A stretch of DNA of 64,000 nucleotides from Planctomycetota bacterium. Its GTDB lineage: Bacteria; Planctomycetota; B15-G4; SIAN01. The notes beneath the pieces were generated by a model. The model was not told the DNA's origin. It saw nothing but the letters and a program-made list of their open reading frames with translations, and did not search any database. Position 1 is the stretch's first letter. Each line of letters opens with the position of its first letter. Both the position numbers and the translations under genes were made by a program. Of this stretch, positions 1-64,000 are shown in pieces. Location: positions 224,001 to 288,000 of the forward strand of contig JANNXA010000055.1 in assembly GCA_031409275.1 (NCBI GenBank), given 5' to 3'.

Positions 1-1160
1 ACCGATCCAAGGTCCACGAGCCCCGGGCGCTCGCCGGCGAGGAGGTTTGGAACGCCGCCTGCCATCGCCACGATCTGGCGCCGGATCGCCGCGGCCACGC
101 TCTCGGGAAACGCATCGATCCACGGCACGTACTCGCCGCCGGGCACGCGCAGGCGCTTGTCGTACGCCGCGACCTGGCGACCGTCGCGATCGAACAACAG
201 CGCGGAGTTGAGGAAGGGGGTCGTCGGCAGCCATTCCTTGGCGAGCAGCGTGACGGCACCGGCGAGCAGCGGCTTTCCGTAGCGCTGGGTCATGCGCTCG
301 TGGATGCGATCGGCGAGGACGGCGCGCAGTTGCGCCAGTTGCTGTTCCTCGCCTGGAAAGGGGCCGTCGCTCGCGCGCCATAGGCCGGGAAGCATCGTTT
401 CCGGCCAGACGAGCAGATCGCAGCTGCTGGCCGCTGCCGCTCGATCGGCGACCTCCACATGGGCATCGATCATCACGTCAAGCGACGGCGGACGGTTCTT
501 CAGCTGCTGCTCGATGTTCGCTTGCAGCAACAGGAGGCGCGGCCCGCGCGGCAGGTCGGCCGTCGTCCCGAGCGTCGTGCGTCCGTACCACTCCGCCGCC
601 CCGAGCAACGCCACCGCCGCGAACGCGCCAACCACGGCGCCGCGGCGCCGACGCTCCAACGCATGCGCGAGCGCGCCCGCGACCATCGCCAGCATGAAGG
701 TCAGTCCGTGGACGCCGGCCACGCTGGCGAACTGCAGCACACCGAGGTGCGCGTGCTGCGTCGAGCCGAGCGAGAGCCACGGGAATCCGTCGAGCGGCAA
801 TCGACCGCGCGCAAACTCGACGCTAGTGAACGCCAGCGGCAGCGCGATCCAGGCGGGCCACTGCTGGACCACCTGCAGCCGGCGCAGCAGCAGCGCGAAG
901 AGCCCGAAGAAGAGCGACTCGGGCAACACCATCAGCACGAGGTTCAGCGGATGGCTCTTGCGCAGCCAGAAGCAGCCAACGGTGAAGATGGCGGCCCCGA
1001 TGAGGTAGGCGAATCCGAAGAGGCGCCGCCCGCTGAGGCGTCGCACCAGTGCCGGCCACGGCGTCAGCGCGATCGCGGCGAGCCACCCGAAATCGAGCGG
1101 CGCGAAGGCCGCGACGTAGGACGCGAACGCCGCGACGGCGAGCAGGAGCAACGCGCTCAT
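1..1160 (-). CDS. lnt: Apolipoprotein N-acyltransferase (3'-partial, runs off window start)
   Basis: Manual translation from ATG at 1160 (ATGA overlap with moeA stop) gives a multi-TM N-terminus, GFPWLSLG, LLVWPET, NSALLFD and YDKRLRVPGGEYVPW, typical of Lnt. Absent from the ORF track because no stop lies in the window. Confidence 0.9.
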   Translation of the reverse strand, partial: MSALLLLAVAAFASYVAAFAPLDFGWLAAIALTPWPALVRRLSGRRLFGFAYLIGAAIFTVGCFWLRKSHPLNLVLMVLPESLFFGLFALLLRRLQVVQQWPAWIALPLAFTSVEFARGRLPLDGFPWLSLGSTQHAHLGVLQFASVAGVHGLTFMLAMVAGALAHALERRRRGAVVGAFAAVALLGAAEWYGRTTLGTTADLPRGPRLLLLQANIEQQLKNRPPSLDVMIDAHVEVADRAAAASSCDLLVWPETMLPGLWRASDGPFPGEEQQLAQLRAVLADRIHERMTQRYGKPLLAGAVTLLAKEWLPTTPFLNSALLFDRDGRQVAAYDKRLRVPGGEYVPWIDAFPESVAAAIRRQIVAMAGGVPNLLAGERPGLVDLGS

Positions 1161-2392
1161 TCGATCGGCTCCTTGGCGCGCGGCCAGCCATCCGCTCGAT
1201 CGACGAGCGGCACGACCCGAACGTCCTCGCCCAGCGACCGCTGCTCGCCGCGCGGTAACTGGATCAGCGCGGCAGCCCCGGCGATCGCCACCAGGTCCCC
1301 TGAGCCGCTCCATCGCAGCGGCGCCGCCGTGACCCGTCCGTCGCCGCTCGCCTCGTAACGCGCCACCTGCAGCAGGTCGCGCTCGGCCGGAGCCTTGAGC
1401 GCGCTCGCAAGCGGCAGCGTCTGCGCGACGGGCCACACGGCGCGCGCACCGGCCATCCGCTCGATCAGCGGTCGCACCAGCAGTTCGAAGGTGACAAAGG
1501 CCGAGACCGGGTTGCCGGGCAGGCAGAAGATCACCCGATGGCCCCACGTCGCAAGGATGACCGGCTTGCCCGGCTTGATGCGCACGCCATCGAAGCGGAC
1601 GGTGGCGCCGAGCGACGCCAGCACGTCGTGGGCGAAGTCGAAGTCACCGACCGAGGAGCCGCCGGTCAGCAGCAGCAGGTCGGCGTCGCCCGCGGCGAGC
1701 GCCGCTGCGACGATCGCGGCCGGCTCGTCGCGAGTGATCGGCAGCATCTGCGCGACGCCGCCGGCGCTTCGCGTCTGCGCCGCGAGCCCGTGGCGGTTCG
1801 ACTCGCGAATCTGCGCCGCGCGCGGGACTTGCGCGATCTCGACCAGCTCGTCTCCGGTGGCCAGCAAGGCCACCCGCGGACGACGCGTCACCTCCACTTC
1901 GACGCACCCGAGGGTCGCGAGCAACGGCACCATCGCCGACGTGACGCGAGTGCCCGCCGCGAGCGGTCGATCGCCACGCCGCAAGTCGTTCGCGCGCGGA
2001 TGGACGTTCTGTCCCGGCGTCGCGCGGTGCCGGAAGCGGACGCTGTCGGCGTCGGCCGTCGCCTCTTCGATCGGGATCACGGCATCGGCGCCGCTCGGCA
2101 GCGGCGCCCCGGTCATGATGCGAATCGCGTGGCCTGGAGCGACGAGCGCGTCGCTCGCCTGGCCTGCCGCCACGGCCGCCACGACCCTCAGCGGCGATTC
2201 GGGGATGACGTCGCCCGCGCGAACGGCGAAGCCATCCATGGTCACGCGATGGAACGGCGGCAGGTCGAGGTCGCTGGCGGGCGCCGCGGCCAGCGTGCGC
2301 CCCACCGCATCGGCCAGCGCCACTCGCTCCGACGGGAGAGCTGCGAGCGTCAGCGCCGCGATCCGTCGTTGCGCCTCGATCCGAGCGATCAT
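1157..2392 (-). CDS. moeA: Molybdopterin molybdotransferase MoeA (gephyrin-like)
   Basis: Motifs PPFHRVTMDGFA, IMTGAPLPSGADAVIPIE, TGDEL, GGSSVGDFD, KPGKP, LPGNPVS; GGGGAGG SD before ATG 2392. Confidence 0.93.
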   Translation of the reverse strand: MIARIEAQRRIAALTLAALPSERVALADAVGRTLAAAPASDLDLPPFHRVTMDGFAVRAGDVIPESPLRVVAAVAAGQASDALVAPGHAIRIMTGAPLPSGADAVIPIEEATADADSVRFRHRATPGQNVHPRANDLRRGDRPLAAGTRVTSAMVPLLATLGCVEVEVTRRPRVALLATGDELVEIAQVPRAAQIRESNRHGLAAQTRSAGGVAQMLPITRDEPAAIVAAALAAGDADLLLLTGGSSVGDFDFAHDVLASLGATVRFDGVRIKPGKPVILATWGHRVIFCLPGNPVSAFVTFELLVRPLIERMAGARAVWPVAQTLPLASALKAPAERDLLQVARYEASGDGRVTAAPLRWSGSGDLVAIAGAAALIQLPRGEQRSLGEDVRVVPLVDRADGWPRAKEPIE

Positions 2393-2539
2393 TTCGCCTC
2401 CCCTGCCCACGACCCCAGCACGCGCGAATGCGGCGCGGGGCGCGATCTTGCCATGGCGCGCTCGTGGCCCCGACAAGGGAGTCGCGGGCCACTGGAAATG
2501 GCGCGCTCGGTCGCTATGGTTCCCCGCCTTCTCTCGGGT

Positions 2540-2615
<76 letters not shown>

Positions 2616-2630
2616 ACTTAGAACGTGGCT

Positions 2631-2678
2631 CGGGCGGTCAGCGGTCCTTACCGGAACGTTGACCGCCCGTTTTCTTTT
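2631..2678 (+). terminator. Intrinsic terminator after tRNA-Ala (may also serve the convergent isc operon)
   Basis: CGGGCGGTCAGCG...CGTTGACCGCCCG hairpin followed by TTTTCTTTT. Confidence 0.75.
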
Positions 2679-2707
2679 CGCGACGCCGCACGCTCGCGAG
2701 CGAGCGC

Positions 2708-2920
2708 TCAGCCGGCCGACTGGAACTCGTCGAGCCAGGCCATCTGGATCGCTTCCAGGACCTTCTCATTCGACTTCTTCGGATCGCCGACGAAGCCGGG
2801 CAGCGCGCAGACCTGACGGTGCAGGTCGGTGAAGCGGACGGTGAGCGGATCGACGGTCGGCTGGGCGGCATGCAACTGCAGGCCGATCTCTTCGAGGTCC
2901 TTCCAGTCGAGCTTCGTCAT
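2708..2920 (-). CDS. iscX: Fe-S cluster assembly protein IscX (own SD/ATG, but in frame with hscA with no intervening stop)
   Basis: [16 protein letters not shown]...[42 protein letters not shown] matches IscX/YfhJ; AAGGAG SD 6 nt before ATG 2920. Confidence 0.88.
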   Translation of the reverse strand: MTKLDWKDLEEIGLQLHAAQPTVDPLTVRFTDLHRQVCALPGFVGDPKKSNEKVLEAIQMAWLDEFQSAG

Positions 2921-4945
2921 GGCCATCTCCTTCTTGGGCGCCGGCGCGGCGCGGAAGCCGTCGCCAAGATCGCCGCACTCCTCGCTGCGAGCCGGCTGCG
3001 AACCGGCGATGCGGACGAGCGCGCGGGCGATCGGGGTTGCGCTGGTCAACGTCGGGCTCGCGCGCGTTGCGACGGCGGGCCGCGGCACCGCCTTGTCGGC
3101 CAGAACCTCGGCCACGGTCCGGCCGGCAATGGCCTGCGTGGCGACCTCCGACATGACGTTGCTGGCCAGCGGCACCGTCGCCTCGACGAAGCGGTCGTAG
3201 GCGGCCTTCAGCTCCTTCACCGTCCCACGCCCGATCCGCGCCTCGACGTCCGCGAGTGCCGTCTCGATCACGGCGAGCGCCGCTGCGTCGAGCCCATGCG
3301 CGCCGGCACGCAGCACGCCCCGCGTCGCGGCGAGCATCGTCTTGCACTCGTTCTCCAGGTCGATGCGCTGGTGCGCTTCGAAGTCCTGGCGCGCGAAACG
3401 GAACGACTCGTCGACCATCCGCGCCACTTCGCCGTCGGTGAGCCCGTAGGAAGGCACCACCTCGATCGAAGACTCGATGCCGGTGAAGCGCTCCTTCGCG
3501 TGGACGGTGAGCACGCCGTTCTCGTCGATCAGGAACTGCACATCGACGCGCACCATGCCGGCGGGAAGCGGCGGCAATCCGCGCAACTTGAAGCGGCCGA
3601 GGCTGCGGCAATCGGCGACGAGCTCGCGCTCGCCCTGCACGACATGCAGGTCGATGGCCGTCTGGTTTGCGACGTGAGTCGTGAACGTGTCGGACGCCTG
3701 CGTCGGGATCGGCGTGTTGCGCATCACGACCTTGGCAGCCGCGCCGCCGTAGGTCTCGATCCCCAGCGACAGCGGAATCACATCGAGCAGCAGCAGGTCG
3801 CGCGCGCCGCCGGCGACGATGTCCGCCTGGACCGCCGCGCCGAGCGCGACCACGAGGTCGGGATCGATCCCCGCGTACGGCTTGCGAGCGAAGAACTGCT
3901 CGACGCGCGCGCGAACGAGCGGCACTCGCGTCGAGCCGCCGACGAGCACCACCGCGCGCACGTCCTTCACCGCGAGGTCGCCATCGACGAGCGCGCGCCG
4001 GCAGCAGGCGAGGGTCCGCTCGAGCTCGGGCGCGATGAGCTCCTCGAACTCGGCGCGCGTGAGCGTGTCTTCGAGCGCGAGCCCGCGCCGATCGTCCGCC
4101 ACGCCCCACGCCACGCTCGTCGCGCTCGACAGCTCGATCTTGGCCTGCTCTGCGGCGAGCTTCGCGGCCTGCAGCAGCGAGGCATCGGGCGCGACGCCCG
4201 CCGGCAGCTTCGCGAGCAGGCGATCGACGAGCTTGCGGTCGAAGTCGTCGCCGCCAAGCTGCGTGTCCCCGGCAGTCGCGCGCACGCGGAAGATGCCGTC
4301 ACGGATCTCGAGCACGGAAACGTCGAAGGTCCCGCCGCCAAGGTCATAGACGACGACGGAGCCCTCCTTGGTGCGATCGAGCCCGTAAGCGAGCGCCGCA
4401 GCCGTCGGCTCGTTCACGATGCGCACGACTTCGAGTCCGGCGAGCTTGCCGGCGAGCCGCGTCGCCTGCCGCTGCGCATCGTCGAAGTAGGCGGGGACCG
4501 TGATCACCGCCTTGCCGACCGGACGACCGAGGCTTCGCTCCGCGCGCCGTTTGAGGTCCTGCAAGATGCGCGCGGAGATCTCCTCCGGGGCGAACTCCTG
4601 CTCGCCGACGCGCACCTTCGCGAGGCCGCGCTCACCGGCGACCACCGCATAGGGCAACGCGGCGCGCTCGCCCGGCAGGAGGTCGGCAAGACTGCGCCCC
4701 ATCAACCGCTTGATCGACCACAACGTGGCGAGCGGATGCTCGATGGCCTGCGCGCGCGCGGCGCGGCCGACGAGGACGCTGCCATCGACGAAGCTCACCA
4801 CGGAGGGCACGATCGGATCGCCGCTCTCGTCGCGCAGCACCTGCGGACCATCCTTGCCGAAGAAGGCGACGAGGCTGTTGGTGGTTCCCAGATCGATGCC
4901 GACGATCGGCTCCGGGCCGCCCGTTGCGTGCTCTGCCGCGTTCAC
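2708..4945 (-). CDS. hscA: Fe-S chaperone HscA (Hsp70), ORF extended by a linker and IscX domain
   Basis: [59 protein letters not shown]; follows hscB with GTGA overlap. The HscA-like core ends near 3105. Confidence 0.9.
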
Positions 4946-5580
4946 GCCGACTCCTTGTCGCGCAGCCCATCGCGCAGGTCGCGCGCGAGGGTGCGGTAGT
5001 ACGCCATGCCGTTCAGTTCACGCCGCAGCGACGCCAGCAGCGTCGTGCGCTCTTCTGGAATCGCCGTCTCGAGCGCCGCAAAGCCGCGCGCCAGCGCCGC
5101 CTCCGCTTCGAGCCGTCGCGCCTCGAAGCGCGCGCGCAAGGCCTCCGCTGCGGCGCCGCCCTGCGCGATCGCGGCATCGACCGCATCACGCTCGTCGAGC
5201 ATCGCCTCGAGGAATCCCGCCGGCACCGACTTGTCCTGATTGGGCCCCGCCCCACCCAGGAGCGTCAACAGGTACTCGGCGCGCTTGTGCGCATCGCGCA
5301 GCACGCCGAACGCTTCATTGACCTGCGCCGCGCCGAGCACGGCACGAGCGCGGACGCCGGGCGCAGCGCCCGCGAGATCGGGATGGAGGTCGCGCGAAAA
5401 GGCGACCACCCGCCGATCGAGCAGCGCCTCGTCCAAGGCGAACTCGCGCGCAAGGCCAAGCGTCGCGAAGTGATCGCGACGTGGATCGTGCGGCTGGAAT
5501 GCGCCGCAAGCACGGCACCGCTGCGGATTCTCGAGCGGTGCGTGGCAGGCCGAACAGGAAGCGATGACGGCGACGTTCAT
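4942..5580 (-). CDS. hscB: Fe-S co-chaperone HscB with N-terminal CxxC...CxxC zinc knuckle
   Basis: CSAC...CRAC, J-domain HPD, NEAFGVLRDAHKRAEYLL; isc operon context. Confidence 0.9.
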   Translation of the reverse strand: MNVAVIASCSACHAPLENPQRCRACGAFQPHDPRRDHFATLGLAREFALDEALLDRRVVAFSRDLHPDLAGAAPGVRARAVLGAAQVNEAFGVLRDAHKRAEYLLTLLGGAGPNQDKSVPAGFLEAMLDERDAVDAAIAQGGAAAEALRARFEARRLEAEAALARGFAALETAIPEERTTLLASLRRELNGMAYYRTLARDLRDGLRDKESA

Positions 5581-5617
5581 GGCGAGATCGACGGCGCAGG
5601 CCGGAGCGGAAGCCCCG

Positions 5618-6001
5618 TCACGCCGAGAACGACGCTCCGCAGCCGCAGCTCCCGGTGGAGCTTGGATTCTTGAAGACGAAGCCGCGCGACGTCAGGTCGT
5701 CGTTGAAGTCGACTTCGGTTCCTTCGAGGTAGAGGAAGCTCTTCGGGTCGACGAAGACGCGCAGGCCCGCCGACTCGAAGATCTCGTCGCCGCGCGCAGG
5801 ACGCGGCTCGAGGTTCATCACGTAGGAGAAGCCCGAGCAGCCGCCGCCCTTCACGCCGAGGCGCAAACCTGCCTCGACGCCGAGCTGCTTCTGCTCGAAC
5901 GCGCGACGCACCTCGCGGGCCGCCTTGTCGCTGACGGTGATGGTCGAAGAGGGCGTGCCCCCTGCCGGCGCATCGGTGGTTGCAGTCGCATCGGCTGCCA
6001 T
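5618..6001 (-). CDS. iscA: A-type Fe-S carrier IscA
   Basis: GGGCSGFSY, DPKSFLYLEGTEVDF, FKNP...CGCGASF; start taken at ATG 6001. Confidence 0.92.
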   Translation of the reverse strand: MAADATATTDAPAGGTPSSTITVSDKAAREVRRAFEQKQLGVEAGLRLGVKGGGCSGFSYVMNLEPRPARGDEIFESAGLRVFVDPKSFLYLEGTEVDFNDDLTSRGFVFKNPSSTGSCGCGASFSA

Positions 6002-6005
6002 GAGA

Positions 6006-6437
6006 TCAGCTGCCCGTCTTCGCCGCGTCGGGCGTGCTCGCTGACCCCGCCGCGTGCGCCTGCTGCTTGCTCTGGTAGTCGGCGAGCGCTGCGCGGATCG
6101 CATCCTCGGCGAGCACCGAACAGTGGACCTTGACCGGCGGCAGCGCGAGTTCCTGCACGATGTCGACGTTGCGGATCTGCAGCGCCTGCTCCACCGTCCG
6201 CCCCTTCACCCATTCGGTGGCGAGGCTCGAAGACGCGATCGCGGAGCCGCAGCCGAAGGTCTTGAACTTGGCGTCCTCGATGACGCCCTTGTCGTTCACC
6301 TTGATCTGCAGTCGCATCACGTCGCCGCATTCAGGCGCGCCGACCACCCCGGTCCCGACATCCGCGGCGCTCTTGTCGAGCGAGCCGATGTTGCGCGGGT
6401 TGTTGTAGTGATCGAGGACCTTGTCGCTGTAGGCCAT
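6006..6437 (-). CDS. iscU: Fe-S scaffold IscU
   Basis: MAYSDKVLDHYNNPRN, GAPECGDVM, FKTFGCGSAIASSS, LPPVKVHCS. Confidence 0.97.
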   Translation of the reverse strand: MAYSDKVLDHYNNPRNIGSLDKSAADVGTGVVGAPECGDVMRLQIKVNDKGVIEDAKFKTFGCGSAIASSSLATEWVKGRTVEQALQIRNVDIVQELALPPVKVHCSVLAEDAIRAALADYQSKQQAHAAGSASTPDAAKTGS

Positions 6438-6489
6438 GGTCTTGTCCTTGCGCGCGGCACGAGGTCGCGCGATGGGTGGATCGGTCGTT

Positions 6490-7710
6490 TCAGTGTTCGG
6501 TCGGGGACCACTTCACCTGGCTGATGTCGATGCCTTCCTTGGCCATCTCGTAGAGCGGCGACATGTCGCGCAGCCGCTTCACCGCGAAGATCACGCGCTC
6601 GGCGGCGAAGTCGACCTCCGCCTCCGTCGTGAAGCGTCCCATGCCGAAGCGGATCGAGGTGTGGGCGAGGTCTTCGCCGACGCCGATCGCGCGCAGCACG
6701 TAGGAAGGCTCGAGGCTCGCCGAAGTGCAGGCGGACCCCGAAGAGACCGCCAGTTCGCTCATCCCCATCATCAGCCCTTCGCCTTCGACGAACGCGAAGG
6801 AGACGTTCAAGTTGCCCGGCAACCGCTGCGTCGGATGGCCGTTCAGGTAGATCTCGTCGAGCGAACCGCGCAGCTTCGACCAGAGCCGTTCGCGCAACGC
6901 GGTGAGTCGCACCGTCTCGCTCGCGAGCTCGGCCCCGGCGATCTCGCAAGCCTTCCCGAGGCCAACGATGCCCGGCACGTTCAGCGTGCCGGAACGCATG
7001 CCGCGCTCGTGGCCGCCGCCGTCGAGTTGCGGCGAGAGGCGCACGCGCGGGTTGCGGCGCCGCACGTAGAGCGCGCCCACTCCCTTCGGACCGTAGACCT
7101 TGTGCGCCGTCATCGAGAGCAGGTCGATGCCCATGCGCTCGACGTCCATCGGGATCTTGCCGACCCCTTGGGTTGCGTCCGTGTGGAAGAGGATGCCGCG
7201 CGCCTTGCAGAGGCGGCCGATCTCCTCGAGCGGGTGGAGCGTGCCGATCTCGTTGTTCGCCGCCATCAGCGACACGAGCACGGTGTCGGGCCGGATCGCC
7301 TTCTCGAGATCGGCGACGTTCACTTGCCCGGACTTGTCGACCGGCAGCAGCGTGACCTGGCAGCCCTCCTGCTCGAGGCGCTTGCACGGGTCGAGCACCG
7401 CCTTGTGCTCGGTCGGCGCCGTGATCAGGTGGCGCCCCTTCTCGCGGTACATCTCGGCGACGCCCTTGATCGCGAGGTTGTTCGATTCGGTGGCACCGCT
7501 GGTGAACACGATCTCCTTCGCGTCCGCACCGATCAGCGTCGCGATCTGCTCGCGCGCGGTCTCCACCGCCTTCTCGGCATCCCAGCCGAACGCGTGGTTG
7601 CGGCTTGCGGCGTTGCCGAACTTGTCGCGGAAGTAGGGCAACATCGCGTCGAGCACGCGCTCATCGAGCGGCGTCGTCGCCTGGTAGTCGAGGTAGATCG
7701 GGGTCTTCAT
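6490..7710 (-). CDS. iscS: Cysteine desulfurase IscS
   Basis: [37 protein letters not shown] and IscS-type C-terminus [12 protein letters not shown]. Confidence 0.97.
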
Positions 7711-7731
7711 GGAGCACTCGCTTCGGATGGT

Positions 7732-8184
7732 TCAGCGGGCGAGCGGCGCGGCGAACGCTTCCGCTACCAGCTGGTCGAAGGTCAGTCCGTTCAACACTTC
7801 GTGGATCTTCTCGTGGACGCGGCGCAGCGGCGCCTTGATGAGGCAGGACGATTCGATCTGGCAACTCGATCCGGGGACCGGCAAGGCGCCGATCGCCGAT
7901 GGCACGCACTCGACGAGTCGCACGTCGCCCTCGAGCGCCCGCAACAGCCCGCCCACCGAGAGCTCATCGGGGGCGATGGCCAGCTCGTAGCCACCATGGA
8001 CGCCGCGTGCCGAGCGGACGAGACCGGCGTGGTGCAAGTCCTTCAGGATGTTGGCGAGGATGGCCGGCGGGATCCGAGTCGAGTCGGCCAGGGCGCGTGC
8101 GCTCAGCGGAACCGAACGTCCGCGCGTGGCGAGGTGCGACACCGCGAGGATCGCGTAGTCGAGCCGTCGTGAGAGCTTGATCAT
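7732..8184 (-). CDS. Rrf2-family transcriptional regulator (IscR-like, three Cys ligands)
   Basis: MIKLSRRLDYA, SARGVHGGYEL, C-x15-C-x5-C; first gene of the isc operon. Confidence 0.9.
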   Translation of the reverse strand: MIKLSRRLDYAILAVSHLATRGRSVPLSARALADSTRIPPAILANILKDLHHAGLVRSARGVHGGYELAIAPDELSVGGLLRALEGDVRLVECVPSAIGALPVPGSSCQIESSCLIKAPLRRVHEKIHEVLNGLTFDQLVAEAFAAPLAR

Positions 8185-8245
8185 GGATTTGGCCTCGCCG
8201 GGGCGCCCCAGGCGGTGCAACCGTCGATGCAACCGTCAGAGGAGG

Positions 8246-8331
8246 TAATCCGGATGAACTTGGTACGGATTAACTAGTCGGCGCCACCGAGCTCGGCAAG
8301 GAGAAAATCTGGACTCGTTCGGTACGAGTTT
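8246..8331. promoter_or_regulatory. Two related 27-bp imperfect palindromes, putative Rrf2/IscR operators
   Basis: TAATCCGGATGAACTTGGTACGGATTA (8246-8272; TAATCCG/CGGATTA inverted repeat) and AAATCTGGACTCGTTCGGTACGAGTTT (8305-8331) in an AT-rich island upstream of the Rrf2 gene. Confidence 0.6.
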
Positions 8332-8339
8332 CCGCCGGC

Positions 8340-9020
8340 TCAGGCGGGAGGCAACAATGCGCGCTCGGTCCAGGCCACGGCACGTCGTTCCAGTTCGTCG
8401 ACGCGGGCCAGCAGTTTCGCTACCTCGCCGCGACGAGCCGCGGCGGGCGCCGACTCATCGCCGACCAGATTGACCAGGACGTTCCACGCCGCGCAACGAG
8501 CCCCGGCACGCAACAGCAGCGCGCCCGATCCAGCGTCGGTCGCGAGCCTCTGATTGACGACGGCGAGCGTGCCGTCGACGAGTTCCATCGCCTCTCGCGC
8601 CACCCGCAACGTCTGCAGCGGAACGTCAGCGGAGTGGGCCGTGGCCGCCGCGACCGCCGCGGTTCGCGCAGCCTTCTCCTCGGCGCTCGCTTGCGGCAGC
8701 TTGCGTGCGCTGCGCACCGCTTCGAACGACGCCGCGTCGGCATCGCCGAGTCGCTGCAGTTCCACGGCGACCGCGAGCAGAGCGGCCTCGACCTTCGCCA
8801 GCACCGGGTCGTGCTCGCTCGGCTCCCCCTTCTTGCCGAACGAGAAGCGGACCGCCATGCAGCCAAGCGCGGCACCGAGCGAACCGGCGAGCGCCGCACC
8901 GGTTCCGCCACCTGGAGTTGGAGTGCGCGCGGCGAGTTGCTCGACGAGCTGCGTGAACGGGGCATCACGAAACGAAGCAGCGGGAGCGTCCACAGCAGCC
9001 CTTTCGTTGGCGCCGCTCAT
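8340..9020 (-). CDS. Cyclodeaminase/cyclohydrolase family protein (FTCD C-terminal domain)
   Basis: LAARTPTPGGG, DADAASFEAV, AAWNVLVNL; ATG 9020 overlaps the upstream stop. Confidence 0.85.
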   Translation of the reverse strand: MSGANERAAVDAPAASFRDAPFTQLVEQLAARTPTPGGGTGAALAGSLGAALGCMAVRFSFGKKGEPSEHDPVLAKVEAALLAVAVELQRLGDADAASFEAVRSARKLPQASAEEKAARTAAVAAATAHSADVPLQTLRVAREAMELVDGTLAVVNQRLATDAGSGALLLRAGARCAAWNVLVNLVGDESAPAAARRGEVAKLLARVDELERRAVAWTERALLPPA

Positions 9021-9766
9021 TCGCGCGAGCGGCCGCGTGAGCCAGCGAGGATCGCGAGCACCTTGATCAGTTCCACCACCGCCGCGGCCGCCGATGCCAC
9101 GTAGGTCCACGCCGCCGCGCTCAGCACGGCGCGCGCGCCGTCGATCTCGCCGCCGACGAGCACGCCGCTGTTGCCGAGCAAGACGAGCGCGCGGCGCGAA
9201 GCGTCGATCTCGACGGGCAAGGTCACGAGACTGAACAGCACGACGGCGGCGAGACCGATCGCAGCGCCGATCAGCAGCGACGTGCCCAACGGGCCCTGCG
9301 ACGCCATGGCGATGAACATGCCGATCGGCATCAGCAACATCCCGAGCTTCGAGCCGATGCTGACGACCGGCACCATGCGACTGCGCAGCGTCAGCCACGC
9401 GTAGGCATCGGCGTGCTGCAGCGCGTGGCCCGTTTCATGAGCGGCGACGCCGAGCGCCGAGATCGAGCGGCCACCGTAGACCTCGCTCGACAACCGCAGC
9501 GTTTTCGTCGTCGGGTCGTAGTGGTCGCTCAGGAAGCCGCCCACCGACTCCACTCGGACGTCGCTGATGCCGCGCGAGCGGAGCAGCAGTTCCGCGACTT
9601 CGGCGCCCGTGAGGCCGGAGCGTGTTGCAACTTTGGCGTACTTCGAAAAGGCCGACTTGACGCGGGCTTGCATCAATACGGCAAAAAGCATCGCCGCAAG
9701 CGGCAGCCAGATCCCGTAGATCGGGTTCACCCAAGGCGGCATGAACCAATACATGAGCAGCGTCAC
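9017..9766 (-). CDS. Membrane zinc metallopeptidase (YugP/Zn_peptidase_2 family)
   Basis: LSDHYDP, AAHETGHALQH, TLPVEIDASRRA, AAAWTYVA; AGGAGG SD before GTG. Confidence 0.9.
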   Translation of the reverse strand: MTLLMYWFMPPWVNPIYGIWLPLAAMLFAVLMQARVKSAFSKYAKVATRSGLTGAEVAELLLRSRGISDVRVESVGGFLSDHYDPTTKTLRLSSEVYGGRSISALGVAAHETGHALQHADAYAWLTLRSRMVPVVSIGSKLGMLLMPIGMFIAMASQGPLGTSLLIGAAIGLAAVVLFSLVTLPVEIDASRRALVLLGNSGVLVGGEIDGARAVLSAAAWTYVASAAAAVVELIKVLAILAGSRGRSRE

Positions 9767-9882
9767 GATCCGTCCTCCTGCGCCCGCGTCAAGGTGACGC
9801 GCTTTCGCGCGAAACGCAAAGCTTCACCGCAAGCGCAGTGCCCTCCGTGCGCCGCGTGCGGTCGGCGAGTATACGGAGCGCC

Positions 9883-11037
9883 ATGGACGCTGTTGGCGCG
9901 CTCTACCTCGATCACAACGCGACCGTTCCGCTGTTGCCGGAAGTGCGCCGCTGCCTGCAAGCGGCTCTGAACGGAGAGCTCGCCAATCCATCGAGCCTGC
10001 ATGCGGCCGGCGTGCACGCTCGCCGCTCCCTCGACGACGCGCGCGAACAGGTCGCCGCGCTGCTCCACGTTTCCGCGGATGAGATCGTCTTCACGTCGGG
10101 CGGCACCGAGGCAAACCACCTCGCGCTCGCCGGGCCGCTGCTGCCGCGCCCAGAAGGGGCGCACCTGGTCGTCAGCGCCATCGAGCACTCCTCGACGCTC
10201 GCGGCCGCGCGTCGCCTCGCCGAACTCGGCGCGCGCGTCACCTTGGTGCCGCCGAGCGCCAACGGCATCGTCAAGGTCGATGCGATGGTCGCCGCGCTCG
10301 AGCCGCAGACCCGACTCGTCGCCTGCATGGCGGCCAACAACGAGACCGGCGTCTGCCAGCCATTCGTCGAACTGGCGGCAGCGCTCGCGCCGCGCGACAT
10401 CCCGCTCCACGTCGACGCCGTGCAGTGGCTCGGCCGCTTCCCGCTCGACGCCGCGCAGAGCGGCGCGACCACGATCAGCGCCTCGGCCCACAAGCTCGGC
10501 GGACCGCAGGGGGTTGGCGCGTTGTGGGTGCGCCGCGGAACGCGGATCGAGGCATGGATTGGCGGCGGACGACAGGAGCGCGGCCGGCGCGGCGGAACGC
10601 CCCCGCTCCTGCTGCTGATCGGGTTCGCCGCCGCTGCCGCCGCCACGCGATCGCGCCTCGCCGCGCAGCCCGAATCGACTCGCGCCCGCGATGCGTTCGA
10701 GTCCGCTCTCGCCTCCGGCGGACGCTCGTTTCGCGTCGTCGGCAGCGACGCGCCGCGCCTGCCGAACACCTCGCTCGTACTCGCGGAGGGGCACGATGGC
10801 GCGCAATTGGTCACGGCCATGAGTGCGCGCGGCGTCGAGATCGCCAGCGGATCGGCCTGCCAGGCGGGCGCGAGCGAACCCTCGCACGTGCTGCGCGCGA
10901 TGGGAATGTCGGCGGCGAGCGCGCGCTCCGCGGTGCGATTCAGCTTCGGCAGCGCGGACGATGTCGCGGTCGGACAAGCCGCCGCCGATCGCCTCCTCGC
11001 GTTGCTCGACGAACGCGCCCGACGCGTCGCAGGCTGA
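9883..11037 (+). CDS. Second cysteine desulfurase (NifS/IscS-like class V aminotransferase)
   Basis: YLDHNAT, FTSGGTEAN, ANNETG, SAHKLGGP, SGSAC; GGAG SD before ATG 9883. Confidence 0.88.
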   Translation: MDAVGALYLDHNATVPLLPEVRRCLQAALNGELANPSSLHAAGVHARRSLDDAREQVAALLHVSADEIVFTSGGTEANHLALAGPLLPRPEGAHLVVSAIEHSSTLAAARRLAELGARVTLVPPSANGIVKVDAMVAALEPQTRLVACMAANNETGVCQPFVELAAALAPRDIPLHVDAVQWLGRFPLDAAQSGATTISASAHKLGGPQGVGALWVRRGTRIEAWIGGGRQERGRRGGTPPLLLLIGFAAAAAATRSRLAAQPESTRARDAFESALASGGRSFRVVGSDAPRLPNTSLVLAEGHDGAQLVTAMSARGVEIASGSACQAGASEPSHVLRAMGMSAASARSAVRFSFGSADDVAVGQAAADRLLALLDERARRVAG

Positions 11038-11184
11038 CCCCCGCTCGCGGAGCTCCCCGCTCCGAGGGAAAGTTCTGCACGCGGCTATGTTGCGCCCTCG
11101 GGCCGTGATACGGCCGCTCGCACCGGACGGAAGATCGCGGCCCTCGCACCGTCTTAGGCGCAAGACTCTTGCGGAATCCCCTCC

Positions 11185-13176
11185 ATGAAGCGTACCGCCC
11201 CACTCCTCCTCGCCGTGATCGCCCTCATCGGCGGCCTCGCCTGGTGGCTGCATGAACCGACCGAACCCGCGATCGGCCCGGTTCCCAATCGCGTCGCCCG
11301 CGAAGGCGGCAACGTGGCTCGCGTGCCGGATGCGGTGACCGCCGACGCGACGACGCCCGAGGCGATCCGCCAGACCGAGCTGCCGCCGGAAGATCCGAAC
11401 GAACTGCCGGTGATCGATCCCACCGCACCGCCGGGAGCGATCTACGGCCGCATCCTCGATCCAGCCGGCGCGCCGGTGGCTGATGCGGAAGTGGAGCTCG
11501 TGCGCGGCCCCGCCGCGGCGATCAACATCCCGAGCCTCTACACGCGGCTGAATCTGCTGGTGCGAACCGACGCCGCCGGAAACTACCGCTTCAACAGGGT
11601 CACTCCCAACGACGACTACATCATCGTCGCGAGCCACCCCGACTACGGCGACTGCGAGGCGGGGCCCATCGTGGTCGCCCCCGCCACCGAGCAACCGGCC
11701 GGCGATCTGCGCTTGCGGGACGGCGTGATGGTCGAGGGGTTCGTGCGCTGCGACGGCCGTCCCCTGCAGAACGCCGTCGTCATCCTCAGCAATGCGATGG
11801 AACGGCTGCGCAAGCTGCGCCCCGACGGTCCTCACCCGCCCGACGCCGAGCCCTTCGAGCTGCGCACCGCCACCGATGCGAATGGCCACTACTCGTTCAC
11901 CTCGGCGCCGTTCTCGAGCTTCGAGATCACCGCCGAACTCGACGGCTACTCGCGCATCACGAAGAACTCGCAGACGAGCTTCCTCGGCCGCAGCTCGAAA
12001 GAGCACAAGATCGATTTCGACCTGACGTTGGCGCGGCGCATCACGGGCAGCGTCACCGACGAGAGCAAGAACCCGATCGCGGGCGCGAAGCTGGCCGCCA
12101 CCATCGCGAACCAGAGCTTCCGGTGCGAAGCCGAGGCGCTCACCGACGGTGCTGGCCGCTTCACGATCGAGGCGCTCGCCGAAGGGCAGTACTTCCTCCA
12201 GGCGAGCTGCGACGGCTTCTCCGAATCGCACCAGCAGCAAGTGAACGCCGGCAGCGAAGGTCTCGTGATCGAGTTGCGGGTGCAGGGCAGCGCGGTCGGC
12301 GTCGTCGTCGATGAGGAGAGCGGCGCGCCCATTCCCGAGTTCACGCTGGCGATCCAGCAGCAATACAAGGGACGCGGCCCGATCGACATGAAGCAGAACC
12401 TGCGCTACCACGACAGCGGCGGCCGCTTCGAAGTGAAGAACCTCGATCCAGGTCGCTACACGGTCGAAGGCTCGGCGGCCGGTTATGCCACGAGCGTCTC
12501 CGATGAGTTCGAGGTCACGCGCGGCCAGGTCACGGCCGGCGTCCGCATCGAGATGAACAAGGGCGGCAAGGTCGTCGGCATCGTCGTCGATCGCGACCAC
12601 AAACCGATCCGCAACGCGCTGGTCAGCCTCCGCGACAACGGCACCAAGGACAACCAGGTGCTCGAGATCTTCTCGCAGATGTCGGCGCGAGGAAGCGGGA
12701 TGCCGAAGTTCCGCACCCAGGAAGATGGCCGCTTCACGCTCGATCTGGTGGTGCCGGAGACCTACCAGGTCGCGGTTCGCCACAACCAGTTCGCCGGTCA
12801 GCTTCGGGACGACGTCACCGTGCGCAAGAACGAGACGGTCGACGTCGGTGAGCTGATCCTGCTGCGTGGCGCGCGCATCTCTGGGACCGCCTACGACCTC
12901 GACGGCAAGCCGCTGGTGGGCGCGACCATCACCGGGATGGCCGGGAAGTCGAGCGGCTACAAGTCGACGCGGACCAACAACGACGGCTTCTACGAACTGC
13001 TCAGCATGAACGACGGCGAGTACACCATCACGATCAACAGCTTCCAGTCGAACCCCCCCATGAACCCGCTCGCGACGCTGTCACTCGCGAAGAACAGCCG
13101 TCAGACCGTGCAGGTCTCCGATGGCGACGACGTCACGGTCGACCTGCGCCTCTCGAAGGACAAGCCGAAGGAGTAA
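11185..13176 (+). CDS. Membrane-anchored protein with about six carboxypeptidase-regulatory-like (prealbumin-fold) repeats
   Basis: N-terminal TM/signal; repeated GxVxDxxGxPIxxAxV...TDxxGxF/Y...GxYxV units; coding-like codon usage. Confidence 0.8.
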   Translation: MKRTAPLLLAVIALIGGLAWWLHEPTEPAIGPVPNRVAREGGNVARVPDAVTADATTPEAIRQTELPPEDPNELPVIDPTAPPGAIYGRILDPAGAPVADAEVELVRGPAAAINIPSLYTRLNLLVRTDAAGNYRFNRVTPNDDYIIVASHPDYGDCEAGPIVVAPATEQPAGDLRLRDGVMVEGFVRCDGRPLQNAVVILSNAMERLRKLRPDGPHPPDAEPFELRTATDANGHYSFTSAPFSSFEITAELDGYSRITKNSQTSFLGRSSKEHKIDFDLTLARRITGSVTDESKNPIAGAKLAATIANQSFRCEAEALTDGAGRFTIEALAEGQYFLQASCDGFSESHQQQVNAGSEGLVIELRVQGSAVGVVVDEESGAPIPEFTLAIQQQYKGRGPIDMKQNLRYHDSGGRFEVKNLDPGRYTVEGSAAGYATSVSDEFEVTRGQVTAGVRIEMNKGGKVVGIVVDRDHKPIRNALVSLRDNGTKDNQVLEIFSQMSARGSGMPKFRTQEDGRFTLDLVVPETYQVAVRHNQFAGQLRDDVTVRKNETVDVGELILLRGARISGTAYDLDGKPLVGATITGMAGKSSGYKSTRTNNDGFYELLSMNDGEYTITINSFQSNPPMNPLATLSLAKNSRQTVQVSDGDDVTVDLRLSKDKPKE

Positions 13177-13222
13177 CGATCTCGAGCTGCGATCGCGACG
13201 CGCGGCGGCACGGACGATCCCA

Positions 13223-14629
13223 TCAGGCGAACGCCGGCACCGGAAGCGCGGTCCGACCGATCGCCAATCCGCGTGGCTCCAGCGCAACGTCGATGGCCCC
13301 ACGCCGGCGCGCGGTGAATACGAGGCGCCATCCGATCCGGCGCGCGAGGCGCCGAGCAAGGATCAGTTCCTCGACTCCGCGTCCGCGCGCGGGGCGGCCG
13401 AATCGCAGCACCCGCAGGCGCAGCGCGCGACCTTCGGCCGTCGCACGCACGCGGATCACGGTGCAGCCTTCGGCGCGCGCTCGCCGCGACTTCGCCAGCG
13501 CCGCGAAGAGCGCCCACAGCAGCGCCCTCAGCAGATCGGGATCACCCTCGCACCATTGCAGTCCGTCGGCGTCGAGTCGAAGCCGGCGCCCGTGGAGTTC
13601 CCCTGCCACCGCGGCCGCGGCCTGACGCGCCACCACTGCAAGATCGCAGGAGCGGCGCAGCTGCTGACGCTCCTGCGCCGGCGCTTGCGCACCGTTCGCC
13701 CGAGTGGCCAGCATGGTCTCGAGGTGATTCAGGACTTCCGCGCCGCCCGCGACCGCTTCTTCGAGCGCCGCCGGCAAACGCGGCCCGTGGCGCTCGAGGT
13801 GCGCAAAGAGGCTGCGCAGGAACGCGAGCGGTCGCTTCGCCTCTTCCTCGAGCCACGTGGCCTGATCGCGCAATCGCCGTCGCTCGCGGACGTAGCGCCC
13901 CTGCTCGTCGACGAGCCGCGCGGCGTAGCGCATGAGCGGCGCACGTGCCGGTGCCGCGTCGCCTGGCGCGCCAGGCGGCTCGATCGGTGCCGCCGCCGTC
14001 GCCGGCAGCGGCGCGGAACGGTTGAACGACTCGTCGAGCGCGATCTGCAGCGCCGACAGTCCGATGCCGCAGCCATCGAGCGCGAGTTCGCCGTGCGCCC
14101 GCGTGGCTCCGCGACGCAACAACTCGAGCAGCGATCGCACCACCTCTTCGCCGTCGAGCGCATCGGTGCTGAACGACGGGAAGCGGCCGGACCCGACCAC
14201 CGACTCGAGCTCCTGGGCCGCGACGAAGTCGCCGCCCGCGCGCCGATTGATCAGCAGGACGCCGGGCATCGCGCTTCGACCCGCGCTGCGCAGGCGCTCG
14301 AGCAGCCAGGCGTACGCGATGAGATTGTCGCGCAGGCGCTCGCGACGCGGATCCGCGACGAAGCAGACGCCGTCCGCGTCACGCATCAGCTGTTCTGCGC
14401 GAGCGTTCTCCTCGTCGATCGGATCGAATTCGACGAGCTCGACTTGCAGGGTCGCGAGCGCACCTGGCACGGCGAGCGGCAGCGAGGTCCACTCGCGACT
14501 GCGCTCGGCGCTGCGGCTGCCGACGCGTTCCCGAATGCGCGCGAGGACTTCGCTCTTTCCGGCCCGCCGTGGACCGCACAGCAGGAACCGCAATGCGATG
14601 ACGCCGCCTTCCGCCTCGTATCGAGCCAT
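13223..14629 (-). CDS. MglA-like small GTPase domain fused to degenerate HisKA/HATPase domains
   Basis: LLCGPRRAGKS P-loop and DADGVCFVADPRRERLRDN resemble MglA; C-terminal half has EEEAKRPLAFL and GDPDLLRALLWAL; GGAG SD before ATG 14629. Confidence 0.65.
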   Translation of the reverse strand: MARYEAEGGVIALRFLLCGPRRAGKSEVLARIRERVGSRSAERSREWTSLPLAVPGALATLQVELVEFDPIDEENARAEQLMRDADGVCFVADPRRERLRDNLIAYAWLLERLRSAGRSAMPGVLLINRRAGGDFVAAQELESVVGSGRFPSFSTDALDGEEVVRSLLELLRRGATRAHGELALDGCGIGLSALQIALDESFNRSAPLPATAAAPIEPPGAPGDAAPARAPLMRYAARLVDEQGRYVRERRRLRDQATWLEEEAKRPLAFLRSLFAHLERHGPRLPAALEEAVAGGAEVLNHLETMLATRANGAQAPAQERQQLRRSCDLAVVARQAAAAVAGELHGRRLRLDADGLQWCEGDPDLLRALLWALFAALAKSRRARAEGCTVIRVRATAEGRALRLRVLRFGRPARGRGVEELILARRLARRIGWRLVFTARRRGAIDVALEPRGLAIGRTALPVPAFA

Positions 14630-14771
14630 GCCCACGCTCCGTTGGCGGCGCCCCGACGTCGCCCCGGACGCGCCGACGGCTCGTTGATCGACTGACGAGT
14701 GGCCGGGATGCAGGTCGCTGCGCCGACGGCGCCGGAGAAACGATTGCTGGTGCCTCCGCACCGGATCGTCC

Positions 14772-16079
14772 TCAACGCGCGGTTGCGCCCGCGGGGAGTT
14801 CGATCAGGCCGCGGCCCGGACGCTCGCTGCGCCCGAGTCGCCAGAACTCGGCGGCCGCCCGTTCGCACACCACGCGCCAGTCCGTGGCGACCGTCGTTGC
14901 GGCGCTCTGGCGCAGTGCGTCCGCGAACTCGCCGCACAGGAGCAGGTCGTCGCGCTCCCGTCCTGCCGCCTGATCGACGAGGTCGCGCCAACTCGCGGTC
15001 CACTCCGCGAGCCGCGCCTCGTTCCCCGTCGACTCCGTGCGCGGCGCCTGCGCGAGCAGTTCGGCGAGACGCGCCCGAAGCGCTGCACGAGTCGCGAGCG
15101 GCGGCGGCGGAAACGGCAGCGCCGCTGCGGTCCGCTGCTTCTGCTGCGACGGACCACGCCATTCGTCGATCGCCCGCTCGAGGCCGTCATCGAAGGTCGC
15201 GTTGGTCGAGGTCGCGCCAAACCAAGGCAGGCCGAGCCGCAAGAGCAGACCGCCCGCCGCGGTCGCCGCCGCGCCGGACGGAAGCTCGCGACAGCGCGTC
15301 AGCGCCGCGCAGAACCACCGCGTCTCGCACGCGCGCCGCTGCTGCAGCTCGACTTCGCCGCGCTCGGAGTCGGACGCCGCGTCGGCCTCCGCCATGGCGA
15401 TCGGAACGACCCAGGTCGCGACGAGACCGCGAACCGCCACCAACTCCTGGCGCGCCAGCTCGATCTCGAGCCAGCCATCGGCGGCGACCTCCTCGGCGAG
15501 CGGCGCCTGCACCCCGCCGGCAAGAACCCCAGGGAAGAGCGCGACCCCCTGCTCGAACGCGCCCGCAGCGCGCAGCGTCGCCTCGAGCTCGACGAAGGAG
15601 AGGGGCGCGCGCGGTGCGCCACGGCGCAGCGCTCGCCAGCCGGGCTGCGACCACGGCAGAGTTCGTTCGCGCAACGTCTCGAGTTCGGGGCGCCACGGTG
15701 CGAGCTCGCCGACGCGCTGCTCGAAGGTGGCGCCAAGGAGCTGGACGGCTCCGTCATCCCCTTCAACCGCCGCGAACAGGAGCGCCGCTCGCAAACGCGG
15801 CAGCTCCAGCAGCGCTCGCTCGAGCGCGACCGCCGGCGCGGGCGGCCAGCGATTCAGCGCCGCCAGCGCCGCCACGACGTCCGCCGGTGCAAGCGCACGG
15901 CGCAACTGCGCCTCGGCCGCCGACCGACGCGCCGGCTCCGACGCATCGAGCTCGACCCGCCACGCATCGAGGCGCGGGTCGGAGCCGTTCGACGCGACCG
16001 CTTGCGGGCATGGCATCCGCGCGCTCGCCGGCGTCGCGGCCGCGACCAGGAGCCACGCCGCCACCAGCGCACGCCTCAT
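14772..16079 (-). CDS. Hypothetical secreted alpha-helical protein
   Basis: Signal-peptide-like MRRALVAAWLLVAAATPASA; ATGA overlap with the kinase stop. Confidence 0.6.
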   Translation of the reverse strand: MRRALVAAWLLVAAATPASARMPCPQAVASNGSDPRLDAWRVELDASEPARRSAAEAQLRRALAPADVVAALAALNRWPPAPAVALERALLELPRLRAALLFAAVEGDDGAVQLLGATFEQRVGELAPWRPELETLRERTLPWSQPGWRALRRGAPRAPLSFVELEATLRAAGAFEQGVALFPGVLAGGVQAPLAEEVAADGWLEIELARQELVAVRGLVATWVVPIAMAEADAASDSERGEVELQQRRACETRWFCAALTRCRELPSGAAATAAGGLLLRLGLPWFGATSTNATFDDGLERAIDEWRGPSQQKQRTAAALPFPPPPLATRAALRARLAELLAQAPRTESTGNEARLAEWTASWRDLVDQAAGRERDDLLLCGEFADALRQSAATTVATDWRVVCERAAAEFWRLGRSERPGRGLIELPAGATAR

Positions 16080-19000
16080 TCGACGAGCTTCCCGCGCAGC
16101 TCGACCCGCTCGATCTGCAGCTCGGTCAGGCTGCACAGCTGAACCGCATCCTTCGCGCGCGCGGTCGGCAGAGTCGCCTGGGTTTCGTAGACGACGTCGC
16201 CGTCCAGCGCCACCTCGATTCGCACCGTGCCAGCGCCTGGATCGGGGAGCCATCGCACCTCGAGAACGTAACGGCGGCCGCGTTCGAGACCGACATCGAC
16301 GACCTTGCCGACCGCAGGCTCGCTCTGGTCATAGATCGGGTCGTAGAAGCGCTGGGTGCTCTCTTCGAGTGCGCCGACCCAGGCCGCGAGTTGCGGCGTG
16401 TAGCTCTCGCCTCTCGGCTCTTCGGGCCGGAAGAAGGCGGCGCAGGCGGGGCCGAGACGAAGCCCGACGTAGTGCGGATCGTCGGGTGCGCCGAGCGTCG
16501 GCAGCAGTTCCACGCGCAAGCTCGCCGGCGCGCGCCGATCGAGCGGGAACGGAAACGTCGCACTCGGCGCCGGGCCGCTGCGGCCGCTCCCGCCGCCGAC
16601 GAAGACGAGGCGCCCGTTCTCCACGCGCAGCGCGTTGCCGCTGACGTTCCAGTCCTGGCCCTCCGTCACCTGATCGAACGCATAGACCACGCGGACCACG
16701 CCATCTTCGGCGAGCGTCCGTTCGCTCGCGTTGCGAGCCACCTGATCGAGCAGCGCGCGCCGTCGCCCCGTTCGATCGAGGTCGCTGAGCAGCGCCTCGA
16801 GGTGTGCGCGATCCGATTGCGCCGCTCGACCGGCGGCGGTGTCGCCGTAGCGGAGCAGGTCGCGCCAGGCCGCGCGCGCCGTTTCGACGTCGCCGGCCGC
16901 GATCGCCGCGTCGAACTGCGCGCGCCGCTCGTTCGCGGCGCCCTCGCGCTGCTCGCGGCGCGCCGCATCGCTCTGCATCTGGTCCTGCAGCGAACGATGG
17001 AGCGCGTCAGCGACCGGCGCACCCGCCAGCCCGTTCAGCTCGAGCCCCAGCGCGCTGCGCTCCTTGGCGTCCCCGAGGAGAAAACGGACGAAGAGGCGCG
17101 CCGGTGGCGCGGTCACCGTCGCGTTCACCGACTTCTCGAGCGACGCCAACGCGAGATCCTCGACCGTCAGGCCACGCCTGGATCCGACCGCGAACGCGTC
17201 GCCGGCGCCGTCGAACTGCACCTTGCCGCGAATGCCGATCCCCTGGCGATCGCGCACGTCGACCTCCTCACCCGCTCGATCGCGCAGGTTCTGGCGCGCG
17301 TGGCCGAACACGGCGATCAAGTCCGAGACGACGCCGCTCCATGCGGCGCGCTCCGCTTCGGGAAGATCGGACTGAGCAGCGATCGCCTCGGCCGCCTCCG
17401 CGATCCGACGATCGGCCAGGAACGGGACGATGCCGGGCCGCCCGCCGACCCCATCGAGCAGCTGCGCGCGCGCCGTGGCCTCGCGATCGCGCCGCGCCTG
17501 CAAGGCCAGTTCCGCGAGGTCGCGCGCCAGCAGCTCCCAGCGACTCTGCAGCTCGGCCGGAAGCGCGCCGATGGCGACCAGCCCGTCCCATGCGGCACGG
17601 TTCGCCTCCTCGACGTCGGCGCGGCGTTTTGCCAGGTCGACGACGGCGCCCTCGCGAGCCTCCGCCAACGCCTTCTGCGCGGCCCGCTCGACCTCGAACT
17701 GCAGATCGCGGCGCGCCCTCGCCACCCGCCCGGCGAGCGAGTCCGCGAGGATCGACACGAACGACGCGGTCGGATCACGATCGAATTCGACGCGCGTCGA
17801 GTCGGGCCATCCGCGCTGCAGCACGGCAGCGGAGACGTCGCTCGCCACGGCGACTCCGGCGCCGCTCAACACGGCGATCGTCGCGGCGGCACAAGCGTTC
17901 GCCTCCTCCTCCGGATAGGACGCCAGCCGCTGCTGCGCCTCCCCGAATCGCTGCGCCTCGAGCAGCGCTTGCACTTCATCGTCGAGCGCGGTCCGTCGGG
18001 CGAGCAGCTCCTGTCGCACCTTTCGGCGCACCTCCTGCTCGAGGGCCTCCTGCTGAGACGTGGCGTTGGCGCGCGCGGACTGGAGCCACGGCTCCACGTC
18101 GACTTCGGCGCCCACGAGCCGTGTCCGCAGCGAAGCGGGCGCGGCCGCCTCGAAGGCGCGCTCGAGTTCAGCGTCGAGACGCTCTCGCGCTTGCGCGAAG
18201 TCGCCACGCGCGAGCGCCGCGCGGGCTGCCGAGAGGGCCAGCGGCGCCGCCGCGCGCAGTTCCGTCTCGAGGGCGACGCTGGCCGCCGACTTCAGGTCGA
18301 CGCGGGAGAGGCTCGAGACGCTGGTGAGCTGCCCGTCCCGCTTGAGCTCGCCGATGCGCGCCAGCACTTCCGCCGCCGGCCGGGCGCCGCCTCGCCAGCC
18401 TTCCGCGAGTTCGTTCAGCAGCGCTTCCTCACGTTGGCGCGCGTCGCTCCAGTCGACATCGCTGCGGTGGTCGCCCCGCCACAGGAACAGCGCCACGAGC
18501 GCGACCACGAGCGCCGCCGCCGCGGCGATCCATGGGCCGCGACTGCTGCGCGGCGGCGGCTCGGCGGCTTCCTGCCAGGAGAGACCGACCTCTTGCGCCT
18601 GTTCGGGCGCGGTGAGTGCCGCGCGTACCCGCTCGAGGTCTTCGAGCAGCTCCTCGCTCGACTGGTAGCGACGGCGGACATCTTTCGCGAGCAGCCGCGC
18701 GAGCATGCGCGAGAAGCCTTGGGGCAGGCCGGGTTGCAGCTGCTCGGGTGGGCGCGGCACCGAGTAGAGCACCTCGTGCAGGATCTCGGCGACCGACTCG
18801 CCGCGCAGCGGCGGGTGGCCCGTCGCGAGGTGGTAGAGCGTGGCCCCGAGGCTGTAGAGGTCGCTGCGCAGATCGACGCGGCGCGGGCTCCTCACCTGTT
18901 CGGGAGACATGTACTGCGGCGTGCCGACGGTGATGCCGTCCTGGGTGAGCGAACGGTCGCGAGTGGCGCGCGCGAGCCCGAAGTCGGTGAGCTTCACCGC

Positions 19001-19453
19001 CCCATCTTTCGCCAGCAGGATGTTGCCAGGCTTCACGTCGCGATGGACGACGCCGTGGCGCGCCGCATGAGCGAGCGCCAGCGCGACCCGCTCGCCGATC
19101 AGGAGGACCTCGCGCAGCGGGAACGCTCCGCGATCGACCAGCAACTGCTTGCAGCTCTGCCCCTCGACGAGCTCCATCACGAAGTAGACGAGGTCGCCTG
19201 CTTCGCCGAAGTCGATCGAGCGCACGATCGCGGGATGGTCGAGCCGCGAGAGGACGCGCGCCTCCTTCGTCAGACGCGCCAGCGCGAGACCGGGGTCGAG
19301 ATCATCGCGGCGCAGCACCTTGAGGGCGACCATGCGGTCAAGGCCCTTGTGGCGCGCCTTGTAGACCGAGCTCATGCCTCCCGACCCGAGCAGTTCGAGC
19401 ACTTCGTAGCCGGGGATCGGCTGGGTCAGCATGCTGGCGCGCTCGTGCTTCAC
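16076..19453 (-). CDS. Hanks-type Ser/Thr protein kinase with TM helix, long helical region and C-terminal beta-sandwich
   Basis: GSGGMSSVY, VALK, HRDVKPGN, DFGLA, GTPQYMSPEQ, SDLYSLG; TM IAAAAALVVALVALFLW. Start is GTG 19453 (SD GGGAGG) or ATG 19432. Confidence 0.92.
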   Translation of the reverse strand: MKHERASMLTQPIPGYEVLELLGSGGMSSVYKARHKGLDRMVALKVLRRDDLDPGLALARLTKEARVLSRLDHPAIVRSIDFGEAGDLVYFVMELVEGQSCKQLLVDRGAFPLREVLLIGERVALALAHAARHGVVHRDVKPGNILLAKDGAVKLTDFGLARATRDRSLTQDGITVGTPQYMSPEQVRSPRRVDLRSDLYSLGATLYHLATGHPPLRGESVAEILHEVLYSVPRPPEQLQPGLPQGFSRMLARLLAKDVRRRYQSSEELLEDLERVRAALTAPEQAQEVGLSWQEAAEPPPRSSRGPWIAAAAALVVALVALFLWRGDHRSDVDWSDARQREEALLNELAEGWRGGARPAAEVLARIGELKRDGQLTSVSSLSRVDLKSAASVALETELRAAAPLALSAARAALARGDFAQARERLDAELERAFEAAAPASLRTRLVGAEVDVEPWLQSARANATSQQEALEQEVRRKVRQELLARRTALDDEVQALLEAQRFGEAQQRLASYPEEEANACAAATIAVLSGAGVAVASDVSAAVLQRGWPDSTRVEFDRDPTASFVSILADSLAGRVARARRDLQFEVERAAQKALAEAREGAVVDLAKRRADVEEANRAAWDGLVAIGALPAELQSRWELLARDLAELALQARRDREATARAQLLDGVGGRPGIVPFLADRRIAEAAEAIAAQSDLPEAERAAWSGVVSDLIAVFGHARQNLRDRAGEEVDVRDRQGIGIRGKVQFDGAGDAFAVGSRRGLTVEDLALASLEKSVNATVTAPPARLFVRFLLGDAKERSALGLELNGLAGAPVADALHRSLQDQMQSDAARREQREGAANERRAQFDAAIAAGDVETARAAWRDLLRYGDTAAGRAAQSDRAHLEALLSDLDRTGRRRALLDQVARNASERTLAEDGVVRVVYAFDQVTEGQDWNVSGNALRVENGRLVFVGGGSGRSGPAPSATFPFPLDRRAPASLRVELLPTLGAPDDPHYVGLRLGPACAAFFRPEEPRGESYTPQLAAWVGALEESTQRFYDPIYDQSEPAVGKVVDVGLERGRRYVLEVRWLPDPGAGTVRIEVALDGDVVYETQATLPTARAKDAVQLCSLTELQIERVELRGKLVE

Positions 19454-19469
19454 GCGTTCCCTCCCCGAT

Positions 19470-21017
19470 TCAGCGTCGTGTCGGCGCCGCGATCGACTCT
19501 CGCAATGCCGCATCGAGACGCTCGGCCGGGATCCCCAGCGCGGCGAACGCTTTCGCGTGTGCCGCCGCCGCCTCGGCGCCGAGCGCGGGGACCTGCCCTT
19601 TCGGCCACTGCTCGCGCAACGCCGCCAGCATGGCGAGGAAGCCGTCCTGCTTCTGCGTCGACAGCCAATCGACCACCACCATCGACTTCGCGACCTCCTC
19701 GGCGGTGATGGTCGACAGATCGCGCTTCAGGATCGGCCCGAACGGCGGATCCTTGCCTTCCTTGATCGCGCGCACCGCGTCGTCGAACCAGCGGTCGCGG
19801 GAGAGCAGCTCCTCCTTGCGGACCCCTTCGGCGCCGTAGCGGCGGCTCGAGATGCAGGAGATCGCATTGCGTCCGAGCACGCGGTGCTCGGTCCAGGCGG
19901 CGAACCCCTCGTCGAGCCAGGTCGGGAGGAACTTCCAGTTGTAGCCGTGGCGGTTCAGGAGGACGTGACCCAGGTGATGCACGGTATGGGCGACCGTGTC
20001 GTCGACGTGGCGAGCGCCACGAAACGTGGCGGAGGTGCCGGTTGGATCCCACCAATAGAAGCCGTCGACCTTCGCCGCTCCTTCGGCCCAGCGCGCATCG
20101 ACCTTCTTCTCTTGGCGCGAGAAGAAGCGCGCGAAGAGGCCGAAGTCGTCCCGCGTATCGACGACCACCGCGAGCGCCTTGTGGCCACCGATCCACGCCA
20201 GGTCGGTGACCGACTCGCGCAGCGCGCCCGCCGCCAGCGCGAAGCTCTTCTCCGACGCCTCCTGGAGCGCGTGCGCATGCGCCTTTCCGAACGCGCTCGC
20301 GACGACGAAATGGTCGCTCGCATCGAAGGTCAGCGCGAGCGACGCCTCCTTGCCGAAGTCGACGGCGCGGCGGCGCGCCAGCACCTCGCTCGCCACCACC
20401 CATTCGGATCCGACGCGCTCGAGTCCGCGCGCCCGCTGCGCGTCGTCGGCGGAAAGCCACCGCCCGTCGATCTGAACGTCACCGCGTTCGAGGTGCTCCT
20501 TCTCTTCTGGCGTCACGAATCGGCCGCTGTAGGGCACGAGGCCGCGCGCCGCCATCGCCGCGGTCTCGTCCGCTTTCACCTTCGCATCGCGCTCGGCCGG
20601 GGTCATCCACTGCCCCTCATGCCGCACCCGTCCGCGCGCGAGGTTGGCGCCCTCGTGCTGCGGATCACGGGCAAGGGCCTTGTCGAGCAGCCGCTCGCGA
20701 TCGCGTCGAAGCGCTTTCGCGCGAGCGAACTCCGCGAGTTCGAACCAAGCGTCGGCGGAAGCATCCGCCTTCATCGCCTTCTCGCGCTCGGCGAGCTCCT
20801 CGGCCGCCGTGAGCCCCTTCTCGATCCTGGAGATGCGCGAACGCTCGATCACCATGCGGCCGAGCGCGGTGTCGATCGTGATGGAGCCCTTTTCCTCGGC
20901 GACCACCTTCCCCTCGAGCTTGCCGCCGTCGCGCAGATGGACCGTGTCGGCGCGCGCCACCGACGCGACGGCAAGTGCCAGCACCATCCCGCAGACAAAC
21001 GCGACGCGCCGGCTCAT
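19470..21017 (-). CDS. Secreted peptidase MA/gluzincin-like protein with HHLGH motif
   Basis: Signal peptide, ADTVHLRDGGKLEGKV domain, TPR-like segment, VHHLGH...LPTWLDEGFA. Confidence 0.7.
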   Translation of the reverse strand: MSRRVAFVCGMVLALAVASVARADTVHLRDGGKLEGKVVAEEKGSITIDTALGRMVIERSRISRIEKGLTAAEELAEREKAMKADASADAWFELAEFARAKALRRDRERLLDKALARDPQHEGANLARGRVRHEGQWMTPAERDAKVKADETAAMAARGLVPYSGRFVTPEEKEHLERGDVQIDGRWLSADDAQRARGLERVGSEWVVASEVLARRRAVDFGKEASLALTFDASDHFVVASAFGKAHAHALQEASEKSFALAAGALRESVTDLAWIGGHKALAVVVDTRDDFGLFARFFSRQEKKVDARWAEGAAKVDGFYWWDPTGTSATFRGARHVDDTVAHTVHHLGHVLLNRHGYNWKFLPTWLDEGFAAWTEHRVLGRNAISCISSRRYGAEGVRKEELLSRDRWFDDAVRAIKEGKDPPFGPILKRDLSTITAEEVAKSMVVVDWLSTQKQDGFLAMLAALREQWPKGQVPALGAEAAAAHAKAFAALGIPAERLDAALRESIAAPTRR

Positions 21018-23065
21018 GTCTCCGGGTCCCCGTCGCCCGTCGCCGCCGGAGCGACCGCACCATCCGGCGGAAGCTCCTCGACGCCGCCGTCCACCGTCTC
21101 TCCTGGTGCGAGCGGGCGACCGTCGCCGCCGATGCGGTACTTCTCGAGCTTGCGCTGCAGCGCGAAACGCGAGATGCCGAGCACGTCAGCGGCGCGGCTC
21201 TTGTTGCCGGTCGCGTCCTCGAGCGCGCGGCGGATCTCGGAGCGCTCGAGCGCTTCGACCCGGCCGGTGAGCCCTTCGCGCAGCGGCGGGTCGGCCGGCG
21301 TCGCCATCGCGCGACGGATCCGCTCGGAGAGCCGATCGAGGGTGATCGGATCGTCCGAAAAGGTGATCAGCATGCGGATCTCGTTCTCGAGTTCGCGCAC
21401 GTTGCCCGGCCAGTGGTAGGCGCACAGCGCGTCGAGGACCTCCGGACGCATCTTGATGCCGGCGCGACCCGACTCGCGACCGAAGCGCTTCAGGAAGGTG
21501 TCAGCGAGGAGCGGGATGTCGTCCTTGCGGTCGCGCAGCGGCGGCAACCGCATCGGCAGCACGTTCAGGCGGTACATCAGGTCTTCGCGGAACTCGCCTT
21601 TCGCGACGATCTCCGCCAGGTCCTTGTTCGACGCGGAGATGATGCGCACGTCGACGTGCACCGACTCGCGGCCGCCGACCGGCCGAAACTCGCCCTCCTG
21701 CAGGAAGCGCAGCAGCTTCTTCTGCACCTCAGGGCTCATGTCGCCGACCTCGTCGAGGAAGAGCGTCCCCTTGTGCGCCGTCTGCAGCAGCCCCTTCTTG
21801 CTTTGGCGCGCGCCGGTGAAGGCGCCGCGTTCGTAGCCGAAGAGTTCGCTCTCGAGCAGCGAATCGGGCAGCGCGGCGCAGTTCTCGGAGACGAAGCGCT
21901 GTCCGGCGCGCGGACCGTTCTCGTGGATCGCGCGCGCGATCAGTTCCTTGCCGGTGCCGCTCTCGCCGGACACATGTACCGGGAACTCGCTCGCGACCAC
22001 GCGATCGAGGAGCCGGAAGATGTCCATCATCGGCTTGCTGCGACCGACGATCCGCGAGTAGTCGTTGCCGCCGGCCGCAGCGCGCTCCCGCAGGCGCGCG
22101 CGCACCTCCACGAGCTCGACTTCCTGGACCGCGACGCGTCGCTTCAACTCCTCGTTCAGCAACCGGACGCGCTCCTGGCTCTCCTCGAGCTGCTTGTTGG
22201 CGTCGACGAGGTGCGTGACGAGCCGCGCGCGGTGGACCGCGACGGCCGCCTGTCCGGCGAACGCCTCGGCGAGGCGCAGGTCCTCGTCGTCGAACGCGCC
22301 CTTCGTCATGCGATGGTCGACGTAGACCGCGCCGATCGTCTCGCCCTGCGCGGTCAGCGGCACGACGAGCACCGAACGCAATCCGAGGTTGGTGATCGAC
22401 TGGACGCCCTCGAAGCGCTGGTCGTCGCCGGCGTTCACCGAGAGGAGCGACTTGCCGCTCTCCAGCACGCGCTGCGCGATCGAACGCGAGATCGCGAGCT
22501 CCGGCTCTGGCACCTGGTCGCCGTCGAAGTTGCGCGCGGCGACGAAATGGAGCGCCTCATCGCCCTCGCGCAGGATGAGGAAACCGCGTTCGGCGCCCGA
22601 AAGCTCGATCAGCGAATCGACCACCAGGTTCAGCAGCTTCTCGACGTCGCTCTCGGTCGAGAGCGCCTGCGAGATCCGTTGCAGCCGCAGGTGGTTGCTG
22701 CGCTCGCGCGTCAGGCGGCGCACGAGGTCGTCGTTGGGAAGCGTCGGTCGCGCGATCAGCGAGGTCTCGTTGGGGTCGGGCTCGCGCTCGTAGTAGATGC
22801 GCGTCGAACCGATCGAGACCACGTCACCGGTGCGCAAGTCGGAGCTGAGGATCTGCTGGCCGTTCAGGAAGGTGCCGTTCTGGCTGCCGACGTCGACCAC
22901 GGTGGCGTGGCCGCCCGGCTCGATCTCGATCCGGCAGTGAATTCGCGAGGCGAGGCGATCGCCGATGCGCAGATCAGTGCCGGTTCCGCGACCGATCAGG
23001 ATCGTGCTCTTGTCGAGTGAGAGTTCGCGACGTTCGCCTTCGGCATGGACGATGAAGCGTGGCAT
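21014..23065 (-). CDS. FHA-GAF-AAA+ sigma54-dependent Fis-family transcriptional activator
   Basis: FHA (IGRG, SRIHC, GSQNGTFLNG), GAF, GESGTGKEL, ESELFGYERGAFTGA, FLDEVGDM, WPGNVRELEN and HTH GNKSRAADVLGISR. Confidence 0.93.
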   Translation of the reverse strand: MPRFIVHAEGERRELSLDKSTILIGRGTGTDLRIGDRLASRIHCRIEIEPGGHATVVDVGSQNGTFLNGQQILSSDLRTGDVVSIGSTRIYYEREPDPNETSLIARPTLPNDDLVRRLTRERSNHLRLQRISQALSTESDVEKLLNLVVDSLIELSGAERGFLILREGDEALHFVAARNFDGDQVPEPELAISRSIAQRVLESGKSLLSVNAGDDQRFEGVQSITNLGLRSVLVVPLTAQGETIGAVYVDHRMTKGAFDDEDLRLAEAFAGQAAVAVHRARLVTHLVDANKQLEESQERVRLLNEELKRRVAVQEVELVEVRARLRERAAAGGNDYSRIVGRSKPMMDIFRLLDRVVASEFPVHVSGESGTGKELIARAIHENGPRAGQRFVSENCAALPDSLLESELFGYERGAFTGARQSKKGLLQTAHKGTLFLDEVGDMSPEVQKKLLRFLQEGEFRPVGGRESVHVDVRIISASNKDLAEIVAKGEFREDLMYRLNVLPMRLPPLRDRKDDIPLLADTFLKRFGRESGRAGIKMRPEVLDALCAYHWPGNVRELENEIRMLITFSDDPITLDRLSERIRRAMATPADPPLREGLTGRVEALERSEIRRALEDATGNKSRAADVLGISRFALQRKLEKYRIGGDGRPLAPGETVDGGVEELPPDGAVAPAATGDGDPET

Positions 23066-23076
23066 GGCGCGGATCC

Positions 23077-24144
23077 TCAGGCGGCGGGCGGAAGGGCGAG
23101 CAGCTCGGCGGCGGCCTGCAGGGCCATCTCCGCCGTCAACGAAGTCATGCAACGATGATCGAGGGGACAGATCTTCAAGTGGCAGGGACCGCATGGAACG
23201 TCGACCCGCAGCACTCGCGTCCGTTCGAGGTTGCTGGCCGTATGGCGCGGGTCGGTCGGTCCCATCAGCACGACACAGGCGGTGCCGACGGCAGTGGCGA
23301 TGTGACGTGGGCCCGTGTCGGTGGTGACCAGCACGCGCGCGCGCTCCAAGACCGGCTTCAGCAACTCGAGCGCGATCGGCGCGGACGAGGTATCGAGCGC
23401 CGCCGGCCCGGCGGCTTGCGCGATGCTGCGCGCGAGCGCCTCTTCACCCGGGCCGCACAGCACGACGGTGCGCAGTCGATGACGCTCGTGAAGGCCGCGG
23501 ATCGTCGCCGCGAACCCTTCAACCGTCCAGAACTTCGAGGCACCGAAGGCGGCGCCTGGATTGGCGGCCGCGAACGGCTCATCGGCGGCGAGGCCGAGGC
23601 GCGCCAACTCCGCAGCCGCGCGCGCGCGCTCGTCGTGGTCGATCACCAGGTGGAGCCGCTCGTCCTGCGCCGTCACCCCCACGGACGCCAACAGGTCGAG
23701 GTAGAGCCGCGTCATGGGCAGCGGGAGCCGCCGCTTCCCCTCCATCGCCTGGCGCGGCTTGACGTCGAGCAGGAAGCCTCGCTCCCGCGACCAGAAACCG
23801 ATGAGGCAGCGCGGACGGCTTGCTCGGCCGATCAAGGCCGACGACAGCGAGTGAGGCAGCAGCACGTGGAGGTCGACCGGGCCTTGCGCCGCGATCTCCC
23901 GCCCCGCGCGCCACCAGCCGAGCCATCCGCCGTGACGTCCCCCGCGCTCCAGCGCGAAGTAGCGATCGAAGTCCGGCGACCCACGAAGCAGGCGTGAGGC
24001 TGGCTTGGTGCCGACGACGGTGATCGTCGCGTGCGGTGCCGCGCGTCGAAGCGCACGCAGCGCGGGCGTGGCCATCACGACGTCGCCAACCCAGTTGGGT
24101 AGTCGGACGACGATCACTCGGCAGCTTTGATCGCGAGGATCCAC
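23077..24144 (-). CDS. waaF: LPS heptosyltransferase II (GT9)
   Basis: RLPNWVGDVVMATP, NPGAAFGASKFW, TTDTGPRHIA, CGPCHLKICPLDHRCM; start uncertain (GTG 24144 with GGAG SD, or 24174). Confidence 0.85.
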   Translation of the reverse strand: MDPRDQSCRVIVVRLPNWVGDVVMATPALRALRRAAPHATITVVGTKPASRLLRGSPDFDRYFALERGGRHGGWLGWWRAGREIAAQGPVDLHVLLPHSLSSALIGRASRPRCLIGFWSRERGFLLDVKPRQAMEGKRRLPLPMTRLYLDLLASVGVTAQDERLHLVIDHDERARAAAELARLGLAADEPFAAANPGAAFGASKFWTVEGFAATIRGLHERHRLRTVVLCGPGEEALARSIAQAAGPAALDTSSAPIALELLKPVLERARVLVTTDTGPRHIATAVGTACVVLMGPTDPRHTASNLERTRVLRVDVPCGPCHLKICPLDHRCMTSLTAEMALQAAAELLALPPAA

Positions 24145-24174
24145 TGGCGCTTCGCTCCGCACTTGACGGCGCAC

Positions 24175-24202
24175 AGTCTACGTGCGAAACGTCACGCGGT
24201 AA
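24175..24202 (-). promoter_or_regulatory. Possible internal sigma70-type promoter for waaF and downstream genes
   Basis: -10-like TAGACT at 24180-24175 with weak -35-like TTACCG 16 nt upstream. Confidence 0.3.
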
Positions 24203-24250
24203 CGAGCGAACCCGCCCAACCCCCTGGGCAGCTCTCTTCGGCCGGATCGA

Positions 24251-24814
24251 TCAGAAGCCGAATCCCGGCAGCAGTTGGGCCAGGATTGGCTGGACCTCGC
24301 CGACGGGCAGGCCCTGAGTCGCGGCGACGCCTGCCAGCAGCGCACGCGCCGCGGCAGGGTCGGCGAGCGTGGCCCGCAAGGCCGGACCGATCACCGGCCC
24401 CGACGCCGGACGGAAGCGACCGGTCCGCATGCGCTCCCGATTGCGCGTGAAGTCGGTCGAGACGAATCCTTCGCGCTGCTCCTGGAACTCCTCACGATGG
24501 CGGGCCATCTCGTTACGGCCTGCGGCGAGTTCGTCGTGGCGAAAGTGCTCCGTGCCGGCTTGCTCGAGCATCCGCTCGCGCTGAGCGGCAGGACTCGCGT
24601 CGTGATTGAACGGCAACCATCCGGCCACGGTGTCGATCGACTGGTCGAGCGCGCTTTGCGAGGCCTGTGAGGTCGCGTTCGCTCGATCGGGCACGTTCTC
24701 GCTGGGGCTTGCGCAGCCGCCCAAAGCGGCCGCGCCACCGACAAGGAGGAGGCGCCCGTGGGCGAGCAGGCGGTGCCGAAGCGACCCGAGCGCGCGGACG
24801 CAGGACTTTTCCAA
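24251..24814 (-). CDS. Hypothetical lipoprotein
   Basis: Hydrophobic stretch ending in lipobox-like LGGC; fits the gap between GT4 and waaF; start uncertain. Confidence 0.55.
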   Translation of the reverse strand: MEKSCVRALGSLRHRLLAHGRLLLVGGAAALGGCASPSENVPDRANATSQASQSALDQSIDTVAGWLPFNHDASPAAQRERMLEQAGTEHFRHDELAAGRNEMARHREEFQEQREGFVSTDFTRNRERMRTGRFRPASGPVIGPALRATLADPAAARALLAGVAATQGLPVGEVQPILAQLLPGFGF

Positions 24815-24902
24815 GCCAGGACTCCTCGGCGAGCAGCGCCTATCGCCGGGCGACGGCCGACTCTTCGACCGCCACGGCGACGAGCGCTACGGGCCGCGCG
24901 TT

Positions 24903-25952
24903 CTACCGACGAGGGGTGGTGGCGGCAACGCCGCGCCCCTCGGCCCGGTCTCCTCCGCGAAGGAGCGCGAGCAAATGCGGCCCCAACCGATCGACCCCGC
25001 GGGCGGCGATCACGTGGGCGCGTCGCGCTTGCGCCGCCGTCCGCTGGCCGGCCCCACCCGCGGCAGCCGCATCCCCCGCGAGGCTCCGCAGCGTCTCCAC
25101 AACGACTTCGACTCCGTCGGCGCACGGCGGCCAGTCGACGACGCCCCTGAACTCCGCGGCGAGCTCCGACTGCGCTCCGACGCGGCTCGCGACCGCAGGC
25201 AGCCCCGCCGCAAGGTAGCCGAGCAAGCGCGCGCCGCACTTGCCTCGCGTCCACGGATCGTCGGCGAGTGGTGCGAGTCCAAGCCACGCCTCGCGAAGGG
25301 CCGCCTCCTCGCCCGCCAGCGACCACGGACGAGCGTCGATCCCATCCCCACTCGTGACGCAGTCAGGCGCGCCGACGACGATCCAGCGAGCGTCGGGTAG
25401 CGCGGCGCGCACTCGCCCCCACGCCGCCGCGAACCGCGCCACGTAACGCCACGTCGAAGGTTGCCCGATCCAGAGCAGCGTCGGCGCCAACGCGCGCGCT
25501 CCCCAATCGCCGGCGGCCGCGTCGTCTGGCGGGACCGGCGTCGGCACGACCGCGGCAGCAACACCGAGCTCCCGCAACTCTCCCGCGAGCGATGCCGCTC
25601 CAGCGACGACCACATCGGCCCGTGAACAGAGCGCCCGAGCGCGCCACGCGCGGCCGCGCGACCGAAAGGGCGAAGCGTCGCGGCGCCACACCGCGTCGTC
25701 GAGGTCGACGACGAGTCGCCGTGCACGAGCGCGCAGCCACGCGCTCTCCCATGGTTGCGGCAACCGACGTTGGAGCCAGACGACGTCGTGGTCCGCCGCC
25801 CGCGCGAGTTGTCGCCAGCGCCGCGGCCCGCTCGGGACGAGCGCCTGCTGCTCGACCGCGACGCCCTGCGACGCAAGCCACGGCAAGAAACGCTCGACGC
25901 GCAACCGCGCGCTCGCGCCGCCGAGCGCCTCAACGAGCGCAAGCACTCTCAT
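24903..25952 (-). CDS. Glycosyltransferase family 4
   Basis: ASARLRV, WLQRRL, VVDLDDAVW, GLAPL.DDPWTRGKCG.RLLGYLAAGLPAVASRVG. Confidence 0.85.
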   Translation of the reverse strand: MRVLALVEALGGASARLRVERFLPWLASQGVAVEQQALVPSGPRRWRQLARAADHDVVWLQRRLPQPWESAWLRARARRLVVDLDDAVWRRDASPFRSRGRAWRARALCSRADVVVAGAASLAGELRELGVAAAVVPTPVPPDDAAAGDWGARALAPTLLWIGQPSTWRYVARFAAAWGRVRAALPDARWIVVGAPDCVTSGDGIDARPWSLAGEEAALREAWLGLAPLADDPWTRGKCGARLLGYLAAGLPAVASRVGAQSELAAEFRGVVDWPPCADGVEVVVETLRSLAGDAAAAGGAGQRTAAQARRAHVIAARGVDRLGPHLLALLRGGDRAEGRGVAATTPRR

Positions 25953-27094
25953 GGGGCGGCCCGCTTCGCGGCGGCTGCGTTGAGCAACGGCAACAGGGTG
26001 TCGATCTGATCGTCCCAACCGAAGCGTGCGCCCACCATGGCCGCGCGAGCTCGCGCTGCGTCCCCTTCCGCCAGCAGGCCGTCGATGGCGGCGGCGATCT
26101 CGGCGATCGATGACGGCGCGTCGACGACGCGCCCGCCCGCTGCCTCGACGTGCGGCGCCGCTCCGTTGCAAGCGGTCGTCACCACTGGTACGCCGGCCGC
26201 GAGCGCTTCGAGGCAGACGAGCGCACATGGGTCGAACCAGGTCGGATGGAGCAGCAGGTCCGCACGAGCCAGCCAAGGGTCGATCGACGTCGCGGCTCCC
26301 GCGAAATCGACCTGCGCCGCGATGCCGAGGCGCCGAGCCACCGCTTGCATCGGCGCGACGTGGCCGCGGCCCGCCACGACGAGTCGCGCCCCCCGCCGGT
26401 GCGCCTCACTGCGCGCGAAGGCGGCCAGGCCACTGCGTAGCCCCTTCAACTCGAAGTCGTGCGCCACGAAGAGCAATCTCGCACCGCGCGGCACCGCGCC
26501 GCGGTCGGAACATGCATCTCGTTGCGCCGCGAGCGCCGCAAGGCGTGCGACGTCGATCGCGGGTGGCACCACGACGATTCGATCGCGTGCGGCCGGGACG
26601 ATTGCCGACAGGTCCGCTCGCACCCGCTCCGACACCGCGATCGTCAAGAGGTCGCGGCGCTCCAGCAGCTCGCGTTCGACGGCGAGGAAGTAGCGGTGCC
26701 GCGCGCTGAACCGCTGCACGAACGCACGCAGCGTGCGGCGCCAACCCCAGCGATCGCTCGCACGCCGCGCGGCCGCGCTCGCTCCCCAACCACCGCCGTG
26801 TGGTTGATAGACATCGACCTGCGGCGCGTGCCGGATGCCGAGCAACGGCGCGCAACCATCCGCTCGCGCCATCGCGCAGGCGATTGCGGCGAAGCGCCGC
26901 TCGCGCGCGATGCGGCGGATGCCGCCGGCCGCGATCGTCACGCACGTCACTCCCGGCGGAGGTTCACCATGGCGCATGCAGTAGACGCGCACTGGATGGC
27001 CACGCGCGACCAGGCGCGCCGACAGCTCGAAGAGGTAGCGCTCCGCCCCACCGCGGGCCGCCGTGAAATCGTCGACGACGATCGCCAGTCGCAC
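25949..27094 (-). CDS. Glycosyltransferase family 4 (WaaG/RfaG-like LPS core transferase)
   Basis: RGGAERY, LFVAHDFELKGL, HPTWFDPCALVCLEALAAGVPVVTT. Confidence 0.87.
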   Translation of the reverse strand: MRLAIVVDDFTAARGGAERYLFELSARLVARGHPVRVYCMRHGEPPPGVTCVTIAAGGIRRIARERRFAAIACAMARADGCAPLLGIRHAPQVDVYQPHGGGWGASAAARRASDRWGWRRTLRAFVQRFSARHRYFLAVERELLERRDLLTIAVSERVRADLSAIVPAARDRIVVVPPAIDVARLAALAAQRDACSDRGAVPRGARLLFVAHDFELKGLRSGLAAFARSEAHRRGARLVVAGRGHVAPMQAVARRLGIAAQVDFAGAATSIDPWLARADLLLHPTWFDPCALVCLEALAAGVPVVTTACNGAAPHVEAAGGRVVDAPSSIAEIAAAIDGLLAEGDAARARAAMVGARFGWDDQIDTLLPLLNAAAAKRAAP

Positions 27095-27100
27095 GCGCGG

Positions 27101-28615
27101 CTACGCCTCAGGCGCGGCGCGGCCATGGCGGCGCTCGTGCGCGGCGATCCGCGCCGCCTTCGCAAGCGCGCGCCGTGCCAGCCGACGGGCGAACGCCCCA
27201 TCGCCGCGCGTGTAGGCCAGCAGCGCCCGCCACCGTTCGGCACGTGTCACGCCGGCCGCGCGTGCCGAGAACTCGAGCGCCGCGAGGTCCTTGGTGCGCC
27301 CGCGGCCGGGCAGACGCGCATGCCAGCTGACGCGCGACAGGTCGATCAGCACCAGCGAGCCGTCGACGCGCGGCAGGAAGTGGTCGAGATAGAGATCGCG
27401 GTGGAGGAACCCGGCCGCATGCAGTCGCCGCGCCATGCGCGCCGCAGCCAACAGCAACCGCCGCCGAGACGCTGCGCCAAGCGGCAGGCTCGGCAACTGC
27501 TCCCGCAACGTCACCCCCGGATCCACGCCCCGCGTCCACAGCACCGACGCGGCACCGTGCTGGCGAGCGACGGCCACGACTTGCGGCACCTCAATTCCGA
27601 GCGACGCCACCGCGCGCAGATGAACCCACTCCTGGAACGCCGGCGAGCGGCCGCGCTTCGGCGCCGCGTCGAATCGCTTGCCAAACCAGGTCGCCGTGGG
27701 CTCGCCTGGCGGCGCCGGCCAACGCAGGTTGGCGCGTCCGTCCCGAGTCCGCACCACGATCGAGTCCGCCGGCGCGAGCCATCTCGCCACCGAGCCGATC
27801 GGCGCCGCGCCATTCCACCGCGCAGCCACGTCGCCGGCGATGACGAGACGCTGCGTCGCATCGGTCCACTCGCGCACCCCCTCGGGGCGGGGCAGGCGCG
27901 CCTTCTCGAACAAACGACCGCGCGCGCGCCGAATCGACGCGGCGAGGCGGCGCCGCTTGAGGCGGTCGGGCTCGTAGGCCACCAGCATTCGCGCGCGCTC
28001 CGCCAACGAAAGTTGGCGCCGATCGATCGTCGCGAAGAGCGCGGCCCAATCGGCCGCCCGCGCCACGTCGGGGCAGCTCCGTCGCACCGATCGCACGCGC
28101 GCCTGCGCCAGGTCGATCCAGGCGATCGTGTCGCCGTCGATCCACGCATGCCAGGCGAAGAGCTGGCCGTGCGCGATCCCCGCCGCATGCAGCTTCGACA
28201 GCGCCATCGGGAGCGCGGCGAGGAGCTGCGCGCGCCGCGCGCGATCGACCCGCGGCAGGACCACGTCGAGCGGCTCGCCAGCGCGTTCCGCGTATGCCAG
28301 GAACGCCGCGCCATCGCGCCGCCGACCACGCGCCACGATGCGCGGCGCCGCGATCCCGCGCTCCACGCACGCCCGCGCGGCAGCCTCTTCGCGACGGAAC
28401 GTGCGGCGCTGCGCCGGCAGGAAGCTCTTCACGAAGAGGCGTGGACGCCCGAGTTCGGCGACGCACCACACGGCGCGCCCGTCGTTGGAACCGATGGCGC
28501 GGGCCGCTGCTGGCGGCCACGGCCACTCGGCAGCTGGATCCCACGCCGCCAGCAGCGCGGCCGCTTCGTCCGCGACCGCCAACCTCCAGCGCGAACGCGC
28601 CACCGGCTCAGCCAT
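27101..28615 (-). CDS. LPS kinase (WaaP/InaA/Kdo family), tandem two-domain protein
   Basis: C-terminal HAAGFLHRDLYLDHFL...LIDL...KDLAAL; N-terminal copy HAAGIAHGQLFAWH...WIDL. Confidence 0.8.
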   Translation of the reverse strand: MAEPVARSRWRLAVADEAAALLAAWDPAAEWPWPPAAARAIGSNDGRAVWCVAELGRPRLFVKSFLPAQRRTFRREEAAARACVERGIAAPRIVARGRRRDGAAFLAYAERAGEPLDVVLPRVDRARRAQLLAALPMALSKLHAAGIAHGQLFAWHAWIDGDTIAWIDLAQARVRSVRRSCPDVARAADWAALFATIDRRQLSLAERARMLVAYEPDRLKRRRLAASIRRARGRLFEKARLPRPEGVREWTDATQRLVIAGDVAARWNGAAPIGSVARWLAPADSIVVRTRDGRANLRWPAPPGEPTATWFGKRFDAAPKRGRSPAFQEWVHLRAVASLGIEVPQVVAVARQHGAASVLWTRGVDPGVTLREQLPSLPLGAASRRRLLLAAARMARRLHAAGFLHRDLYLDHFLPRVDGSLVLIDLSRVSWHARLPGRGRTKDLAALEFSARAAGVTRAERWRALLAYTRGDGAFARRLARRALAKAARIAAHERRHGRAAPEA

Positions 28616-29399
28616 GCGACTCCGACGCCGCTTTGCTCTTCTTGCCGACGGCCATCGGAGCCGCAACGCGCGCCGCGAGCGCCTTCGCGACGGCATCCTT
28701 CGCCGCTTTCGCGGGCCCCTTGTCGATCAGCTTCGCCGCGCTTTTCATCGGCACCGTCTTGGCCGCGCCCGGCTTCTGCAGCGGCGCGCGCGCGGCAGCC
28801 TTCGGCGCCGACGATTTCGCCTTCGCGTTCGCGGTCGCCACTGGCTTCGCGCCCTTCTTCGGCTTCGCCGCGGGGGGCGCAGCGACCTTGCGCTCGCGGC
28901 GCGGTGCACTCGGACCGCTCGCGCCGCGTTCTCCGCGGATCCGCGCCAGCAGGTCGATGGTCGAGTGGTCCTTCGGATCGCCCACCACGATCAGCTCGGC
29001 GCCGATCTCGGCGAGGACGTCGCGCTCCGGCAGCGTGTCGAGCGCGTAGTCGGTGCCCTTCGCCACGAGCTGCGGCCGCAGCTTGCGCAGCAGCGGGCCG
29101 CAGGTCTCTTCGGAGAAGATCGTGACGTAGGCGACGCCTTGGATGGCGGCGAGGATCTCGGCGCGCTCGGCCTCCGGCTGCACCGGACGATCGGGCCCCT
29201 TCAACTTGCGGATCGAGGCATCGCTGTTCAGCGCGACGACGAGGAAGTCGCCGCGCTTGGCCGCGTCGATGAGGCAGCGGATGTGTCCGACGTGCAGCAG
29301 GTCGAAGCAGCCGTTGGTGAAGACGACGCGCTTGCCACCGTCGCGAAGCCCGCGCAACCGCAGCGCGAGCTCGTCATGGTCGCGGATGATCATTCCCAT
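28608..29399 (-). CDS. Stand-alone heptose-1-phosphate adenylyltransferase (RfaE domain II/HldC) with Lys/Ala-rich tail
   Basis: VFTNGCFDLLHVGH, NSDASIRKLKGPDRP, KGTDY, followed by about 100 aa of low-complexity basic tail. Confidence 0.88.
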   Translation of the reverse strand: MGMIIRDHDELALRLRGLRDGGKRVVFTNGCFDLLHVGHIRCLIDAAKRGDFLVVALNSDASIRKLKGPDRPVQPEAERAEILAAIQGVAYVTIFSEETCGPLLRKLRPQLVAKGTDYALDTLPERDVLAEIGAELIVVGDPKDHSTIDLLARIRGERGASGPSAPRRERKVAAPPAAKPKKGAKPVATANAKAKSSAPKAAARAPLQKPGAAKTVPMKSAAKLIDKGPAKAAKDAVAKALAARVAAPMAVGKKSKAASESHG

Positions 29400-29463
29400 C
29401 GGACGCTCCCTCTCCCTGGTTCCGGCACGGCGCGACATCATGCCGCGGCGCCGTCGTTCCTGA

Positions 29464-30468
29464 TCACGCTTGCCCGAAAGGCGCCGGCGCGCGAGCGAGC
29501 ACGTCCCGCAGTTCCTGTTGCGAGCAGGTCGCCGCCCCGACCTTCATCACCACGACGCTGGCCGCGCAGTTGCTGATCCAGGCCGCCTCGCGCAGCGACG
29601 CGCCGGCGAGCCGCGCCGCGCTGAACGCCGCCACCACGGTGTCCCCGGCGCCCGACACGTCGACCACTTCGCCGGTCCCGACGATTCCGAACTCGAGCGG
29701 CTCCTGGCCCTGCGCGAAGAGCACCATGCCGTGCTTGCCGCGGGTCAGCAGCACCGCCCCGACGCCAAGCCGCTGCAACAGCGCCCGCCCGACCGCGAGG
29801 GCATCGCTGCCCGCCTCGATCTTGAGGCCCGCGGTCTCCTCGGCCTCCTCCTCGTTGGGGGTGATGACGGTGACGCCGGAGAACGCCGGCAGTCGATGGC
29901 GCGAATCGACGATGACCGGCTTGCTCTTCGCCTTGCGGCGCAACCAGTCGATCACGGCCGGCGTGAGCAGGTCGTAGTCGTAGTCGGAGACGAGGAAGGC
30001 TTGAACGCTGCGGTCGACCACTTCGAGACGCGCGATCGTCTCCTGCTCGCGCGGTCGCGCCTCGCCCCGGCGCGGCTCGCGGTCGATCCGGAAGAGCTGC
30101 TGCTTGGTGCGATGCGGATCGCCGGCGAGGATGCGGGTCTTGGTCACGGTCGGCCGTTCCGGGCGCCGCAGGATCGCGCCGGGATCGACACCGGCCGCCC
30201 CCAGCATCTCGATGACGCGGTCACCGGCCGAATCGCTGCCGACCTCCGCCACCATCTGCACGTGCACACCGAACGCCGCGAGGTTGCGAGCCGTGTTGGC
30301 CGCGCCGCCCGGGATCACCTCTTCGCGCTCGTAGTGGACCACCAGCACCGGTGCCTCGCGCGAGAGGCGCGCCGGCCGCGTGTACAGGTAGACGTCCGCG
30401 ATGACGTCGCCGACGACGCCGATCGTGAGCCCGTGCATCTTGTCGAGCCAGTGGGCGAGCGGGCTCAC
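29464..30468 (-). CDS. Stand-alone heptose-7-phosphate kinase (RfaE domain I/HldA, PfkB family)
   Basis: VVGDVIAD, RLSREAPV, PGGAANTA, TPNEEE, DVSGAGDTV. Confidence 0.88.
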   Translation of the reverse strand: MSPLAHWLDKMHGLTIGVVGDVIADVYLYTRPARLSREAPVLVVHYEREEVIPGGAANTARNLAAFGVHVQMVAEVGSDSAGDRVIEMLGAAGVDPGAILRRPERPTVTKTRILAGDPHRTKQQLFRIDREPRRGEARPREQETIARLEVVDRSVQAFLVSDYDYDLLTPAVIDWLRRKAKSKPVIVDSRHRLPAFSGVTVITPNEEEAEETAGLKIEAGSDALAVGRALLQRLGVGAVLLTRGKHGMVLFAQGQEPLEFGIVGTGEVVDVSGAGDTVVAAFSAARLAGASLREAAWISNCAASVVVMKVGAATCSQQELRDVLARAPAPFGQA

Positions 30469-31922
30469 GCGTCGGCTCCCTTGCCGTCACGGATACGTTC
30501 GATGAGGCCGGTCGTCGAGAAGCCGGCGACCAGCGGCGCAAGCACCACCACCCCGCCATGCGCCTCCACGAACGAACGGCCGACGACGCCCTTGTCGCGC
30601 CAGTCGGCACCCTTCACCAGCACGGCGGGCGCGATGGCGGGCACCACCTTCTCGGGCGTGTCCTCGCTGAACGGGAAGACGGCGTCGACACACGCGAACG
30701 CGGCCAGCATCCGCATCCGCTGCGCGAGCGCCTGCACCGGCCGCCCGGCGCCCTTCGCGCGGCGCACCGAGGCGTCGTCGTTGACGGCGACGAAGAGGAG
30801 GTCGCCCTGCGAGCGCGCATGCTCGAGCGACTGCACGTGGCCCGCATGCAGCAGATCGAAGCAGCCGTTGGTCAGCACGACGCGCCGCCCCTGCGCGGCG
30901 TAGCGATGGGAGAGCTCCGCCGCTCCGGCGCGCGTGAGCACCTTCGACGCGGTCGAGAAGCCATGGGCGAGCGCATTGGCGAGTTCCGCCGGCGTCACGC
31001 TCGCCGCGCCGAGTCGCTCGACGACGAGTCCAGCCGCCGCATTCGCGAGTTCGACGCCCTCCGACAGCGGCAGCTCCGCCGCGCGCGCGAGCGCCAGCAC
31101 GGCGATGACGGTGTCGCCGGCGCCGGTCACGTCGAAGACGGTGCGCGCGCGCGTCGGAGCATCGCCTTCGGCGCCATCCGCCGTGCGCCAGTAGATGCCG
31201 CGCGCACCGCGCGTGATGACCACCCAACGCAGCCCGATCCGCTTCAGCAACTGCTCCGCCGCGGCACGACAACCGTCGAGCGTCGACGTGTCGCATCCGG
31301 TCGCGGCCTCGGCTTCGGCGGCATTGGGAGTGATGCCGTGCGCGCCGCGATAGCGCTCGAAGTCGCGGCCTTTCGGATCGACCAGCACTTCGGCGCCGAG
31401 CGCACACGCCGCCTCGATCAACGGGCGCGTCAGCAGCCCCTTGGCATAGTCGGAGAGGATGACCGCGTCGACCTTGCCGCGCAGCTTCAGCAGCTGCGCG
31501 ACCATCCGCTGCTCGAGCGCGCCGTGGATCGCGGACGCCTCCTCGCGATCGACCCGCAGCATCTGCTGATGGCGCGCCAGGATGCGGGTCTTCTCGATGG
31601 TCGGGCGCGCCGGATCGACGCGGATCCCGCTGGCGGAGACGCCCGCCGCAACCACCTGTTCCTTCAGCAGGCGGCCCGCCGCGTCGCTGCCGCAGACGCC
31701 GACCAGCAGCGGATGACCGCGCAAGCTCGCGACGTTGGCGGCGACGTTCGCCGCGCCGCCCGCGCGCACCTCTTCGCCGCGGACATGCACGACCGGAACC
31801 GGCGCCTCGGGCGAGATGCGCGGGACGTCGCCGCGCACGTAGCGATCGAGGATGAGATCCCCCACCACCAGCACGCGGCGCCGCGCGAGGCGCGCCACCA
31901 GCTCATCGCCGCCCTCGCTCAT
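30465..31922 (-). CDS. hldE: Bifunctional heptose kinase/adenylyltransferase HldE
   Basis: VGDLILDRY...RISPEAPVPV, SDYAKG, DVTGAGDT and TNGCFDLLHAGH...LVKGADW. Confidence 0.92.
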   Translation of the reverse strand: MSEGGDELVARLARRRVLVVGDLILDRYVRGDVPRISPEAPVPVVHVRGEEVRAGGAANVAANVASLRGHPLLVGVCGSDAAGRLLKEQVVAAGVSASGIRVDPARPTIEKTRILARHQQMLRVDREEASAIHGALEQRMVAQLLKLRGKVDAVILSDYAKGLLTRPLIEAACALGAEVLVDPKGRDFERYRGAHGITPNAAEAEAATGCDTSTLDGCRAAAEQLLKRIGLRWVVITRGARGIYWRTADGAEGDAPTRARTVFDVTGAGDTVIAVLALARAAELPLSEGVELANAAAGLVVERLGAASVTPAELANALAHGFSTASKVLTRAGAAELSHRYAAQGRRVVLTNGCFDLLHAGHVQSLEHARSQGDLLFVAVNDDASVRRAKGAGRPVQALAQRMRMLAAFACVDAVFPFSEDTPEKVVPAIAPAVLVKGADWRDKGVVGRSFVEAHGGVVVLAPLVAGFSTTGLIERIRDGKGADA

Positions 31923-32860
31923 GCGCGCCACTCCGCCGGCGGATCGATCAGCATCCAGCGCAACAACGGGAGCAGGATCTCGTGGTGACCGCGCAGGTCG
32001 AACGCCGGACCACCGGCCGGTCGATCGAGCACGTTCATGCGCGGCCGGTAGTGCGGCAACTGGTCGAGGTTCGCCGTCGTGAAGCGGTCGACCGTCGCAC
32101 CGAGGTTGCGCGCGATGGCGAGCGCCTTGAGGAAGACCTCGGGCAGCGTCACCGCCGAGCCGACGTTCACATAGGCGCCGCCCTGAAGCTTCGTGACCTG
32201 TTCGGCGAAACGGCGGAAGTCGGCGAGGCTCGTCGCGCCGATGGCGGCGCCATCCGCGGTCGCGTGCATGTGCACGATGTCGGCGCCGAGCGTGACATGG
32301 ACGGTGCCCGGCGTCCCGCGCTGCACGCACTGCCAGAGCACCGAAAGCTCGCGATGCGGCAGCGCTTCGCGATCGATGGCGCGACCCACCGCCTCGCCGA
32401 ATCCGATGCCCGCTTCAGCGCCGCGCCGCACGGCGCCGTTCAGGAACTCGGCGGTGTCGCGCGCCATGCCGAAGCTGCCGTCCTTGAGCGCGCTGCCCAC
32501 ATCCTCCGACGTCGCGCCGATCATCGCCAGCTCGACATCGTGGATCGCGCCGGCGCCGTTGGTCGCCAGACCGTTCAGCAGCCCGCGATCGAGCAGATCG
32601 ATCAGCAACGGTGACAGTCCCACCTTCAGCACATGCGCGCCGATCCCGAAGTAGATCGGAGCTCCGGCAGCGCGCGCGTGAAGCAGCGCCTTCGCCAGCC
32701 CCTTCAAGGCCTTCGCCCCGAGCACGTCGGGCAAGGCGCCGAGCAACGCGGCGACGGCACCGGGCGGCGGCACATCGACGCGCGCGAACCCGTCGCGCGA
32801 GACGAGGCTTGGACGGTCCGCGAGCGCGTAGGTCTTGAGGCGATCGAGCGGAAGAGTCAT
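31919..32860 (-). CDS. Conserved uncharacterised protein, deoxyhypusine-synthase-like fold (GSU2086-type)
   Basis: LKTYALADRPSLV, GAHVLKVGLSP, NGAGAIHDVE, GATSEDV...GSFGMA, GADIVHMH, GSAVTLPEVFLKAL, HYRP, GHHEILLPLL; family recognised from memory. Confidence 0.7.
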   Translation of the reverse strand: MTLPLDRLKTYALADRPSLVSRDGFARVDVPPPGAVAALLGALPDVLGAKALKGLAKALLHARAAGAPIYFGIGAHVLKVGLSPLLIDLLDRGLLNGLATNGAGAIHDVELAMIGATSEDVGSALKDGSFGMARDTAEFLNGAVRRGAEAGIGFGEAVGRAIDREALPHRELSVLWQCVQRGTPGTVHVTLGADIVHMHATADGAAIGATSLADFRRFAEQVTKLQGGAYVNVGSAVTLPEVFLKALAIARNLGATVDRFTTANLDQLPHYRPRMNVLDRPAGGPAFDLRGHHEILLPLLRWMLIDPPAEWRA

Positions 32861-33813
32861 GGAAGCGGGCGAGCATAGCGCTCGCGCCAGCGCGGATCGG
32901 GCTCCGTGCCGCCCTTCTTCCAGCGTCGATGGAACCAGAGGTACTGCTGCGGATCGGCCCGGATCGCCGCTTCGAGACGCCGATGGAACAGGTCGGTGAT
33001 GCGCCAGGCATCCTCTTCGTCCGACAACGTCGGATCGACGGCCAGCGGCTCCTCGAAGCGCGCCTCGACTCGATGCGGGCCGGGGACGCGCGCGAACCAC
33101 GGGACGATCGGCGCACCGAAGCGCCGCGACAGCGCGGCCGCGAGCGTGAAGGTCGACGCCTCGGCATGGAAGAAGGGCACGCGCACGCCGCGACTGCCGG
33201 CGTGCTGATCGATCAGCAATCCGACGGTCGCTCCGCTGCGCAACGCGCGCGCGAGCGGCAGCCCGGCACCATCCTTCGCCACGAAACGCTGCCCATAGCG
33301 GCTGCGCAGCGCCATCAGCTCGGCGTCGAGCAGCCGGTTCTTCATGGGGCGCGCCACGACCACGCTGCGCAGTCCGAAGAGCGGCGCGAGCAGGCCGAAC
33401 AACTCCCAGTTGCCGAAATGGCCGGTCAACAGGATCACGCCGCGACCGAGCGCGAGCGCCGCATCGAGGTGATGGCGATCGCGCAGCTCGAGCATGGCCG
33501 ACGCGCCATTCCGCTCGACCAGGCGCGGCGCGAGGATCAGCTCGAGCGGGATGCGCATGAAGTGGGAGAAGCAGGCGCGCGACCACTCGCGAATCTGCGG
33601 ATCGTCGGGCGCGCGACCCAGCGCCGCAGCCATCTGCTCGCGAGCGAGGCGCGCGCGCGACGGCAACACGAGCCGCATCAACGTTCCGAGCGCGTCCGCG
33701 AGCCCGATCGACGCGCCGTCGGGAAGCCGGCGCGCCACGGCCAGGACGCCGCGCACGGCGACGGTCTCGATGCGATCGCGCAGCGTCGGCTTCGCGTCAG
33801 GCGCTCGCGGCAT
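32857..33813 (-). CDS. Lipid A biosynthesis acyltransferase (LpxL/HtrB family)
   Basis: LLTGHFGNWE, GLLIDQH, VPFF, IRADPQQYLWFHRRWK. Confidence 0.9.
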   Translation of the reverse strand: MPRAPDAKPTLRDRIETVAVRGVLAVARRLPDGASIGLADALGTLMRLVLPSRARLAREQMAAALGRAPDDPQIREWSRACFSHFMRIPLELILAPRLVERNGASAMLELRDRHHLDAALALGRGVILLTGHFGNWELFGLLAPLFGLRSVVVARPMKNRLLDAELMALRSRYGQRFVAKDGAGLPLARALRSGATVGLLIDQHAGSRGVRVPFFHAEASTFTLAAALSRRFGAPIVPWFARVPGPHRVEARFEEPLAVDPTLSDEEDAWRITDLFHRRLEAAIRADPQQYLWFHRRWKKGGTEPDPRWRERYARPLP

Positions 33814-36800
33814 GCGTGCGCGCCTTCTCCTGCTCGAAGCGCATCGCCATCGGACGCGAGATGCCGTTGCCTTCCATTGTCACGCCGTAGAGCGTGTCGG
33901 CGACCGCCATCGTGCGCTTGTGGTGGGTGACGATCAGGAACTGCGTGCTGCCGAGGAAATCACGCACCATCAGCGAGAAGCGCTCCACGTTCGCCTCGTC
34001 GAGCGCCGCATCGACTTCGTCGAGCACGCAGAACGGCGACGGCCGGGTCGAGAAGAGCCCGAATAGGAGCGCCGCGGCGGTCAGCGTGCGCTCGCCGCCG
34101 GAGAGCATCGCGATCGAACGCGGGTCCTTGCCGGGCGGAGCGGCGACGATGTCGACGCCCATCTCGGCCGGATCGTCGGTCTCGACCAGCGTGAGGTCGG
34201 CGCGGCCACCGCCGAAGAGGCGACGGAACAACGCCTTGAAGTGCTCACGCACCGCGTCGTAGGTCGCGCTGAAGCGCACTTCGCACTCGCGATCGATTTC
34301 CTCGATCATCTCCTTCAGCTTCTGCTTGGCCTGCGCGAGGTCCTGCTTCTGCTGGTGGAGGAAGGTCGCGCGCCCCTCGACGGCCTGGAGCTCGTCGATC
34401 GCCACGACGTTCACCGGTCCCAACCGCGCGAGGGTGCCGCGCAGCTTCTCCGCCTCGTTCTCCATCACCGGCAGCGCCGTACCGAACAGGTCGAGGTCGA
34501 TCAGCACCTCGATCGGCGCGGGTGCCGGCGGCGCCGCCGACGCGAGCGCCGCCGCCTCGTCGCTTCCCGCCTGCACGAGCTGCGGAGCAGCCGGGGTCGC
34601 CGACGCCGCCGGCTCGACCGTCGCGGCGACCGCCAGGTCGTTCGCGGCAAGCGGCGCGGGGAGCAGCACGACGTTCGCGCGTCCCTCCTCCACTCGCACC
34701 ACCTGGCGCACCAGCTCGTCCGGCTCGATCAGCAGCTCTTCGCGAACCTTCTGCTCGAGGAGGTTGCTGTGCAGCCGCTGCTCCTGCTCGCGCAATTCGA
34801 GGCTCTGCGCGTGGCGGCTGTCGGTTTCGACCCCGCCGCGCAGCTCATGAACGCGGCGCCGGATCTCGCCGGTCTGCGCCTTGTGCTGCTCGAGCGCCCC
34901 TTGGCGCGCCGCGAGCTCCTGCGACTGCTCCTCGACCATGGCCAGCAGGCGCGACCGCTCGGCACCGGCCGCCGCATGCGCTTCACCGAGCCGCGCCTCT
35001 TCTTCGCCGAGCTCGACCAGTCGCCGATCGGCGCGCTTCAACTCCTCGTGGCGCTCGCGCAACCGCATCCGGGCCGCTTCGCGCGCGTCGTGCGACGCTT
35101 TCGCGCGCTCGGCGAGCTTCACCACCTCGATGTCGAGCGCGAGCGCGATCTCCTCGGCTTGCCGACGCTGGTCGGCGCCGCCGTGCAGCGCCTCGGCGGC
35201 CTGCGCCCGTTGCGCGCGCGCCTCGAGCCGCTTGCCATCGAGCGCGAGGCGGCGCGCCGACAACTCGCGCGCATCGCTCTTCAGCGAATTGCTGCGCCGT
35301 TCGAGATCGACGAGCTCGCGCGCATCGAGGCCGAGCTCCTCGCGCATGAGGTCGAGGCGGTTGGAATGGCCCTGCAGCTCCTTCTGCGCCACCCCTTCGA
35401 GCTGCGACGCTTCGGCGCGCCGACGCGCGCGCACCTCGCGGTCCCGCTCGCGCAGCGCGATCTCCTGCTGCTTCGATTCGAGTTCGGCGGTCCAGCCGGC
35501 GCATTCGCGCTCGCCGCGCGCGACCGACTGCTGGAGACGCTCGCGTTCGTTGCGCCGCGTGATGAGGCCGAGGAACTCGCCACGACCGCGGCTCACGCTC
35601 TCGAACGAGGAGAGCATCACCTCGCCCTCGGCGGAGACGAGCGCGCGCCCCTCCGGCGGCGAGCAAAGCGCCATCGGCACATCGGTCGGCAGCAGGTCGA
35701 AGCGGCCGAGCAGCGCGGCGAGCAGCTCGCCATCCTTCGCGTCGAACGTGCTGGCGCGCAGCAGCTCGCTCCATGCCAGCGCCGCGCCGCCTTCCGAGGC
35801 GCGCGTCGGGATCTCGGCCCGCGACAGGATGCGGATCCGTTCGAGCCCTTCGCGGCGCAGCACCTTCAAGACGCGATCGGCCGCGGCGCGGTCGCGGACG
35901 ACCAGCGCCTCGGAGAGCGGGCCGAGCGCCGCTTCGAGGACGCGCGCCGTCTCGGCCGGAGCGGTGACGAGGTCGGCGACGATCCCCTCGATGCCGGCGA
36001 GCTCGGGGTCGCCTTGCGCGGCCCGTTCGAGCAGTCCGCGCACCACCTCGCTCACCCCTTCGTGGCGAGCGATCGCATCCTCGAGCATGAGCAGCTTGGA
36101 GCGCTCGCTCTCGACCTTCGATTCGCGATGGCGCAGGCGGTCGGAGAGCGCCTGACGATCGGAGTAGAGGCGACCGAGCACGTCGTCGTCCGCCGACAGC
36201 TCCGACTCCAGCGCGAAGCGATCGGAGGTGAGGCCGTCGACGCGACGTCGCATCGTCCGCACCGTGAGGGCGGTGTCGGCGATCGAACGCGAGCGTTCGG
36301 CGCTGCGCGCTTCGAGCTTGCGACGCGACTGCGATAGCGCCTTCCAGTGCGACTCGACGTCGGCGAGCTCGCTGCGCGCGCGCTGCTCCGCTTCGACGAG
36401 ATCGAGCTCGTCGCGCTCGAGTTCGACGAGCTGCCGCTCGAGCTCCTGCGCTTCGCGCGCCAGTTCCTGCACGCGCCGTTGCGCGAGGTGCTTCTCCTCG
36501 CGCCGATCAGCCTCCTGCTCGGCGACCTCGGCCACCCGCGCCTCCGCCTCGCGTTCGAGCCGCGCGAGCTGCTCGATCTGATCGGAGATCTCCTCGCGCC
36601 GCGCGCCGCCTTCGTCCCGTTCGCGGCCATTCTCTTGGCTGCGTTCGGCGAGCTCGGAGAGGCGGGCCGCGAGGTGCTCGCTGCGCGCGCGCCGTTCCGC
36701 CAACGTGCTGCGCAGATCGGAGATCAGCGCGGCCTGGCCCGCGAGCTCTTCCTCGCGACTCGACAGCGACTCCTCCGCGACCGAGAGCTCGGCGCGGGCG

Positions 36801-37564
36801 GCCACCACCTGCGCGGTCACCGTCTCCCGTTCGCCGCCCAGCTCCGCGAGCAACGCCGAGAGCTCGCGCCGCTTGCGCGCGAAGAGGACGGCGAGCACGC
36901 AGCGCAGTCGATCGCGCTTCTCGACGTAGGTGCGGGCGCGCCCCGCCTGCACCTTGAGCGAGCGCACCTGCCGCTCGAGCTCGCCGAGCAGGTCGGTGGC
37001 GCGCTGGATGTCCTGATCGGTGCGATCGAGGCGGCGCACCGCTTCCTTGCGGCGCACGCGGTAGCGGCTGGTCCCGGCGGCCTCCTCGAGCAGCACGCGC
37101 CGCTCGGCGGGACTCGCGCGCAGGATCGCGTCGATCTGCCCCTGCGCCATGAACGAGTAGCCGCCGACGCCGAGCCCGGTGTCGAGGAAGAGATCCTTGA
37201 TCTCCTTCAGCTTCGCGGGCGCGTCGTTGATGCGGTACTCGCCGTCGCCTTCCTTGCTCAAGCGGCGGGTCACCTTCACTTCCGCGGACGGATGCGGCAG
37301 GCGTCCCTTGCTGTTGTCGAACACCAGCGAGACTTCGGCCCCATCGACGCTCGCCGAATCACCGCGGTAGACGACGTCGGCCATGCCGGAGCTGCGCAGC
37401 CGCGTCGGCCGCGTCTCGCCGAGCGCCCATTGGATGGCGTCGACGAGGTTGCTCTTGCCGCAGCCGTTGGGCCCGACGATCGCGGTGATGCCGTCGCCGA
37501 TCAGGAACTCGGTCCGATTGGCGAACGACTTGAAGCCGTACATCTCGACCTTGGTGAGCTTCAT
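33797..37564 (-). CDS. smc: Chromosome segregation protein SMC
   Basis: GFKSFA, GPNGCGKSN, central hinge, coiled coils, LSGGE, VLDEVDAALDEAN, VTH. Confidence 0.95.
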   Translation of the reverse strand: MKLTKVEMYGFKSFANRTEFLIGDGITAIVGPNGCGKSNLVDAIQWALGETRPTRLRSSGMADVVYRGDSASVDGAEVSLVFDNSKGRLPHPSAEVKVTRRLSKEGDGEYRINDAPAKLKEIKDLFLDTGLGVGGYSFMAQGQIDAILRASPAERRVLLEEAAGTSRYRVRRKEAVRRLDRTDQDIQRATDLLGELERQVRSLKVQAGRARTYVEKRDRLRCVLAVLFARKRRELSALLAELGGERETVTAQVVAARAELSVAEESLSSREEELAGQAALISDLRSTLAERRARSEHLAARLSELAERSQENGRERDEGGARREEISDQIEQLARLEREAEARVAEVAEQEADRREEKHLAQRRVQELAREAQELERQLVELERDELDLVEAEQRARSELADVESHWKALSQSRRKLEARSAERSRSIADTALTVRTMRRRVDGLTSDRFALESELSADDDVLGRLYSDRQALSDRLRHRESKVESERSKLLMLEDAIARHEGVSEVVRGLLERAAQGDPELAGIEGIVADLVTAPAETARVLEAALGPLSEALVVRDRAAADRVLKVLRREGLERIRILSRAEIPTRASEGGAALAWSELLRASTFDAKDGELLAALLGRFDLLPTDVPMALCSPPEGRALVSAEGEVMLSSFESVSRGRGEFLGLITRRNERERLQQSVARGERECAGWTAELESKQQEIALRERDREVRARRRAEASQLEGVAQKELQGHSNRLDLMREELGLDARELVDLERRSNSLKSDARELSARRLALDGKRLEARAQRAQAAEALHGGADQRRQAEEIALALDIEVVKLAERAKASHDAREAARMRLRERHEELKRADRRLVELGEEEARLGEAHAAAGAERSRLLAMVEEQSQELAARQGALEQHKAQTGEIRRRVHELRGGVETDSRHAQSLELREQEQRLHSNLLEQKVREELLIEPDELVRQVVRVEEGRANVVLLPAPLAANDLAVAATVEPAASATPAAPQLVQAGSDEAAALASAAPPAPAPIEVLIDLDLFGTALPVMENEAEKLRGTLARLGPVNVVAIDELQAVEGRATFLHQQKQDLAQAKQKLKEMIEEIDRECEVRFSATYDAVREHFKALFRRLFGGGRADLTLVETDDPAEMGVDIVAAPPGKDPRSIAMLSGGERTLTAAALLFGLFSTRPSPFCVLDEVDAALDEANVERFSLMVRDFLGSTQFLIVTHHKRTMAVADTLYGVTMEGNGISRPMAMRFEQEKARTHAASA

Positions 37565-39501
37565 GAGGTGGGCGATCCTTCGGGCGGTCGAACGACGCGG
37601 AGCGAGGGGCCGGCGACGGTGGCGGCGAGCGCCTGGCCGTGCGGCTGCGGGTCGAAGGCATAGCGAAAGGCGGCGCCGTCGTGGGCGATGCCCAGCACGT
37701 CGCAACCGCGCGGGAAACGGAGGAAGTCGGCGCGACCGAAACGCGCCTCGGCATCGGGGAACGACTCTTCGCGCAATTCGAAGCGCGCCGCCGCGGCCCC
37801 GCCCGCCGGCAACGCCGACCGCAGGCGATCGAGCAGCCGCCCGCGCAACGCGAGCGCCGACTCGCTCTCCTGCGGGTCGCGCTCCGTGATGGCGCGCACC
37901 GCGGCGTCGACCCCCACCGGGACGAGCACGATCTGGTAGGCGTGGCTCCCGGGCAGTTCGAGCGGCAGGTCGCGCGCGATCTCGCGCAACAGGTCGCGCA
38001 GTCGCCGCAGGAACCCGACCCCCTGCTCATCGCGCTGCAGCAGGACGCGCAGGAGGTTCGCGCCGGCGGCGACCGCCCGCTCGACGATCTCGGGCAGCGC
38101 GATCAACAGTTCACGCTCACCGCGGCGGCCGGCGGAGAGCGCCAGTCTCGCGACGTTCATGCCGATGCGCGCGCCGACCACGCGCACCGTCGGGCCGGAG
38201 AGCGGCGCATGGGCGACGTCGGCGGCGCCGAGCGCGAGCGCCGACTGCAACGGCGCCGCGAAACGCAGCAGCTGCGATTCCTCTTCGCCGGCGTCGAGCA
38301 GCAGGCGCACGCGCGGCACGCGCAGGTGCGGCGACACCGCCACCGCCTCTTCGAGCAGCTGCTTCACGAAGGCGTGCATCCGCTCGCGAACGGCACCCGG
38401 CGCGCCACCGCGCCGAAACAGGCTGGTCGCGGAGGAGGGTGGCAGATCGGCGCCGACGCCCAGCACGCGCCGCAGCGGCTGCGTGCGCGAGCCGCGGCCA
38501 GGCGCATCGGCCAGCGCCAACAGCAGCGTGCGCGCCGCATCGGCCGCACGCGCGTCGTCGGCAAACGCCGGCGCGAGCGCGCGCTCGACGTGGTGGAGTT
38601 CGAGCGGCCCGTGCAGCGCGGGCTCGAGGCCATGCACGAGGTGGAGCAGGCTGGCGAGTGCGCCCGGCCACGCGGCGCGCCGCACTTCGCCGAAGTCGAG
38701 CGTGGCCTGCAGCACCTGTCCCGGCGCCTGCAATCCGTCGACGTGCAGGGCCCCTTCCAGGTGCGCGGTCGCGACCGCCGGCTCGAGCAGGCGACACAGC
38801 GAGTAGCGGCGCAGGAGTTCTCCGCCGAGCCGGACTTCCGGACGTTCGCTGTCGACCCCGCGCTGGAATGCGATCGCCTCGACTTCGCTCGCCGGCAGGC
38901 CGAGGCCCTGGTCGCGCGCCAGTCGATCGGCGCAACCGCGCGCCACCAGCTCCGCCGCCACCAACTGGCGCAGCGTGGCCGCCGCGATGACATCGCCGCC
39001 GAGCGCGCGCGCCTGCCGTTCGACGGCGGCGGCGACGGCGGTCGCATCGGCCCGCTTCATGCCACCGTCGACGAGCAGCGCGGTCGCGATCTTCGCCGCA
39101 TCGAACGGATCGAGGCATTCGCGCCCGAGCGAAGCGACCTGCAGCGTGGCGTCGCGCGCGCCGCCAGGTGCCGCGACCAGCGGTTCATTGGCGTGCAACA
39201 AGATGTAGGAACGGGCCACCTCGTGATGGCCGGTCTCCATCAGCACGCGCTCGGTGGTCTCGCGCAGCGCACGAGTCGATGCGGCGACGCTCCCGTGCTC
39301 CTCGTCGAGCACCAGCGCGACCAGCGCCGCGAGCTCCTCGGCCAGCAGCAGCTCGCCCTGTCCGACCGCAACGGCGGCGCGGTGGATCGATTGCGCGAGC
39401 CGCTGCGCGTTGAACGGTTCGCGGCTGCCGTCGCGGCGCACGATCTCGCGGATCGGCGGCCGGCCCGACGGCGTGAAGCAGTCGTCGCCGTGATCAGCCA
39501 C
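37561..39501 (-). CDS. Double ATP-cone protein with degenerate, C-terminally truncated class III RNR (NrdD)-like barrel
   Basis: [20 protein letters not shown] and second cone [18 protein letters not shown]...[31 protein letters not shown]; no glycyl-radical motif. Confidence 0.7.
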
Positions 39502-40006
39502 GGTGGCCGCCTTCGCCGCGCGGGTCGTTGCGGCGCGGCGCCTTCGGATCGGGGCGGTCGTTCAGGAGCGGGCCGAGCTCCTCGAGGAACTGCTCGACGT
39601 CCTTGAACTCGCGGTACACCGAGGCGAAGCGAACGTAGGCCACCGGATCGAGCTTGCGCAGCTCGTTCATCACGAGGTTGCCGACGAACTGCGACGACAC
39701 GTCCTTGTCGAACATCTCGTTCAGCTGCGCCTCGATGCGACGGCACAGCTCCTCGATCTGCTCCTGCGACACCGGCCGCTTCTCGCACGCCTTCAGGATT
39801 CCGGCGCGCAGCTTGGCGCGATCGAAGGGGACGCGCGTGCCGTCCTTCTTGATGACGCGCAGTTCGAGTTCTTCGATGGTCTCGTAGGTCGTGAAGCGGC
39901 GGCCGCAATCGAGGCACTCGCGGCGGCGACGGATCACCGCCGCGTCGCCCGAGGTGCGCGAGTCGATGACCTTGTCGTTGTTCGCCTTGCAGTACGGACA
40001 CCGCAT
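39494..40006 (-). CDS. nrdR: Transcriptional repressor NrdR
   Basis: MRCPYC...VIDSR...[21 protein letters not shown] cone [19 protein letters not shown]. Confidence 0.97.
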
Positions 40007-40044
40007 CGCGGCGCGATCCCCCTCAGGCCTGCGAGAGCCGCGGG

Positions 40045-40073
40045 ATTGTCGCGCCCCAGGGATGGGGTGTCAA
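40045..40073 (-). promoter_or_regulatory. Sigma70-type promoter of the nrdR operon
   Basis: Minus strand reads TTGACA-17 nt-GACAAT, 38 nt upstream of the nrdR ATG. Confidence 0.75.
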
Positions 40074-40099
40074 AGTTCCTGACCGACGAGATATGGGGT
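40053..40099 (-). promoter_or_regulatory. Tandem NrdR-box-like sites
   Basis: ACCCCATATCTCGTCG (40099-40084) and ACCCCATCCCTGGGGC (40068-40053) are 31 bp apart and resemble consensus acaCwAtATaTwGtgt; the second lies inside the promoter spacer. Confidence 0.7.
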
Positions 40100-40122
40100 T
40101 GCGGGCGCGCACCGCGCCGCAA

Positions 40123-41823
40123 TCAGCGCCCCTGACGCAGCTGCCCGGCTTCGAAACGCAGGTGGGCGCGATCGAAGAAGCGTTGGAGCTGCGGGAACGC
40201 CGGCAGTTGCCCCGCCAGCTTCTGCAGCGCTTCCGGGTCACTTCGCCACACCTTGTCCGCAATCTCGAGCGCTTTCGTCGTCTCTTCGAGTCCCACCTGC
40301 GTCGCCACGAGCCCGAGCCAGGCGTCAATCCGCGTGTCATCGACCGCGATCGCCTGCTCGAAGGCGCGGCGCGCGAGGAAGAGCGACTCGCGCTGGTTCG
40401 GGTTCGATTCGAAGTACTGCAGGAGGCTCAGCCCCAACCCGGCGAGCCCGCCGCTCAACGCCGCACGCGAGAGGCCAAGTTCGCCGAGCCATCGATCGAC
40501 CGGCTCGCGCAACGCCGCCACGGCCTGCGCCGCGTCGATCCCGGCCGCCCGCGCGCCAAGCGCTTCGAGCAGCGGACGCACCAGCGACTCGGCCAGCCGG
40601 GCCGTCCCATCGAGGTCGGGGTGACAGTAGTCGAGGAAGAGGTCGCTGCCGGGAGCGGGGCCGCCGCCAACCACGAAGAGCTCGGCGGGATCGACGAGCC
40701 GTGCGCTGCCGTTCGCGGCGAACTCGCGCACCACGGCAGCGAGCCTCGGGCCCGCACGGTTGGGAGAGCCGTCGCAAGCGAGCGCGCGCGAATAGGCGGC
40801 GCGCGCCGCGGCGTCGTCGCCCATCGCGGCCGCGAGGCGCGCGGCGAGGAACTGAACTCGCGCGACGCTGGCATCCTGCGCCAGCAGCTGCGCGACTTCC
40901 TCGCGCAGGCTCGCGAGCGGCGACGGCGGTGTCGCGGCATCGGCTCGATCGAGCGTCGCCGCCGCGGCCTCGATCCGCGCCACCGCCGCGCGATAGGAGT
41001 CGCGCTGCCCGGGTGCGAGCGGCTCGCTGAAGTGCGAGTAGCACGGCTCGAACGAGAGATTCTCGACCGGCGTCATCAGCAGCAGCGGCACCCCGGCCCC
41101 ACGCGCCGCGGCGGCGATCGCTGCGAGGTTCTCGCGGTAGCGCGCGACGCCGCGCTCGAACTCGCGAGGCGAGAGCCATGGCGCATCGCCGATGGGCTGC
41201 GGCGACGGTCGCGATTCGGGTGGCAACGCGCGCCGCCATTCGCGCGACTGCCCGGCACGCACGCACGCGAGCGAGCGCAGCGCCGTACGCAACGCCGGCC
41301 ACAGCCCCTCGCGCAACGGCTCGACGTAGGAGGCCTGGAATTCGTTGTGGCCGCTGCTGACGACCAGGACGTCAGGGGCCAGGGTCAACGCGGCCAGCGC
41401 GGCCTCGCGGACGTCGTCGCTCGAATCGGCGGAGCGCCCGAAGTTCACCACTTCGAGCGAAGCGGGCGCTCCGCCGCGACGCAGCGCCCACTCGAGCAGC
41501 CTCGCGAAAGAGAGCTGCCCATGGAACGGGAAGCCGGCCACGGTCGACTCGCCCACGACGATCACGCGCAGCGCGCCCGCGACCTTTTCGGGGGCGCAGG
41601 TGAGGCGGTCGGCGGCGGCGGCGGGATCGCCACTCTCGCCGCTCGCACTCGGCGCACGCGCGACGCGTGGCCCGTTCGGCGTGGTGAGCCTGACGAGCGG
41701 CGGCTCGACTCCAACGTGCAGGAGGCGGAGCACCACCTCGAGCAGCGCGAAGACGACTAGCGCGCCGCTCGCGCCGATCAGCGCGAGCCCGACCCGACCG
41801 CCGCGGGGCAACGGAGCGCTCAC
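40123..41823 (-). CDS. Membrane-anchored SGNH/GDSL-like protein with TPR-like segments (paralog 2)
   Basis: N-terminal TM, VVGESTVAGFP, EVVNFG, SGHNEF, FLDYCHP; GTGA overlap with the upstream paralog. Confidence 0.75.
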   Translation of the reverse strand: MSAPLPRGGRVGLALIGASGALVVFALLEVVLRLLHVGVEPPLVRLTTPNGPRVARAPSASGESGDPAAAADRLTCAPEKVAGALRVIVVGESTVAGFPFHGQLSFARLLEWALRRGGAPASLEVVNFGRSADSSDDVREAALAALTLAPDVLVVSSGHNEFQASYVEPLREGLWPALRTALRSLACVRAGQSREWRRALPPESRPSPQPIGDAPWLSPREFERGVARYRENLAAIAAAARGAGVPLLLMTPVENLSFEPCYSHFSEPLAPGQRDSYRAAVARIEAAAATLDRADAATPPSPLASLREEVAQLLAQDASVARVQFLAARLAAAMGDDAAARAAYSRALACDGSPNRAGPRLAAVVREFAANGSARLVDPAELFVVGGGPAPGSDLFLDYCHPDLDGTARLAESLVRPLLEALGARAAGIDAAQAVAALREPVDRWLGELGLSRAALSGGLAGLGLSLLQYFESNPNQRESLFLARRAFEQAIAVDDTRIDAWLGLVATQVGLEETTKALEIADKVWRSDPEALQKLAGQLPAFPQLQRFFDRAHLRFEAGQLRQGR

Positions 41824-43613
41824 GGCTTGCCGTCCCATCGCAGCTGCCCCTGCTCGATCGAGATACCGGCGCCGTGCAAGGTCGCCTGCAGTCCCGGCAG
41901 CACCGGCAGGTGGTCGAGGATCATCCGCAGCGTCGCCGGGTCGCGGCGTTCGAGCGCGAGCAGCTTCATGCGCGCCGTTGCGGGATCGGCGGCGTCGGCG
42001 GCGAGCAGCGCGCCGAGGAACTGCGCGAAGGGATCGTCGGCGAGCTCCGGCGCCATACGCAGCGCCGCTTCGACGATCTCGCGCACGATCGCCCAATCGG
42101 CGTGCGGAACCTCCGGTCGCGTCCCGATCTGGTTGGTGTAGGCGCGCGCCTGCGCGAGCAGCTGCTGCCCGCTCTGCGCCTCCGAGACACCGAGCTCGCC
42201 GCACCACGCCGCGAAACGCTCGGCGTCGCCGCCGGCAGGCTCGCGCGCCGCGTCGAATGCGGTCAGCGGGGCGATGAGGCCGCCGTCACGCACCGCCGCG
42301 AGGAGGGCGTCAGCGATCAGCCAATGGCCGCGCAGGCGCGGATGGCAATAGTCATAGAACAGGTCGAACCCGGCCACGCCGTGCACGGACACCGCGTCGA
42401 AGAGCGGCTGCAGTGGCACCACATCGACTCCCCGTCCCACCGCGAGCTCCCGCAGCGCGGCGATCAGGTCGGGCGACGCCCGCTCGGGCAGGTCGTCGAG
42501 CGCCAGCGATCGCTCGAACGCGGCGTGCGCGAGACCACGCTGGCCGAGCTGCAGCAGCAATCGCGCGCGCCGGTAGTGGAGGATCGCGGCGTCGGGTTCG
42601 AGCGCGAGCGCCGCGTCGACCTCGGCGAGAGCGGCGGCCGCCGCCGTGCGCGCTGCGACGGATGCAGTCGCAGCGGTCAGGTCCTGAAGCGCGCCCGACT
42701 CGTAGTCGCGCCCCGCCGTTTCGACGCGCGCGAGGCGCGACGCGGCGCCGTCGCCCGGCTGGAGGATCGAGTAGCGCGGCCGCGTGTCGGCAACGTTGGA
42801 AGCGGGCAGGCAGACGATCGTCCGGATGCGAAGGTCATTCGCAGCCGCCAGCAGCGCGTGCACGCCTTCGCAGAAGAGCCGGCACGCGAAGGTGCGCTGC
42901 TCCGTGGTCAGGAAGCGCCCCACCGCGATGGCCGGCGGTGCCAGCGGTGCATCGCGCGGCGGCCCGAGCAATCGCTGCAGCAGGCGGCTGCGAGCCAGTC
43001 GCGCGACACCCGGCGCCATCACGCCCAGCAGATTCGGCTTCTTCAGCTCGTTGTGGCCGACGTAGAGGATCAGCAGGTCGGGGGCGAATTGGCGCAGCTC
43101 GCTCGCAAGCGTCAGCCAGTCGTGGCTGTCGTAGCCGTTCTTGCCACAGTTCACGACCTCGACGCTCGGACCGCCCTCTCCTAGCTGCCTTCGAAGGCGC
43201 TCCTCGAGGAAGCGGGAGTAGGAGATGTTGGGCGCATACCCGGCACCGAACGTCGTCGACTCGCCGATCGAGAGGATGCGAAAGGCCGCCGGCGCCTTCT
43301 CGCGCGTCATCGCGTAGCGGCCGACGTCCGGCTCGCCATGGCGCACCGCCGCCGCGGGATCGATGGCGTAGAGGACGTGGCCGGCCGCGTCCGTTCGCGG
43401 CCGCCCCGGATCGCGCGGGTCTTCGAGCGGCACGAAATGGGGCGGCGGGCCGGGCAGCGGCCACGCCCCCGATCGATCCACCAGCACCAGCGTCGCCAGG
43501 CCGATCAGCAACGCCGCAAGCGCGCCGCACACCGCGAGCAGCAGTCGCGCTCCGAATCCACGGAGTGACGCGCGCGACGAGGGAGGACTCCCTGTGGCCG
43601 AGCTCTCCGTCAC
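41820..43613 (-). CDS. Membrane-anchored SGNH/GDSL-like protein with TPR-like segments (paralog 1)
   Basis: N-terminal TM, IGESTTFG, EVVNCG, YVGHNE, FYDYCHP. Confidence 0.75.
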   Translation of the reverse strand: MTESSATGSPPSSRASLRGFGARLLLAVCGALAALLIGLATLVLVDRSGAWPLPGPPPHFVPLEDPRDPGRPRTDAAGHVLYAIDPAAAVRHGEPDVGRYAMTREKAPAAFRILSIGESTTFGAGYAPNISYSRFLEERLRRQLGEGGPSVEVVNCGKNGYDSHDWLTLASELRQFAPDLLILYVGHNELKKPNLLGVMAPGVARLARSRLLQRLLGPPRDAPLAPPAIAVGRFLTTEQRTFACRLFCEGVHALLAAANDLRIRTIVCLPASNVADTRPRYSILQPGDGAASRLARVETAGRDYESGALQDLTAATASVAARTAAAAALAEVDAALALEPDAAILHYRRARLLLQLGQRGLAHAAFERSLALDDLPERASPDLIAALRELAVGRGVDVVPLQPLFDAVSVHGVAGFDLFYDYCHPRLRGHWLIADALLAAVRDGGLIAPLTAFDAAREPAGGDAERFAAWCGELGVSEAQSGQQLLAQARAYTNQIGTRPEVPHADWAIVREIVEAALRMAPELADDPFAQFLGALLAADAADPATARMKLLALERRDPATLRMILDHLPVLPGLQATLHGAGISIEQGQLRWDGKP

Positions 43614-43638
43614 GCCGCCCCTCCGTTTCAGGCTCCGC

Positions 43639-45489
43639 TCAGTTCGATGGCGTCACCTTGAGCAACTTCATCTGCGCCATGCCGAGCAGCGAGTTGGTCA
43701 ACATGTAGAGCGACTGTCCGGCGGCGTACTTGTAGAGCATGACGCCGAACAGGATCGGGAAGAAGTTCATCATCTTCTGCATCTGCGCCTGCTGCGGGTC
43801 GGACGGCTTGGGCATCATCCGATTCTGCAGGAGCCACGCGACGACCATCAGGATCGGCAGCAAGTGGAGCTGGCCGATGAGCGGCAGCTCGAACGGCAAC
43901 GGCACCACGTCGGGAGCCGAGAGATCGCTGATCCAGCTGACGAACGGCTGGTGCCGCAGCGGTGGCGCGCTCGACATGATCTGGAAGAGGCCGTACCACA
44001 CCGGCATCTGCAGGAACAGGATCAGGCAACCGAAGATCGGCGGGCGGACGCCGTGCTCGCGCATCAGCGCCTGCTGCTCGGCGTTGAGCTTCTGCATGTT
44101 GCCCTTGTGCCGCTTCTTCAGCTCCTCGATCTGCGGCTGCAACAGCTTCATCTTCTTCTGGAACTGCTCCATCGTCTTGCTCTGCAGGCGATTGAGCGGG
44201 AAGAGCAGCACCTTCACCGTCAACGTCAGCAGGATGATCGCGACGCCCCAGTTGCCGGTGAAGCGCTCGAGCAGCGTCATCCACCCGAGCAGCAGGCGAT
44301 TGATGAAACGGAACGTCTTGCCGCCGTACTCGACTTCGTAGAGCAGCCGAAACGAGTCGAAGGCGGGACCTTCCATGACGGCCGGCGTACGCGGGCCAGC
44401 GAACGCCGTGAAGTGCAGCGCGAGCGGCGCAGCGCCAGCGGCCGGGAACGGAACCTTGAGGAACGACTCGGCGCGCACGTTCGTACGCGACTCCTCGTGC
44501 AGCGAACGGCTCTCGTCGGCCGTGAGCTCGGCGCGGCCGGCCAGCTTCTTTGCCCGCTCCTGTTCGAAGCGGTACGGATCGTCGAGCGCGGCGCAGGTCA
44601 CGCTGTCGACGTAGCCCGCGGTCGCGGCGTCCGGTGCGATCACGAAACCGAAGAAGTTGCTGCTGGCGCCGAAGAACGGCAGCAGCTCTTCCCGCTTGAA
44701 GCCGCGCGACTGCGGCCCGTCCTTCAGCGACTTCGCATCGATCAACTGGAGGTCGGACGAGTTCTCGCTGGTGACGACCACGGCCGGCGGCTTGGCGAAC
44801 GGCGAATTGCGCTCGTCCCAGATGCCGCCCGGCGCGATGAAGCCGTACGAGGCGGTGCCTTGCGACAACTCCGGGCGATCGCTGGCGAACCGGAGTTCGA
44901 CGTCGAACAGGTAGCTCGAGCGGCGGAAGGTGAAGCACTTCTCGAAGCGGCGACCGGCACCGTCGGCGAGGCGGAACGTCAGCGACTCGCCGCCGTTCAC
45001 GTCGGCGCGCTCGAACGACCAGTTCGACTGGTCAAGCGCCAGCGCCGCGCCGTTGGCAGCGCGGGCATTGTGGGCCAGCCGGAACGTCGCGCCCGAAGGA
45101 TCATGCGGCGCGATCAGCGGCAGCCAACGCGACGGATCGGCGCGCTTCTCGGCATCGGCGCCGTCGCCCGGCGAACGGAAGTACTCCTTCAGCAGGAGTT
45201 CGACGAGGACGGCTCCTTGATTCGAGAAGCGCGCGCGGAAGAGATCGGTGTTGACGACGATCTGGTCATCGAGCGCGACTCCGCTAGTCAGCGGAAACTG
45301 CGTTTCACCCTCGACGGCGACCGGCAGCGGCTCGCCCGCGGGCGGCGCGGCCACCACCGACGTCGGCACCTCGGCCGGCGGCTCCTTCGCCTTCTGGCAC
45401 GAGCGGAACGAGAAGAAGGCCGCCATGAAGATGATGAAGACGACGAACGCCGAAACCGGACGACGATCGCTTGGCTGATTCGGGTCCAT
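43639..45489 (-). CDS. yidC: Membrane protein insertase YidC
   Basis: FSNQGA periplasmic domain, NWGVAIILLT, LQPQIEELKKRH, GCLILFLQMP, WISDLSAPD, QQAQMQKMM. Confidence 0.95.
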   Translation of the reverse strand: MDPNQPSDRRPVSAFVVFIIFMAAFFSFRSCQKAKEPPAEVPTSVVAAPPAGEPLPVAVEGETQFPLTSGVALDDQIVVNTDLFRARFSNQGAVLVELLLKEYFRSPGDGADAEKRADPSRWLPLIAPHDPSGATFRLAHNARAANGAALALDQSNWSFERADVNGGESLTFRLADGAGRRFEKCFTFRRSSYLFDVELRFASDRPELSQGTASYGFIAPGGIWDERNSPFAKPPAVVVTSENSSDLQLIDAKSLKDGPQSRGFKREELLPFFGASSNFFGFVIAPDAATAGYVDSVTCAALDDPYRFEQERAKKLAGRAELTADESRSLHEESRTNVRAESFLKVPFPAAGAAPLALHFTAFAGPRTPAVMEGPAFDSFRLLYEVEYGGKTFRFINRLLLGWMTLLERFTGNWGVAIILLTLTVKVLLFPLNRLQSKTMEQFQKKMKLLQPQIEELKKRHKGNMQKLNAEQQALMREHGVRPPIFGCLILFLQMPVWYGLFQIMSSAPPLRHQPFVSWISDLSAPDVVPLPFELPLIGQLHLLPILMVVAWLLQNRMMPKPSDPQQAQMQKMMNFFPILFGVMLYKYAAGQSLYMLTNSLLGMAQMKLLKVTPSN

Positions 45490-45528
45490 GGAACCTTTCG
45501 TTTGCGGTCCGGAGCGACGGAAGTCGAC

Positions 45529-46281
45529 TCAACGGCCTTCTTGCAGGCGAGCCGCGAGGTAGCGCGGCAGGACGCCTGTATCGAGGATCTTCTTCTGAGT
45601 GGCGCGGTAGTCGTATTCGACGCGGTGGAACCAGACGGTCTCGCCATCGAACGTCGCGTAGGAGGCGCGCGTGTCGCCGTCGCGCGGCTGCCCCACCGAG
45701 CCGACGTTGATCAGCGCCTTGCCTTGCGCGCGCCGATAGCCGTCGGGAAATCGCGAAGGGACGAGGAACGCGGGCGACTCGGTGTAGACGCCCGGCACGT
45801 GCGAGTGGCCGACGAAGCAGAAGTCGCAGCGCATCCGCTCGAAGACCTCACGCATCTTCGGCAGGTCCTGCGCATCGCGCGGCAGCATGTACTCGCGAAC
45901 CGGATCGCGCGGCGAGCCGTGCACCAGCAGGGCGTTGTCGATCTGGTGCGACGTCGGCATCGCGCCGATCAGTGCCCACAGCTCGTAGTTCTCCTCCGGC
46001 GGATGTTCCTTGGCGTTCAACTGCTCGCGCGTCCACTCCAGGGCGATTCGAGCCCGCTCGTTGAAATCCTCGGGGTGGTACATGCACGCTTCCTCGTGGT
46101 TGCCGAGGAGCGTGACCTCCCATTCCTTGACGCGCTTCAGCGTGACGCGCGGCTGCGGGCCGTAGCCGATGACATCGCCGAGGCAGACGATGCGCTCGAC
46201 TTTGCGCCGTTCGATGTCGGCAAGAACCGCTTCGAGCGCTTCGACGTTCGAATGGATGTCGGAGATGATCGCCCGGAGCAT
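45529..46281 (-). CDS. Calcineurin-like metallophosphoesterase
   Basis: SDIHSN, GDVIGYG, GNHE, VHGSPR, GHSH, NVGSVGQPRDGD. Confidence 0.92.
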   Translation of the reverse strand: MLRAIISDIHSNVEALEAVLADIERRKVERIVCLGDVIGYGPQPRVTLKRVKEWEVTLLGNHEEACMYHPEDFNERARIALEWTREQLNAKEHPPEENYELWALIGAMPTSHQIDNALLVHGSPRDPVREYMLPRDAQDLPKMREVFERMRCDFCFVGHSHVPGVYTESPAFLVPSRFPDGYRRAQGKALINVGSVGQPRDGDTRASYATFDGETVWFHRVEYDYRATQKKILDTGVLPRYLAARLQEGR

Positions 46282-46379
46282 GGTTCGGCAAGTCGCCTAG
46301 CGGGAGAGCTTGGACAGCGGAGTCCCGGAACGCGGGGCGACACGGTAGCCGGCGCGCGGGCTCCTCGCCATGCGACGGG

Positions 46380-46643
46380 TCACGTCGACCCGGCCAACGC
46401 TAGCGGCAGCGCTTCCTCGACCAGCATGATCGGAAAGCCATCGCGCACCGGATAGCCGAACTTGCCGTCGGCGCGCACGAGCACGCCTTCGATGCGCTGT
46501 TCGACCTTCTGGCCGCCGCGGTTCTGCAGCGCCCCGCGCTCGATGAGCGCGTTCAATCGCGCCACCAGGTCGTTCGACCCGAGCGCCACGGCCTCTTTGG
46601 TTTCGGGACAGGCCAGGATGTCGAGCAGTTCGCGGTCGAGCAT
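46380..46643 (-). CDS. Trm112-like protein
   Basis: MLDRELLDILACPETK...YPVRDGFPIMLVEEA; an alternative in-frame ATG at 46718 overlaps the radC stop. Confidence 0.88.
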   Translation of the reverse strand: MLDRELLDILACPETKEAVALGSNDLVARLNALIERGALQNRGGQKVEQRIEGVLVRADGKFGYPVRDGFPIMLVEEALPLALAGST

Positions 46644-46714
46644 CGGATCGATCTCCCGGCGCACCTTACCCGCACGCGCCGCTCGTCGGGTGGTCCCGTT
46701 TCGCGCGCCACGAT

Positions 46715-47413
46715 TCATGGCAGCCACCCTTCGTCGCGAAAGCTGCGGTAGCCGTCGGCGGCGACGACGACGTGATCGAGCAACCGGATCCCGACGACAT
46801 TCCCAGCTTCGGCGAGCCGCGCCGTGACCTGATGGTCCTCGACGCTTGGCGTCGGATCGCCGCTCGGGTGGTTGTGGACGAGGATCACCGCCGCCGCCGC
46901 GAGCCCGATCGCGGGGCGAAAGACCTCGCGCGGGTGGATCACCGATGACATGAGCGAGCCGACGGAGACACAGCGCTCCCCGAGCAGCCGACTGCGCGCA
47001 TCGACCAGCAACACGTGGACGCGCTCGCGCCGTTCGGCACCCAGATCCCGGCGCATCAACGCGTCCACCTTCGCCGCCGCGTCGAGGACGACGCCACCGC
47101 GCGCCGGCGCACGCGCCAACCGCCGCGCGATCTCGACCACCGCCGCGATCCGGCACGCGCCCGCCGCTCCGACACCGGGGACGATGCGAAGTTCAGCGAG
47201 CCCGAGGTCCGACAACCCATCGAGGCGCCCTCCGGCGCGCAGCAGGTCTTCCGCGACGGCGAGCACGGAGCGTCGCCGCGTGGCGCAACCGAGGACGGCG
47301 GCGAGCAGCTCGCGATCGGTCAGCCCTTCGGCACCGAGCAGGCGCAGCTTCTCGCGCGGCCGCAGATGCGGCGGCAGCGAGTCGATCGTCGGAAGGGGCA
47401 GCGAGTCGTCCAT
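46715..47413 (-). CDS. radC: RadC (JAB domain) family protein
   Basis: RPREKL, HhH PGVGAAGA, HPREVFR, HNHPSGDPTPSVED, LLDHVVV. Confidence 0.93.
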   Translation of the reverse strand: MDDSLPLPTIDSLPPHLRPREKLRLLGAEGLTDRELLAAVLGCATRRRSVLAVAEDLLRAGGRLDGLSDLGLAELRIVPGVGAAGACRIAAVVEIARRLARAPARGGVVLDAAAKVDALMRRDLGAERRERVHVLLVDARSRLLGERCVSVGSLMSSVIHPREVFRPAIGLAAAAVILVHNHPSGDPTPSVEDHQVTARLAEAGNVVGIRLLDHVVVAADGYRSFRDEGWLP

Positions 47414-47485
47414 GGCAGCGTGAAGACGCCGTTGCCGAGTCGCGGTGACGCATCGTCCGCGCAGCGGACACGATTCCGCGAGTCC

Positions 47486-48706
47486 TCAGTCGAGCAGCAG
47501 CGCGTCCCCGATGCAGGCGCGGTCGGCGACGTCTTCACCGGAGCCGAAGTCAGCCACCAGCGTCAACACCTTGCCGCCGCTGACGTCGAGCGCCTCGATG
47601 CGCTGCGGTTCGTCGCCGCCCCGCAGCAGGCGGCTCTTCCACCGTTCCACCCCATCCACGAGGACGCGGAACTCGACGGCGCCGCGCTCGGGCAGCGACA
47701 ACACCTCATCGCACAGCCCGACCGTCGCCACGAATCGGCGCGACGCAGGCGAGAGCGCGAAGCTGAGCTCGCATCGCGAATGGCAGCCGAACCCCTTGCC
47801 GAAACGGTGGCCCGCGGACCGGAGCGGGAGCCCCGTCACGCTGCGATCGCGCCGCCATGGGAAGAAGAAATCGCCGGGCCCGCCGAGGTAAGGGGTCTCG
47901 ACGACCTTGGACGGCTCGAGATCGGAGAGCCAGCGCCAACCGGGCGCGCGCAGGCGAATGGCTGCGACGGCGGCGCGCGGCAGTGCGACCTCCCGTTCGC
48001 CCGAAAGCGGCCGCAGCACGAGCTCCGACCCGCTCAGGCGGACGAGCTCGCCGATCAGCGTCCCATCCGGCAGCAAGTCCGCTTCCACCACCCGTCCCCG
48101 CGGCAGTCGCGGCGCAACCTGCTGCTCGAGGACGATCGCTTCGACCTCGCTCCAGGCGAAGTCGGCGGTGCCAAGGGAGTACTCGAAGCGGACGCCGCTC
48201 GCCGCGAAGGAAACGACCGTTCCGCGCGTGTGATCGCCGCCGACCTCGAGACGACGATGCAGCGTGTCGCCGTCGTGGTTGACCGCGAACGCCGCGACCT
48301 CGAGTTCGGAGTGACGCGGCCCGGCGAACACCGCGCGCACCGCGTCGAGCGGCAGCGCAAGTGTGCCACCCACCGCGAGCTCGAACTGCACCTGTTCGTC
48401 GTCGCCGCCCACGACCTTTCCGAACAGCCGACTGCCGTCATGCAGCCGCAGGGTCATCGCGTCGGCGACGGCGCGTCCGATCGCACCGGGAAAGGTGACC
48501 TCCACCAGATCGTCGAGGGCGACGCGATCGGCACCACCGTCGGCGCCGCTGACCGTCGCGTCGCCATCGGCGGCGAAGGCGACGGTGCTCGCGAGTCGTC
48601 GGCTGCCATCGCGCAGCTGCAACTCGCAAGCGTCGACCACGCCTTCGTGGGGTGAGGCAAAGACACCGGCGGCGCACAGGGCGACGAAGCTCGGGATGGC
48701 AATCAT
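47486..48706 (-). CDS. Secreted protein with C-terminal NPCBM/NEW2 carbohydrate-binding domain
   Basis: Signal peptide; WLSDLEP...RDRSVTG...[15 protein letters not shown]...[11 protein letters not shown]...LDVSG...ADRACIGDA. Confidence 0.8.
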
Positions 48707-48828
48707 GGCGCGATTGTACGGAGGCCAGTTCCCCGGTGATCGGCGCCAAATTGTCAACGCGGTCGTGGGCCGATCGCAGCCTCGACGACAAAGTGGCGCA
48801 CCCTGCTCGCTGAATGCGCCGTTAGCCG

Positions 48829-48844
48829 AGGCACTCGGTTTGCC
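48829..48844 (+). promoter_or_regulatory. Putative sigma54 (-24/-12) promoter upstream of groEL1
   Basis: AGGCACTCGGTTTGCC fits GG-N10-GC with GGCAC-N5-TTGC, about 180 nt upstream of the groEL ATG. Confidence 0.45.
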
Positions 48845-49022
48845 TTCGGCCCCTCGGCTCGACAGCGCCCGCCGCGGGCGCCGCGTTCGATGCGACGTCG
48901 CCGCTCGGCGAGGCGATCGACCCGACCTGGGCTCGGTCGCAGAGTCGGACCGCACCCTTGACCTGCTGATTGGACCAGCTGAGTTCACCCGCTGGCGCAA
49001 AGACGAAGGAGAGCACTCGGAA

Positions 49023-50660
<1,638 letters not shown>

Positions 50661-50751
50661 GATCGCGGCGCGCCGCGACGTCCCGCTGATTTCATCCCGA
50701 AGACATCTACACACGAGGCCGCTGGCCTCGACAGCCCGGAGGCAGTGAGCA

Positions 50752-51048
50752 ATGGCGAAGTTCAAGCCCCTCGACGATCGGATCGTGGTGCAGGTCCTCG
50801 ATGCCGAGGAACGCACCGCTGGCGGCATCCTGCTGCCAGACGCGGCGAAGGAGAAGCCGCAGCGTGGCACCGTCACCGCAGTCGGCCCGGGCCGGATGCT
50901 GAAGAGCGGCGCGCGCGCGCCGGTCGCCGTGAAGAAGGGCGATCTGGTGATGTTCGGCAAGTACGCCGGCACCGACGTCGCCGTCGGCGGCGAAGAGTTC
51001 AAGATCCTGAAGGAGACCGAGGTGCTCGCGCGCCTCGAGACGGCGTGA
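50752..51048 (+). CDS. groS: Co-chaperonin GroES
   Basis: FKPLDDRIVV, TAGGILLPDAAKEKP, FGKYAGT. Confidence 0.97.
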   Translation: MAKFKPLDDRIVVQVLDAEERTAGGILLPDAAKEKPQRGTVTAVGPGRMLKSGARAPVAVKKGDLVMFGKYAGTDVAVGGEEFKILKETEVLARLETA

Positions 51049-51166
51049 CGCTCGCCGCGCGCTGCGCGCGGCATGACCGCTAGGCGGTCCCCGCCGCGCC
51101 GCAGCAGACGCCTCCCACTTTCCGCCGGCCGCCCCAAGCGGCCCAACCAAGGACCACGGAACCAAC

Positions 51167-52771
51167 ATGGCGAAGCAGATCCTCTACGACGATGACGCGC
51201 GCCGGAAGATGCGCGATGGCGTGCACGCGCTTGCGCGCGCGGTGAAGGTCACCTTCGGGCCGGCCGGCCACACGGTGATCTTGAAGAAGTCCTACGGTGG
51301 CCCCACCGTCACCAAGGACGGCGTCACTGTCGCCAAGGAAGTCGAACTCGAAGATCCGTTCGAGAACATGGGCGCCAAGCTCGTGATCGAAGTCGCCAAG
51401 AAGACCGGCGACGCGGCGGGCGACGGGACGACCACGGCGACCATCCTCGCCGAGTCGATCTTCTCGGAAGGGCTGCGCTTCCTGTCGGCGGGCGTCAACC
51501 CGACCGTGCTGAAGCGCGGCATCGACAAGTCGGTCGACGCCGTCGTCGCCGAGCTGAACGGCATGGCGAAGAAGGTGAAGGGTCGCGACGAGATCCAGCA
51601 GGTAGCGACCATCGCCGCCAACGGCGATGCGCAGATCGGCGAGATCCTCGCCACCGCCATGGATCGCGTCGGCCAGGACGGGGTGATCACGGTCGAAGAG
51701 AGCAAGTCGACCGAAACGTCGGTCGAACTCGTCGAGGGGCTGCGTTTCGACAAGGGCTACCTCTCGCCCTACTTCATCACCAACGTGCAGGCGATGACGT
51801 GCGAGATCGAGAATCCGCTGCTCCTCATCCACGAGGCGAAGATCTCGAACCTGCGCTCGCTGTTGCCGCTGCTCGAGCAGATCGCGCAGGCGGCGCGCCC
51901 GCTCGTCATCATCGCCGAGGACGTCTCGGCCGAGGCGCTCGCCGCGCTGGTCGTCAATCGCCTGCGCGGAACGCTGCAGTGCGTGGCGGTCAAGGCGCCG
52001 GGCTTCGGTGATCGTCGCAAGGCGATGCTGCAGGACCTCGCGATCCTGACCGGCGGCACCTTCGTCAGCGAGGATCTCGGCAAGAAGCTCGAATCCCTGC
52101 TGCTGTCCGACCTCGGCGCGTGCAAGCGCATCGTGGTGGACAAGGACAACACGACGATCGTCGAAGGCGCCGGCAAGAAGGCTGCGATCAAGGAGCGCGT
52201 CGAGCAGATCCGCGCCCAGATCGAGCAGACCACCTCCGACTACGACAAGGAGAAGCTGCAGGAGCGGCTCGCCAAGATCGCGGGCGGAGTCGCCGTGGTG
52301 AAGGTCGGCGCGCCGACCGAAGCGGCCATGAAGGAGCGCAAGGATCGCGTCGAGGACGCGCTTGCGGCGACCAAGGCCGCGGTCGAAGAGGGCATCGTGG
52401 TCGGCGGCGGCGTGGCGCTGCTGCGCTGCCTTGCGGCTCTCGAGAACGTGAAGTTGAAGGGCGATGAGCAGTTCGGCCGCGAGATCATCGCGAAGGCGCT
52501 CGAGGCGCCGATCCGCCAGCTCGGCACCAACGCCGGCCTCGAAGGCAGCGTCGTGTCCGCCGAAGTGAAGTCGCGCAAGGGCAACTACGGCTTCAACGGC
52601 CTGACCTGCGAGTACGAAGATCTCGTCAAGGCGGGCGTCGTCGATCCGGTGAAGGTGGTTCGACTTGCGCTGCAGAACGCGGCGTCGGTCAGCGGCCTGA
52701 TGCTCACCACCGACACGCTCGTGACGGACCTGAAGGAGAGCAAGAAGGCGGTCGTCGGCAGCACGACCTGA
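51167..52771 (+). CDS. groL: Chaperonin GroEL (copy 2, no GGM tail)
   Basis: [46 protein letters not shown]. Confidence 0.97.
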
Positions 52772-52914
52772 CCGCCGGTCGGCGCCCGCCGCGCCGCCTC
52801 CCCGATACGGACTCGGATCAAGCTGTCACGCGGCCCCGCGAGATGCGCACCAGCGCCCTCGCGGGGCTGCACGCCAACCCGGAACTTTGACGCGCGCTCC
52901 TGCGGAAACGCTCG

Positions 52915-54081
52915 ATGTCGACTCCTCGCGACTACTACGAGATCCTCGGCGTCGCGCGCACCGCGACCGCCGACGAGATCAAGCGCTCGTTCCGCAAGCT
53001 CGCCTTGCAGTTCCATCCCGACCGCAACAAGGATGACCCCAAGGCGGAGGAGAAGTTCAAGGAAGCCGCCGAGGCGTACGAGATCCTCTCCGACGCCGAC
53101 AAGCGCAAGGTCTACGACCAGTACGGCCACGCCGGCGTCCGCCAGGGCGGGCATGCGCGCGGGTTCGGGAACTTCGAAGAGATCTTCCAGGCGTTCGGTG
53201 ACATCTTCGGCATGGGCGGCCGCGGTGGCGGCGGCGGCGGCGGTGGCTCGGTCTTCGACGAGTTCTTCGGCCAGTTCACCGGTGCCGCGAGCGGTCCGCG
53301 TCGGCAACGCGGCGCGACGCTCAAATGCCAACTCGACATCTCGCTCGAGGAAGCGGCGCGCGGCACCGAGCGAACCATCGAGGTGGCTCGCAACGAACAC
53401 TGCTCCGAGTGCAGCGGCAGCGGCGCGGCCGCCGGCAGCGCCCCCACCGCCTGCCCGACCTGCCGCGGCAAAGGCGTCGTCCATCAGTCGCAAGGCTTCT
53501 TCTCGATCCGCACGACCTGTGGCCGTTGCCAGGGCGAAGGCGAGATCCTCGAGCATCCGTGCCGCAAGTGCCGCGGCACCGGCACCGAGAAGTCGCGGCG
53601 CGAACTGAACGTCCGTCTCCCCGCTGGCGTCGACACGGGCACCCAGGTCCGTCTCGCCGGCGAAGGCGAACCGGGCGCGCGCGGCGGCCCGCGCGGCGAC
53701 CTCTACTGCATCGTCAACGTCAAACCTCACGCGCTCTTCCAGCGCGAAGGCGACGACCTCCACCTCGAAGTGCCGGTCAGCTTCTCGGGCCTGGTGCTCG
53801 GCACCAAGATCGAGGTGCCGACGCTCGGCGGACCCGCCACGCTGACGATCGCGCCACGCACGGCGGCCCACACCGTGATGCGGTTGCGCGGCAAGGGGAT
53901 TCCGAACTTGCGCGGTGGCGGGCCAGGCGACCTGCTGGTCCGCGTCACCGTGGACATGCCAAAGAAGGTCACCAAGCGGCAAGAAGAACTCCTGCGCGAA
54001 CTGCAGGGCATCGAGGACGAGAACGTGAGCCCCGAGCGCAAGAGCTTCCTCGGCAAGGTGAAGGAACTGTTCGGGTCGTGA
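52915..54081 (+). CDS. dnaJ: Chaperone DnaJ
   Basis: J-domain HPD, G/F-rich region, four CxxCxGxG repeats. Confidence 0.97.
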
Positions 54082-54104
54082 CCGACCCGTCCGACGACGC
54101 CACT

Positions 54105-54701
54105 ATGAGCAAGAAACCCGCCACTCCCGACCCCGCCGAATCGGCGGAAGCCACGCCCGCGAACACCGCGGCCGGCGCGCCGCCCGTAGAGCAGAACGCC
54201 GGGTCGCCCGCCGACGTCGCCACCGAGATCGCTCGCCTCGAAAGCGAGGTGCGACAACTGAAGGAGCGACTGCTGCAGTCGCACGCGGACCTCGACAACC
54301 AGGCCAAGCGCTTCGGCCGCGAGCGACAGGTCGTTCGCGACGAGATCACGGCACGCGTCGCGCGCGAGATGATCGAGGTGCTCGACAACCTCGACCTCGT
54401 GCTGCAGTCGATGCCCGACAGCGAGCGTGCCACGCCGCTCGCGCAAGGCGTCTCGCTGACCCGCATCGTCTTCCTCGAGAAGCTTCGCGCTTTCGGCGTC
54501 GAGCCGATCGAGCCGATGAACCAGCCGTTCAACCCGTTCCACCACGAAGCGCTGTTCCAGGAAGAGCGCAGCGACGTGGCTCCTGGCACGGTCGTCGGCG
54601 AGATCAGTCGCGGCTACCGGATGGGCGCCCAGCTCGTCCGCGCCGCGAAGGTCCGAGTCGCCAAAGCACCGGCCGCTGCCGGCGGCGCTGAGGCGAGCTG
54701 A
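54105..54701 (+). CDS. grpE: Nucleotide exchange factor GrpE
   Basis: ADLDNQAKR, EVLDNL, FNPFHHEAL, GYRMG...VRAAKVRV; alternative GTG start at 54078. Confidence 0.93.
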   Translation: MSKKPATPDPAESAEATPANTAAGAPPVEQNAGSPADVATEIARLESEVRQLKERLLQSHADLDNQAKRFGRERQVVRDEITARVAREMIEVLDNLDLVLQSMPDSERATPLAQGVSLTRIVFLEKLRAFGVEPIEPMNQPFNPFHHEALFQEERSDVAPGTVVGEISRGYRMGAQLVRAAKVRVAKAPAAAGGAEAS

Positions 54702-54706
54702 ACGCG

Positions 54707-55180
54707 ATGCCCACCTACGACTACCGCTGCAAGTCCTGCGCGCACACCTTCGAGCACTTCCAGTCGATCTCGTCGGGGCACCTGAAGAAGTGCCCGAGCT
54801 GCGGCAAGAACCGGCTCGAACGACTGATCGGACCGGGCGCCGGCCTCATCTTCAAAGGGTCCGGCTTCTACATCACCGACTACCGCTCGAACGACTATCA
54901 GGAGGCGGCGAAGAAGGACAGCGCTGGCGCGACGAGCGCCAAGCCGCCCGACCCGAAGCAAGGCGACGCGAAGCAAGGCGACGCGAAGCAGGGTGCCGCG
55001 AAGCCGGGCGAAGCAAAGACCGACGCCGCGACGACCAAGCCGAGCGGCGCGACCCCTCCCGCCGCCAACGGCGCGAACTCCTCGGCTCCCGCCGCGCCAC
55101 CTGCAACCCCACGTCCTTCGTCCGCCAAGCCGCAGGGTCGCACCTCGCCGGGCAAGAGTTCGACCCCGAAGAAGCGGTGA
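54707..55180 (+). CDS. FmdB-family zinc ribbon protein with low-complexity tail
   Basis: MPTYDYRCKSC...FE...CPSCG...IFKGSGFYITDYR. Confidence 0.9.
   Translation: MPTYDYRCKSCAHTFEHFQSISSGHLKKCPSCGKNRLERLIGPGAGLIFKGSGFYITDYRSNDYQEAAKKDSAGATSAKPPDPKQGDAKQGDAKQGAAKPGEAKTDAATTKPSGATPPAANGANSSAPAAPPATPRPSSAKPQGRTSPGKSSTPKKR
54956..55015 (+). repeat. 15-bp coding tandem repeat, four units (KQGDA-like)
   Basis: AAGCAAGGCGACGCG twice, then AAGCAGGGTGCCGCG and AAGCCGGGCGAAGCA. Confidence 0.8.
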
Positions 55181-55236
55181 GTCGCGCGGCCGGCGACACC
55201 GAGAGTTTTCCAACGGGCTGCTAAGCTCCCCCGCCC

Positions 55237-55989
55237 ATGAACGACGGAACGCTGCTTCGCCCTGTTTCCCTCCTGGCGGCACTGCTCCTGGCAGCCTGCC
55301 AGACACCGGCGCCGATCGAGGCGAACGTCGAGTTCCAGACCGAGCGCGGCATCGTGCGCGGCGTCTCGACCGAGGACGGCCTCTTCGCCTTGCGAGAGAT
55401 CGTCCCGACCACCGGTGAGGTGTCGTTCCGCTACCGGACCGGGAACGGCTTCTTCGACGATCGCGCCCGCCTCGTCCGGCAGAGCGACGTCCTCGCGCTG
55501 ATGGCGCCGATCTCCTCCAAACCGCATCTCGCCCGCTTCGCGATCTATCCCGCCGCGTATGACGACCGCCTCTTCGTCGAGGTCCGCACCGCCGATCGCG
55601 CCGACCTCCTCTCTTGCCATCTGTTCGACCTCGGCCGGCACGGCGACCTCGTCGTCCTCGACGAAGGCGACCTCGTCGACGTCGCCACGCGCTACTGCGG
55701 CGCCGGCCTCTTCGCCTGGCGCGAGGGAATGCTGCAACTGGTCGGGATCCTGAATGGCGTCTACAGCGAAGAACCGCCCGCGCTGGCGTTCATCGGTCTG
55801 GATGAGATGTCGACGCTGCTGCCGGAGACCTCCAACTTCTTCGAGCGACGCGCGCTGCCGTCGCGCGCCGACTTCGAATACGGCATCCCGCGCGACTTCG
55901 AGGGCGAGCGACCCTCGGTGTCGGACCCGCCGGTTCCAAGCGAGAAGTCATCCGCGCCAGCGAGCGATCCTCCGCGCGACGGGTCCTGA
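55237..55989 (+). CDS. Hypothetical lipoprotein
   Basis: Lipobox LLAAC after a hydrophobic stretch; coding-like codon usage. Confidence 0.7.
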   Translation: MNDGTLLRPVSLLAALLLAACQTPAPIEANVEFQTERGIVRGVSTEDGLFALREIVPTTGEVSFRYRTGNGFFDDRARLVRQSDVLALMAPISSKPHLARFAIYPAAYDDRLFVEVRTADRADLLSCHLFDLGRHGDLVVLDEGDLVDVATRYCGAGLFAWREGMLQLVGILNGVYSEEPPALAFIGLDEMSTLLPETSNFFERRALPSRADFEYGIPRDFEGERPSVSDPPVPSEKSSAPASDPPRDGS

Positions 55990-56027
55990 GCCTCTGCATC
56001 GATGGCGCGCCCGCCCGGGCGCGTCCA

Positions 56028-56057
56028 TTGACGCGCCGGGGCGCAGAGCGCTAGAAA
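56028..56057 (+). promoter_or_regulatory. Possible sigma70-type promoter of the nuo operon
   Basis: TTGACG-18 nt-TAGAAA about 105 nt upstream of nuoA. Confidence 0.3.
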
Positions 56058-56163
56058 ACCTCGCTCGTTTTTTGCGACGCCACACCGGCACCCGCGGATC
56101 GGTGGCGCGCTCCATCGCTGCGGATCGCGCCCGCGGCTCGCCGAGGACTTGGCCGTCCCAAAC

Positions 56164-56550
56164 ATGACTAGCGCCCCAGCGAGCGCCATCGAGAGCTACG
56201 TCCCGCTCTTCGTCCACGTCGCCGTGGTCGTCGCCGCCGTGTCAGCGCTGATCGTGGTGTCGCTGCTGCTTGGCCCGCGCCGCCGCACCGCCCCGAAGGG
56301 CATGCCGTACGAATCGGGCACCTCCTCGCCCGGCAGCGCGCGGCGACGCTTCTCGGTCCACTTCTATCTGGTGGCGATGCTCTTCATCTTGTTCGACGTC
56401 GAAGCGGTCTTCATGTTCGCCTGGGCGGTGCGCGCCAAGAGCCTTGGCATCGCCGGACTCGCGACCGTCGCGCTCTTCGTCGGAGTGCTCGGACTCGGTC
56501 TCGCCTACGCCTGGCGCAAGGGAGCGCTCGCGTGGGAAGTCGAAGCGTGA
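56164..56550 (+). CDS. nuoA: NADH-quinone oxidoreductase subunit A
   Basis: PYESG, FYLVAMLFILFDVEAVF, YAWRKGALAW. Confidence 0.95.
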   Translation: MTSAPASAIESYVPLFVHVAVVVAAVSALIVVSLLLGPRRRTAPKGMPYESGTSSPGSARRRFSVHFYLVAMLFILFDVEAVFMFAWAVRAKSLGIAGLATVALFVGVLGLGLAYAWRKGALAWEVEA

Positions 56551-56569
56551 CAGCGCGGGGAGCACGACC

Positions 56570-57120
56570 GTGAGCGGATCCGGCGAAGCCGAGCCGAAGG
56601 TGCTGCCCGAGGGCATCCTCGCCGAGCTGCGCGCCCTGACGGCGCACTACCCGCAGAAGCGCGGCGCCTTGCTGCCGATCTTGAATCGTCTTCAAGAGTG
56701 GCGCGGCCATCTCGCGCCGGTCGACATGCGGCTCGCCGGCGAGCTCACCGGGGTCGCGCCGGCGGACGTCTTCAGCGTGGTGACCTTCTACACCATGTAT
56801 CGCCAGCGTCCGGCGGGACGCTTCCCGCTCGGCGTCTGCCGCAACATCGCCTGCTGGATCAATGGCAGCGAGCAGATCGTCGCGACGGTGAAGGATGAAC
56901 TCGGCATTGCGCCCGGCGAGACAACCGCCGACGGACGCTTCAGTCTCGAAGAGGTCGAATGCCTCGGCAGCTGCGGCACTGGCCCGTGCCTCGAGATCGA
57001 CAGCCGCTACTTCGAGAACCTCACGCCCGACAAGGTTCGAGCGTTGCTCGCCAGGCTCTCCCGCGCCGACGGCGATCGCAGCGCCGCGATCCTCGCTGCG
57101 CAGCGCGAGGAGCGCGCCTG

Positions 57121-57121
<1 letters not shown>
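56570..57121 (+). CDS. nuoE: NADH-quinone oxidoreductase subunit E
   Basis: YPQKRGALLP, VVTFYTMY, CRNIAC, ECLGSC; GGGGAG SD before GTG. Confidence 0.92.
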
Positions 57122-58402
<1,281 letters not shown>

Positions 58403-58410
<8 letters not shown>

Positions 58411-59974
58411 GCTCACCATCGATGGGCGCAAGGTCGAAGTTCCGCCCGGAACGAACCTGATCGAGGCGGCGCGCAAGCTCGCCATCGAGATCCCCTACTA
58501 CTGCTACCACCCCGCGCTGGCGCCCGTCGGCAGCTGCCGCATGTGCCAGGTCGAGATCCTCGACGCCGGCAAGCCGCCGCGCGTCACCATCGCCTGCCGC
58601 ACCGAAGCGACCAACGGCCTGAACGTCTCGACCACCGGCAAGGATTGCGTCGCCGCGCGCGCGGCCACGCTCGAGTTCCTGCTGGCGAACCACCCGCTCG
58701 ACTGCCCGATCTGTGACAAGGCCGGCGAGTGCGACCTGCAGAACTTCACCTATCGCCACGGCAACGGCGTCGGCCGCTTCAGCGAACCCAAGCGCGACAA
58801 GCTGAAGCACGAGCCGATCGGCGACCACATCCTGCTCGATCAGGAGCGCTGCATCCTCTGCACGCGCTGCGTCCGCTTCATGGGCGAATACGCCAAGTCG
58901 CCGAGTCTCGTCGTCGCGGGCCGCGGCGATCGCAACGTCATCGCGATCTTCCCTGGCGAGCCGATCCACTCGAACTACGAGGGCAACCTCGCCGACATCT
59001 GCCCGGTCGGCGCGCTCACGTTGAAGGAGTTCCGCTTCAAGAGCCGCGTCTGGGACCTCGACACCGAGGAGTCGGTCTGCACCGGGTGCGACCGCAACTG
59101 CTCGATCCTGCTCGAGACCAAGCGCAACCGCCTGCTGCGCGTGCGCCCGCGCGTGAACCTGGCCGTCAACGGCCACTTCATGTGCGACAAGGGACGCTTC
59201 GGCCTGCTCGAGGCGTACAACCCGCAAGGACGCGAAGAGCTCGGATTCGTGAAGGGTGCGCGCGTCCCTGCCGCGCAAGCCGCCGCCGCGCTGGCCTCGA
59301 CGCTCACCGCCGAGCGCGGCAAGTGGCTGGTGATCCTCTCGGCGCGCCTCACCGCCGAAGAGCTGCTGCTCGCGAAGAGCGTGCTCGCGCCGCTCGCGCG
59401 CCAGCTCGCCTACGTGCCGACGTCGGCGACCGATGGCGACGGCATCCTCTACACGGGCCGCGCGGCCGCCAACGAGGAGGCGCTCGAGCGGCTTGGAATC
59501 GCGCCGCTCGCCGAGGAGGCCGCGACGAAGCTGCTTGCTGAGCCTGCGACGAGCGGGCTGCTCGCGTTCGATGCGACGCTCGCCGCGCGGCTGCTGGCCG
59601 GCGCCAAAGGCAAGCGACTGGCGCTGGTCGACGTGGTGCGCGACCGGGCGGCCGATGCCGCCGCGGCGCCGCTCGCCGCCGAGATCTTCGTGCCCGGCAC
59701 GCTCGCCAGCGAGAAGGATGGCACCTTCATCAACTTCGACGGCGTGCTGCAACGCGCCCGACGAGCGCAGCGCTGGCCGCAGGGCACCGTCGCGGAGACG
59801 GCGCTGCTCCAGGAGATCGCCGCCGCCGCGAAGCAGGAGCTCACCGCGTTCGCCCGCAAGCCGGACCTGACCTTCGCGCTGCTCGAAGCGCTCGGCCAAC
59901 CCGGCGCCACGCTCGCGCAGATCCCTGAGGACGGCTTGCGCCTCGCTCCGGCACTGGAGGCTGCGAAGGCATGA
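58403..59974 (+). CDS. nuoG: NADH-quinone oxidoreductase subunit G (short, 523 aa)
   Basis: CYHP...SCRMC...IAC, HPLDCPICDKAGEC, RCILCTRC...DICPVG, CTGCDRNC...MCDKGR. Confidence 0.92.
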
Positions 59975-61053
59975 ACGCGCTGCTCTCCACCATGCTCGCA
60001 GCGACGACGCTGGCCGATCCGCTCTGGCTGACGCTGATCAAGTCGGTCGCGGTCTTCGGCATCACGATGACGCTGGTGCCGCTGCTGGTGCTGGCCGAGC
60101 GGCGCGTCTCCGCGTGGATGCAGTACCGCGTCGGCCCCAACCGCGTCGGCATCGGCGGCACGATGCAGCCGATGGCGGACCTCGTGAAGATGCTCTTCAA
60201 GGAGGAGTTGCGACCCGACGGCGTCCCGAACTTCCTGTTCACCGCCGCTCCGGCCATCGCCGCCACCTGCGCCCTGGCGATGATGGCGGTCGTCCCGTTC
60301 GGCGGCACGCTCGAGATCGGCGGACGCTCGATCCCGCTGGTCGTCGCCGACGTCGACATCGGCGTCCTTTGCGTGCTCGCCCTCTCCTCCATCGGCGTCT
60401 ACGGCATCACGCTCGGCGGCTGGGCCAGCAACAGCAAGTACAGCCTGCTCGGCGGGCTGCGCTCCTCCGCGCAGATGATCAGCTACGAGCTCACGCTCGG
60501 CATCACGTTGCTCTCGGTGCTGGTCGTCGCGAGCGGTGACAGTTTCGGCTCGTTCAAGCTCAGCGACCTGGTGTTGCGCCAGGCCGAGAGCGGCATCTGG
60601 AACTGCTTCAAGCTGCCGCTCGGCTTCGTGCTCTTCACCATCTCCGCGTTCGCCGAGACCAACCGCTTGCCGTTCGACCTGCCCGAAGCGGAGCCGGAGC
60701 TCGTCGGCGGCTACCACACCGAATACTCGTCGATGCGGTTCGGCCTCTTCTTCCTCGGCGAATACGCCGCGATGGTGGCAGGCTCCGCGGTGATCGTCTG
60801 CCTCTTCCTCGGCGGCTGGCACTTCCCGTTCGTGACCAAGGAGGCGGTCGTCGGTTGGGGCGGCGCGCTGACGCAGGTCGCCGTCTTCCTGACCAAGGTC
60901 CTCGCGTTCCTCTTCTTCTTCATCCACGTCCGCTGGACGTTGCCGCGCCTGCGCTACGACCAGCTGATGAACCTCGGCTGGAAGCTGATGCTCCCGCTGG
61001 CGCTGGTCAACCTGCTCTTCGCGGGCCTCGGCGCCGCGCTCGGGTGGTTCTGA
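59971..61053 (+). CDS. nuoH: NADH-quinone oxidoreductase subunit H
   Basis: ERRVSAWMQYRVGPNR, GWASNSKYSLLGGLR, ETNRLPFDLPEAEPELVGGYHTEYS, RWTLPRLRYDQ. Confidence 0.96.
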   Translation: MNALLSTMLAATTLADPLWLTLIKSVAVFGITMTLVPLLVLAERRVSAWMQYRVGPNRVGIGGTMQPMADLVKMLFKEELRPDGVPNFLFTAAPAIAATCALAMMAVVPFGGTLEIGGRSIPLVVADVDIGVLCVLALSSIGVYGITLGGWASNSKYSLLGGLRSSAQMISYELTLGITLLSVLVVASGDSFGSFKLSDLVLRQAESGIWNCFKLPLGFVLFTISAFAETNRLPFDLPEAEPELVGGYHTEYSSMRFGLFFLGEYAAMVAGSAVIVCLFLGGWHFPFVTKEAVVGWGGALTQVAVFLTKVLAFLFFFIHVRWTLPRLRYDQLMNLGWKLMLPLALVNLLFAGLGAALGWF

Positions 61054-61087
61054 CGACGGTGGCGGTGGCGGTGTTACTGAGGACAGC

Positions 61088-61606
61088 GTGCTGAGCGAAA
61101 CGACCGCATTCCTGATCTTCTCGGCCATCGCGCTCGTTGGCGCGGTGCAAGTCGTGACGCGCCGCAATCCGGTGCACGCCGCGCTGTGGCTGGTCGGCGC
61201 CTTCCTCGGCGTCGCCGGCCTCTTCCTGACGCTGGGCGCCGGTCTTCTCGGCGCGATCCAAGTGATGGTCTACGCCGGCGCGATCATGGTGCTGTTCCTG
61301 TTCGTGATCCTGCTGCTCAACCTCGACGCCACGCCCTACGAAGGGCTGTCGGTGGCGCGCGGCGCATCGCTCTTCGTGGCCGCCGCGACGGTGGCGCTGA
61401 TCGCCGTCCCGTTCGCGCAGGCAGGAGAGCTGAAGGCGGCGGCGACCGCCGATGCTCCCGATCTGCCCGCCACCGCCGGCAACGTCGCCAACGTCCTCTT
61501 CACCCAATACGCCCTCCCCTTCGAGGTCGTCTCCCTGTTGCTCCTGATCGCGATGGTCGGCGCCATCCACCTGGCGCGCCGTACTCGCCGCGACGAGCCG
61601 GTCTGA
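61088..61606 (+). CDS. nuoJ: NADH-quinone oxidoreductase subunit J
   Basis: [34 protein letters not shown]. Confidence 0.94.
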
Positions 61607-61631
61607 CGCGCAACGAAGGAGCCGCTTCACG

Positions 61632-61934
61632 ATGGTCCCGCAAGCCTGGTACTTCCTCCTCTCCGCGCTGCTCTTCGGACTCGGCGTCGCCGGTTTCGCA
61701 GCGCGGCGCAACACGCTGGTCATGTTCATGAGCGTCGAACTCATGCTGAACGCGGCGAACCTCGTCTTCATCGCCGGCGCGCGCGACTACCTGCCCGCGC
61801 GCGGCAGCGCCTGCGCGCTCTTCGTGATCGCGGTCGCCGCCGCGGAGGTGGCGGTCGGCCTCGCCCTGGTGCTGGCCATCTTCCGCCTGAAGAAGAGCGT
61901 CGTGGCCGACGACGTACGGGAGCTGCGGGCATGA
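61632..61934 (+). CDS. nuoK: NADH-quinone oxidoreductase subunit K
   Basis: RRN...[23 protein letters not shown]. Confidence 0.95.
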
Positions 61935-63841
61935 ACCTGGTGGCCGCGCTGCTCCTCGCCCTGCCGCTTGCGATGGCGGCGGTCCTCGGCCTCTTCGGCC
62001 GTCGCCTCCACGGCAAGCTGCCGGGCGTGCTCGCCTTCGGCATGGCGGCGAGCTGCTTTGGCCTCGCGGTCGCCGCGTTCCTCCACCTGCGCGGGCTTCC
62101 CGAGCACGCGCGCTTCGTCGAGGCGAGCTTCTGGCGCTGGATGGACCTCGGGGTCGGGGACAGCCGCCTCGCGCTCGACGTCGGCGTCTACCTCGATCCG
62201 CTTTCGGTGACCTGGACGCTCTTCATCACCGGCGTCGGCAGCCTGATCTTCCTCTACTCGATCGCCTACATGGAGCACGAGGAGGGCGCCTGGCGCTACT
62301 TCTCGTACCTCTGCCTCTTCCTCTTCTCGATGCTGATCCTGGTGCTGGGCGAGAACCTCGTCCTCACCTTCCTGGGCTGGGAAGGGGTCGGCCTCTGCTC
62401 CTACCTGCTGATCGGCTTCGACTACGGCAAAGAGATCGCGGCGCGCGCCGGCCGCAAGGCGTTCATCGTCAACCGCATCGGTGACGTCGGCTTCCTCATC
62501 GGCATGTTCTGGACCTGGAAGCTCTTCGGCACGCTCGGCCATGGCGAGATGAAGCCGCTGATGGCGGCGGCGGCGACGGTGCCCCCACTCCTGGCGCTCG
62601 GCTACTTCGTCGGCGCCTGCGGCAAGTCGGCGCAGCTGCCGCTGTTCGTCTGGCTGCCCGACGCGATGGCGGGCCCGACGCCGGTCTCCGCGCTGATCCA
62701 CGCCGCCACCATGGTGACGGCCGGGATCTACCTCGTGCTGCGCCTCTCGCCGCTCTTCGTCGCGGCCGATTGGGCGCTCGACGTGGTGGCGTGGGTCGGC
62801 GCCGCCACGGCGCTCTTCGCCGGCTTGATCGCGCTGCGACAGCGCGACATCAAGCGCGTGCTCGCCTACTCGACCGTGAGCCAGCTCGGCTACATGTTCC
62901 TCGCCTGCGGACTCGGCGCCTTCGGTGCCGCGGCATTCCACGTGATCACGCACGCCTTCTTCAAGGCGCTGCTCTTCCTCGGCTCCGGTGCCGTGATCCA
63001 CGCGCTCCACGGCGAGCAGGACCTCTGGAAGATGGGCGGCCTCAAGCACCATCTGCCCAAGACGGCGCGCGCGATGACGGTCGGCGCCTTCGCGCTGGCG
63101 GGGATCTTCCCGTTCGCCGGCTTCTTCTCGAAGGACGAGATCCTCGGCGTCGCGTTCGCGCAAGGCTACGCCGGCCACACCAGTCGCTACGTGCTGTGGG
63201 GCATGGGGGTCCTCACCGCAGCGCTGACCGCGTTCTACACCGCCCGCATGATGACGCTCTGCTTCGGCGGCACCAGCCGCGTCGACCCCCACCTCCATCC
63301 GCACGAAGCGCCGGCGCCGATGGCGATCGCGCTTCAGGTGCTGATGGTGCTGTCGATCGTCGGCGGCGTGGGGCTCGGCTTCGAGGCGCTGCATTGGATG
63401 CCGCTGCACCGCTGGATCGACCCCGTGCTTGCGGCCGCGCCGCACCCCGCTCATCTGCCCGCAGCGCTCAACTGGGGCCTGATGGCGCTCGCGATGATGA
63501 TCGCGGTGCTGGCATGGCGGATCGGCGCCAAGTGGTACGGCGGCGACTTCGCGCCGGCGCGCCAGGCGGAACTGACCGCACCGCGCCTCGCGAAGGTGTT
63601 GCTCGGCCGCTTCTACGTCGACGAGATCTACGCGGCGCTCATCGTGCGCCCGCTGCGCTTCCTTGCGGAGCTATGCCTCGAGTTCGATCGGCGCGTGGTC
63701 GACGGCCTCTTCCGCGGCGCCGGTCAATTGAGCGCGCTGCTCGCCACCGGAGTTCGCCTGGCGCAGAACGGCGTCGTGCACGTCTACGCGTTCTGGATGC
63801 TGGTGGGCGCCGTCATCCTCCTCACCCTGGCGCTGAAGTGA
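61931..63841 (+). CDS. nuoL: NADH-quinone oxidoreductase subunit L
   Basis: [61 protein letters not shown]. Confidence 0.96.
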
Positions 63842-63860
63842 ACGCGCGCGGAGCCTGCTG

Positions 63861-64000
63861 ATGAACGATCTGCTCCTCGCCGGCGTGATCCTCGGCCCGC
63901 TCGCGGCGGCGCTGCTGATCGCGCTGTGGCCGCGGCTCGCGCCCGAGCCCGCACGACTCCTCACGTTGCTGGTGACGGTCGCCACCTTCGCCGCTTCGCT
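63861..64000 (+). CDS. nuoM: Probable NADH-quinone oxidoreductase subunit M (5' part only)
   Basis: ATG with GGAG SD after nuoL; hydrophobic MNDLLLAGVILGPLAAALLIALWP; called mainly by position. Confidence 0.7.
   Translation, partial: MNDLLLAGVILGPLAAALLIALWPRLAPEPARLLTLLVTVATFAAS

Follow-up and report, generated by a model that had tools for sequence, protein, structure and literature searches.

A fusion of an MglA-type GTPase fold and a histidine-kinase fold with eroded catalytic motifs in both halves from a family of Planctomycetota

Gene and genomic context

The window analysed is a stretch of 64,000 nucleotides from a Planctomycetota bacterium (contig JANNXA010000055.1, positions 224,001 to 288,000). 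On its minus strand, at 13223..14629, translation and homologue alignment place a gene for a 468-aa protein, P0001, in which an MglA-fold domain, a linker, a coiled coil with a DHp hairpin and a HATPase-fold domain follow one another, as assigned by profile and fold searches. All peptides quoted in the initial annotation, which had described an MglA-like GTPase joined to a pseudo-histidine kinase, are present in this translation, and Met1 is invariant in the aligned homologues (12/12). Positions 13000-15000 were matched with zero differences by a separate contig assembly, which may be that of the source sample. Contigs from three DNA runs of one freshwater-sediment study, one of them perhaps the source of the window, contained no frameshift and no letter differing from it. 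None of the sequencing runs listed was an RNA run containing the locus, and a scan of 13000-15000 for promoters and terminators returned none.

Three neighbouring genes were used as context only: an upstream gene with a signal-peptide-like start (14772..16079, minus strand), which shares an ATGA overlap with the stop of the kinase gene; a membrane Ser/Thr protein kinase (16076..19513, minus strand), syntenic at degenerate and intact loci; and a convergent carboxypeptidase-regulatory-like repeat gene (11185..13176, plus strand), which served as the downstream synteny marker. A FHA-GAF-sigma54 activator (21014-23194) heads the gene run that includes the Ser/Thr kinase and P0001; it is 85-95% identical in five of the six relatives compared over full loci and 70% identical in G006, and a link between kinase and FHA protein is plausible. 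An isc cluster lies at 2708-8232 (Rrf2, IscS, IscU, IscA, HscB and HscA, with IscX, PF04384, fused to the HscA C terminus), and a second IscS-like gene at 9838-11037. Collinearity spans 21 kb, isc genes included, and the neighbours therefore name no partner. The synteny with Ser/Thr kinases that had been proposed as a check does exist, as part of this block with its unrelated isc genes; a functional unit with the kinase was considered and found no support beyond synteny. In two relatives a secreted peptidase-MA-like gene is inserted directly downstream of the fusion gene on the same strand (L012:11442-12695 and L045:2827-4073).

No polarity or motility gene adjoins the P0001 gene, no roadblock gene lies in the window, and none of the 46 receiver-domain matches of the genome falls in it, which counts against the interpretation preferred below. 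The initial annotation had rightly noted the absence of an adjacent MglB/roadblock gene, yet an intact mglA is present on another contig of the same genome, flanked by two roadblock matches over the Pfam cut-off. The encoded MglA (L002:1480-2592, G000:C27) has a long tail of low complexity whose hydrophobic last helix probably spans the membrane, a tailed form that recurs across the order; flanking its gene are those for a roadblock protein, for MglB and for a TPR-like protein with a roadblock-like stretch at its end. Seven PilT matches over cut-off were found in the genome, and MglB-like genes, all under the curated cut-off, in 8/8 genomes of the family. A search for an active paralogue that might form a heterodimer, as in ChrS/HrrS, was negative, the N-half HMM finding only P0001 and mglA in the genome.

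The N-terminal half

Profiles were needed because P0001 as a single sequence matched no Pfam or NCBIfam family. A 12-sequence profile of P0001 homologues recovered Thermus MglA with E 7.6e-11 over residues 3-178 and M. xanthus MglA with E 6e-5, and other small GTPases only above 0.09. An AlphaFold2 model computed from the 12 degenerate sequences only (pLDDT 72) aligned to M. xanthus MglA (6izw) with Z 19.3 and an rmsd of 2.5 Å over 173 residues, KRAS scoring lower at 15.4. By profile and structure alignment, residues 1-181 (14087..14629, minus strand) have the MglA-type small GTPase fold, as had been supposed from alignment by eye. With Group 1 MglA of M. xanthus and Thermus thermophilus (6izw, 5ymx, 3t12; Z 19-21) this domain has in common the fold, the extra N-terminal strand, the P-loop and the beta4-alpha3 motif, and MglA is its best profile match.

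Motifs were counted in 15 close relatives (18 rows minus three near-duplicates). The P-loop, GPRRAGKS (residues 19-26, 14552..14575, minus strand, from the relatives' alignment), agrees with the G1 pattern GxxxxGK[T/S] of Group 1, and G19, P20, G24, K25 and S26 are invariant in 15/15 relatives at identities down to ~35%, in line with the retained P-loop noted earlier. The definition of Group 1 also includes a G2 Thr with an intrinsic Arg finger, according to the accessible part of its description (PMC4316618). In P0001 this Thr and the FFD patch are gone from the eroded switch I/beta2 region (residues 37-50, 14480..14521, minus strand), where 10 residues are missing relative to intact orthologues; the span between the P-loop Lys and a conserved Pro is 26-28 residues in close relatives vs 36-37 in intact orthologues. 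In the motif alignment the G3 sequence TVPGQ is replaced by EFDPI (residues 67-71, 14417..14431, minus strand), a reading already made in the initial annotation; its Gly and Gln occur in 0/15 close relatives, and Glu67, at the first G3 position, in all 15. The G4 motif, [NT]KxD in Group 1, reads NRRA (residues 128-131, 14237..14248, minus strand). This was correctly reported for P0001 itself and is a minority form, NRRD being found in 10/15 relatives (Asn 14/15, Lys 0/15, Asp 10/15). Trp108, Arg130 and Arg172 are conserved in 15/15, and no part of the G domain is less conserved in the degenerate set than its two switch regions (0.34 and 0.37 vs 0.55). Group 1 proteins are single domains of at most 240 aa, usually encoded beside mglB; P0001 has 468 aa, is joined to a kinase fold and has no roadblock gene nearby.

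In MglA, Mg is held by Thr54 and Asp58, Arg53 and Gln82 are catalytic, and MglB is bound by Phe56/57/59, as given in the accessible text of PMC6785124. P0001 is without equivalents of the Thr, Asp, Gln and Phe-patch residues, and the shortened loop leaves no clear counterpart of Arg53; the G domain should therefore not hydrolyse GTP or switch in the manner of MglA, while retaining the phosphate-binding loop.

The C-terminal half

Past alpha5, alignment and model place a two-helix extension common to intact planctomycete fusions (residues 182-203, 14021..14086, minus strand) and a variable Pro/Ala-rich linker with low pLDDT (residues 204-230, 13940..14020, minus strand; dN/dS 0.66 at 205-228). 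A coiled coil with a DHp-like hairpin follows (residues 231-313, 13691..13939, minus strand), and then a HATPase-fold domain (residues 326-452, 13274..13654, minus strand), the order of domains typical of the HisKA family. With the 12-sequence model as query, Foldseek ranked histidine-kinase DHp+CA structures first (RetS 7n0e, E 2.2e-8). Among 9618 ORFs of the same genome, the best non-self match of the C-half HMM was a HAMP histidine kinase (E 1.7e-4). Comparison by hhalign with 28 kinase cores, the best-scoring of 35 HATPase loci in the genome, gave E 3.4e-5 over 187 columns and E 0.14 for the reversed control. A second structure model is no independent evidence of the kinase fold, because its input alignment included intact kinases. 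The monomer models, with pTM 0.42 and 0.50, do not fix the domain arrangement, which also counts against the preferred interpretation.

HELRTP of the kinases aligns with EEAKRP of P0001, and hence Glu262 occupies the position of the phospho-acceptor His; the close relatives have Glu (11), Asp (3) or a gap (1) there, with Arg266 and Pro267 conserved in 15/15. Both N-box Asn are replaced (Ala373 and Ala377). G1, DxGxG in HisKA kinases, is reduced to RFG with loss of its Asp, the ATP lid is removed by a 20-residue deletion, and G2 reads GRGVEE in place of GxGLG; the stretch from G1 to G2 measures 21 residues in degenerate and 41 in intact proteins. The HisKA and HATPase resemblance without phospho-His and N-box Asn, claimed in the initial annotation, is thus borne out by Foldseek, hhalign and the motif alignment; its statement that the G-boxes are lacking is too strong, as a reduced G1 and two of three Gly of G2 remain beside the deleted lid. 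At the phosphatase motif, E/DxxT/N by the accessible text of PMC12963549, the close relatives have ExxR (14/15) or DxxR (1/15) and the intact orthologues DxxK. From these residues, autokinase and phosphatase activity of P0001 would be very unlikely.

P0001 has a kinase fold from which the catalytic motifs are absent and a GTPase fold whose catalytic motifs are lost; judged by its residues, it resembles a histidine pseudokinase plus a pseudoGTPase and would be placed outside both Group 1 MglA and the HisKA kinases. The term double pseudoenzyme, used for it before, suits the kinase half. For the G domain it holds for MglA-type hydrolysis and switching, whereas the invariant P-loop, Asn128 and the new invariant Glu67 suggest that nucleotide may still be bound.

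Distribution and descent

The homologue search recovered 12 proteins, P0001 included, among 7987 scored candidates, with 48-80% identity over 96-100% of the length, and the fusion is accordingly conserved, an outcome on which the initial annotation had made its reading depend. The two taxon-named proteins among the 12 are Planctomycetes MAG proteins. A GTDB-wide pattern scan found three loci, all in Planctomycetota, and HMMER over 1.84 billion representatives found nine clusters at E up to 1e-30. The top ESM Atlas cluster (0.97, 502 aa, unnamed, with Arf assigned to 66% of its members and most of the 16 members of known phylum in Acidobacteriota) is a lead only. Among split or stand-alone short forms (30-165 aa) a single match, a 162-aa fragment, was obtained.

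Genome searches, which covered 61 relatives at first and afterwards each of the 42 genomes in the order, yielded a graded series. Degenerate fusions were found in six of the eight genomes of the own family and not found in the other two, of 70 and 78% completeness. In the sister family the fusion gene was found in 6/12 genomes and not found in the other six: G018, G034 and G036 have a complete fusion with all kinase motifs and G1-G4, G026 has it in part on split contigs, and in G015 and G030 it is cut after the DHp. The fusion gene was not found in 22 genomes of the three other families of the order. In total, ~25 degenerate sequences were obtained, confined to one family among the sampled genomes, and we know of no cultured host.

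The intact gene of G018 is flanked as that of P0001 is, by the genes for the sigma-54 activator and the Ser/Thr kinase and by convergent ones for carboxypeptidase-repeat and Zn-peptidase proteins. The same locus in G006 carries an intermediate which keeps GKTT, TVQG and NKLD and whose kinase half is dead; the placement of intermediates at this locus rests on G006, the others being P0136-P0150. One locus thus holds intact (G018), truncated (G015, G030), intermediate (G006) and degenerate alleles. The presence of intact sister-family orthologues there had escaped the initial annotation. The phospho-acceptor His, both N-box Asn and the Thr, Gly and Gln of TVPGQ are present in 11/11 intact orthologues vs 0/15 degenerate proteins. 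The P-loop Lys is also lost in three of seven intermediate relatives (P0140, P0146 and P0147), so that nucleotide binding would not be required across the wider clade. With the intact sister-family fusions (P0016-P0026; MglA, coiled coil, HisKA, HATPase) P0001 shares the architecture, the helical extension after alpha5 and the chromosomal position; they keep HDLRKP, NxIKY, DxGxG, GxGLG and G1-G4, all of which P0001 has lost.

Several observations were made on these and related proteins. In P0016-P0026 and the G018 gene (L029:949-2514) the Arg finger of MglA is replaced by Thr/Ser, and Lys occupies the phosphatase position (HDLRKP); these proteins would therefore be slow GTPases joined to kinase-only cores. 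Reading the listed ORFs of L042 by eye over ~8 kb showed no receiver gene. The G015 and G030 genes (L043:9100-10146 and L044:1270-2316) end past a DHp-like hairpin at the locus of P0001. P0033 and P0039 keep all G motifs, Arg finger included, and have neither His nor N box. From these cases the kinase half of MglA-kinase fusions seems to have been lost more than once. With the intact protein as query, ten more of its kind were found among the best 120 of 163 matches, along with MglA-(GAF)-kinase fusions that make up a wider group. Two further MglA fusions from the phylum, read by eye, add to MglA a zinc-ribbon-like segment plus a Ser/Thr-kinase-like domain (L032:1492-3555, G053) or pentapeptide-like repeats (L033, G049). 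When 401 genomes across the phylum were searched with the intermediate P0142, the matches outside G006 were no more than generic MglA-level ones; as this query also missed the P0001 copy in its own genome, the result does not demonstrate absence.

All 24 degenerate rows fall in a single clade (100/100) of a G-domain tree with 74 rows. The MglA of the same genome is placed elsewhere, which rules out P0001 as a decayed copy of that mglA. Degenerate and intact orthologues lie on one side of a branch with support of only 78/38, a value that counts against the preferred interpretation. A quick kinase-half tree (65 rows, long branches) groups degenerate and intact proteins together vs 36 other kinases with SH-aLRT 95. 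Mainly because of synteny and shared architecture, P0001 is likely to descend in place from an intact MglA-kinase fusion.

Selection and shift of conservation

Against the closest genome pair, dN/dS was 0.196 for the whole gene, 0.091 for the G domain, 0.169 for the DHp, 0.225 for the CA domain and 0.655 for the linker, values that show purifying selection. The gene lies within the range of eight neighbours compared in the same pair (0.09-0.49); deeper pairs (0.37-0.58) were excluded because of saturated dS. By this one genome pair the pseudokinase half is maintained by selection (0.17 in the DHp, 0.23 in the CA domain).

The difference in identity, degenerate minus intact, averaged -0.01 over 412 columns, with -0.45 in switch I and -0.48 in switch II and with +0.30 in alpha3 and +0.33 in both alpha4-beta6 and DHp residues 271-305. 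Compared with contiguous windows, the shifts in switch II and the DHp are in the extreme 0.5%, that in switch I in the extreme 3%, and those in alpha3 and alpha4-beta6 in the top 5-6%. The segments were picked after inspection of the data and the kin are not independent, and the shift is therefore descriptive. It reads as a probable loss of switching with a gain of fixed binding surfaces.

Interpretation

Each half has known counterparts. According to the accessible text on them, PsmA (Streptomyces) and DivL (Caulobacter) resemble P0001 in having a kinase fold without working autophosphorylation, PsmA further in its Glu at the His position, its impaired ATP site and its lack of a phosphatase motif (PMC12963549). 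The ATP lid of P0001, in contrast to theirs, is deleted outright; P0001 is soluble and without a receiver, and neither PsmA nor DivL is described there with a Ras-like domain. ChpT and Spo0B, as far as their available descriptions go, likewise join a DHp to a degenerate CA domain and need an acceptor His at the canonical position, where the P0001 family has Glu/Asp. Among pseudoGTPases, AAGAB and the p190RhoGAP domains have a GTPase fold with eroded motifs like P0001, and AAGAB binds its partners off the switches; these proteins are eukaryotic, and AAGAB, in what could be consulted, binds no nucleotide, whereas the P0001 family keeps the P-loop. The actinobacterial conservon (CvnA kinase and CvnD MglA-family GTPase) also links a histidine kinase with a GTPase of the MglA family, but its proteins are separate, active and accompanied by a roadblock partner, with the kinase in the membrane (PMC4316618, accessible part). 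The same text states that the census of prokaryotic small GTPases excluded sequences > 240 aa. In the literature within reach, which excludes most subscription papers, no paper on MglA-kinase fusions or on a protein with both modules silent was found.

With the catalytic residues of both halves lost and the gene yet conserved, P0001 is likely a non-catalytic adaptor. Our preferred reading, to which we give an even chance, is that this fusion of MglA fold and histidine-kinase fold, deprived of the residues for autophosphorylation and for MglA-type hydrolysis and switching, is a likely in-place descendant and a likely adaptor, dimeric and loaded with nucleotide, for the docking of a signalling partner. 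Specificity for dimerisation and for receivers resides in DHp hairpins. The hairpin of P0001 would dimerise as in kinases, and its newly conserved part, residues 271-305, may bind a receiver domain or another kinase and alter its phosphorylation in the way of DivL, which acts on DivK/CckA (PMC9491836, as accessible). GKS, Glu67 and NRR(D) would still bind Mg-nucleotide in the G domain, with the nucleotide a structural cofactor rather than part of a switch, and the Arg-rich face of alpha3, alpha4-beta6 and alpha5 may hold a second partner or pack inside the dimer. Parallels are offered by PsmA, a His-to-Glu pseudokinase with a lid incompatible with ATP and a polar role at hyphal tips (PMC12963549, in part), and by AAGAB, which binds its partners through a non-switch surface (PMC12490416, in part). 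The scaffold role named in the initial annotation is a reasonable inference; a role in polarity would derive from MglA homology only. With mglA-mglB and seven PilT in the genome, a first guess for the pathway would be surface motility or polarity.

The adaptor role could be the same with a G domain that binds no nucleotide (class i pseudoGTPase) and a P-loop kept for the fold. The MglA residues that hold Mg, the G2 Thr and the beta2 Asp, are lost (PMC6785124, accessible text), the G4 Lys has become Arg and, in P0001 itself, the G4 Asp Ala, and 3/7 intermediates do without the P-loop Lys; set against the P-loop fixed in all close relatives and the acidic Glu67 fixed at the first G3 position, this variant is unlikely. 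The same invariance of GKS and Glu67 would also suit a rewired NTPase, in which Glu67 and Asp69 form a Walker-B-like pair and the G domain toggles the pseudokinase through the coiled coil, and MglA groups 2-3 are active despite deviant G4 motifs in the accessible account (PMC4316618). It is nevertheless improbable, the catalytic Gln, G3 Gly, G2 Thr and Arg finger all being absent and both switch regions the least conserved of the domain. A slim chance is given to P0001 as a decoy in the MglA circuit, its basic alpha5 binding the acidic helix at the C terminus of MglB, or else a RomR-like helix, and so tuning genuine MglA. Arg172 (25/25 degenerate rows) aligns with a basic residue of MglA alpha5 that contacts the MglB helix, Lys185 in M. 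xanthus (PMC6785124, accessible text), but the Lys181 position is Leu and the roadblock-binding Phe patch is lost; MglB-like genes are found throughout the family, also where the fusion was not found, so that co-occurrence says little.

A decaying relic, that is, a gene persisting under weak constraint after its kinase became dispensable and without a new job, would account for the stepwise loss of motifs along the tree, the long branches, the truncations that arose independently at this locus in G015 and G030 and the relatives in which the gene was not found. Full-length open frames in 12/12 first matches, dN/dS of 0.09-0.23 in the folded parts vs 0.66 in the linker, and several segments more conserved than in intact kinases already disfavour it, and it is quite improbable. 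Highly improbable is a phosphotransferase like ChpT or Spo0B in which a relocated His277 relays phosphate between receivers. His277 occurs in 20/25 degenerate rows vs 0/11 intact ones, and ChpT itself has a kinase fold in which the CA domain is degenerate (PMC9981736, in its accessible part); the canonical His is gone, however, and position 277 is mostly Leu/Met in intact orthologues (10/11), a pattern suggestive of a buried position, at a distance of 15 residues from the usual acceptor.

In its widest form the adaptor reading is tentative and, in our estimate, more doubtful than probable: a G-protein-gated histidine kinase would have turned in place and stepwise into a double pseudoenzyme, whose nucleotide-loaded, switchless Ras-like domain and His-to-acid, lid-less kinase core would bridge the MglA polarity circuit and two-component signalling by binding alone. 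The intact, truncated, half-eroded and fully eroded alleles would then record the order of loss, kinase chemistry before GTPase switch, and the new binding surfaces.

Histidine pseudokinases in bacteria and pseudoGTPases in eukaryotes were each already known, and P0001 combines both kinds. The sister family still has intact orthologues at the locus of P0001, so that the proteins before, during and after loss of catalysis can be compared biochemically, and the allele set is a natural series for how pseudoenzymes arise. The surfaces that gained constraint are pinpointed to DHp residues 271-305, alpha3 and alpha4-beta6. Taken together, the family suggests that an MglA-kinase fusion has a job for which phosphotransfer is not needed.

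Follow-up and report, generated by a model that had tools for sequence, protein, structure and literature searches.

A catalytically dead class III ribonucleotide reductase homologue between nrdR and smc in Planctomycetota, behind a predicted NrdR operator

The second gene of an nrdR-first operon in a Planctomycetota bacterium encodes, judged by its sequence and predicted fold, a catalytically dead homologue of the class III ribonucleotide reductase (RNR) NrdD. We consider it likely, with a probability of about 0.7, that the locus is a remnant of a planctomycete nrdR-nrdD-nrdG-smc block, that NrdR represses it, and that selection maintains the dead NrdD, a cone partnership with NrdR being its most likely role. 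In this explanation, NrdR loaded with dATP/ATP would bind two boxes and repress a promoter that transcribes nrdR, smc and the dead gene between them; the product of the latter would be a non-enzymatic ATP-cone protein that tunes NrdR.

Gene order of the operon and the protein between nrdR and smc

The operon lies in a window of 64,000 nucleotides (the whole stretch of DNA analysed) from contig JANNXA010000055.1 of assembly GCA_031409275.1. Its genes, in window coordinates, are as follows:

39494..40006, minus strand: nrdR, Zn ribbon plus ATP cone (TIGR00244, 205 bits, cut-off 124.65)
37561..39501, minus strand: dead class III RNR homologue, 646 aa (profiles of relatives plus predicted fold)
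33797..37564, minus strand: smc, condensin (TIGR02168, 809 bits, over cut-off)
32857..33813, minus strand: lipid A acyltransferase, LpxL-like (PF03279)
31919..32860, minus strand: GSU2086 family protein (NF052581, over cut-off)
30465..31922, minus strand: HldE-like bifunctional heptose kinase/adenylyltransferase (NF008454, 493 bits, cut-off 521; TIGR02198, over cut-off)
29464..30468, minus strand: PfkB/RfaE domain I-like kinase (profile matches)
28608..29393, minus strand: RfaE domain II-like nucleotidyltransferase (profile matches; the start may be 29441)
27101..28615, minus strand: Kdo/WaaP-family LPS kinase (PF06293)
25949..27094, minus strand: GT4 glycosyltransferase (profile match)
24903..25952, minus strand: GT4-like glycosyltransferase (weak matches, below cut-off)
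23077..24174, minus strand: GT9 heptosyltransferase, a further co-oriented LPS gene outside 24903..40099 (PF01075)

The overlaps and near-abutments described in the initial annotation were reproduced when the junctions were re-measured: −8 bp for nrdR/dead nrdD, −4 bp (ATGA) for dead nrdD/smc, −17 bp for smc/lpxL, and −4 bp each for lpxL/GSU2086, GSU2086/hldE and hldE/kinase. The kinase and the nucleotidyltransferase are separated by +70 bp (+22 bp from the earlier ATG), followed by −8 bp for nucleotidyltransferase/LPS kinase, +6 bp for LPS kinase/GT4 and −4 bp for GT4/GT4-like. Beyond 24903, the same-strand run continues with a small ORF, the GT9 heptosyltransferase and a sigma54 activator. 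The gene names were upheld by Pfam and NCBIfam profiles, the gene called DHS-like being a member of the GSU2086 family and the HldE-like protein falling just under its cut-off.

The 646-aa protein consists of cone 1 (aa ~19–102), cone 2 (~118–190) and an eroded RNR barrel (~200–620), with no glycyl-radical domain. Pfam and NCBIfam searches of the window protein returned only the ATP cone and no NrdD name, and the NRDD profile gave weak matches in 11 of its 39 aligned relatives. On the predicted model (pLDDT 85.7), the protein has a class III-type RNR/glycyl-radical barrel fold: the best 21 rows of a VIA search were all class III RNRs (4con_A, Z 22.0, rmsd 4.4, 403 aligned), Foldseek matched the model to 9d3x_A (E 3.9e-13), and the profile match to the 9d3x NrdD was collinear.

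Alignment to intact NrdD revealed that RVYC, SACCRL, NxN, ESPAES, YYTNS, the Zn cysteines and RIVGY are gone. The finger-loop cysteine (MGCR/xCCR, as defined in PMC9669993) is missing, as is the beta-A cysteine, RVYCSSH being aligned with QVLQATL; the dead NrdD ends before the C-terminal Zn site and the glycyl-radical loop. Among the class III landmarks given in PMC11226230, the NxN flap is absent and HIHDL, the HxHD triphosphate motif, has become LHVDGL. The barrel of the family has no conserved Cys column. The proposal of a pseudo-NrdD was thus supported by the profiles of relatives, the class III fold and the loss of catalytic landmarks.

Erosion, synteny and selection across Planctomycetota

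Intact two-cone nrdD lies directly after nrdR in 28 of 31 loci, 22 of which also have nrdG. Among degenerate nrdD loci, chosen non-randomly by profile score and including kin that are not independent, nrdR preceded the gene in 50 or more of 58 and smc came after it in 33 or more; these are lower bounds, as the strict rule for automated neighbour counts missed some visible smc and nrdR neighbours. An nrdG-like ORF is retained in nine degenerate loci. Protein lengths drop from ~810 aa through 600–750, ~500 and ~380 to 180–209 aa, the last consisting of cones only. The gene has been relocated in L163 and L190, and in some lineages without it, none adjoined nrdR or smc in any of the five genomes checked. 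Intact NrdD was found in none of the 41 host-order genomes.

As to a single or repeated origin of the dead copies, 22 of 25 degenerate rows grouped together in one tree (SH-aLRT 99) and 11 of 14 in a mixture-model tree (SH-aLRT 95); these rows have long branches, and three of them fell apart. The 93-row FastTree left out L160, L160b, L171 and L041. The best explanation is that the window locus is what remains of the planctomycete nrdR-nrdD-nrdG-smc block, in which the adjacency to nrdR is ancestral; being ancestral, that adjacency does not by itself show interaction.

The dead nrdD is also closely tied to smc, overlapping it or lying at most 24 bp away in all 27 complete host-order loci, and one single-cone remnant (f46) still sits between nrdR and smc. 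Together with the smc genes downstream of degenerate loci elsewhere, this would fit a dead NrdD that acts with SMC, as adaptor, loader or nucleotide-state switch, in an operon coupling dNTP status to condensin. We regard this as rather unlikely, since smc also adjoins intact nrdD (3 of 31 short loci) and the cone-only forms in f66 and f87 show no smc within the ~1.4 kb available. Moreover, scpA and scpB are present on other contigs of the genome, so that no condensin subunit is missing, which rules out the dead NrdD as a substitute for one.

The dead NrdD is still maintained by purifying selection, with dN/dS values of 0.21–0.29 vs 0.14–0.25 for smc. The barrel diverges fast (22–28% identity across families), truncation is stepwise, some lineages have lost the gene completely, one copy is frame-split (L160) and another looks split (L041/G012). 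These features might suggest instead a functionless ORF, a slowly decaying spacer that passes translation from nrdR to smc. This is improbable, as the barrel alone has a dN/dS of 0.18–0.27 and is confidently predicted to fold, several residues are near-invariant among 54 rows (E161 in 53, L185 and H247 in 52, R188 in 50, R587 in 49), and the gene is present in 34 of 35 genomes of the host class.

Predicted NrdR operator and the reach of its promoter

Three predicted elements precede nrdR:

40045..40073, minus strand: predicted sigma70-type promoter, TTGACA-17-GACAAT (sequence scan)
40084..40099, minus strand: NrdR box 1, ACCCCATATCTCGTCG, upstream of the −35 (10.8 bits, RNR-operator matrix)
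40053..40068, minus strand: NrdR box 2, ACCCCATCCCTGGGGC, in the promoter spacer (8.5 bits, RNR-operator matrix)

The promoter named in the initial annotation was recovered at the same site, 40073–40045, as the sole sigma70-like site in 22500–42000 (10 of 12 matches; shuffles expect 0.3), and the two boxes were confirmed to be offset by exactly 31 bp, one of them within the spacer. Box 2 starts at the final −35 base and covers 15 of the 17 spacer bases. As read from the sequence, both boxes have C4, A6, T11 and G13. Box 1 has the complete set C4/A6/A8/T9/T11/G13; the centre of box 2 is CC in place of AT, with just three A/T between C4 and G13, and CG centres are tolerated in vitro. The published operator rule comprises two 16-bp boxes with a 15–16 bp linker, C4/A6/T11/G13, and a centre that tolerates change (PMC13584703).

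Starting from a consensus as seed, the matrix was trained on the upstream regions of relatives' RNR genes, which supplied 54 boxes; the own genome was excluded. When the own genome was scanned, nrdJ (24.0 bits), a site on C40 (23.0 bits) and the nrdR site (19.3 bits) took ranks 1–3 among ~11.2 million position-spacing pairs. Two more in-phase box pairs were seen on C34 and C22. The best scores at off-phase control spacings were 16.4–21.9 bits vs 19.3 for the window pair, which is thus only moderately strong, so the case for an operator rests on conservation. A significant pair (best 31/32-bp pair at p ≤ 0.01, first-order Markov resampling, 200 draws) was found upstream of nrdR in 25 of 28 members of the host order and in 17 of 26 degenerate loci in the rest of the phylum. 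A box stood right after a −35-like motif (TTGAC/TTGAT/TGGAA/GGGAA) of a predicted promoter in 27 of the 28 host-order members. Five f5 genomes had a single strong box and no good second box.

With boxes that are real and conserved, autorepression is to be expected, and we hold it highly probable that NrdR binds both predicted boxes and represses the nrdR promoter. Such control is of an already known kind: NrdR 'often' controls its own gene (PMC9110341), and in Streptomyces coelicolor it represses its own nrdRJ operon (PMC9110341, PMC13584703); passages of PMC12051234 contained nothing on nrdR-proximal sites. As in S. coelicolor, two 16-bp boxes with a 31-bp offset lie over the promoter of an nrdR-first operon, whereas here a dead class III homologue and then smc follow nrdR, and the working NrdJ is encoded elsewhere with its own operator. 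The operator at nrdR is best read as an inheritance from the ancestral nrdR-nrdD-nrdG operon.

Overlap or near-contact between the dead gene and smc holds across the entire order, and in much of the phylum smc comes next after the dead gene, so that smc is likely to share this promoter; read-through into smc is probable from the gene arrangement. To this extent, the link between NrdR and condensin drawn in the initial annotation stood.

The same annotation had extended that link to lipid A/core synthesis, with NrdR adaptively co-regulating condensin and LPS genes in one replication-segregation-envelope operon. Consistent with this, the overlaps are tight from nrdR through the kinase, no further promoter-like or minus-strand terminator-like site was found in the window between 22.5 and 42 kb, and LPS genes lie behind smc in 19 of 20 host-order loci (the 20th stops at a contig edge). 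However, a gap of 285–738 bp separates smc from the LPS block in 16 of the 19 host-order loci with a readable smc end. It contains a structured non-coding, sRNA-like C/U-loop element, on the opposite strand in 15, and in several of these loci a terminator-like hairpin points towards smc. The tight smc/lpxL junction is confined to the host family and two other loci. The element had no match in the own genome (pattern search, covariance model), and Rfam gave no gathering-score match in seven loci and two chance-level matches in one. Outside the order, none of the 23 phylum loci that offer 1.5 kb or more of sequence behind smc had a match to lpxL, GSU2086 or hldE there (counted by eye). Of the proposed nrdR-X-smc-lpxL order, nrdR-X-smc occurs in much of the phylum and the lpxL part only in the host order, and adaptive co-regulation of the envelope genes seems improbable. 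Read-through into them, in the host family only, has by sequence a little less than an even chance, and the adjoining LPS genes are probably passengers.

Candidate partners of the dead NrdD and known systems

NrdR is our leading, though still tentative, guess for the partner of the dead NrdD. The erosion series ends in cone-only proteins adjoining nrdR. Identity to intact NrdD is 39–48% in the cones and 16–24% in the barrel. Nucleotide-contact residues (from PMC11226230, mapped via the profile alignment to 9d3x NrdD) indicated that cone 1 of the window protein has L, E and A in place of P. copri Tyr83, Arg87 and Arg91, and keeps RRDG, the KRDG roof. Of the 12 host-family-level rows, 1 retains the Arg87 equivalent, vs 36 of 42 others (counted by eye), and the three contacts are mostly retained outside the host family, where f2 and f37 have an intact cone site. 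As the protein's own nucleotide site thus looks eroded in the host family, an interaction with NrdR there would rely on the cone surfaces rather than on that site. Inner cones are usually non-functional according to Burnim et al. (PMC9669993). The tandem cones with a degenerate nucleotide site resemble P. aeruginosa NrdA, which has a dead inner cone (PMC9669993); unlike that active enzyme, the window protein is dead and its cones are the most conserved part.

The sole RNR found in the genome is a class II NrdJ, encoded elsewhere with its own tandem operator and without a cone match, and the only ATP-cone matches in the genome are NrdR and the dead NrdD. With no intact NrdD in the host order, the dead NrdD might give the cone-less NrdJ an activity-control site in trans. 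Given the eroded contacts of cone 1 in the host family and the lack of any genomic link to nrdJ, we think this improbable; to our knowledge, an activity-control cone acting in trans on NrdJ has no precedent.

An active, split or mechanistically unusual class III RNR with its radical domain in trans is hardly credible: some intact NrdDs of the phylum look split (L127 and L194–L197 have the finger cysteines but no RxxGY in the same ORF) and some databases call family members 'ribonucleoside-triphosphate reductase', but 137 of the 141 best-ranked long homologues lacked both motifs and none had both, the cysteines and motifs listed above are missing from the window protein, and a search of the 93%-complete genome found no intact NrdD, no glycyl domain to act in trans and, for NrdG, only weak radical-SAM matches on C40 (E ≥ 3e-8, 26–37% identity).

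In its place after nrdR, domain order, fold and remnant AHxxGxxH, the window protein resembles the two-ATP-cone NrdD of the double-cysteine SACCRL type in anaerobic Planctomycetota (e.g., L115). Unlike that type, it has no beta-A Cys, finger Cys, NxN flap, Zn site or glycyl loop, is 160 aa shorter, sits on long branches and has no NrdG found with it. In our literature search, no account of a conserved family of catalytically dead class III RNRs turned up, though these sites or sequences may already be listed in RNRdb or in the motif supplements to PMC13584703 and PMC9110341.

A second conserved tandem NrdR operator was found at a non-RNR gene, the PVC-specific Minf_1886. Among non-RNR genes, topA in Pseudomonas (not responsive) and dnaA in Shewanella are cited in bioRxiv 10.1101/2025.03.28.645925 as having single NrdR boxes. 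The present case resembles these in having a replication/chromosome gene under NrdR-type sites, and differs in having in-phase pairs, at Minf_1886 and at an operon without an active RNR. The same study found box pairs in E. coli and P. aeruginosa only at RNR operons (bioRxiv 10.1101/2025.03.28.645925), a picture to which the in-phase pairs at non-RNR genes run counter.

It is conceivable, if unlikely in full, that the anaerobic reductase has become a pseudoenzyme across the phylum. It would then be an adaptor with two ATP cones, expressed together with NrdR and SMC, that docks on NrdR or condensin and so links chromosome organisation to dNTP status, and NrdR would run a tandem-operator regulon reaching beyond RNRs (smc, Minf_1886). 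The dead NrdD family occurs widely among under-cultured Planctomycetota. Some of its members are wrongly annotated as active reductases, so that anaerobic dNTP synthesis is inferred too often. The gradation of the family from the complete enzyme down to cones alone cleanly documents, in nature, how an enzyme turns into a pseudoenzyme.

NrdR boxes upstream of nrdR

Re-reading the sequence recovered the features of the initial annotation: a promoter-like site, a pair of boxes and overlapping genes. Among named relatives, Planctomycetota MAGs are the nearest.

40084..40099 (-), NrdR box 1
40053..40068 (-), NrdR box 2, in the promoter spacer, 31 bp after box 1
37561..39501 (-), catalytically dead class III RNR homologue between nrdR and smc (the dead NrdD)

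According to excerpts of PMC13584703, an NrdR operator consists of two 16-bp boxes with a 15-16 bp linker, and each box conserves C4, A6, A8, T9, T11 and G13 and tolerates changes at its centre. Box 1 carries all six of these positions and box 2 four of the six. The own genome was scanned for box pairs at 31/32 bp spacing with a matrix seeded from a consensus box and then based on 54 boxes upstream of relatives' RNR genes, its own boxes being excluded. The three best in-phase pairs were those at nrdJ (24.0 bits), on contig C40 (23.0 bits) and at the window nrdR (19.3 bits). As off-phase control spacings in the same genome reached up to 16.4-21.9 bits with this matrix, the single score of the nrdR pair is only suggestive. 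Upstream of nrdR, 25 of 28 order members have a pair with p<=0.01, as do 17 of 26 degenerate loci from the rest of the phylum, and a box lay immediately 3ʹ of the -35-like motif in 27 of the 28 order members; in one family (f5, five genomes), the spacer box alone was strong. It is this conservation, rather than one score, that decides for a genuine pair. Excerpts of PMC9110341 describe control by NrdR of its own gene as frequent and show the protein bound to the nrdRJ promoter; the autoregulation proposed initially is of this known kind and not new.

A canonical tandem operator (32 bp) upstream of the class II nrdJ gene is at about 3700-3747 of locus L200 (G000:C9:68199-68246). A single NrdR-like box of 14.2 bits within the dead nrdD coding sequence (39196-39211), which has no in-phase partner, is probably due to chance. 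No terminator-like site was seen in the window ahead of the nrdR promoter. Two mutually similar SGNH/TPR-type membrane proteins (40123-45489) separate yidC from nrdR in the window's family; elsewhere, in many families, the two genes are immediate neighbours. Further off, two tandem groEL-type genes are followed by dnaJ and grpE (48363-54701, + strand).

The in-phase C40 pair (L199 about 2751-2797; G000:C40:108750-108796) precedes a Minf_1886 (TIGR04138) gene, itself after holB and ricT, and 19 of 30 relatives have kept it (f1 6/6, f4 13/13, f2 0/7, f5 0/4). Judged from these sites, the Minf_1886 gene is likely a second non-RNR NrdR target; excerpts of a preprint on E. coli and P. aeruginosa (bioRxiv 10.1101/2025.03.28.645925) report box pairs at RNR operons only.

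The region downstream of smc

Profile searches upheld the gene names of the initial annotation, except that its 'DHS-like' gene, which is present, is better assigned to the GSU2086 family. Within the order, LPS genes come after smc at 19 of 20 loci. Outside it, lpxL, GSU2086 and hldE were found in none of the 23 loci that have 1.5 kb or more of sequence beyond smc (counted by eye), and the tight smc/lpxL junction is limited to the window's family, L081 and L093. In 16 loci of f2, f4 and f5, smc is instead followed by a gap of 285-738 bp. In the window's family it is plausible that transcription runs on into the LPS genes; an evolved envelope coupling is not supported.

Within this gap lies a near-invariant element (about 85 nt). 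It folds as a stem, 7 of whose 19 pairs show compensatory changes, around an invariant loop rich in C and U. At 15 of the 16 loci the element is on the opposite strand.

Copies of the gap element after smc (f2, f4, f5)
L080:8977-9111
L083:9044-9178
L084:9557-9691
L092:10834-10968
and 12 more

Rfam gave no match, and the element was not found in the window's family. A 20-mer of it is carried by 26 of 42 class genomes, in 1-3 copies each, and, outside the order, by one genome of the phylum sample, with a mismatch; genome G009 has diverged copies. The element is likely an undescribed small RNA.

In the window, the RfaE-II-like protein has a long Lys/Ala-rich histone-like C-terminal tail (28608-28950), as in L007, and the co-oriented run goes on through a small uncharacterised ORF, a GT9 heptosyltransferase and an FHA-GAF-sigma54 activator (21014-24814).

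The dead NrdD and its possible role

The pseudo-NrdD call is borne out by both fold and alignment. Pfam found an ATP cone alone. A family profile (39 rows) aligned collinearly to S. thermophilus NrdD, and class III RNRs ranked first for the predicted model (pLDDT 85.7) in Foldseek and VIA (Z 22.0, rmsd 4.4, 403 aligned). Compared with intact planctomycete NrdD, using landmarks from excerpts of PMC11226230 and PMC9669993, the beta-A cysteine, finger-loop cysteines, NxN flap, ESPAES, YYTNS, zinc site and glycyl loop are absent. The own genome (93% complete, 69% GC) yielded neither an NrdD match nor a glycyl domain, and no convincing NrdG, its single RNR found being a class II NrdJ without a cone match, and none of 41 order genomes had an NrdD above cut-off. 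The dead gene was detected in 34 of 35 class genomes, with dN/dS against three relatives of 0.21, 0.21 and 0.29 (barrel 0.18-0.27), near that of smc (0.14-0.25). No description of this family or of the nrdR-nrdD-smc block was found in the literature searched, which covered few subscription papers.

In the proposed mechanism, NrdR loaded with dATP/ATP would occupy the -35 and the spacer and repress transcription of nrdR as well as of the dead nrdD and smc; the latter two overlap or lie <=24 bp apart in 27 of 27 complete order loci. A simple nucleotide-sensor role fits poorly with cone 1, which in the window protein lacks equivalents of Tyr83, Arg87 and Arg91; the Arg87 equivalent is present in 1 of 12 rows of the window family's grade vs 36 of 42 other rows (counted by eye). 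The cones are the longest-conserved part (39-48% identity to intact NrdD vs 16-24% for the barrel), cone-2 residues are near invariant, and in NrdR as in RNRs, oligomer contacts are made through ATP cones (excerpts of PMC9110341 and PMC11226230). The reading that we therefore tentatively prefer, at about one chance in three, is that the dead NrdD partners NrdR through cone-to-cone contact.

Erosion across Planctomycetota

NRDD profile matches, many of them weak, occurred in 91 of 201 phylum genomes, and a broader profile matched 159 of 201 at 1e-8, the weakest including cones of other RNRs. At the 31 retrieved loci that encode finger cysteines, the gene comes after nrdR in 28, nrdG is present in 22, and smc falls within the short flanks in 3. 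Among 58 without them, nrdR is upstream in at least 50 and smc downstream in at least 33, an nrdG-like ORF is kept in 9, and RxxGY occurs in none. Such a gene adjoining nrdR or smc was absent in five genomes from four other families. Among the best 150 profile matches from 1.84 billion representatives, 137 of 141 long proteins lacked both radical motifs and none had the two together; 2 of 10 clusters looked up carry a reductase label.

Some nrdR-linked NrdDs (L127, L194, L195, L196, L197) have intact finger and Zn cysteines and no glycyl motif in the same ORF, being either split enzymes or an early inactivation stage. Radical-SAM ORFs resembling nrdG lie between dead nrdD and smc in f37 and f57 (L159:4847-5992, L161, L162, L164, L167, L188). 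Stand-alone one-/two-cone proteins of about 180-209 aa directly 3ʹ of nrdR (L236:1324-1890, L239:1507-2136, L241:1453-1998) are the end point of the erosion series.

Lengths fall stepwise from about 810 through 600-750, about 500 and 380 to 180-209 aa (cones only). In trees, dead copies group with nrdR-linked two-cone NrdD, on long branches compatible with one or several origins. On this evidence, the window operator is most readily understood as the former nrdR-nrdDG operator, retained after the death of the enzyme.

Follow-up and report, generated by a model that had tools for sequence, protein, structure and literature searches.

What does a gene that resembles a ribonucleotide reductase (RNR), yet seems to have lost everything such an enzyme needs for catalysis, do between the repressor gene nrdR and the condensin gene smc? 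The question is raised by a 64,000-nucleotide stretch of a Planctomycetota contig (the window), in which the middle gene, here called gene X, overlaps its neighbours on both sides:

33797..37564, minus strand: smc (condensin), 1255 aa; TIGR02168 809 bits against a cut-off of 567; 4-nt overlap with gene X.
37561..39501, minus strand: gene X, a catalytically dead twin-ATP-cone NrdD derivative of 646 aa, as judged from translation, profile, fold and dN/dS.
37618..38862, minus strand: class III RNR alpha/beta barrel of X, aa 214-628, from profile comparison and fold.
38917..39147, minus strand: ATP cone 2 of X, aa 119-195, degenerate (Pfam); KRDG absent, as it is in intact relatives too.
39190..39456, minus strand: ATP cone 1 of X, aa 16-104 (Pfam); inner-site RRDG kept, outer-site residues lost.
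39494..40006, minus strand: nrdR repressor; TIGR00244 205 bits against a cut-off of 125; 8-nt overlap with gene X.

The window translation bears out the intact 646-aa reading frame of the preliminary description, since it opens with GTG, has no internal stop and contains all the motifs quoted there; it runs into the smc start (ATG at 37564) through an ATGA junction. Its codon GC by position (0.83/0.52/0.88) is usual for real genes in this genome. An antisense ORF of 655 aa (37639-39606, plus strand) was rejected, since its frame carries 0-6 stops across seven family loci and is thus a shadow of high-GC coding. The closest relatives among those named, 61-85% identical, lie at loci of Planctomycetota. 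There are 20 full-length near homologues, counting X itself, and the frame is intact in six of the seven family genomes, which excludes a local pseudogene or an assembly error.

By Pfam, X consists of two ATP-cone stretches and no other domain. The two cone-like segments described earlier thus both reappear as PF03477 stretches, but when searched alone only cone 1 passes the cut-off of 25.8 (56.9 bits, E 3e-15), while cone 2 stays below it (19.6 bits, E 0.0014). The barrel is invisible to Pfam alone, and neither PF13597 nor TIGR02487 rises over its cut-off for X. A profile built from 38 relatives of X (A1), in contrast, matches the Streptococcus thermophilus NrdD in both cone and barrel (E 1.6e-12), and aligns with an intact twin-cone NrdD from Planctomycetota over 601 columns (P=100, E 6e-66). 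The model of X predicted from A1 (pLDDT 83, pTM 0.72) places class III RNRs on top in Foldseek (E 1e-13); in VIA class III RNRs fill the first 21 rows (Z 18-22), 4con being aligned over 404 residues at an rmsd of 4.5, and class I, class II and PFL rows come later (Z 12-15). The Atlas neighbours of X are likewise ATP-cone/NRDD clusters. Profiles and predicted fold together confirm X as a class III RNR derivative, and the NrdD homology proposed from the letters alone has found its structural match.

The alignment with intact NrdD is equally clear about what is missing. Prevotella copri NrdD depends on an HxHD motif, an NxN flap and the residues Cys171, Cys416 and Gly711 (PMC11226230). In X, the HxHD substrate-phosphate motif is lost (HLHD, within VHLHDLGYP of intact NrdD, has become HVDG), the first-strand cysteine of the barrel is gone (VYCSSH to VLQATL), the finger loop AACCRL with its radical-initiator cysteine is deleted, EESPAES reads EESFPD, and the C-terminus stops short of both the Zn ribbon and the glycyl-radical loop (RxxGY; TRIVGY in intact NrdD). 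This agrees with the preliminary description item by item, and confirms, at the level of alignment, the loss of all catalytic parts of a class III RNR. Its observation that the window holds no nrdG can be extended to the whole genome (92.9% complete), where no NrdG exceeds the cut-off (best TIGR02495 42 bits, cut-off 131) and NRDD has zero matches. A split gene with the radical domain encoded elsewhere was rejected, since a glycyl-radical domain search of the genome gave no match (best E 0.32). The sole recognisable reductase of the genome is a class II NrdJ (L003) without an ATP cone. By every catalytic feature in the alignment X is outside class III RNR, and by its predicted fold it is inside.

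X matches occur in 44 of 61 related genomes, and the A1 profile matches 305 of 401 phylum genomes, part of them through unrelated cones alone. From a hand-picked spread of A1-matching genomes we inspected 110 distinct loci encoding at least 440 aa. The CCRL loop is kept at 22 of them (14 families), 18 of which also have RxxGY; it is missing at the other 88 (41 families), and among these dead loci the RxxGY motif occurs at none. Intermediate forms were seen among the relatives: CCRL without RxxGY, TRIADY forms, or the Zn ribbon only. An NrdG-like radical SAM gene lies beside dead X at five loci (f92, f38, f58). No family holds both intact and dead forms, and an NrdD scoring above the cut-off is encoded at another place in just 3 of 79 genomes with a dead X. 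Since 16 of 17 Omnitrophota loci, mostly after nrdR, carry the intact form, the intact state is likely the ancestral one. How often it was lost depends on the tree: a whole-protein FastTree, open to long-branch attraction, gives one inactivation change; an NrdR-only tree, with weak deep support, gives 11; and a tree of NrdR plus the cone region (42 rows, with 10 long-branch candidates left out) gives two or three.

Selection has nevertheless been retained. Against four genus mates the NG86 dN/dS of X is 0.21, 0.22, 0.31 and 0.30, with bootstrap upper limits below 0.5, and against a fifth family member it is 0.44 (NG86). In the same four genus pairs the smc N-terminus gives 0.17-0.29 and nrdR 0.07-0.14. 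Pairs of intact NrdD give 0.01-0.04 at saturated dS; some looser dead pairs reach 0.6-0.8 (L094/L095, L106/L109). These estimates indicate that X is under purifying selection, though less constrained than active NrdD. The values within the genus, together with dead forms in 41 families, show that X is no local pseudogene, and the earlier judgement that simple decay does not account for it holds, neutral evolution being absent from the genus comparison.

The gene order itself is inherited. Behind an intact gene one typically finds nrdG and then other genes, smc lying beyond nrdG, 1.6-2.6 kb on, at 5 of 22 loci. Dead loci lie within 250 nt of nrdR in 81 of 88 cases, overlapping it in 59. The distance to smc is at most 300 nt in 54 cases and greater in 17; at 12 dead loci smc is absent over at least 3 kb inspected. 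X can also shrink or vanish: cone-only proteins of 125-208 aa still follow nrdR at L236, L237, L260, L142 and L143 (three families), and in 8 of 29 nrdR-centred stretches (six families, one stretch in X's own order) X is lost outright and nrdR abuts smc. The preliminary description took the coupling to both neighbours as an argument against simple decay and suggested that X may act on SMC or NrdR. The coupling is no evidence for such an action, since intact nrdD already held the same slot and nrdR abuts smc at eight loci without X.

Upstream of nrdR, the following sites are predicted:

40045..40073, minus strand: predicted sigma-70 promoter, TTGACA-17-GACAAT; the only one in 32500-40400, with 0.2 expected in shuffles.
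40053..40068, minus strand: proximal NrdR-box-like site, a predicted 16-mer inside the promoter spacer.
40084..40099, minus strand: distal NrdR-box-like site, a predicted 16-mer with a 15-bp spacer to the proximal site.

NrdR oligomerises under cone control and often represses its own gene (PMC9110341), and paired NrdR boxes commonly have a spacer of 15-16 bp (PMC12051234); the spacer and placement of the pair agree with the sites described in these papers. A strict paired core, derived from the NrdR-box consensus and built after seeing the window's own pair, is present upstream of nrdR in 30 of 190 cases, a set with a few duplicates, where 0.8 would be expected; every one of the seven genomes of X's family has it. 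A box matrix trained on 19 loci outside this family finds pairs in 53 of 161 held-out nrdR upstream regions against 0.2 expected, and in four of the seven family genomes; the window's pair scores 14.5 at a threshold of 14. Genome-wide the matrix gives six pairs, including those at nrdR and nrdJ, the other four being away from RNR genes. A search of the coding strand through smc gave no terminator-like site. Since the two box-like sites overlap the predicted promoter, NrdR likely represses the nrdR-X-smc operon, its own gene included. Loci with nrdR and smc but no X (L238, L247) have upstream box pairs as well, so the predicted NrdR control of smc is independent of X.

Could the cones of X still sense nucleotides? 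In the P. copri NrdD cone, Lys7, Arg8, Tyr83, Arg87 and Arg91 hold the nucleotides (PMC11226230), and all 22 intact rows retain these residues. The equivalents in cone 1 of X are R22/R23 at Lys7/Arg8 and L102/E106/A110 at Tyr83/Arg87/Arg91. Of the 58 dead rows outside X's order, 48 have Arg8, 31 Tyr83, 44 Arg87 and 41 Arg91. X's own family (f1) has neither Tyr83 nor Arg87 in any of its seven rows; four of these retain Arg8 and three have replaced it, as have 10 of 20 close homologues. Both cones have conserved helical faces, and dead rows keep about 0.4-0.5 of the intact consensus in the cone region as against 0.1-0.3 in the catalytic region. Thus ATP/dATP sensing seems plausible for the wider dead group, and cone 1 in most dead lineages probably still reads ATP/dATP. 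For X itself a sensor role is doubtful, since the outer-site residues of cone 1 are lost in its family, where cone 1 probably acts largely by shape. The earlier proposal of a nucleotide sensor or scaffold therefore divides: the sensor fits many dead relatives but not X's family, in which the KRDG motif is also variable, and scaffold is the safer half.

Our tentative proposal, to which we give somewhat less than an even chance, is that X is a non-enzymatic, cone-mediated binding partner of NrdR. It was chosen because the cones outlast all other parts, no other link is as constant as that to nrdR, and NrdR is controlled through cone-driven oligomers; NrdR is named as the partner solely from gene order and the shared domain. 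Low dATP would, through the predicted boxes over the promoter, switch on nrdR, X and smc together, and the similar box pair at the class II nrdJ would let that gene be induced along with them. Translational coupling would have X made in step with NrdR, the cones of X might dock on those of NrdR, and X could in this way shift the balance between the DNA-binding NrdR tetramer and larger oligomers that do not bind DNA. Several observations weigh against it. Two genomes of family f13, G049 and G111 (86% complete), have an X-profile match without an nrdR match; in family f57 X is apart from nrdR, lying about 1.7 kb from smc in three of four loci; and NrdR and SMC persist without X at the eight loci mentioned above. 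In addition, conservation in X's genus is no weaker in the barrel than in the cones, which a role for the cones only would leave unexplained. The window's own box pair, too, scores barely above the threshold, and four of the six genome-wide pairs lie away from RNR genes.

The same f57 loci, with smc nearby and nrdR not, are what one would expect if X were instead, as the leading alternative has it, a chromosome-cycle scaffold that couples nucleotide status to SMC or to the replication fork, by binding SMC itself or, in some lineages, the sliding clamp. The frequent proximity of smc to dead X fits this as well, and so does a Q-x-x-[LM]-F C-terminus, which we take to be a sliding-clamp-binding motif: it ends 11 of 88 dead forms (six families) but none of the 22 intact ones, is found in only 9 of 1534 internal windows, and in f57 and f19 sits where the glycyl-radical loop used to be. 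X itself, however, has no such tail, the smc link is ancestral (the five intact loci above) and outlives the loss of X, and 12 dead loci have no smc within at least 3 kb, so that we regard this explanation as rather unlikely for X. Replacement of the kleisin or kite subunits by X was rejected: ScpA and ScpB are both encoded elsewhere in the genome, and X is thus no stand-in for them.

A further explanation starts from the barrel, which, once emptied, may have acquired another function, in ligand binding or catalysis, that has nothing to do with the neighbours. Within X's genus the dN/dS intervals of cones and barrel overlap with no difference, that is, selection on the barrel is as strong as on the cones, and a motif PRGRD..G..HDG..[FY].Y that is absent from intact NrdD is common to families f1 and f2; the five NrdG-like genes beside dead X would also fit. 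Yet no invariant polar barrel column remains across the dead rows, and three families have deleted the whole barrel, which makes a new barrel function distinctly unlikely. For family f2, dN/dS is much lower over the first 200 codons than over the rest (0.04-0.05 versus 0.15-0.21) in three of four pairs; in the fourth, which has a broken 5' end, it is not.

We give still less credit to the idea that X supplies, in trans, ATP/dATP activity control for the cone-less class II NrdJ. The only ATP cones found in the genome are those of NrdR and X, another long cone-bearing ORF is present in only 2 of 45 dead-X genomes, and the box pair at nrdJ resembles that at nrdR; but 15 of 17 X-less genomes (a count that leaves out another nine, chosen for weak cone matches) have no other cone-bearing ORF either, so X is not needed to fill a cone gap, compensation for cone-less reductases is not supported, and the cone-1 nucleotide residues are eroded in X's family. 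Least probable of all, and largely refuted, is the idea of a relic in slow decay whose frame stays open only for ribosome passage from nrdR to smc, which would suit the overlaps on both sides, the clean deletions of X, a dN/dS far above that of intact NrdD and the loose dead pairs, but not a dN/dS of 0.2-0.3 that equals that of the smc N-terminus in the same pairs, and not the fact that an open frame needs no amino-acid conservation and a simple deletion gives direct nrdR-smc coupling.

On the scale of the phylum, we would cautiously suggest, again with somewhat more doubt than confidence, that an anaerobic RNR may, in dozens of planctomycete families, have become a pseudo-enzyme that regulates the chromosome cycle, tuning NrdR or adapting the fork or SMC, with an NrdR-repressed operon tying condensin supply to the dATP/ATP balance, the radical loop replaced by a clamp-binding tail in some lineages, and the protein trimmed to bare ATP cones in others. 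Multi-cone RNRs occur in all classes (PMC9669993), and the text of that paper has no match for 'Planctomycet' or 'inactive'. The main texts covered by our literature search include no paper on an X-like protein and no description of a conserved dead bacterial RNR, though such proteins could be listed in the supplements of RNR surveys. The dead and intact forms make up a natural series on the scale of the phylum, with the active enzyme at one end and bare cones at the other, and an ATP-cone or weak NrdD match in these genomes is no sign of anaerobic dNTP synthesis. If X binds NrdR, a protein input would be added to a repressor known as nucleotide-responsive. On the phylum-scale reading X would be the first protein known to tune NrdR as a partner, or else would serve the fork or SMC as an adaptor. 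With or without X, smc is predicted to be under NrdR control, which offers a testable link from DNA-precursor levels to chromosome organisation in planctomycetes.

Inactive RNR homologues are familiar from the betaherpesviruses, in which M45/UL45, homologues of the RNR large subunit, have the RNR fold without catalysis and are kept for protein binding. Unlike X, these are viral, of class I origin and act on host signalling, and they are unrelated to cones, NrdR or SMC. The closest comparison is with the intact twin-cone NrdD of Planctomycetota (Brocadiaceae and others) and Omnitrophota (for example L019/L075, TIGR02487 374 bits), which occupies the same slot after nrdR and has the same two N-terminal cones and barrel over the 601 aligned columns, whereas X has no HxHD, neither cysteine, no NxN flap, no EESPAES, no Zn ribbon and no RxxGY, is about 160 aa shorter, and has no NrdG, adjoining or genome-wide. 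The solved class III RNRs (S. thermophilus 9d3x, Thermotoga maritima 4con, P. copri 8p2s/8p23 and entry 1h78) share the N-terminal ATP cone and the barrel fold at the Z scores given above, but they are active enzymes, to which X is only 10-17% identical; Cys171, Cys416, Gly711 and the cone residues Tyr83/Arg87/Arg91 of P. copri NrdD, as given in PMC11226230, are all missing in X. As an operon, nrdR-X-smc is most like the nrdRJ operon of Streptomyces coelicolor as described in PMC9110341, with nrdR first, an RNR-family gene next and a box pair over the promoter, the 15-bp spacer being shared as well (PMC9110341; PMC12051234); it differs in that its RNR-family gene is dead and smc follows downstream.

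At five of the loci read from related genomes, a dead NrdD, lacking both the CCRL finger loop and the RxxGY glycyl-radical loop, is followed by a retained, frequently overlapping NrdG-like radical SAM gene, identified with the NrdG model TIGR02495:

L084:3339-4079, NrdG-like gene after dead NrdD
L096:2632-3369, NrdG-like gene after dead NrdD
L100:3443-4216, NrdG-like gene after dead NrdD
L111:2737-3471, NrdG-like gene after dead NrdD
L117:3468-4217, NrdG-like gene after dead NrdD

These score 118-150 bits, three of the five above the 131-bit cut-off, and all end the cluster motif in CPxP rather than CHx. Judged by sequence, the five proteins are putative activases with no visible substrate.

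The twin-cone NrdD proteins of L067, L072, L083, L086, L156, L165, L168, L171, L189 and L218 keep CCRL and lack RxxGY; the first four retain an intact Zn ribbon and still have nrdG close by. Such proteins may represent either an initial decay step or enzymes whose radical domain is encoded separately. In dead NrdD, clamp-like Q-x-x-[LM]-F C-termini occur in six families (L104, L107, L110, L113, L115, L119, L120, L123, L124, L125, L135), and in families f57 and f19 this tail immediately follows a retained Zn ribbon.

Intact nrdD is separated from nrdG at L066, L068, L072 and L075 by a glutaredoxin-like ORF of 90-97 aa with C-x-x-C, the one ORF scanned having no NCBIfam match:

L066:3625-3894, the glutaredoxin-like ORF of this locus

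At these loci the next gene is frequently that of an AmmeMemoRadiSam radical SAM protein. Genome G049, which gave no nrdR match, carries tandem ATP cones:

G049:C1:1124382-1124993, small tandem ATP-cone ORF(s)

Other genes in the window are as follows, the chaperone-like labels coming from translations read by eye, not from a profile scan:

23080-33813 (-), genes of the LPS core and of lipid A, downstream of smc and on its strand
40123-43613 (-), two ORFs in tandem, located between yidC and nrdR and carrying TPR-like repeats; a GDSL-like domain is present in one of them
48363-52768 (+), groEL-like, groES-like, groEL-like, then dnaJ-like gene

The groES-like gene lies between the two groEL-like genes. 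In the first group, which may share a transcript with smc, the lipid A acyltransferase gene overlaps smc; the group also has HldE-like kinase/cytidylyltransferase, Kdo/WaaP kinase, GT4 and GT9 genes.

Direct nrdR-smc coupling is also found where X, the dead NrdD derivative of the window, is absent (L231, L232, L234, L238, L241, L245, L247, L259). Since predicted NrdR-box pairs are kept at two of these X-less loci, L238 and L247, the arrangement suggests smc as a candidate NrdR target. In the source genome (G000), a similar pair precedes a reductase gene:

G000:C9:68199-68246, NrdR-box-like pair with a 16-bp spacer, upstream of nrdJ (L003), which encodes a cone-less class II reductase
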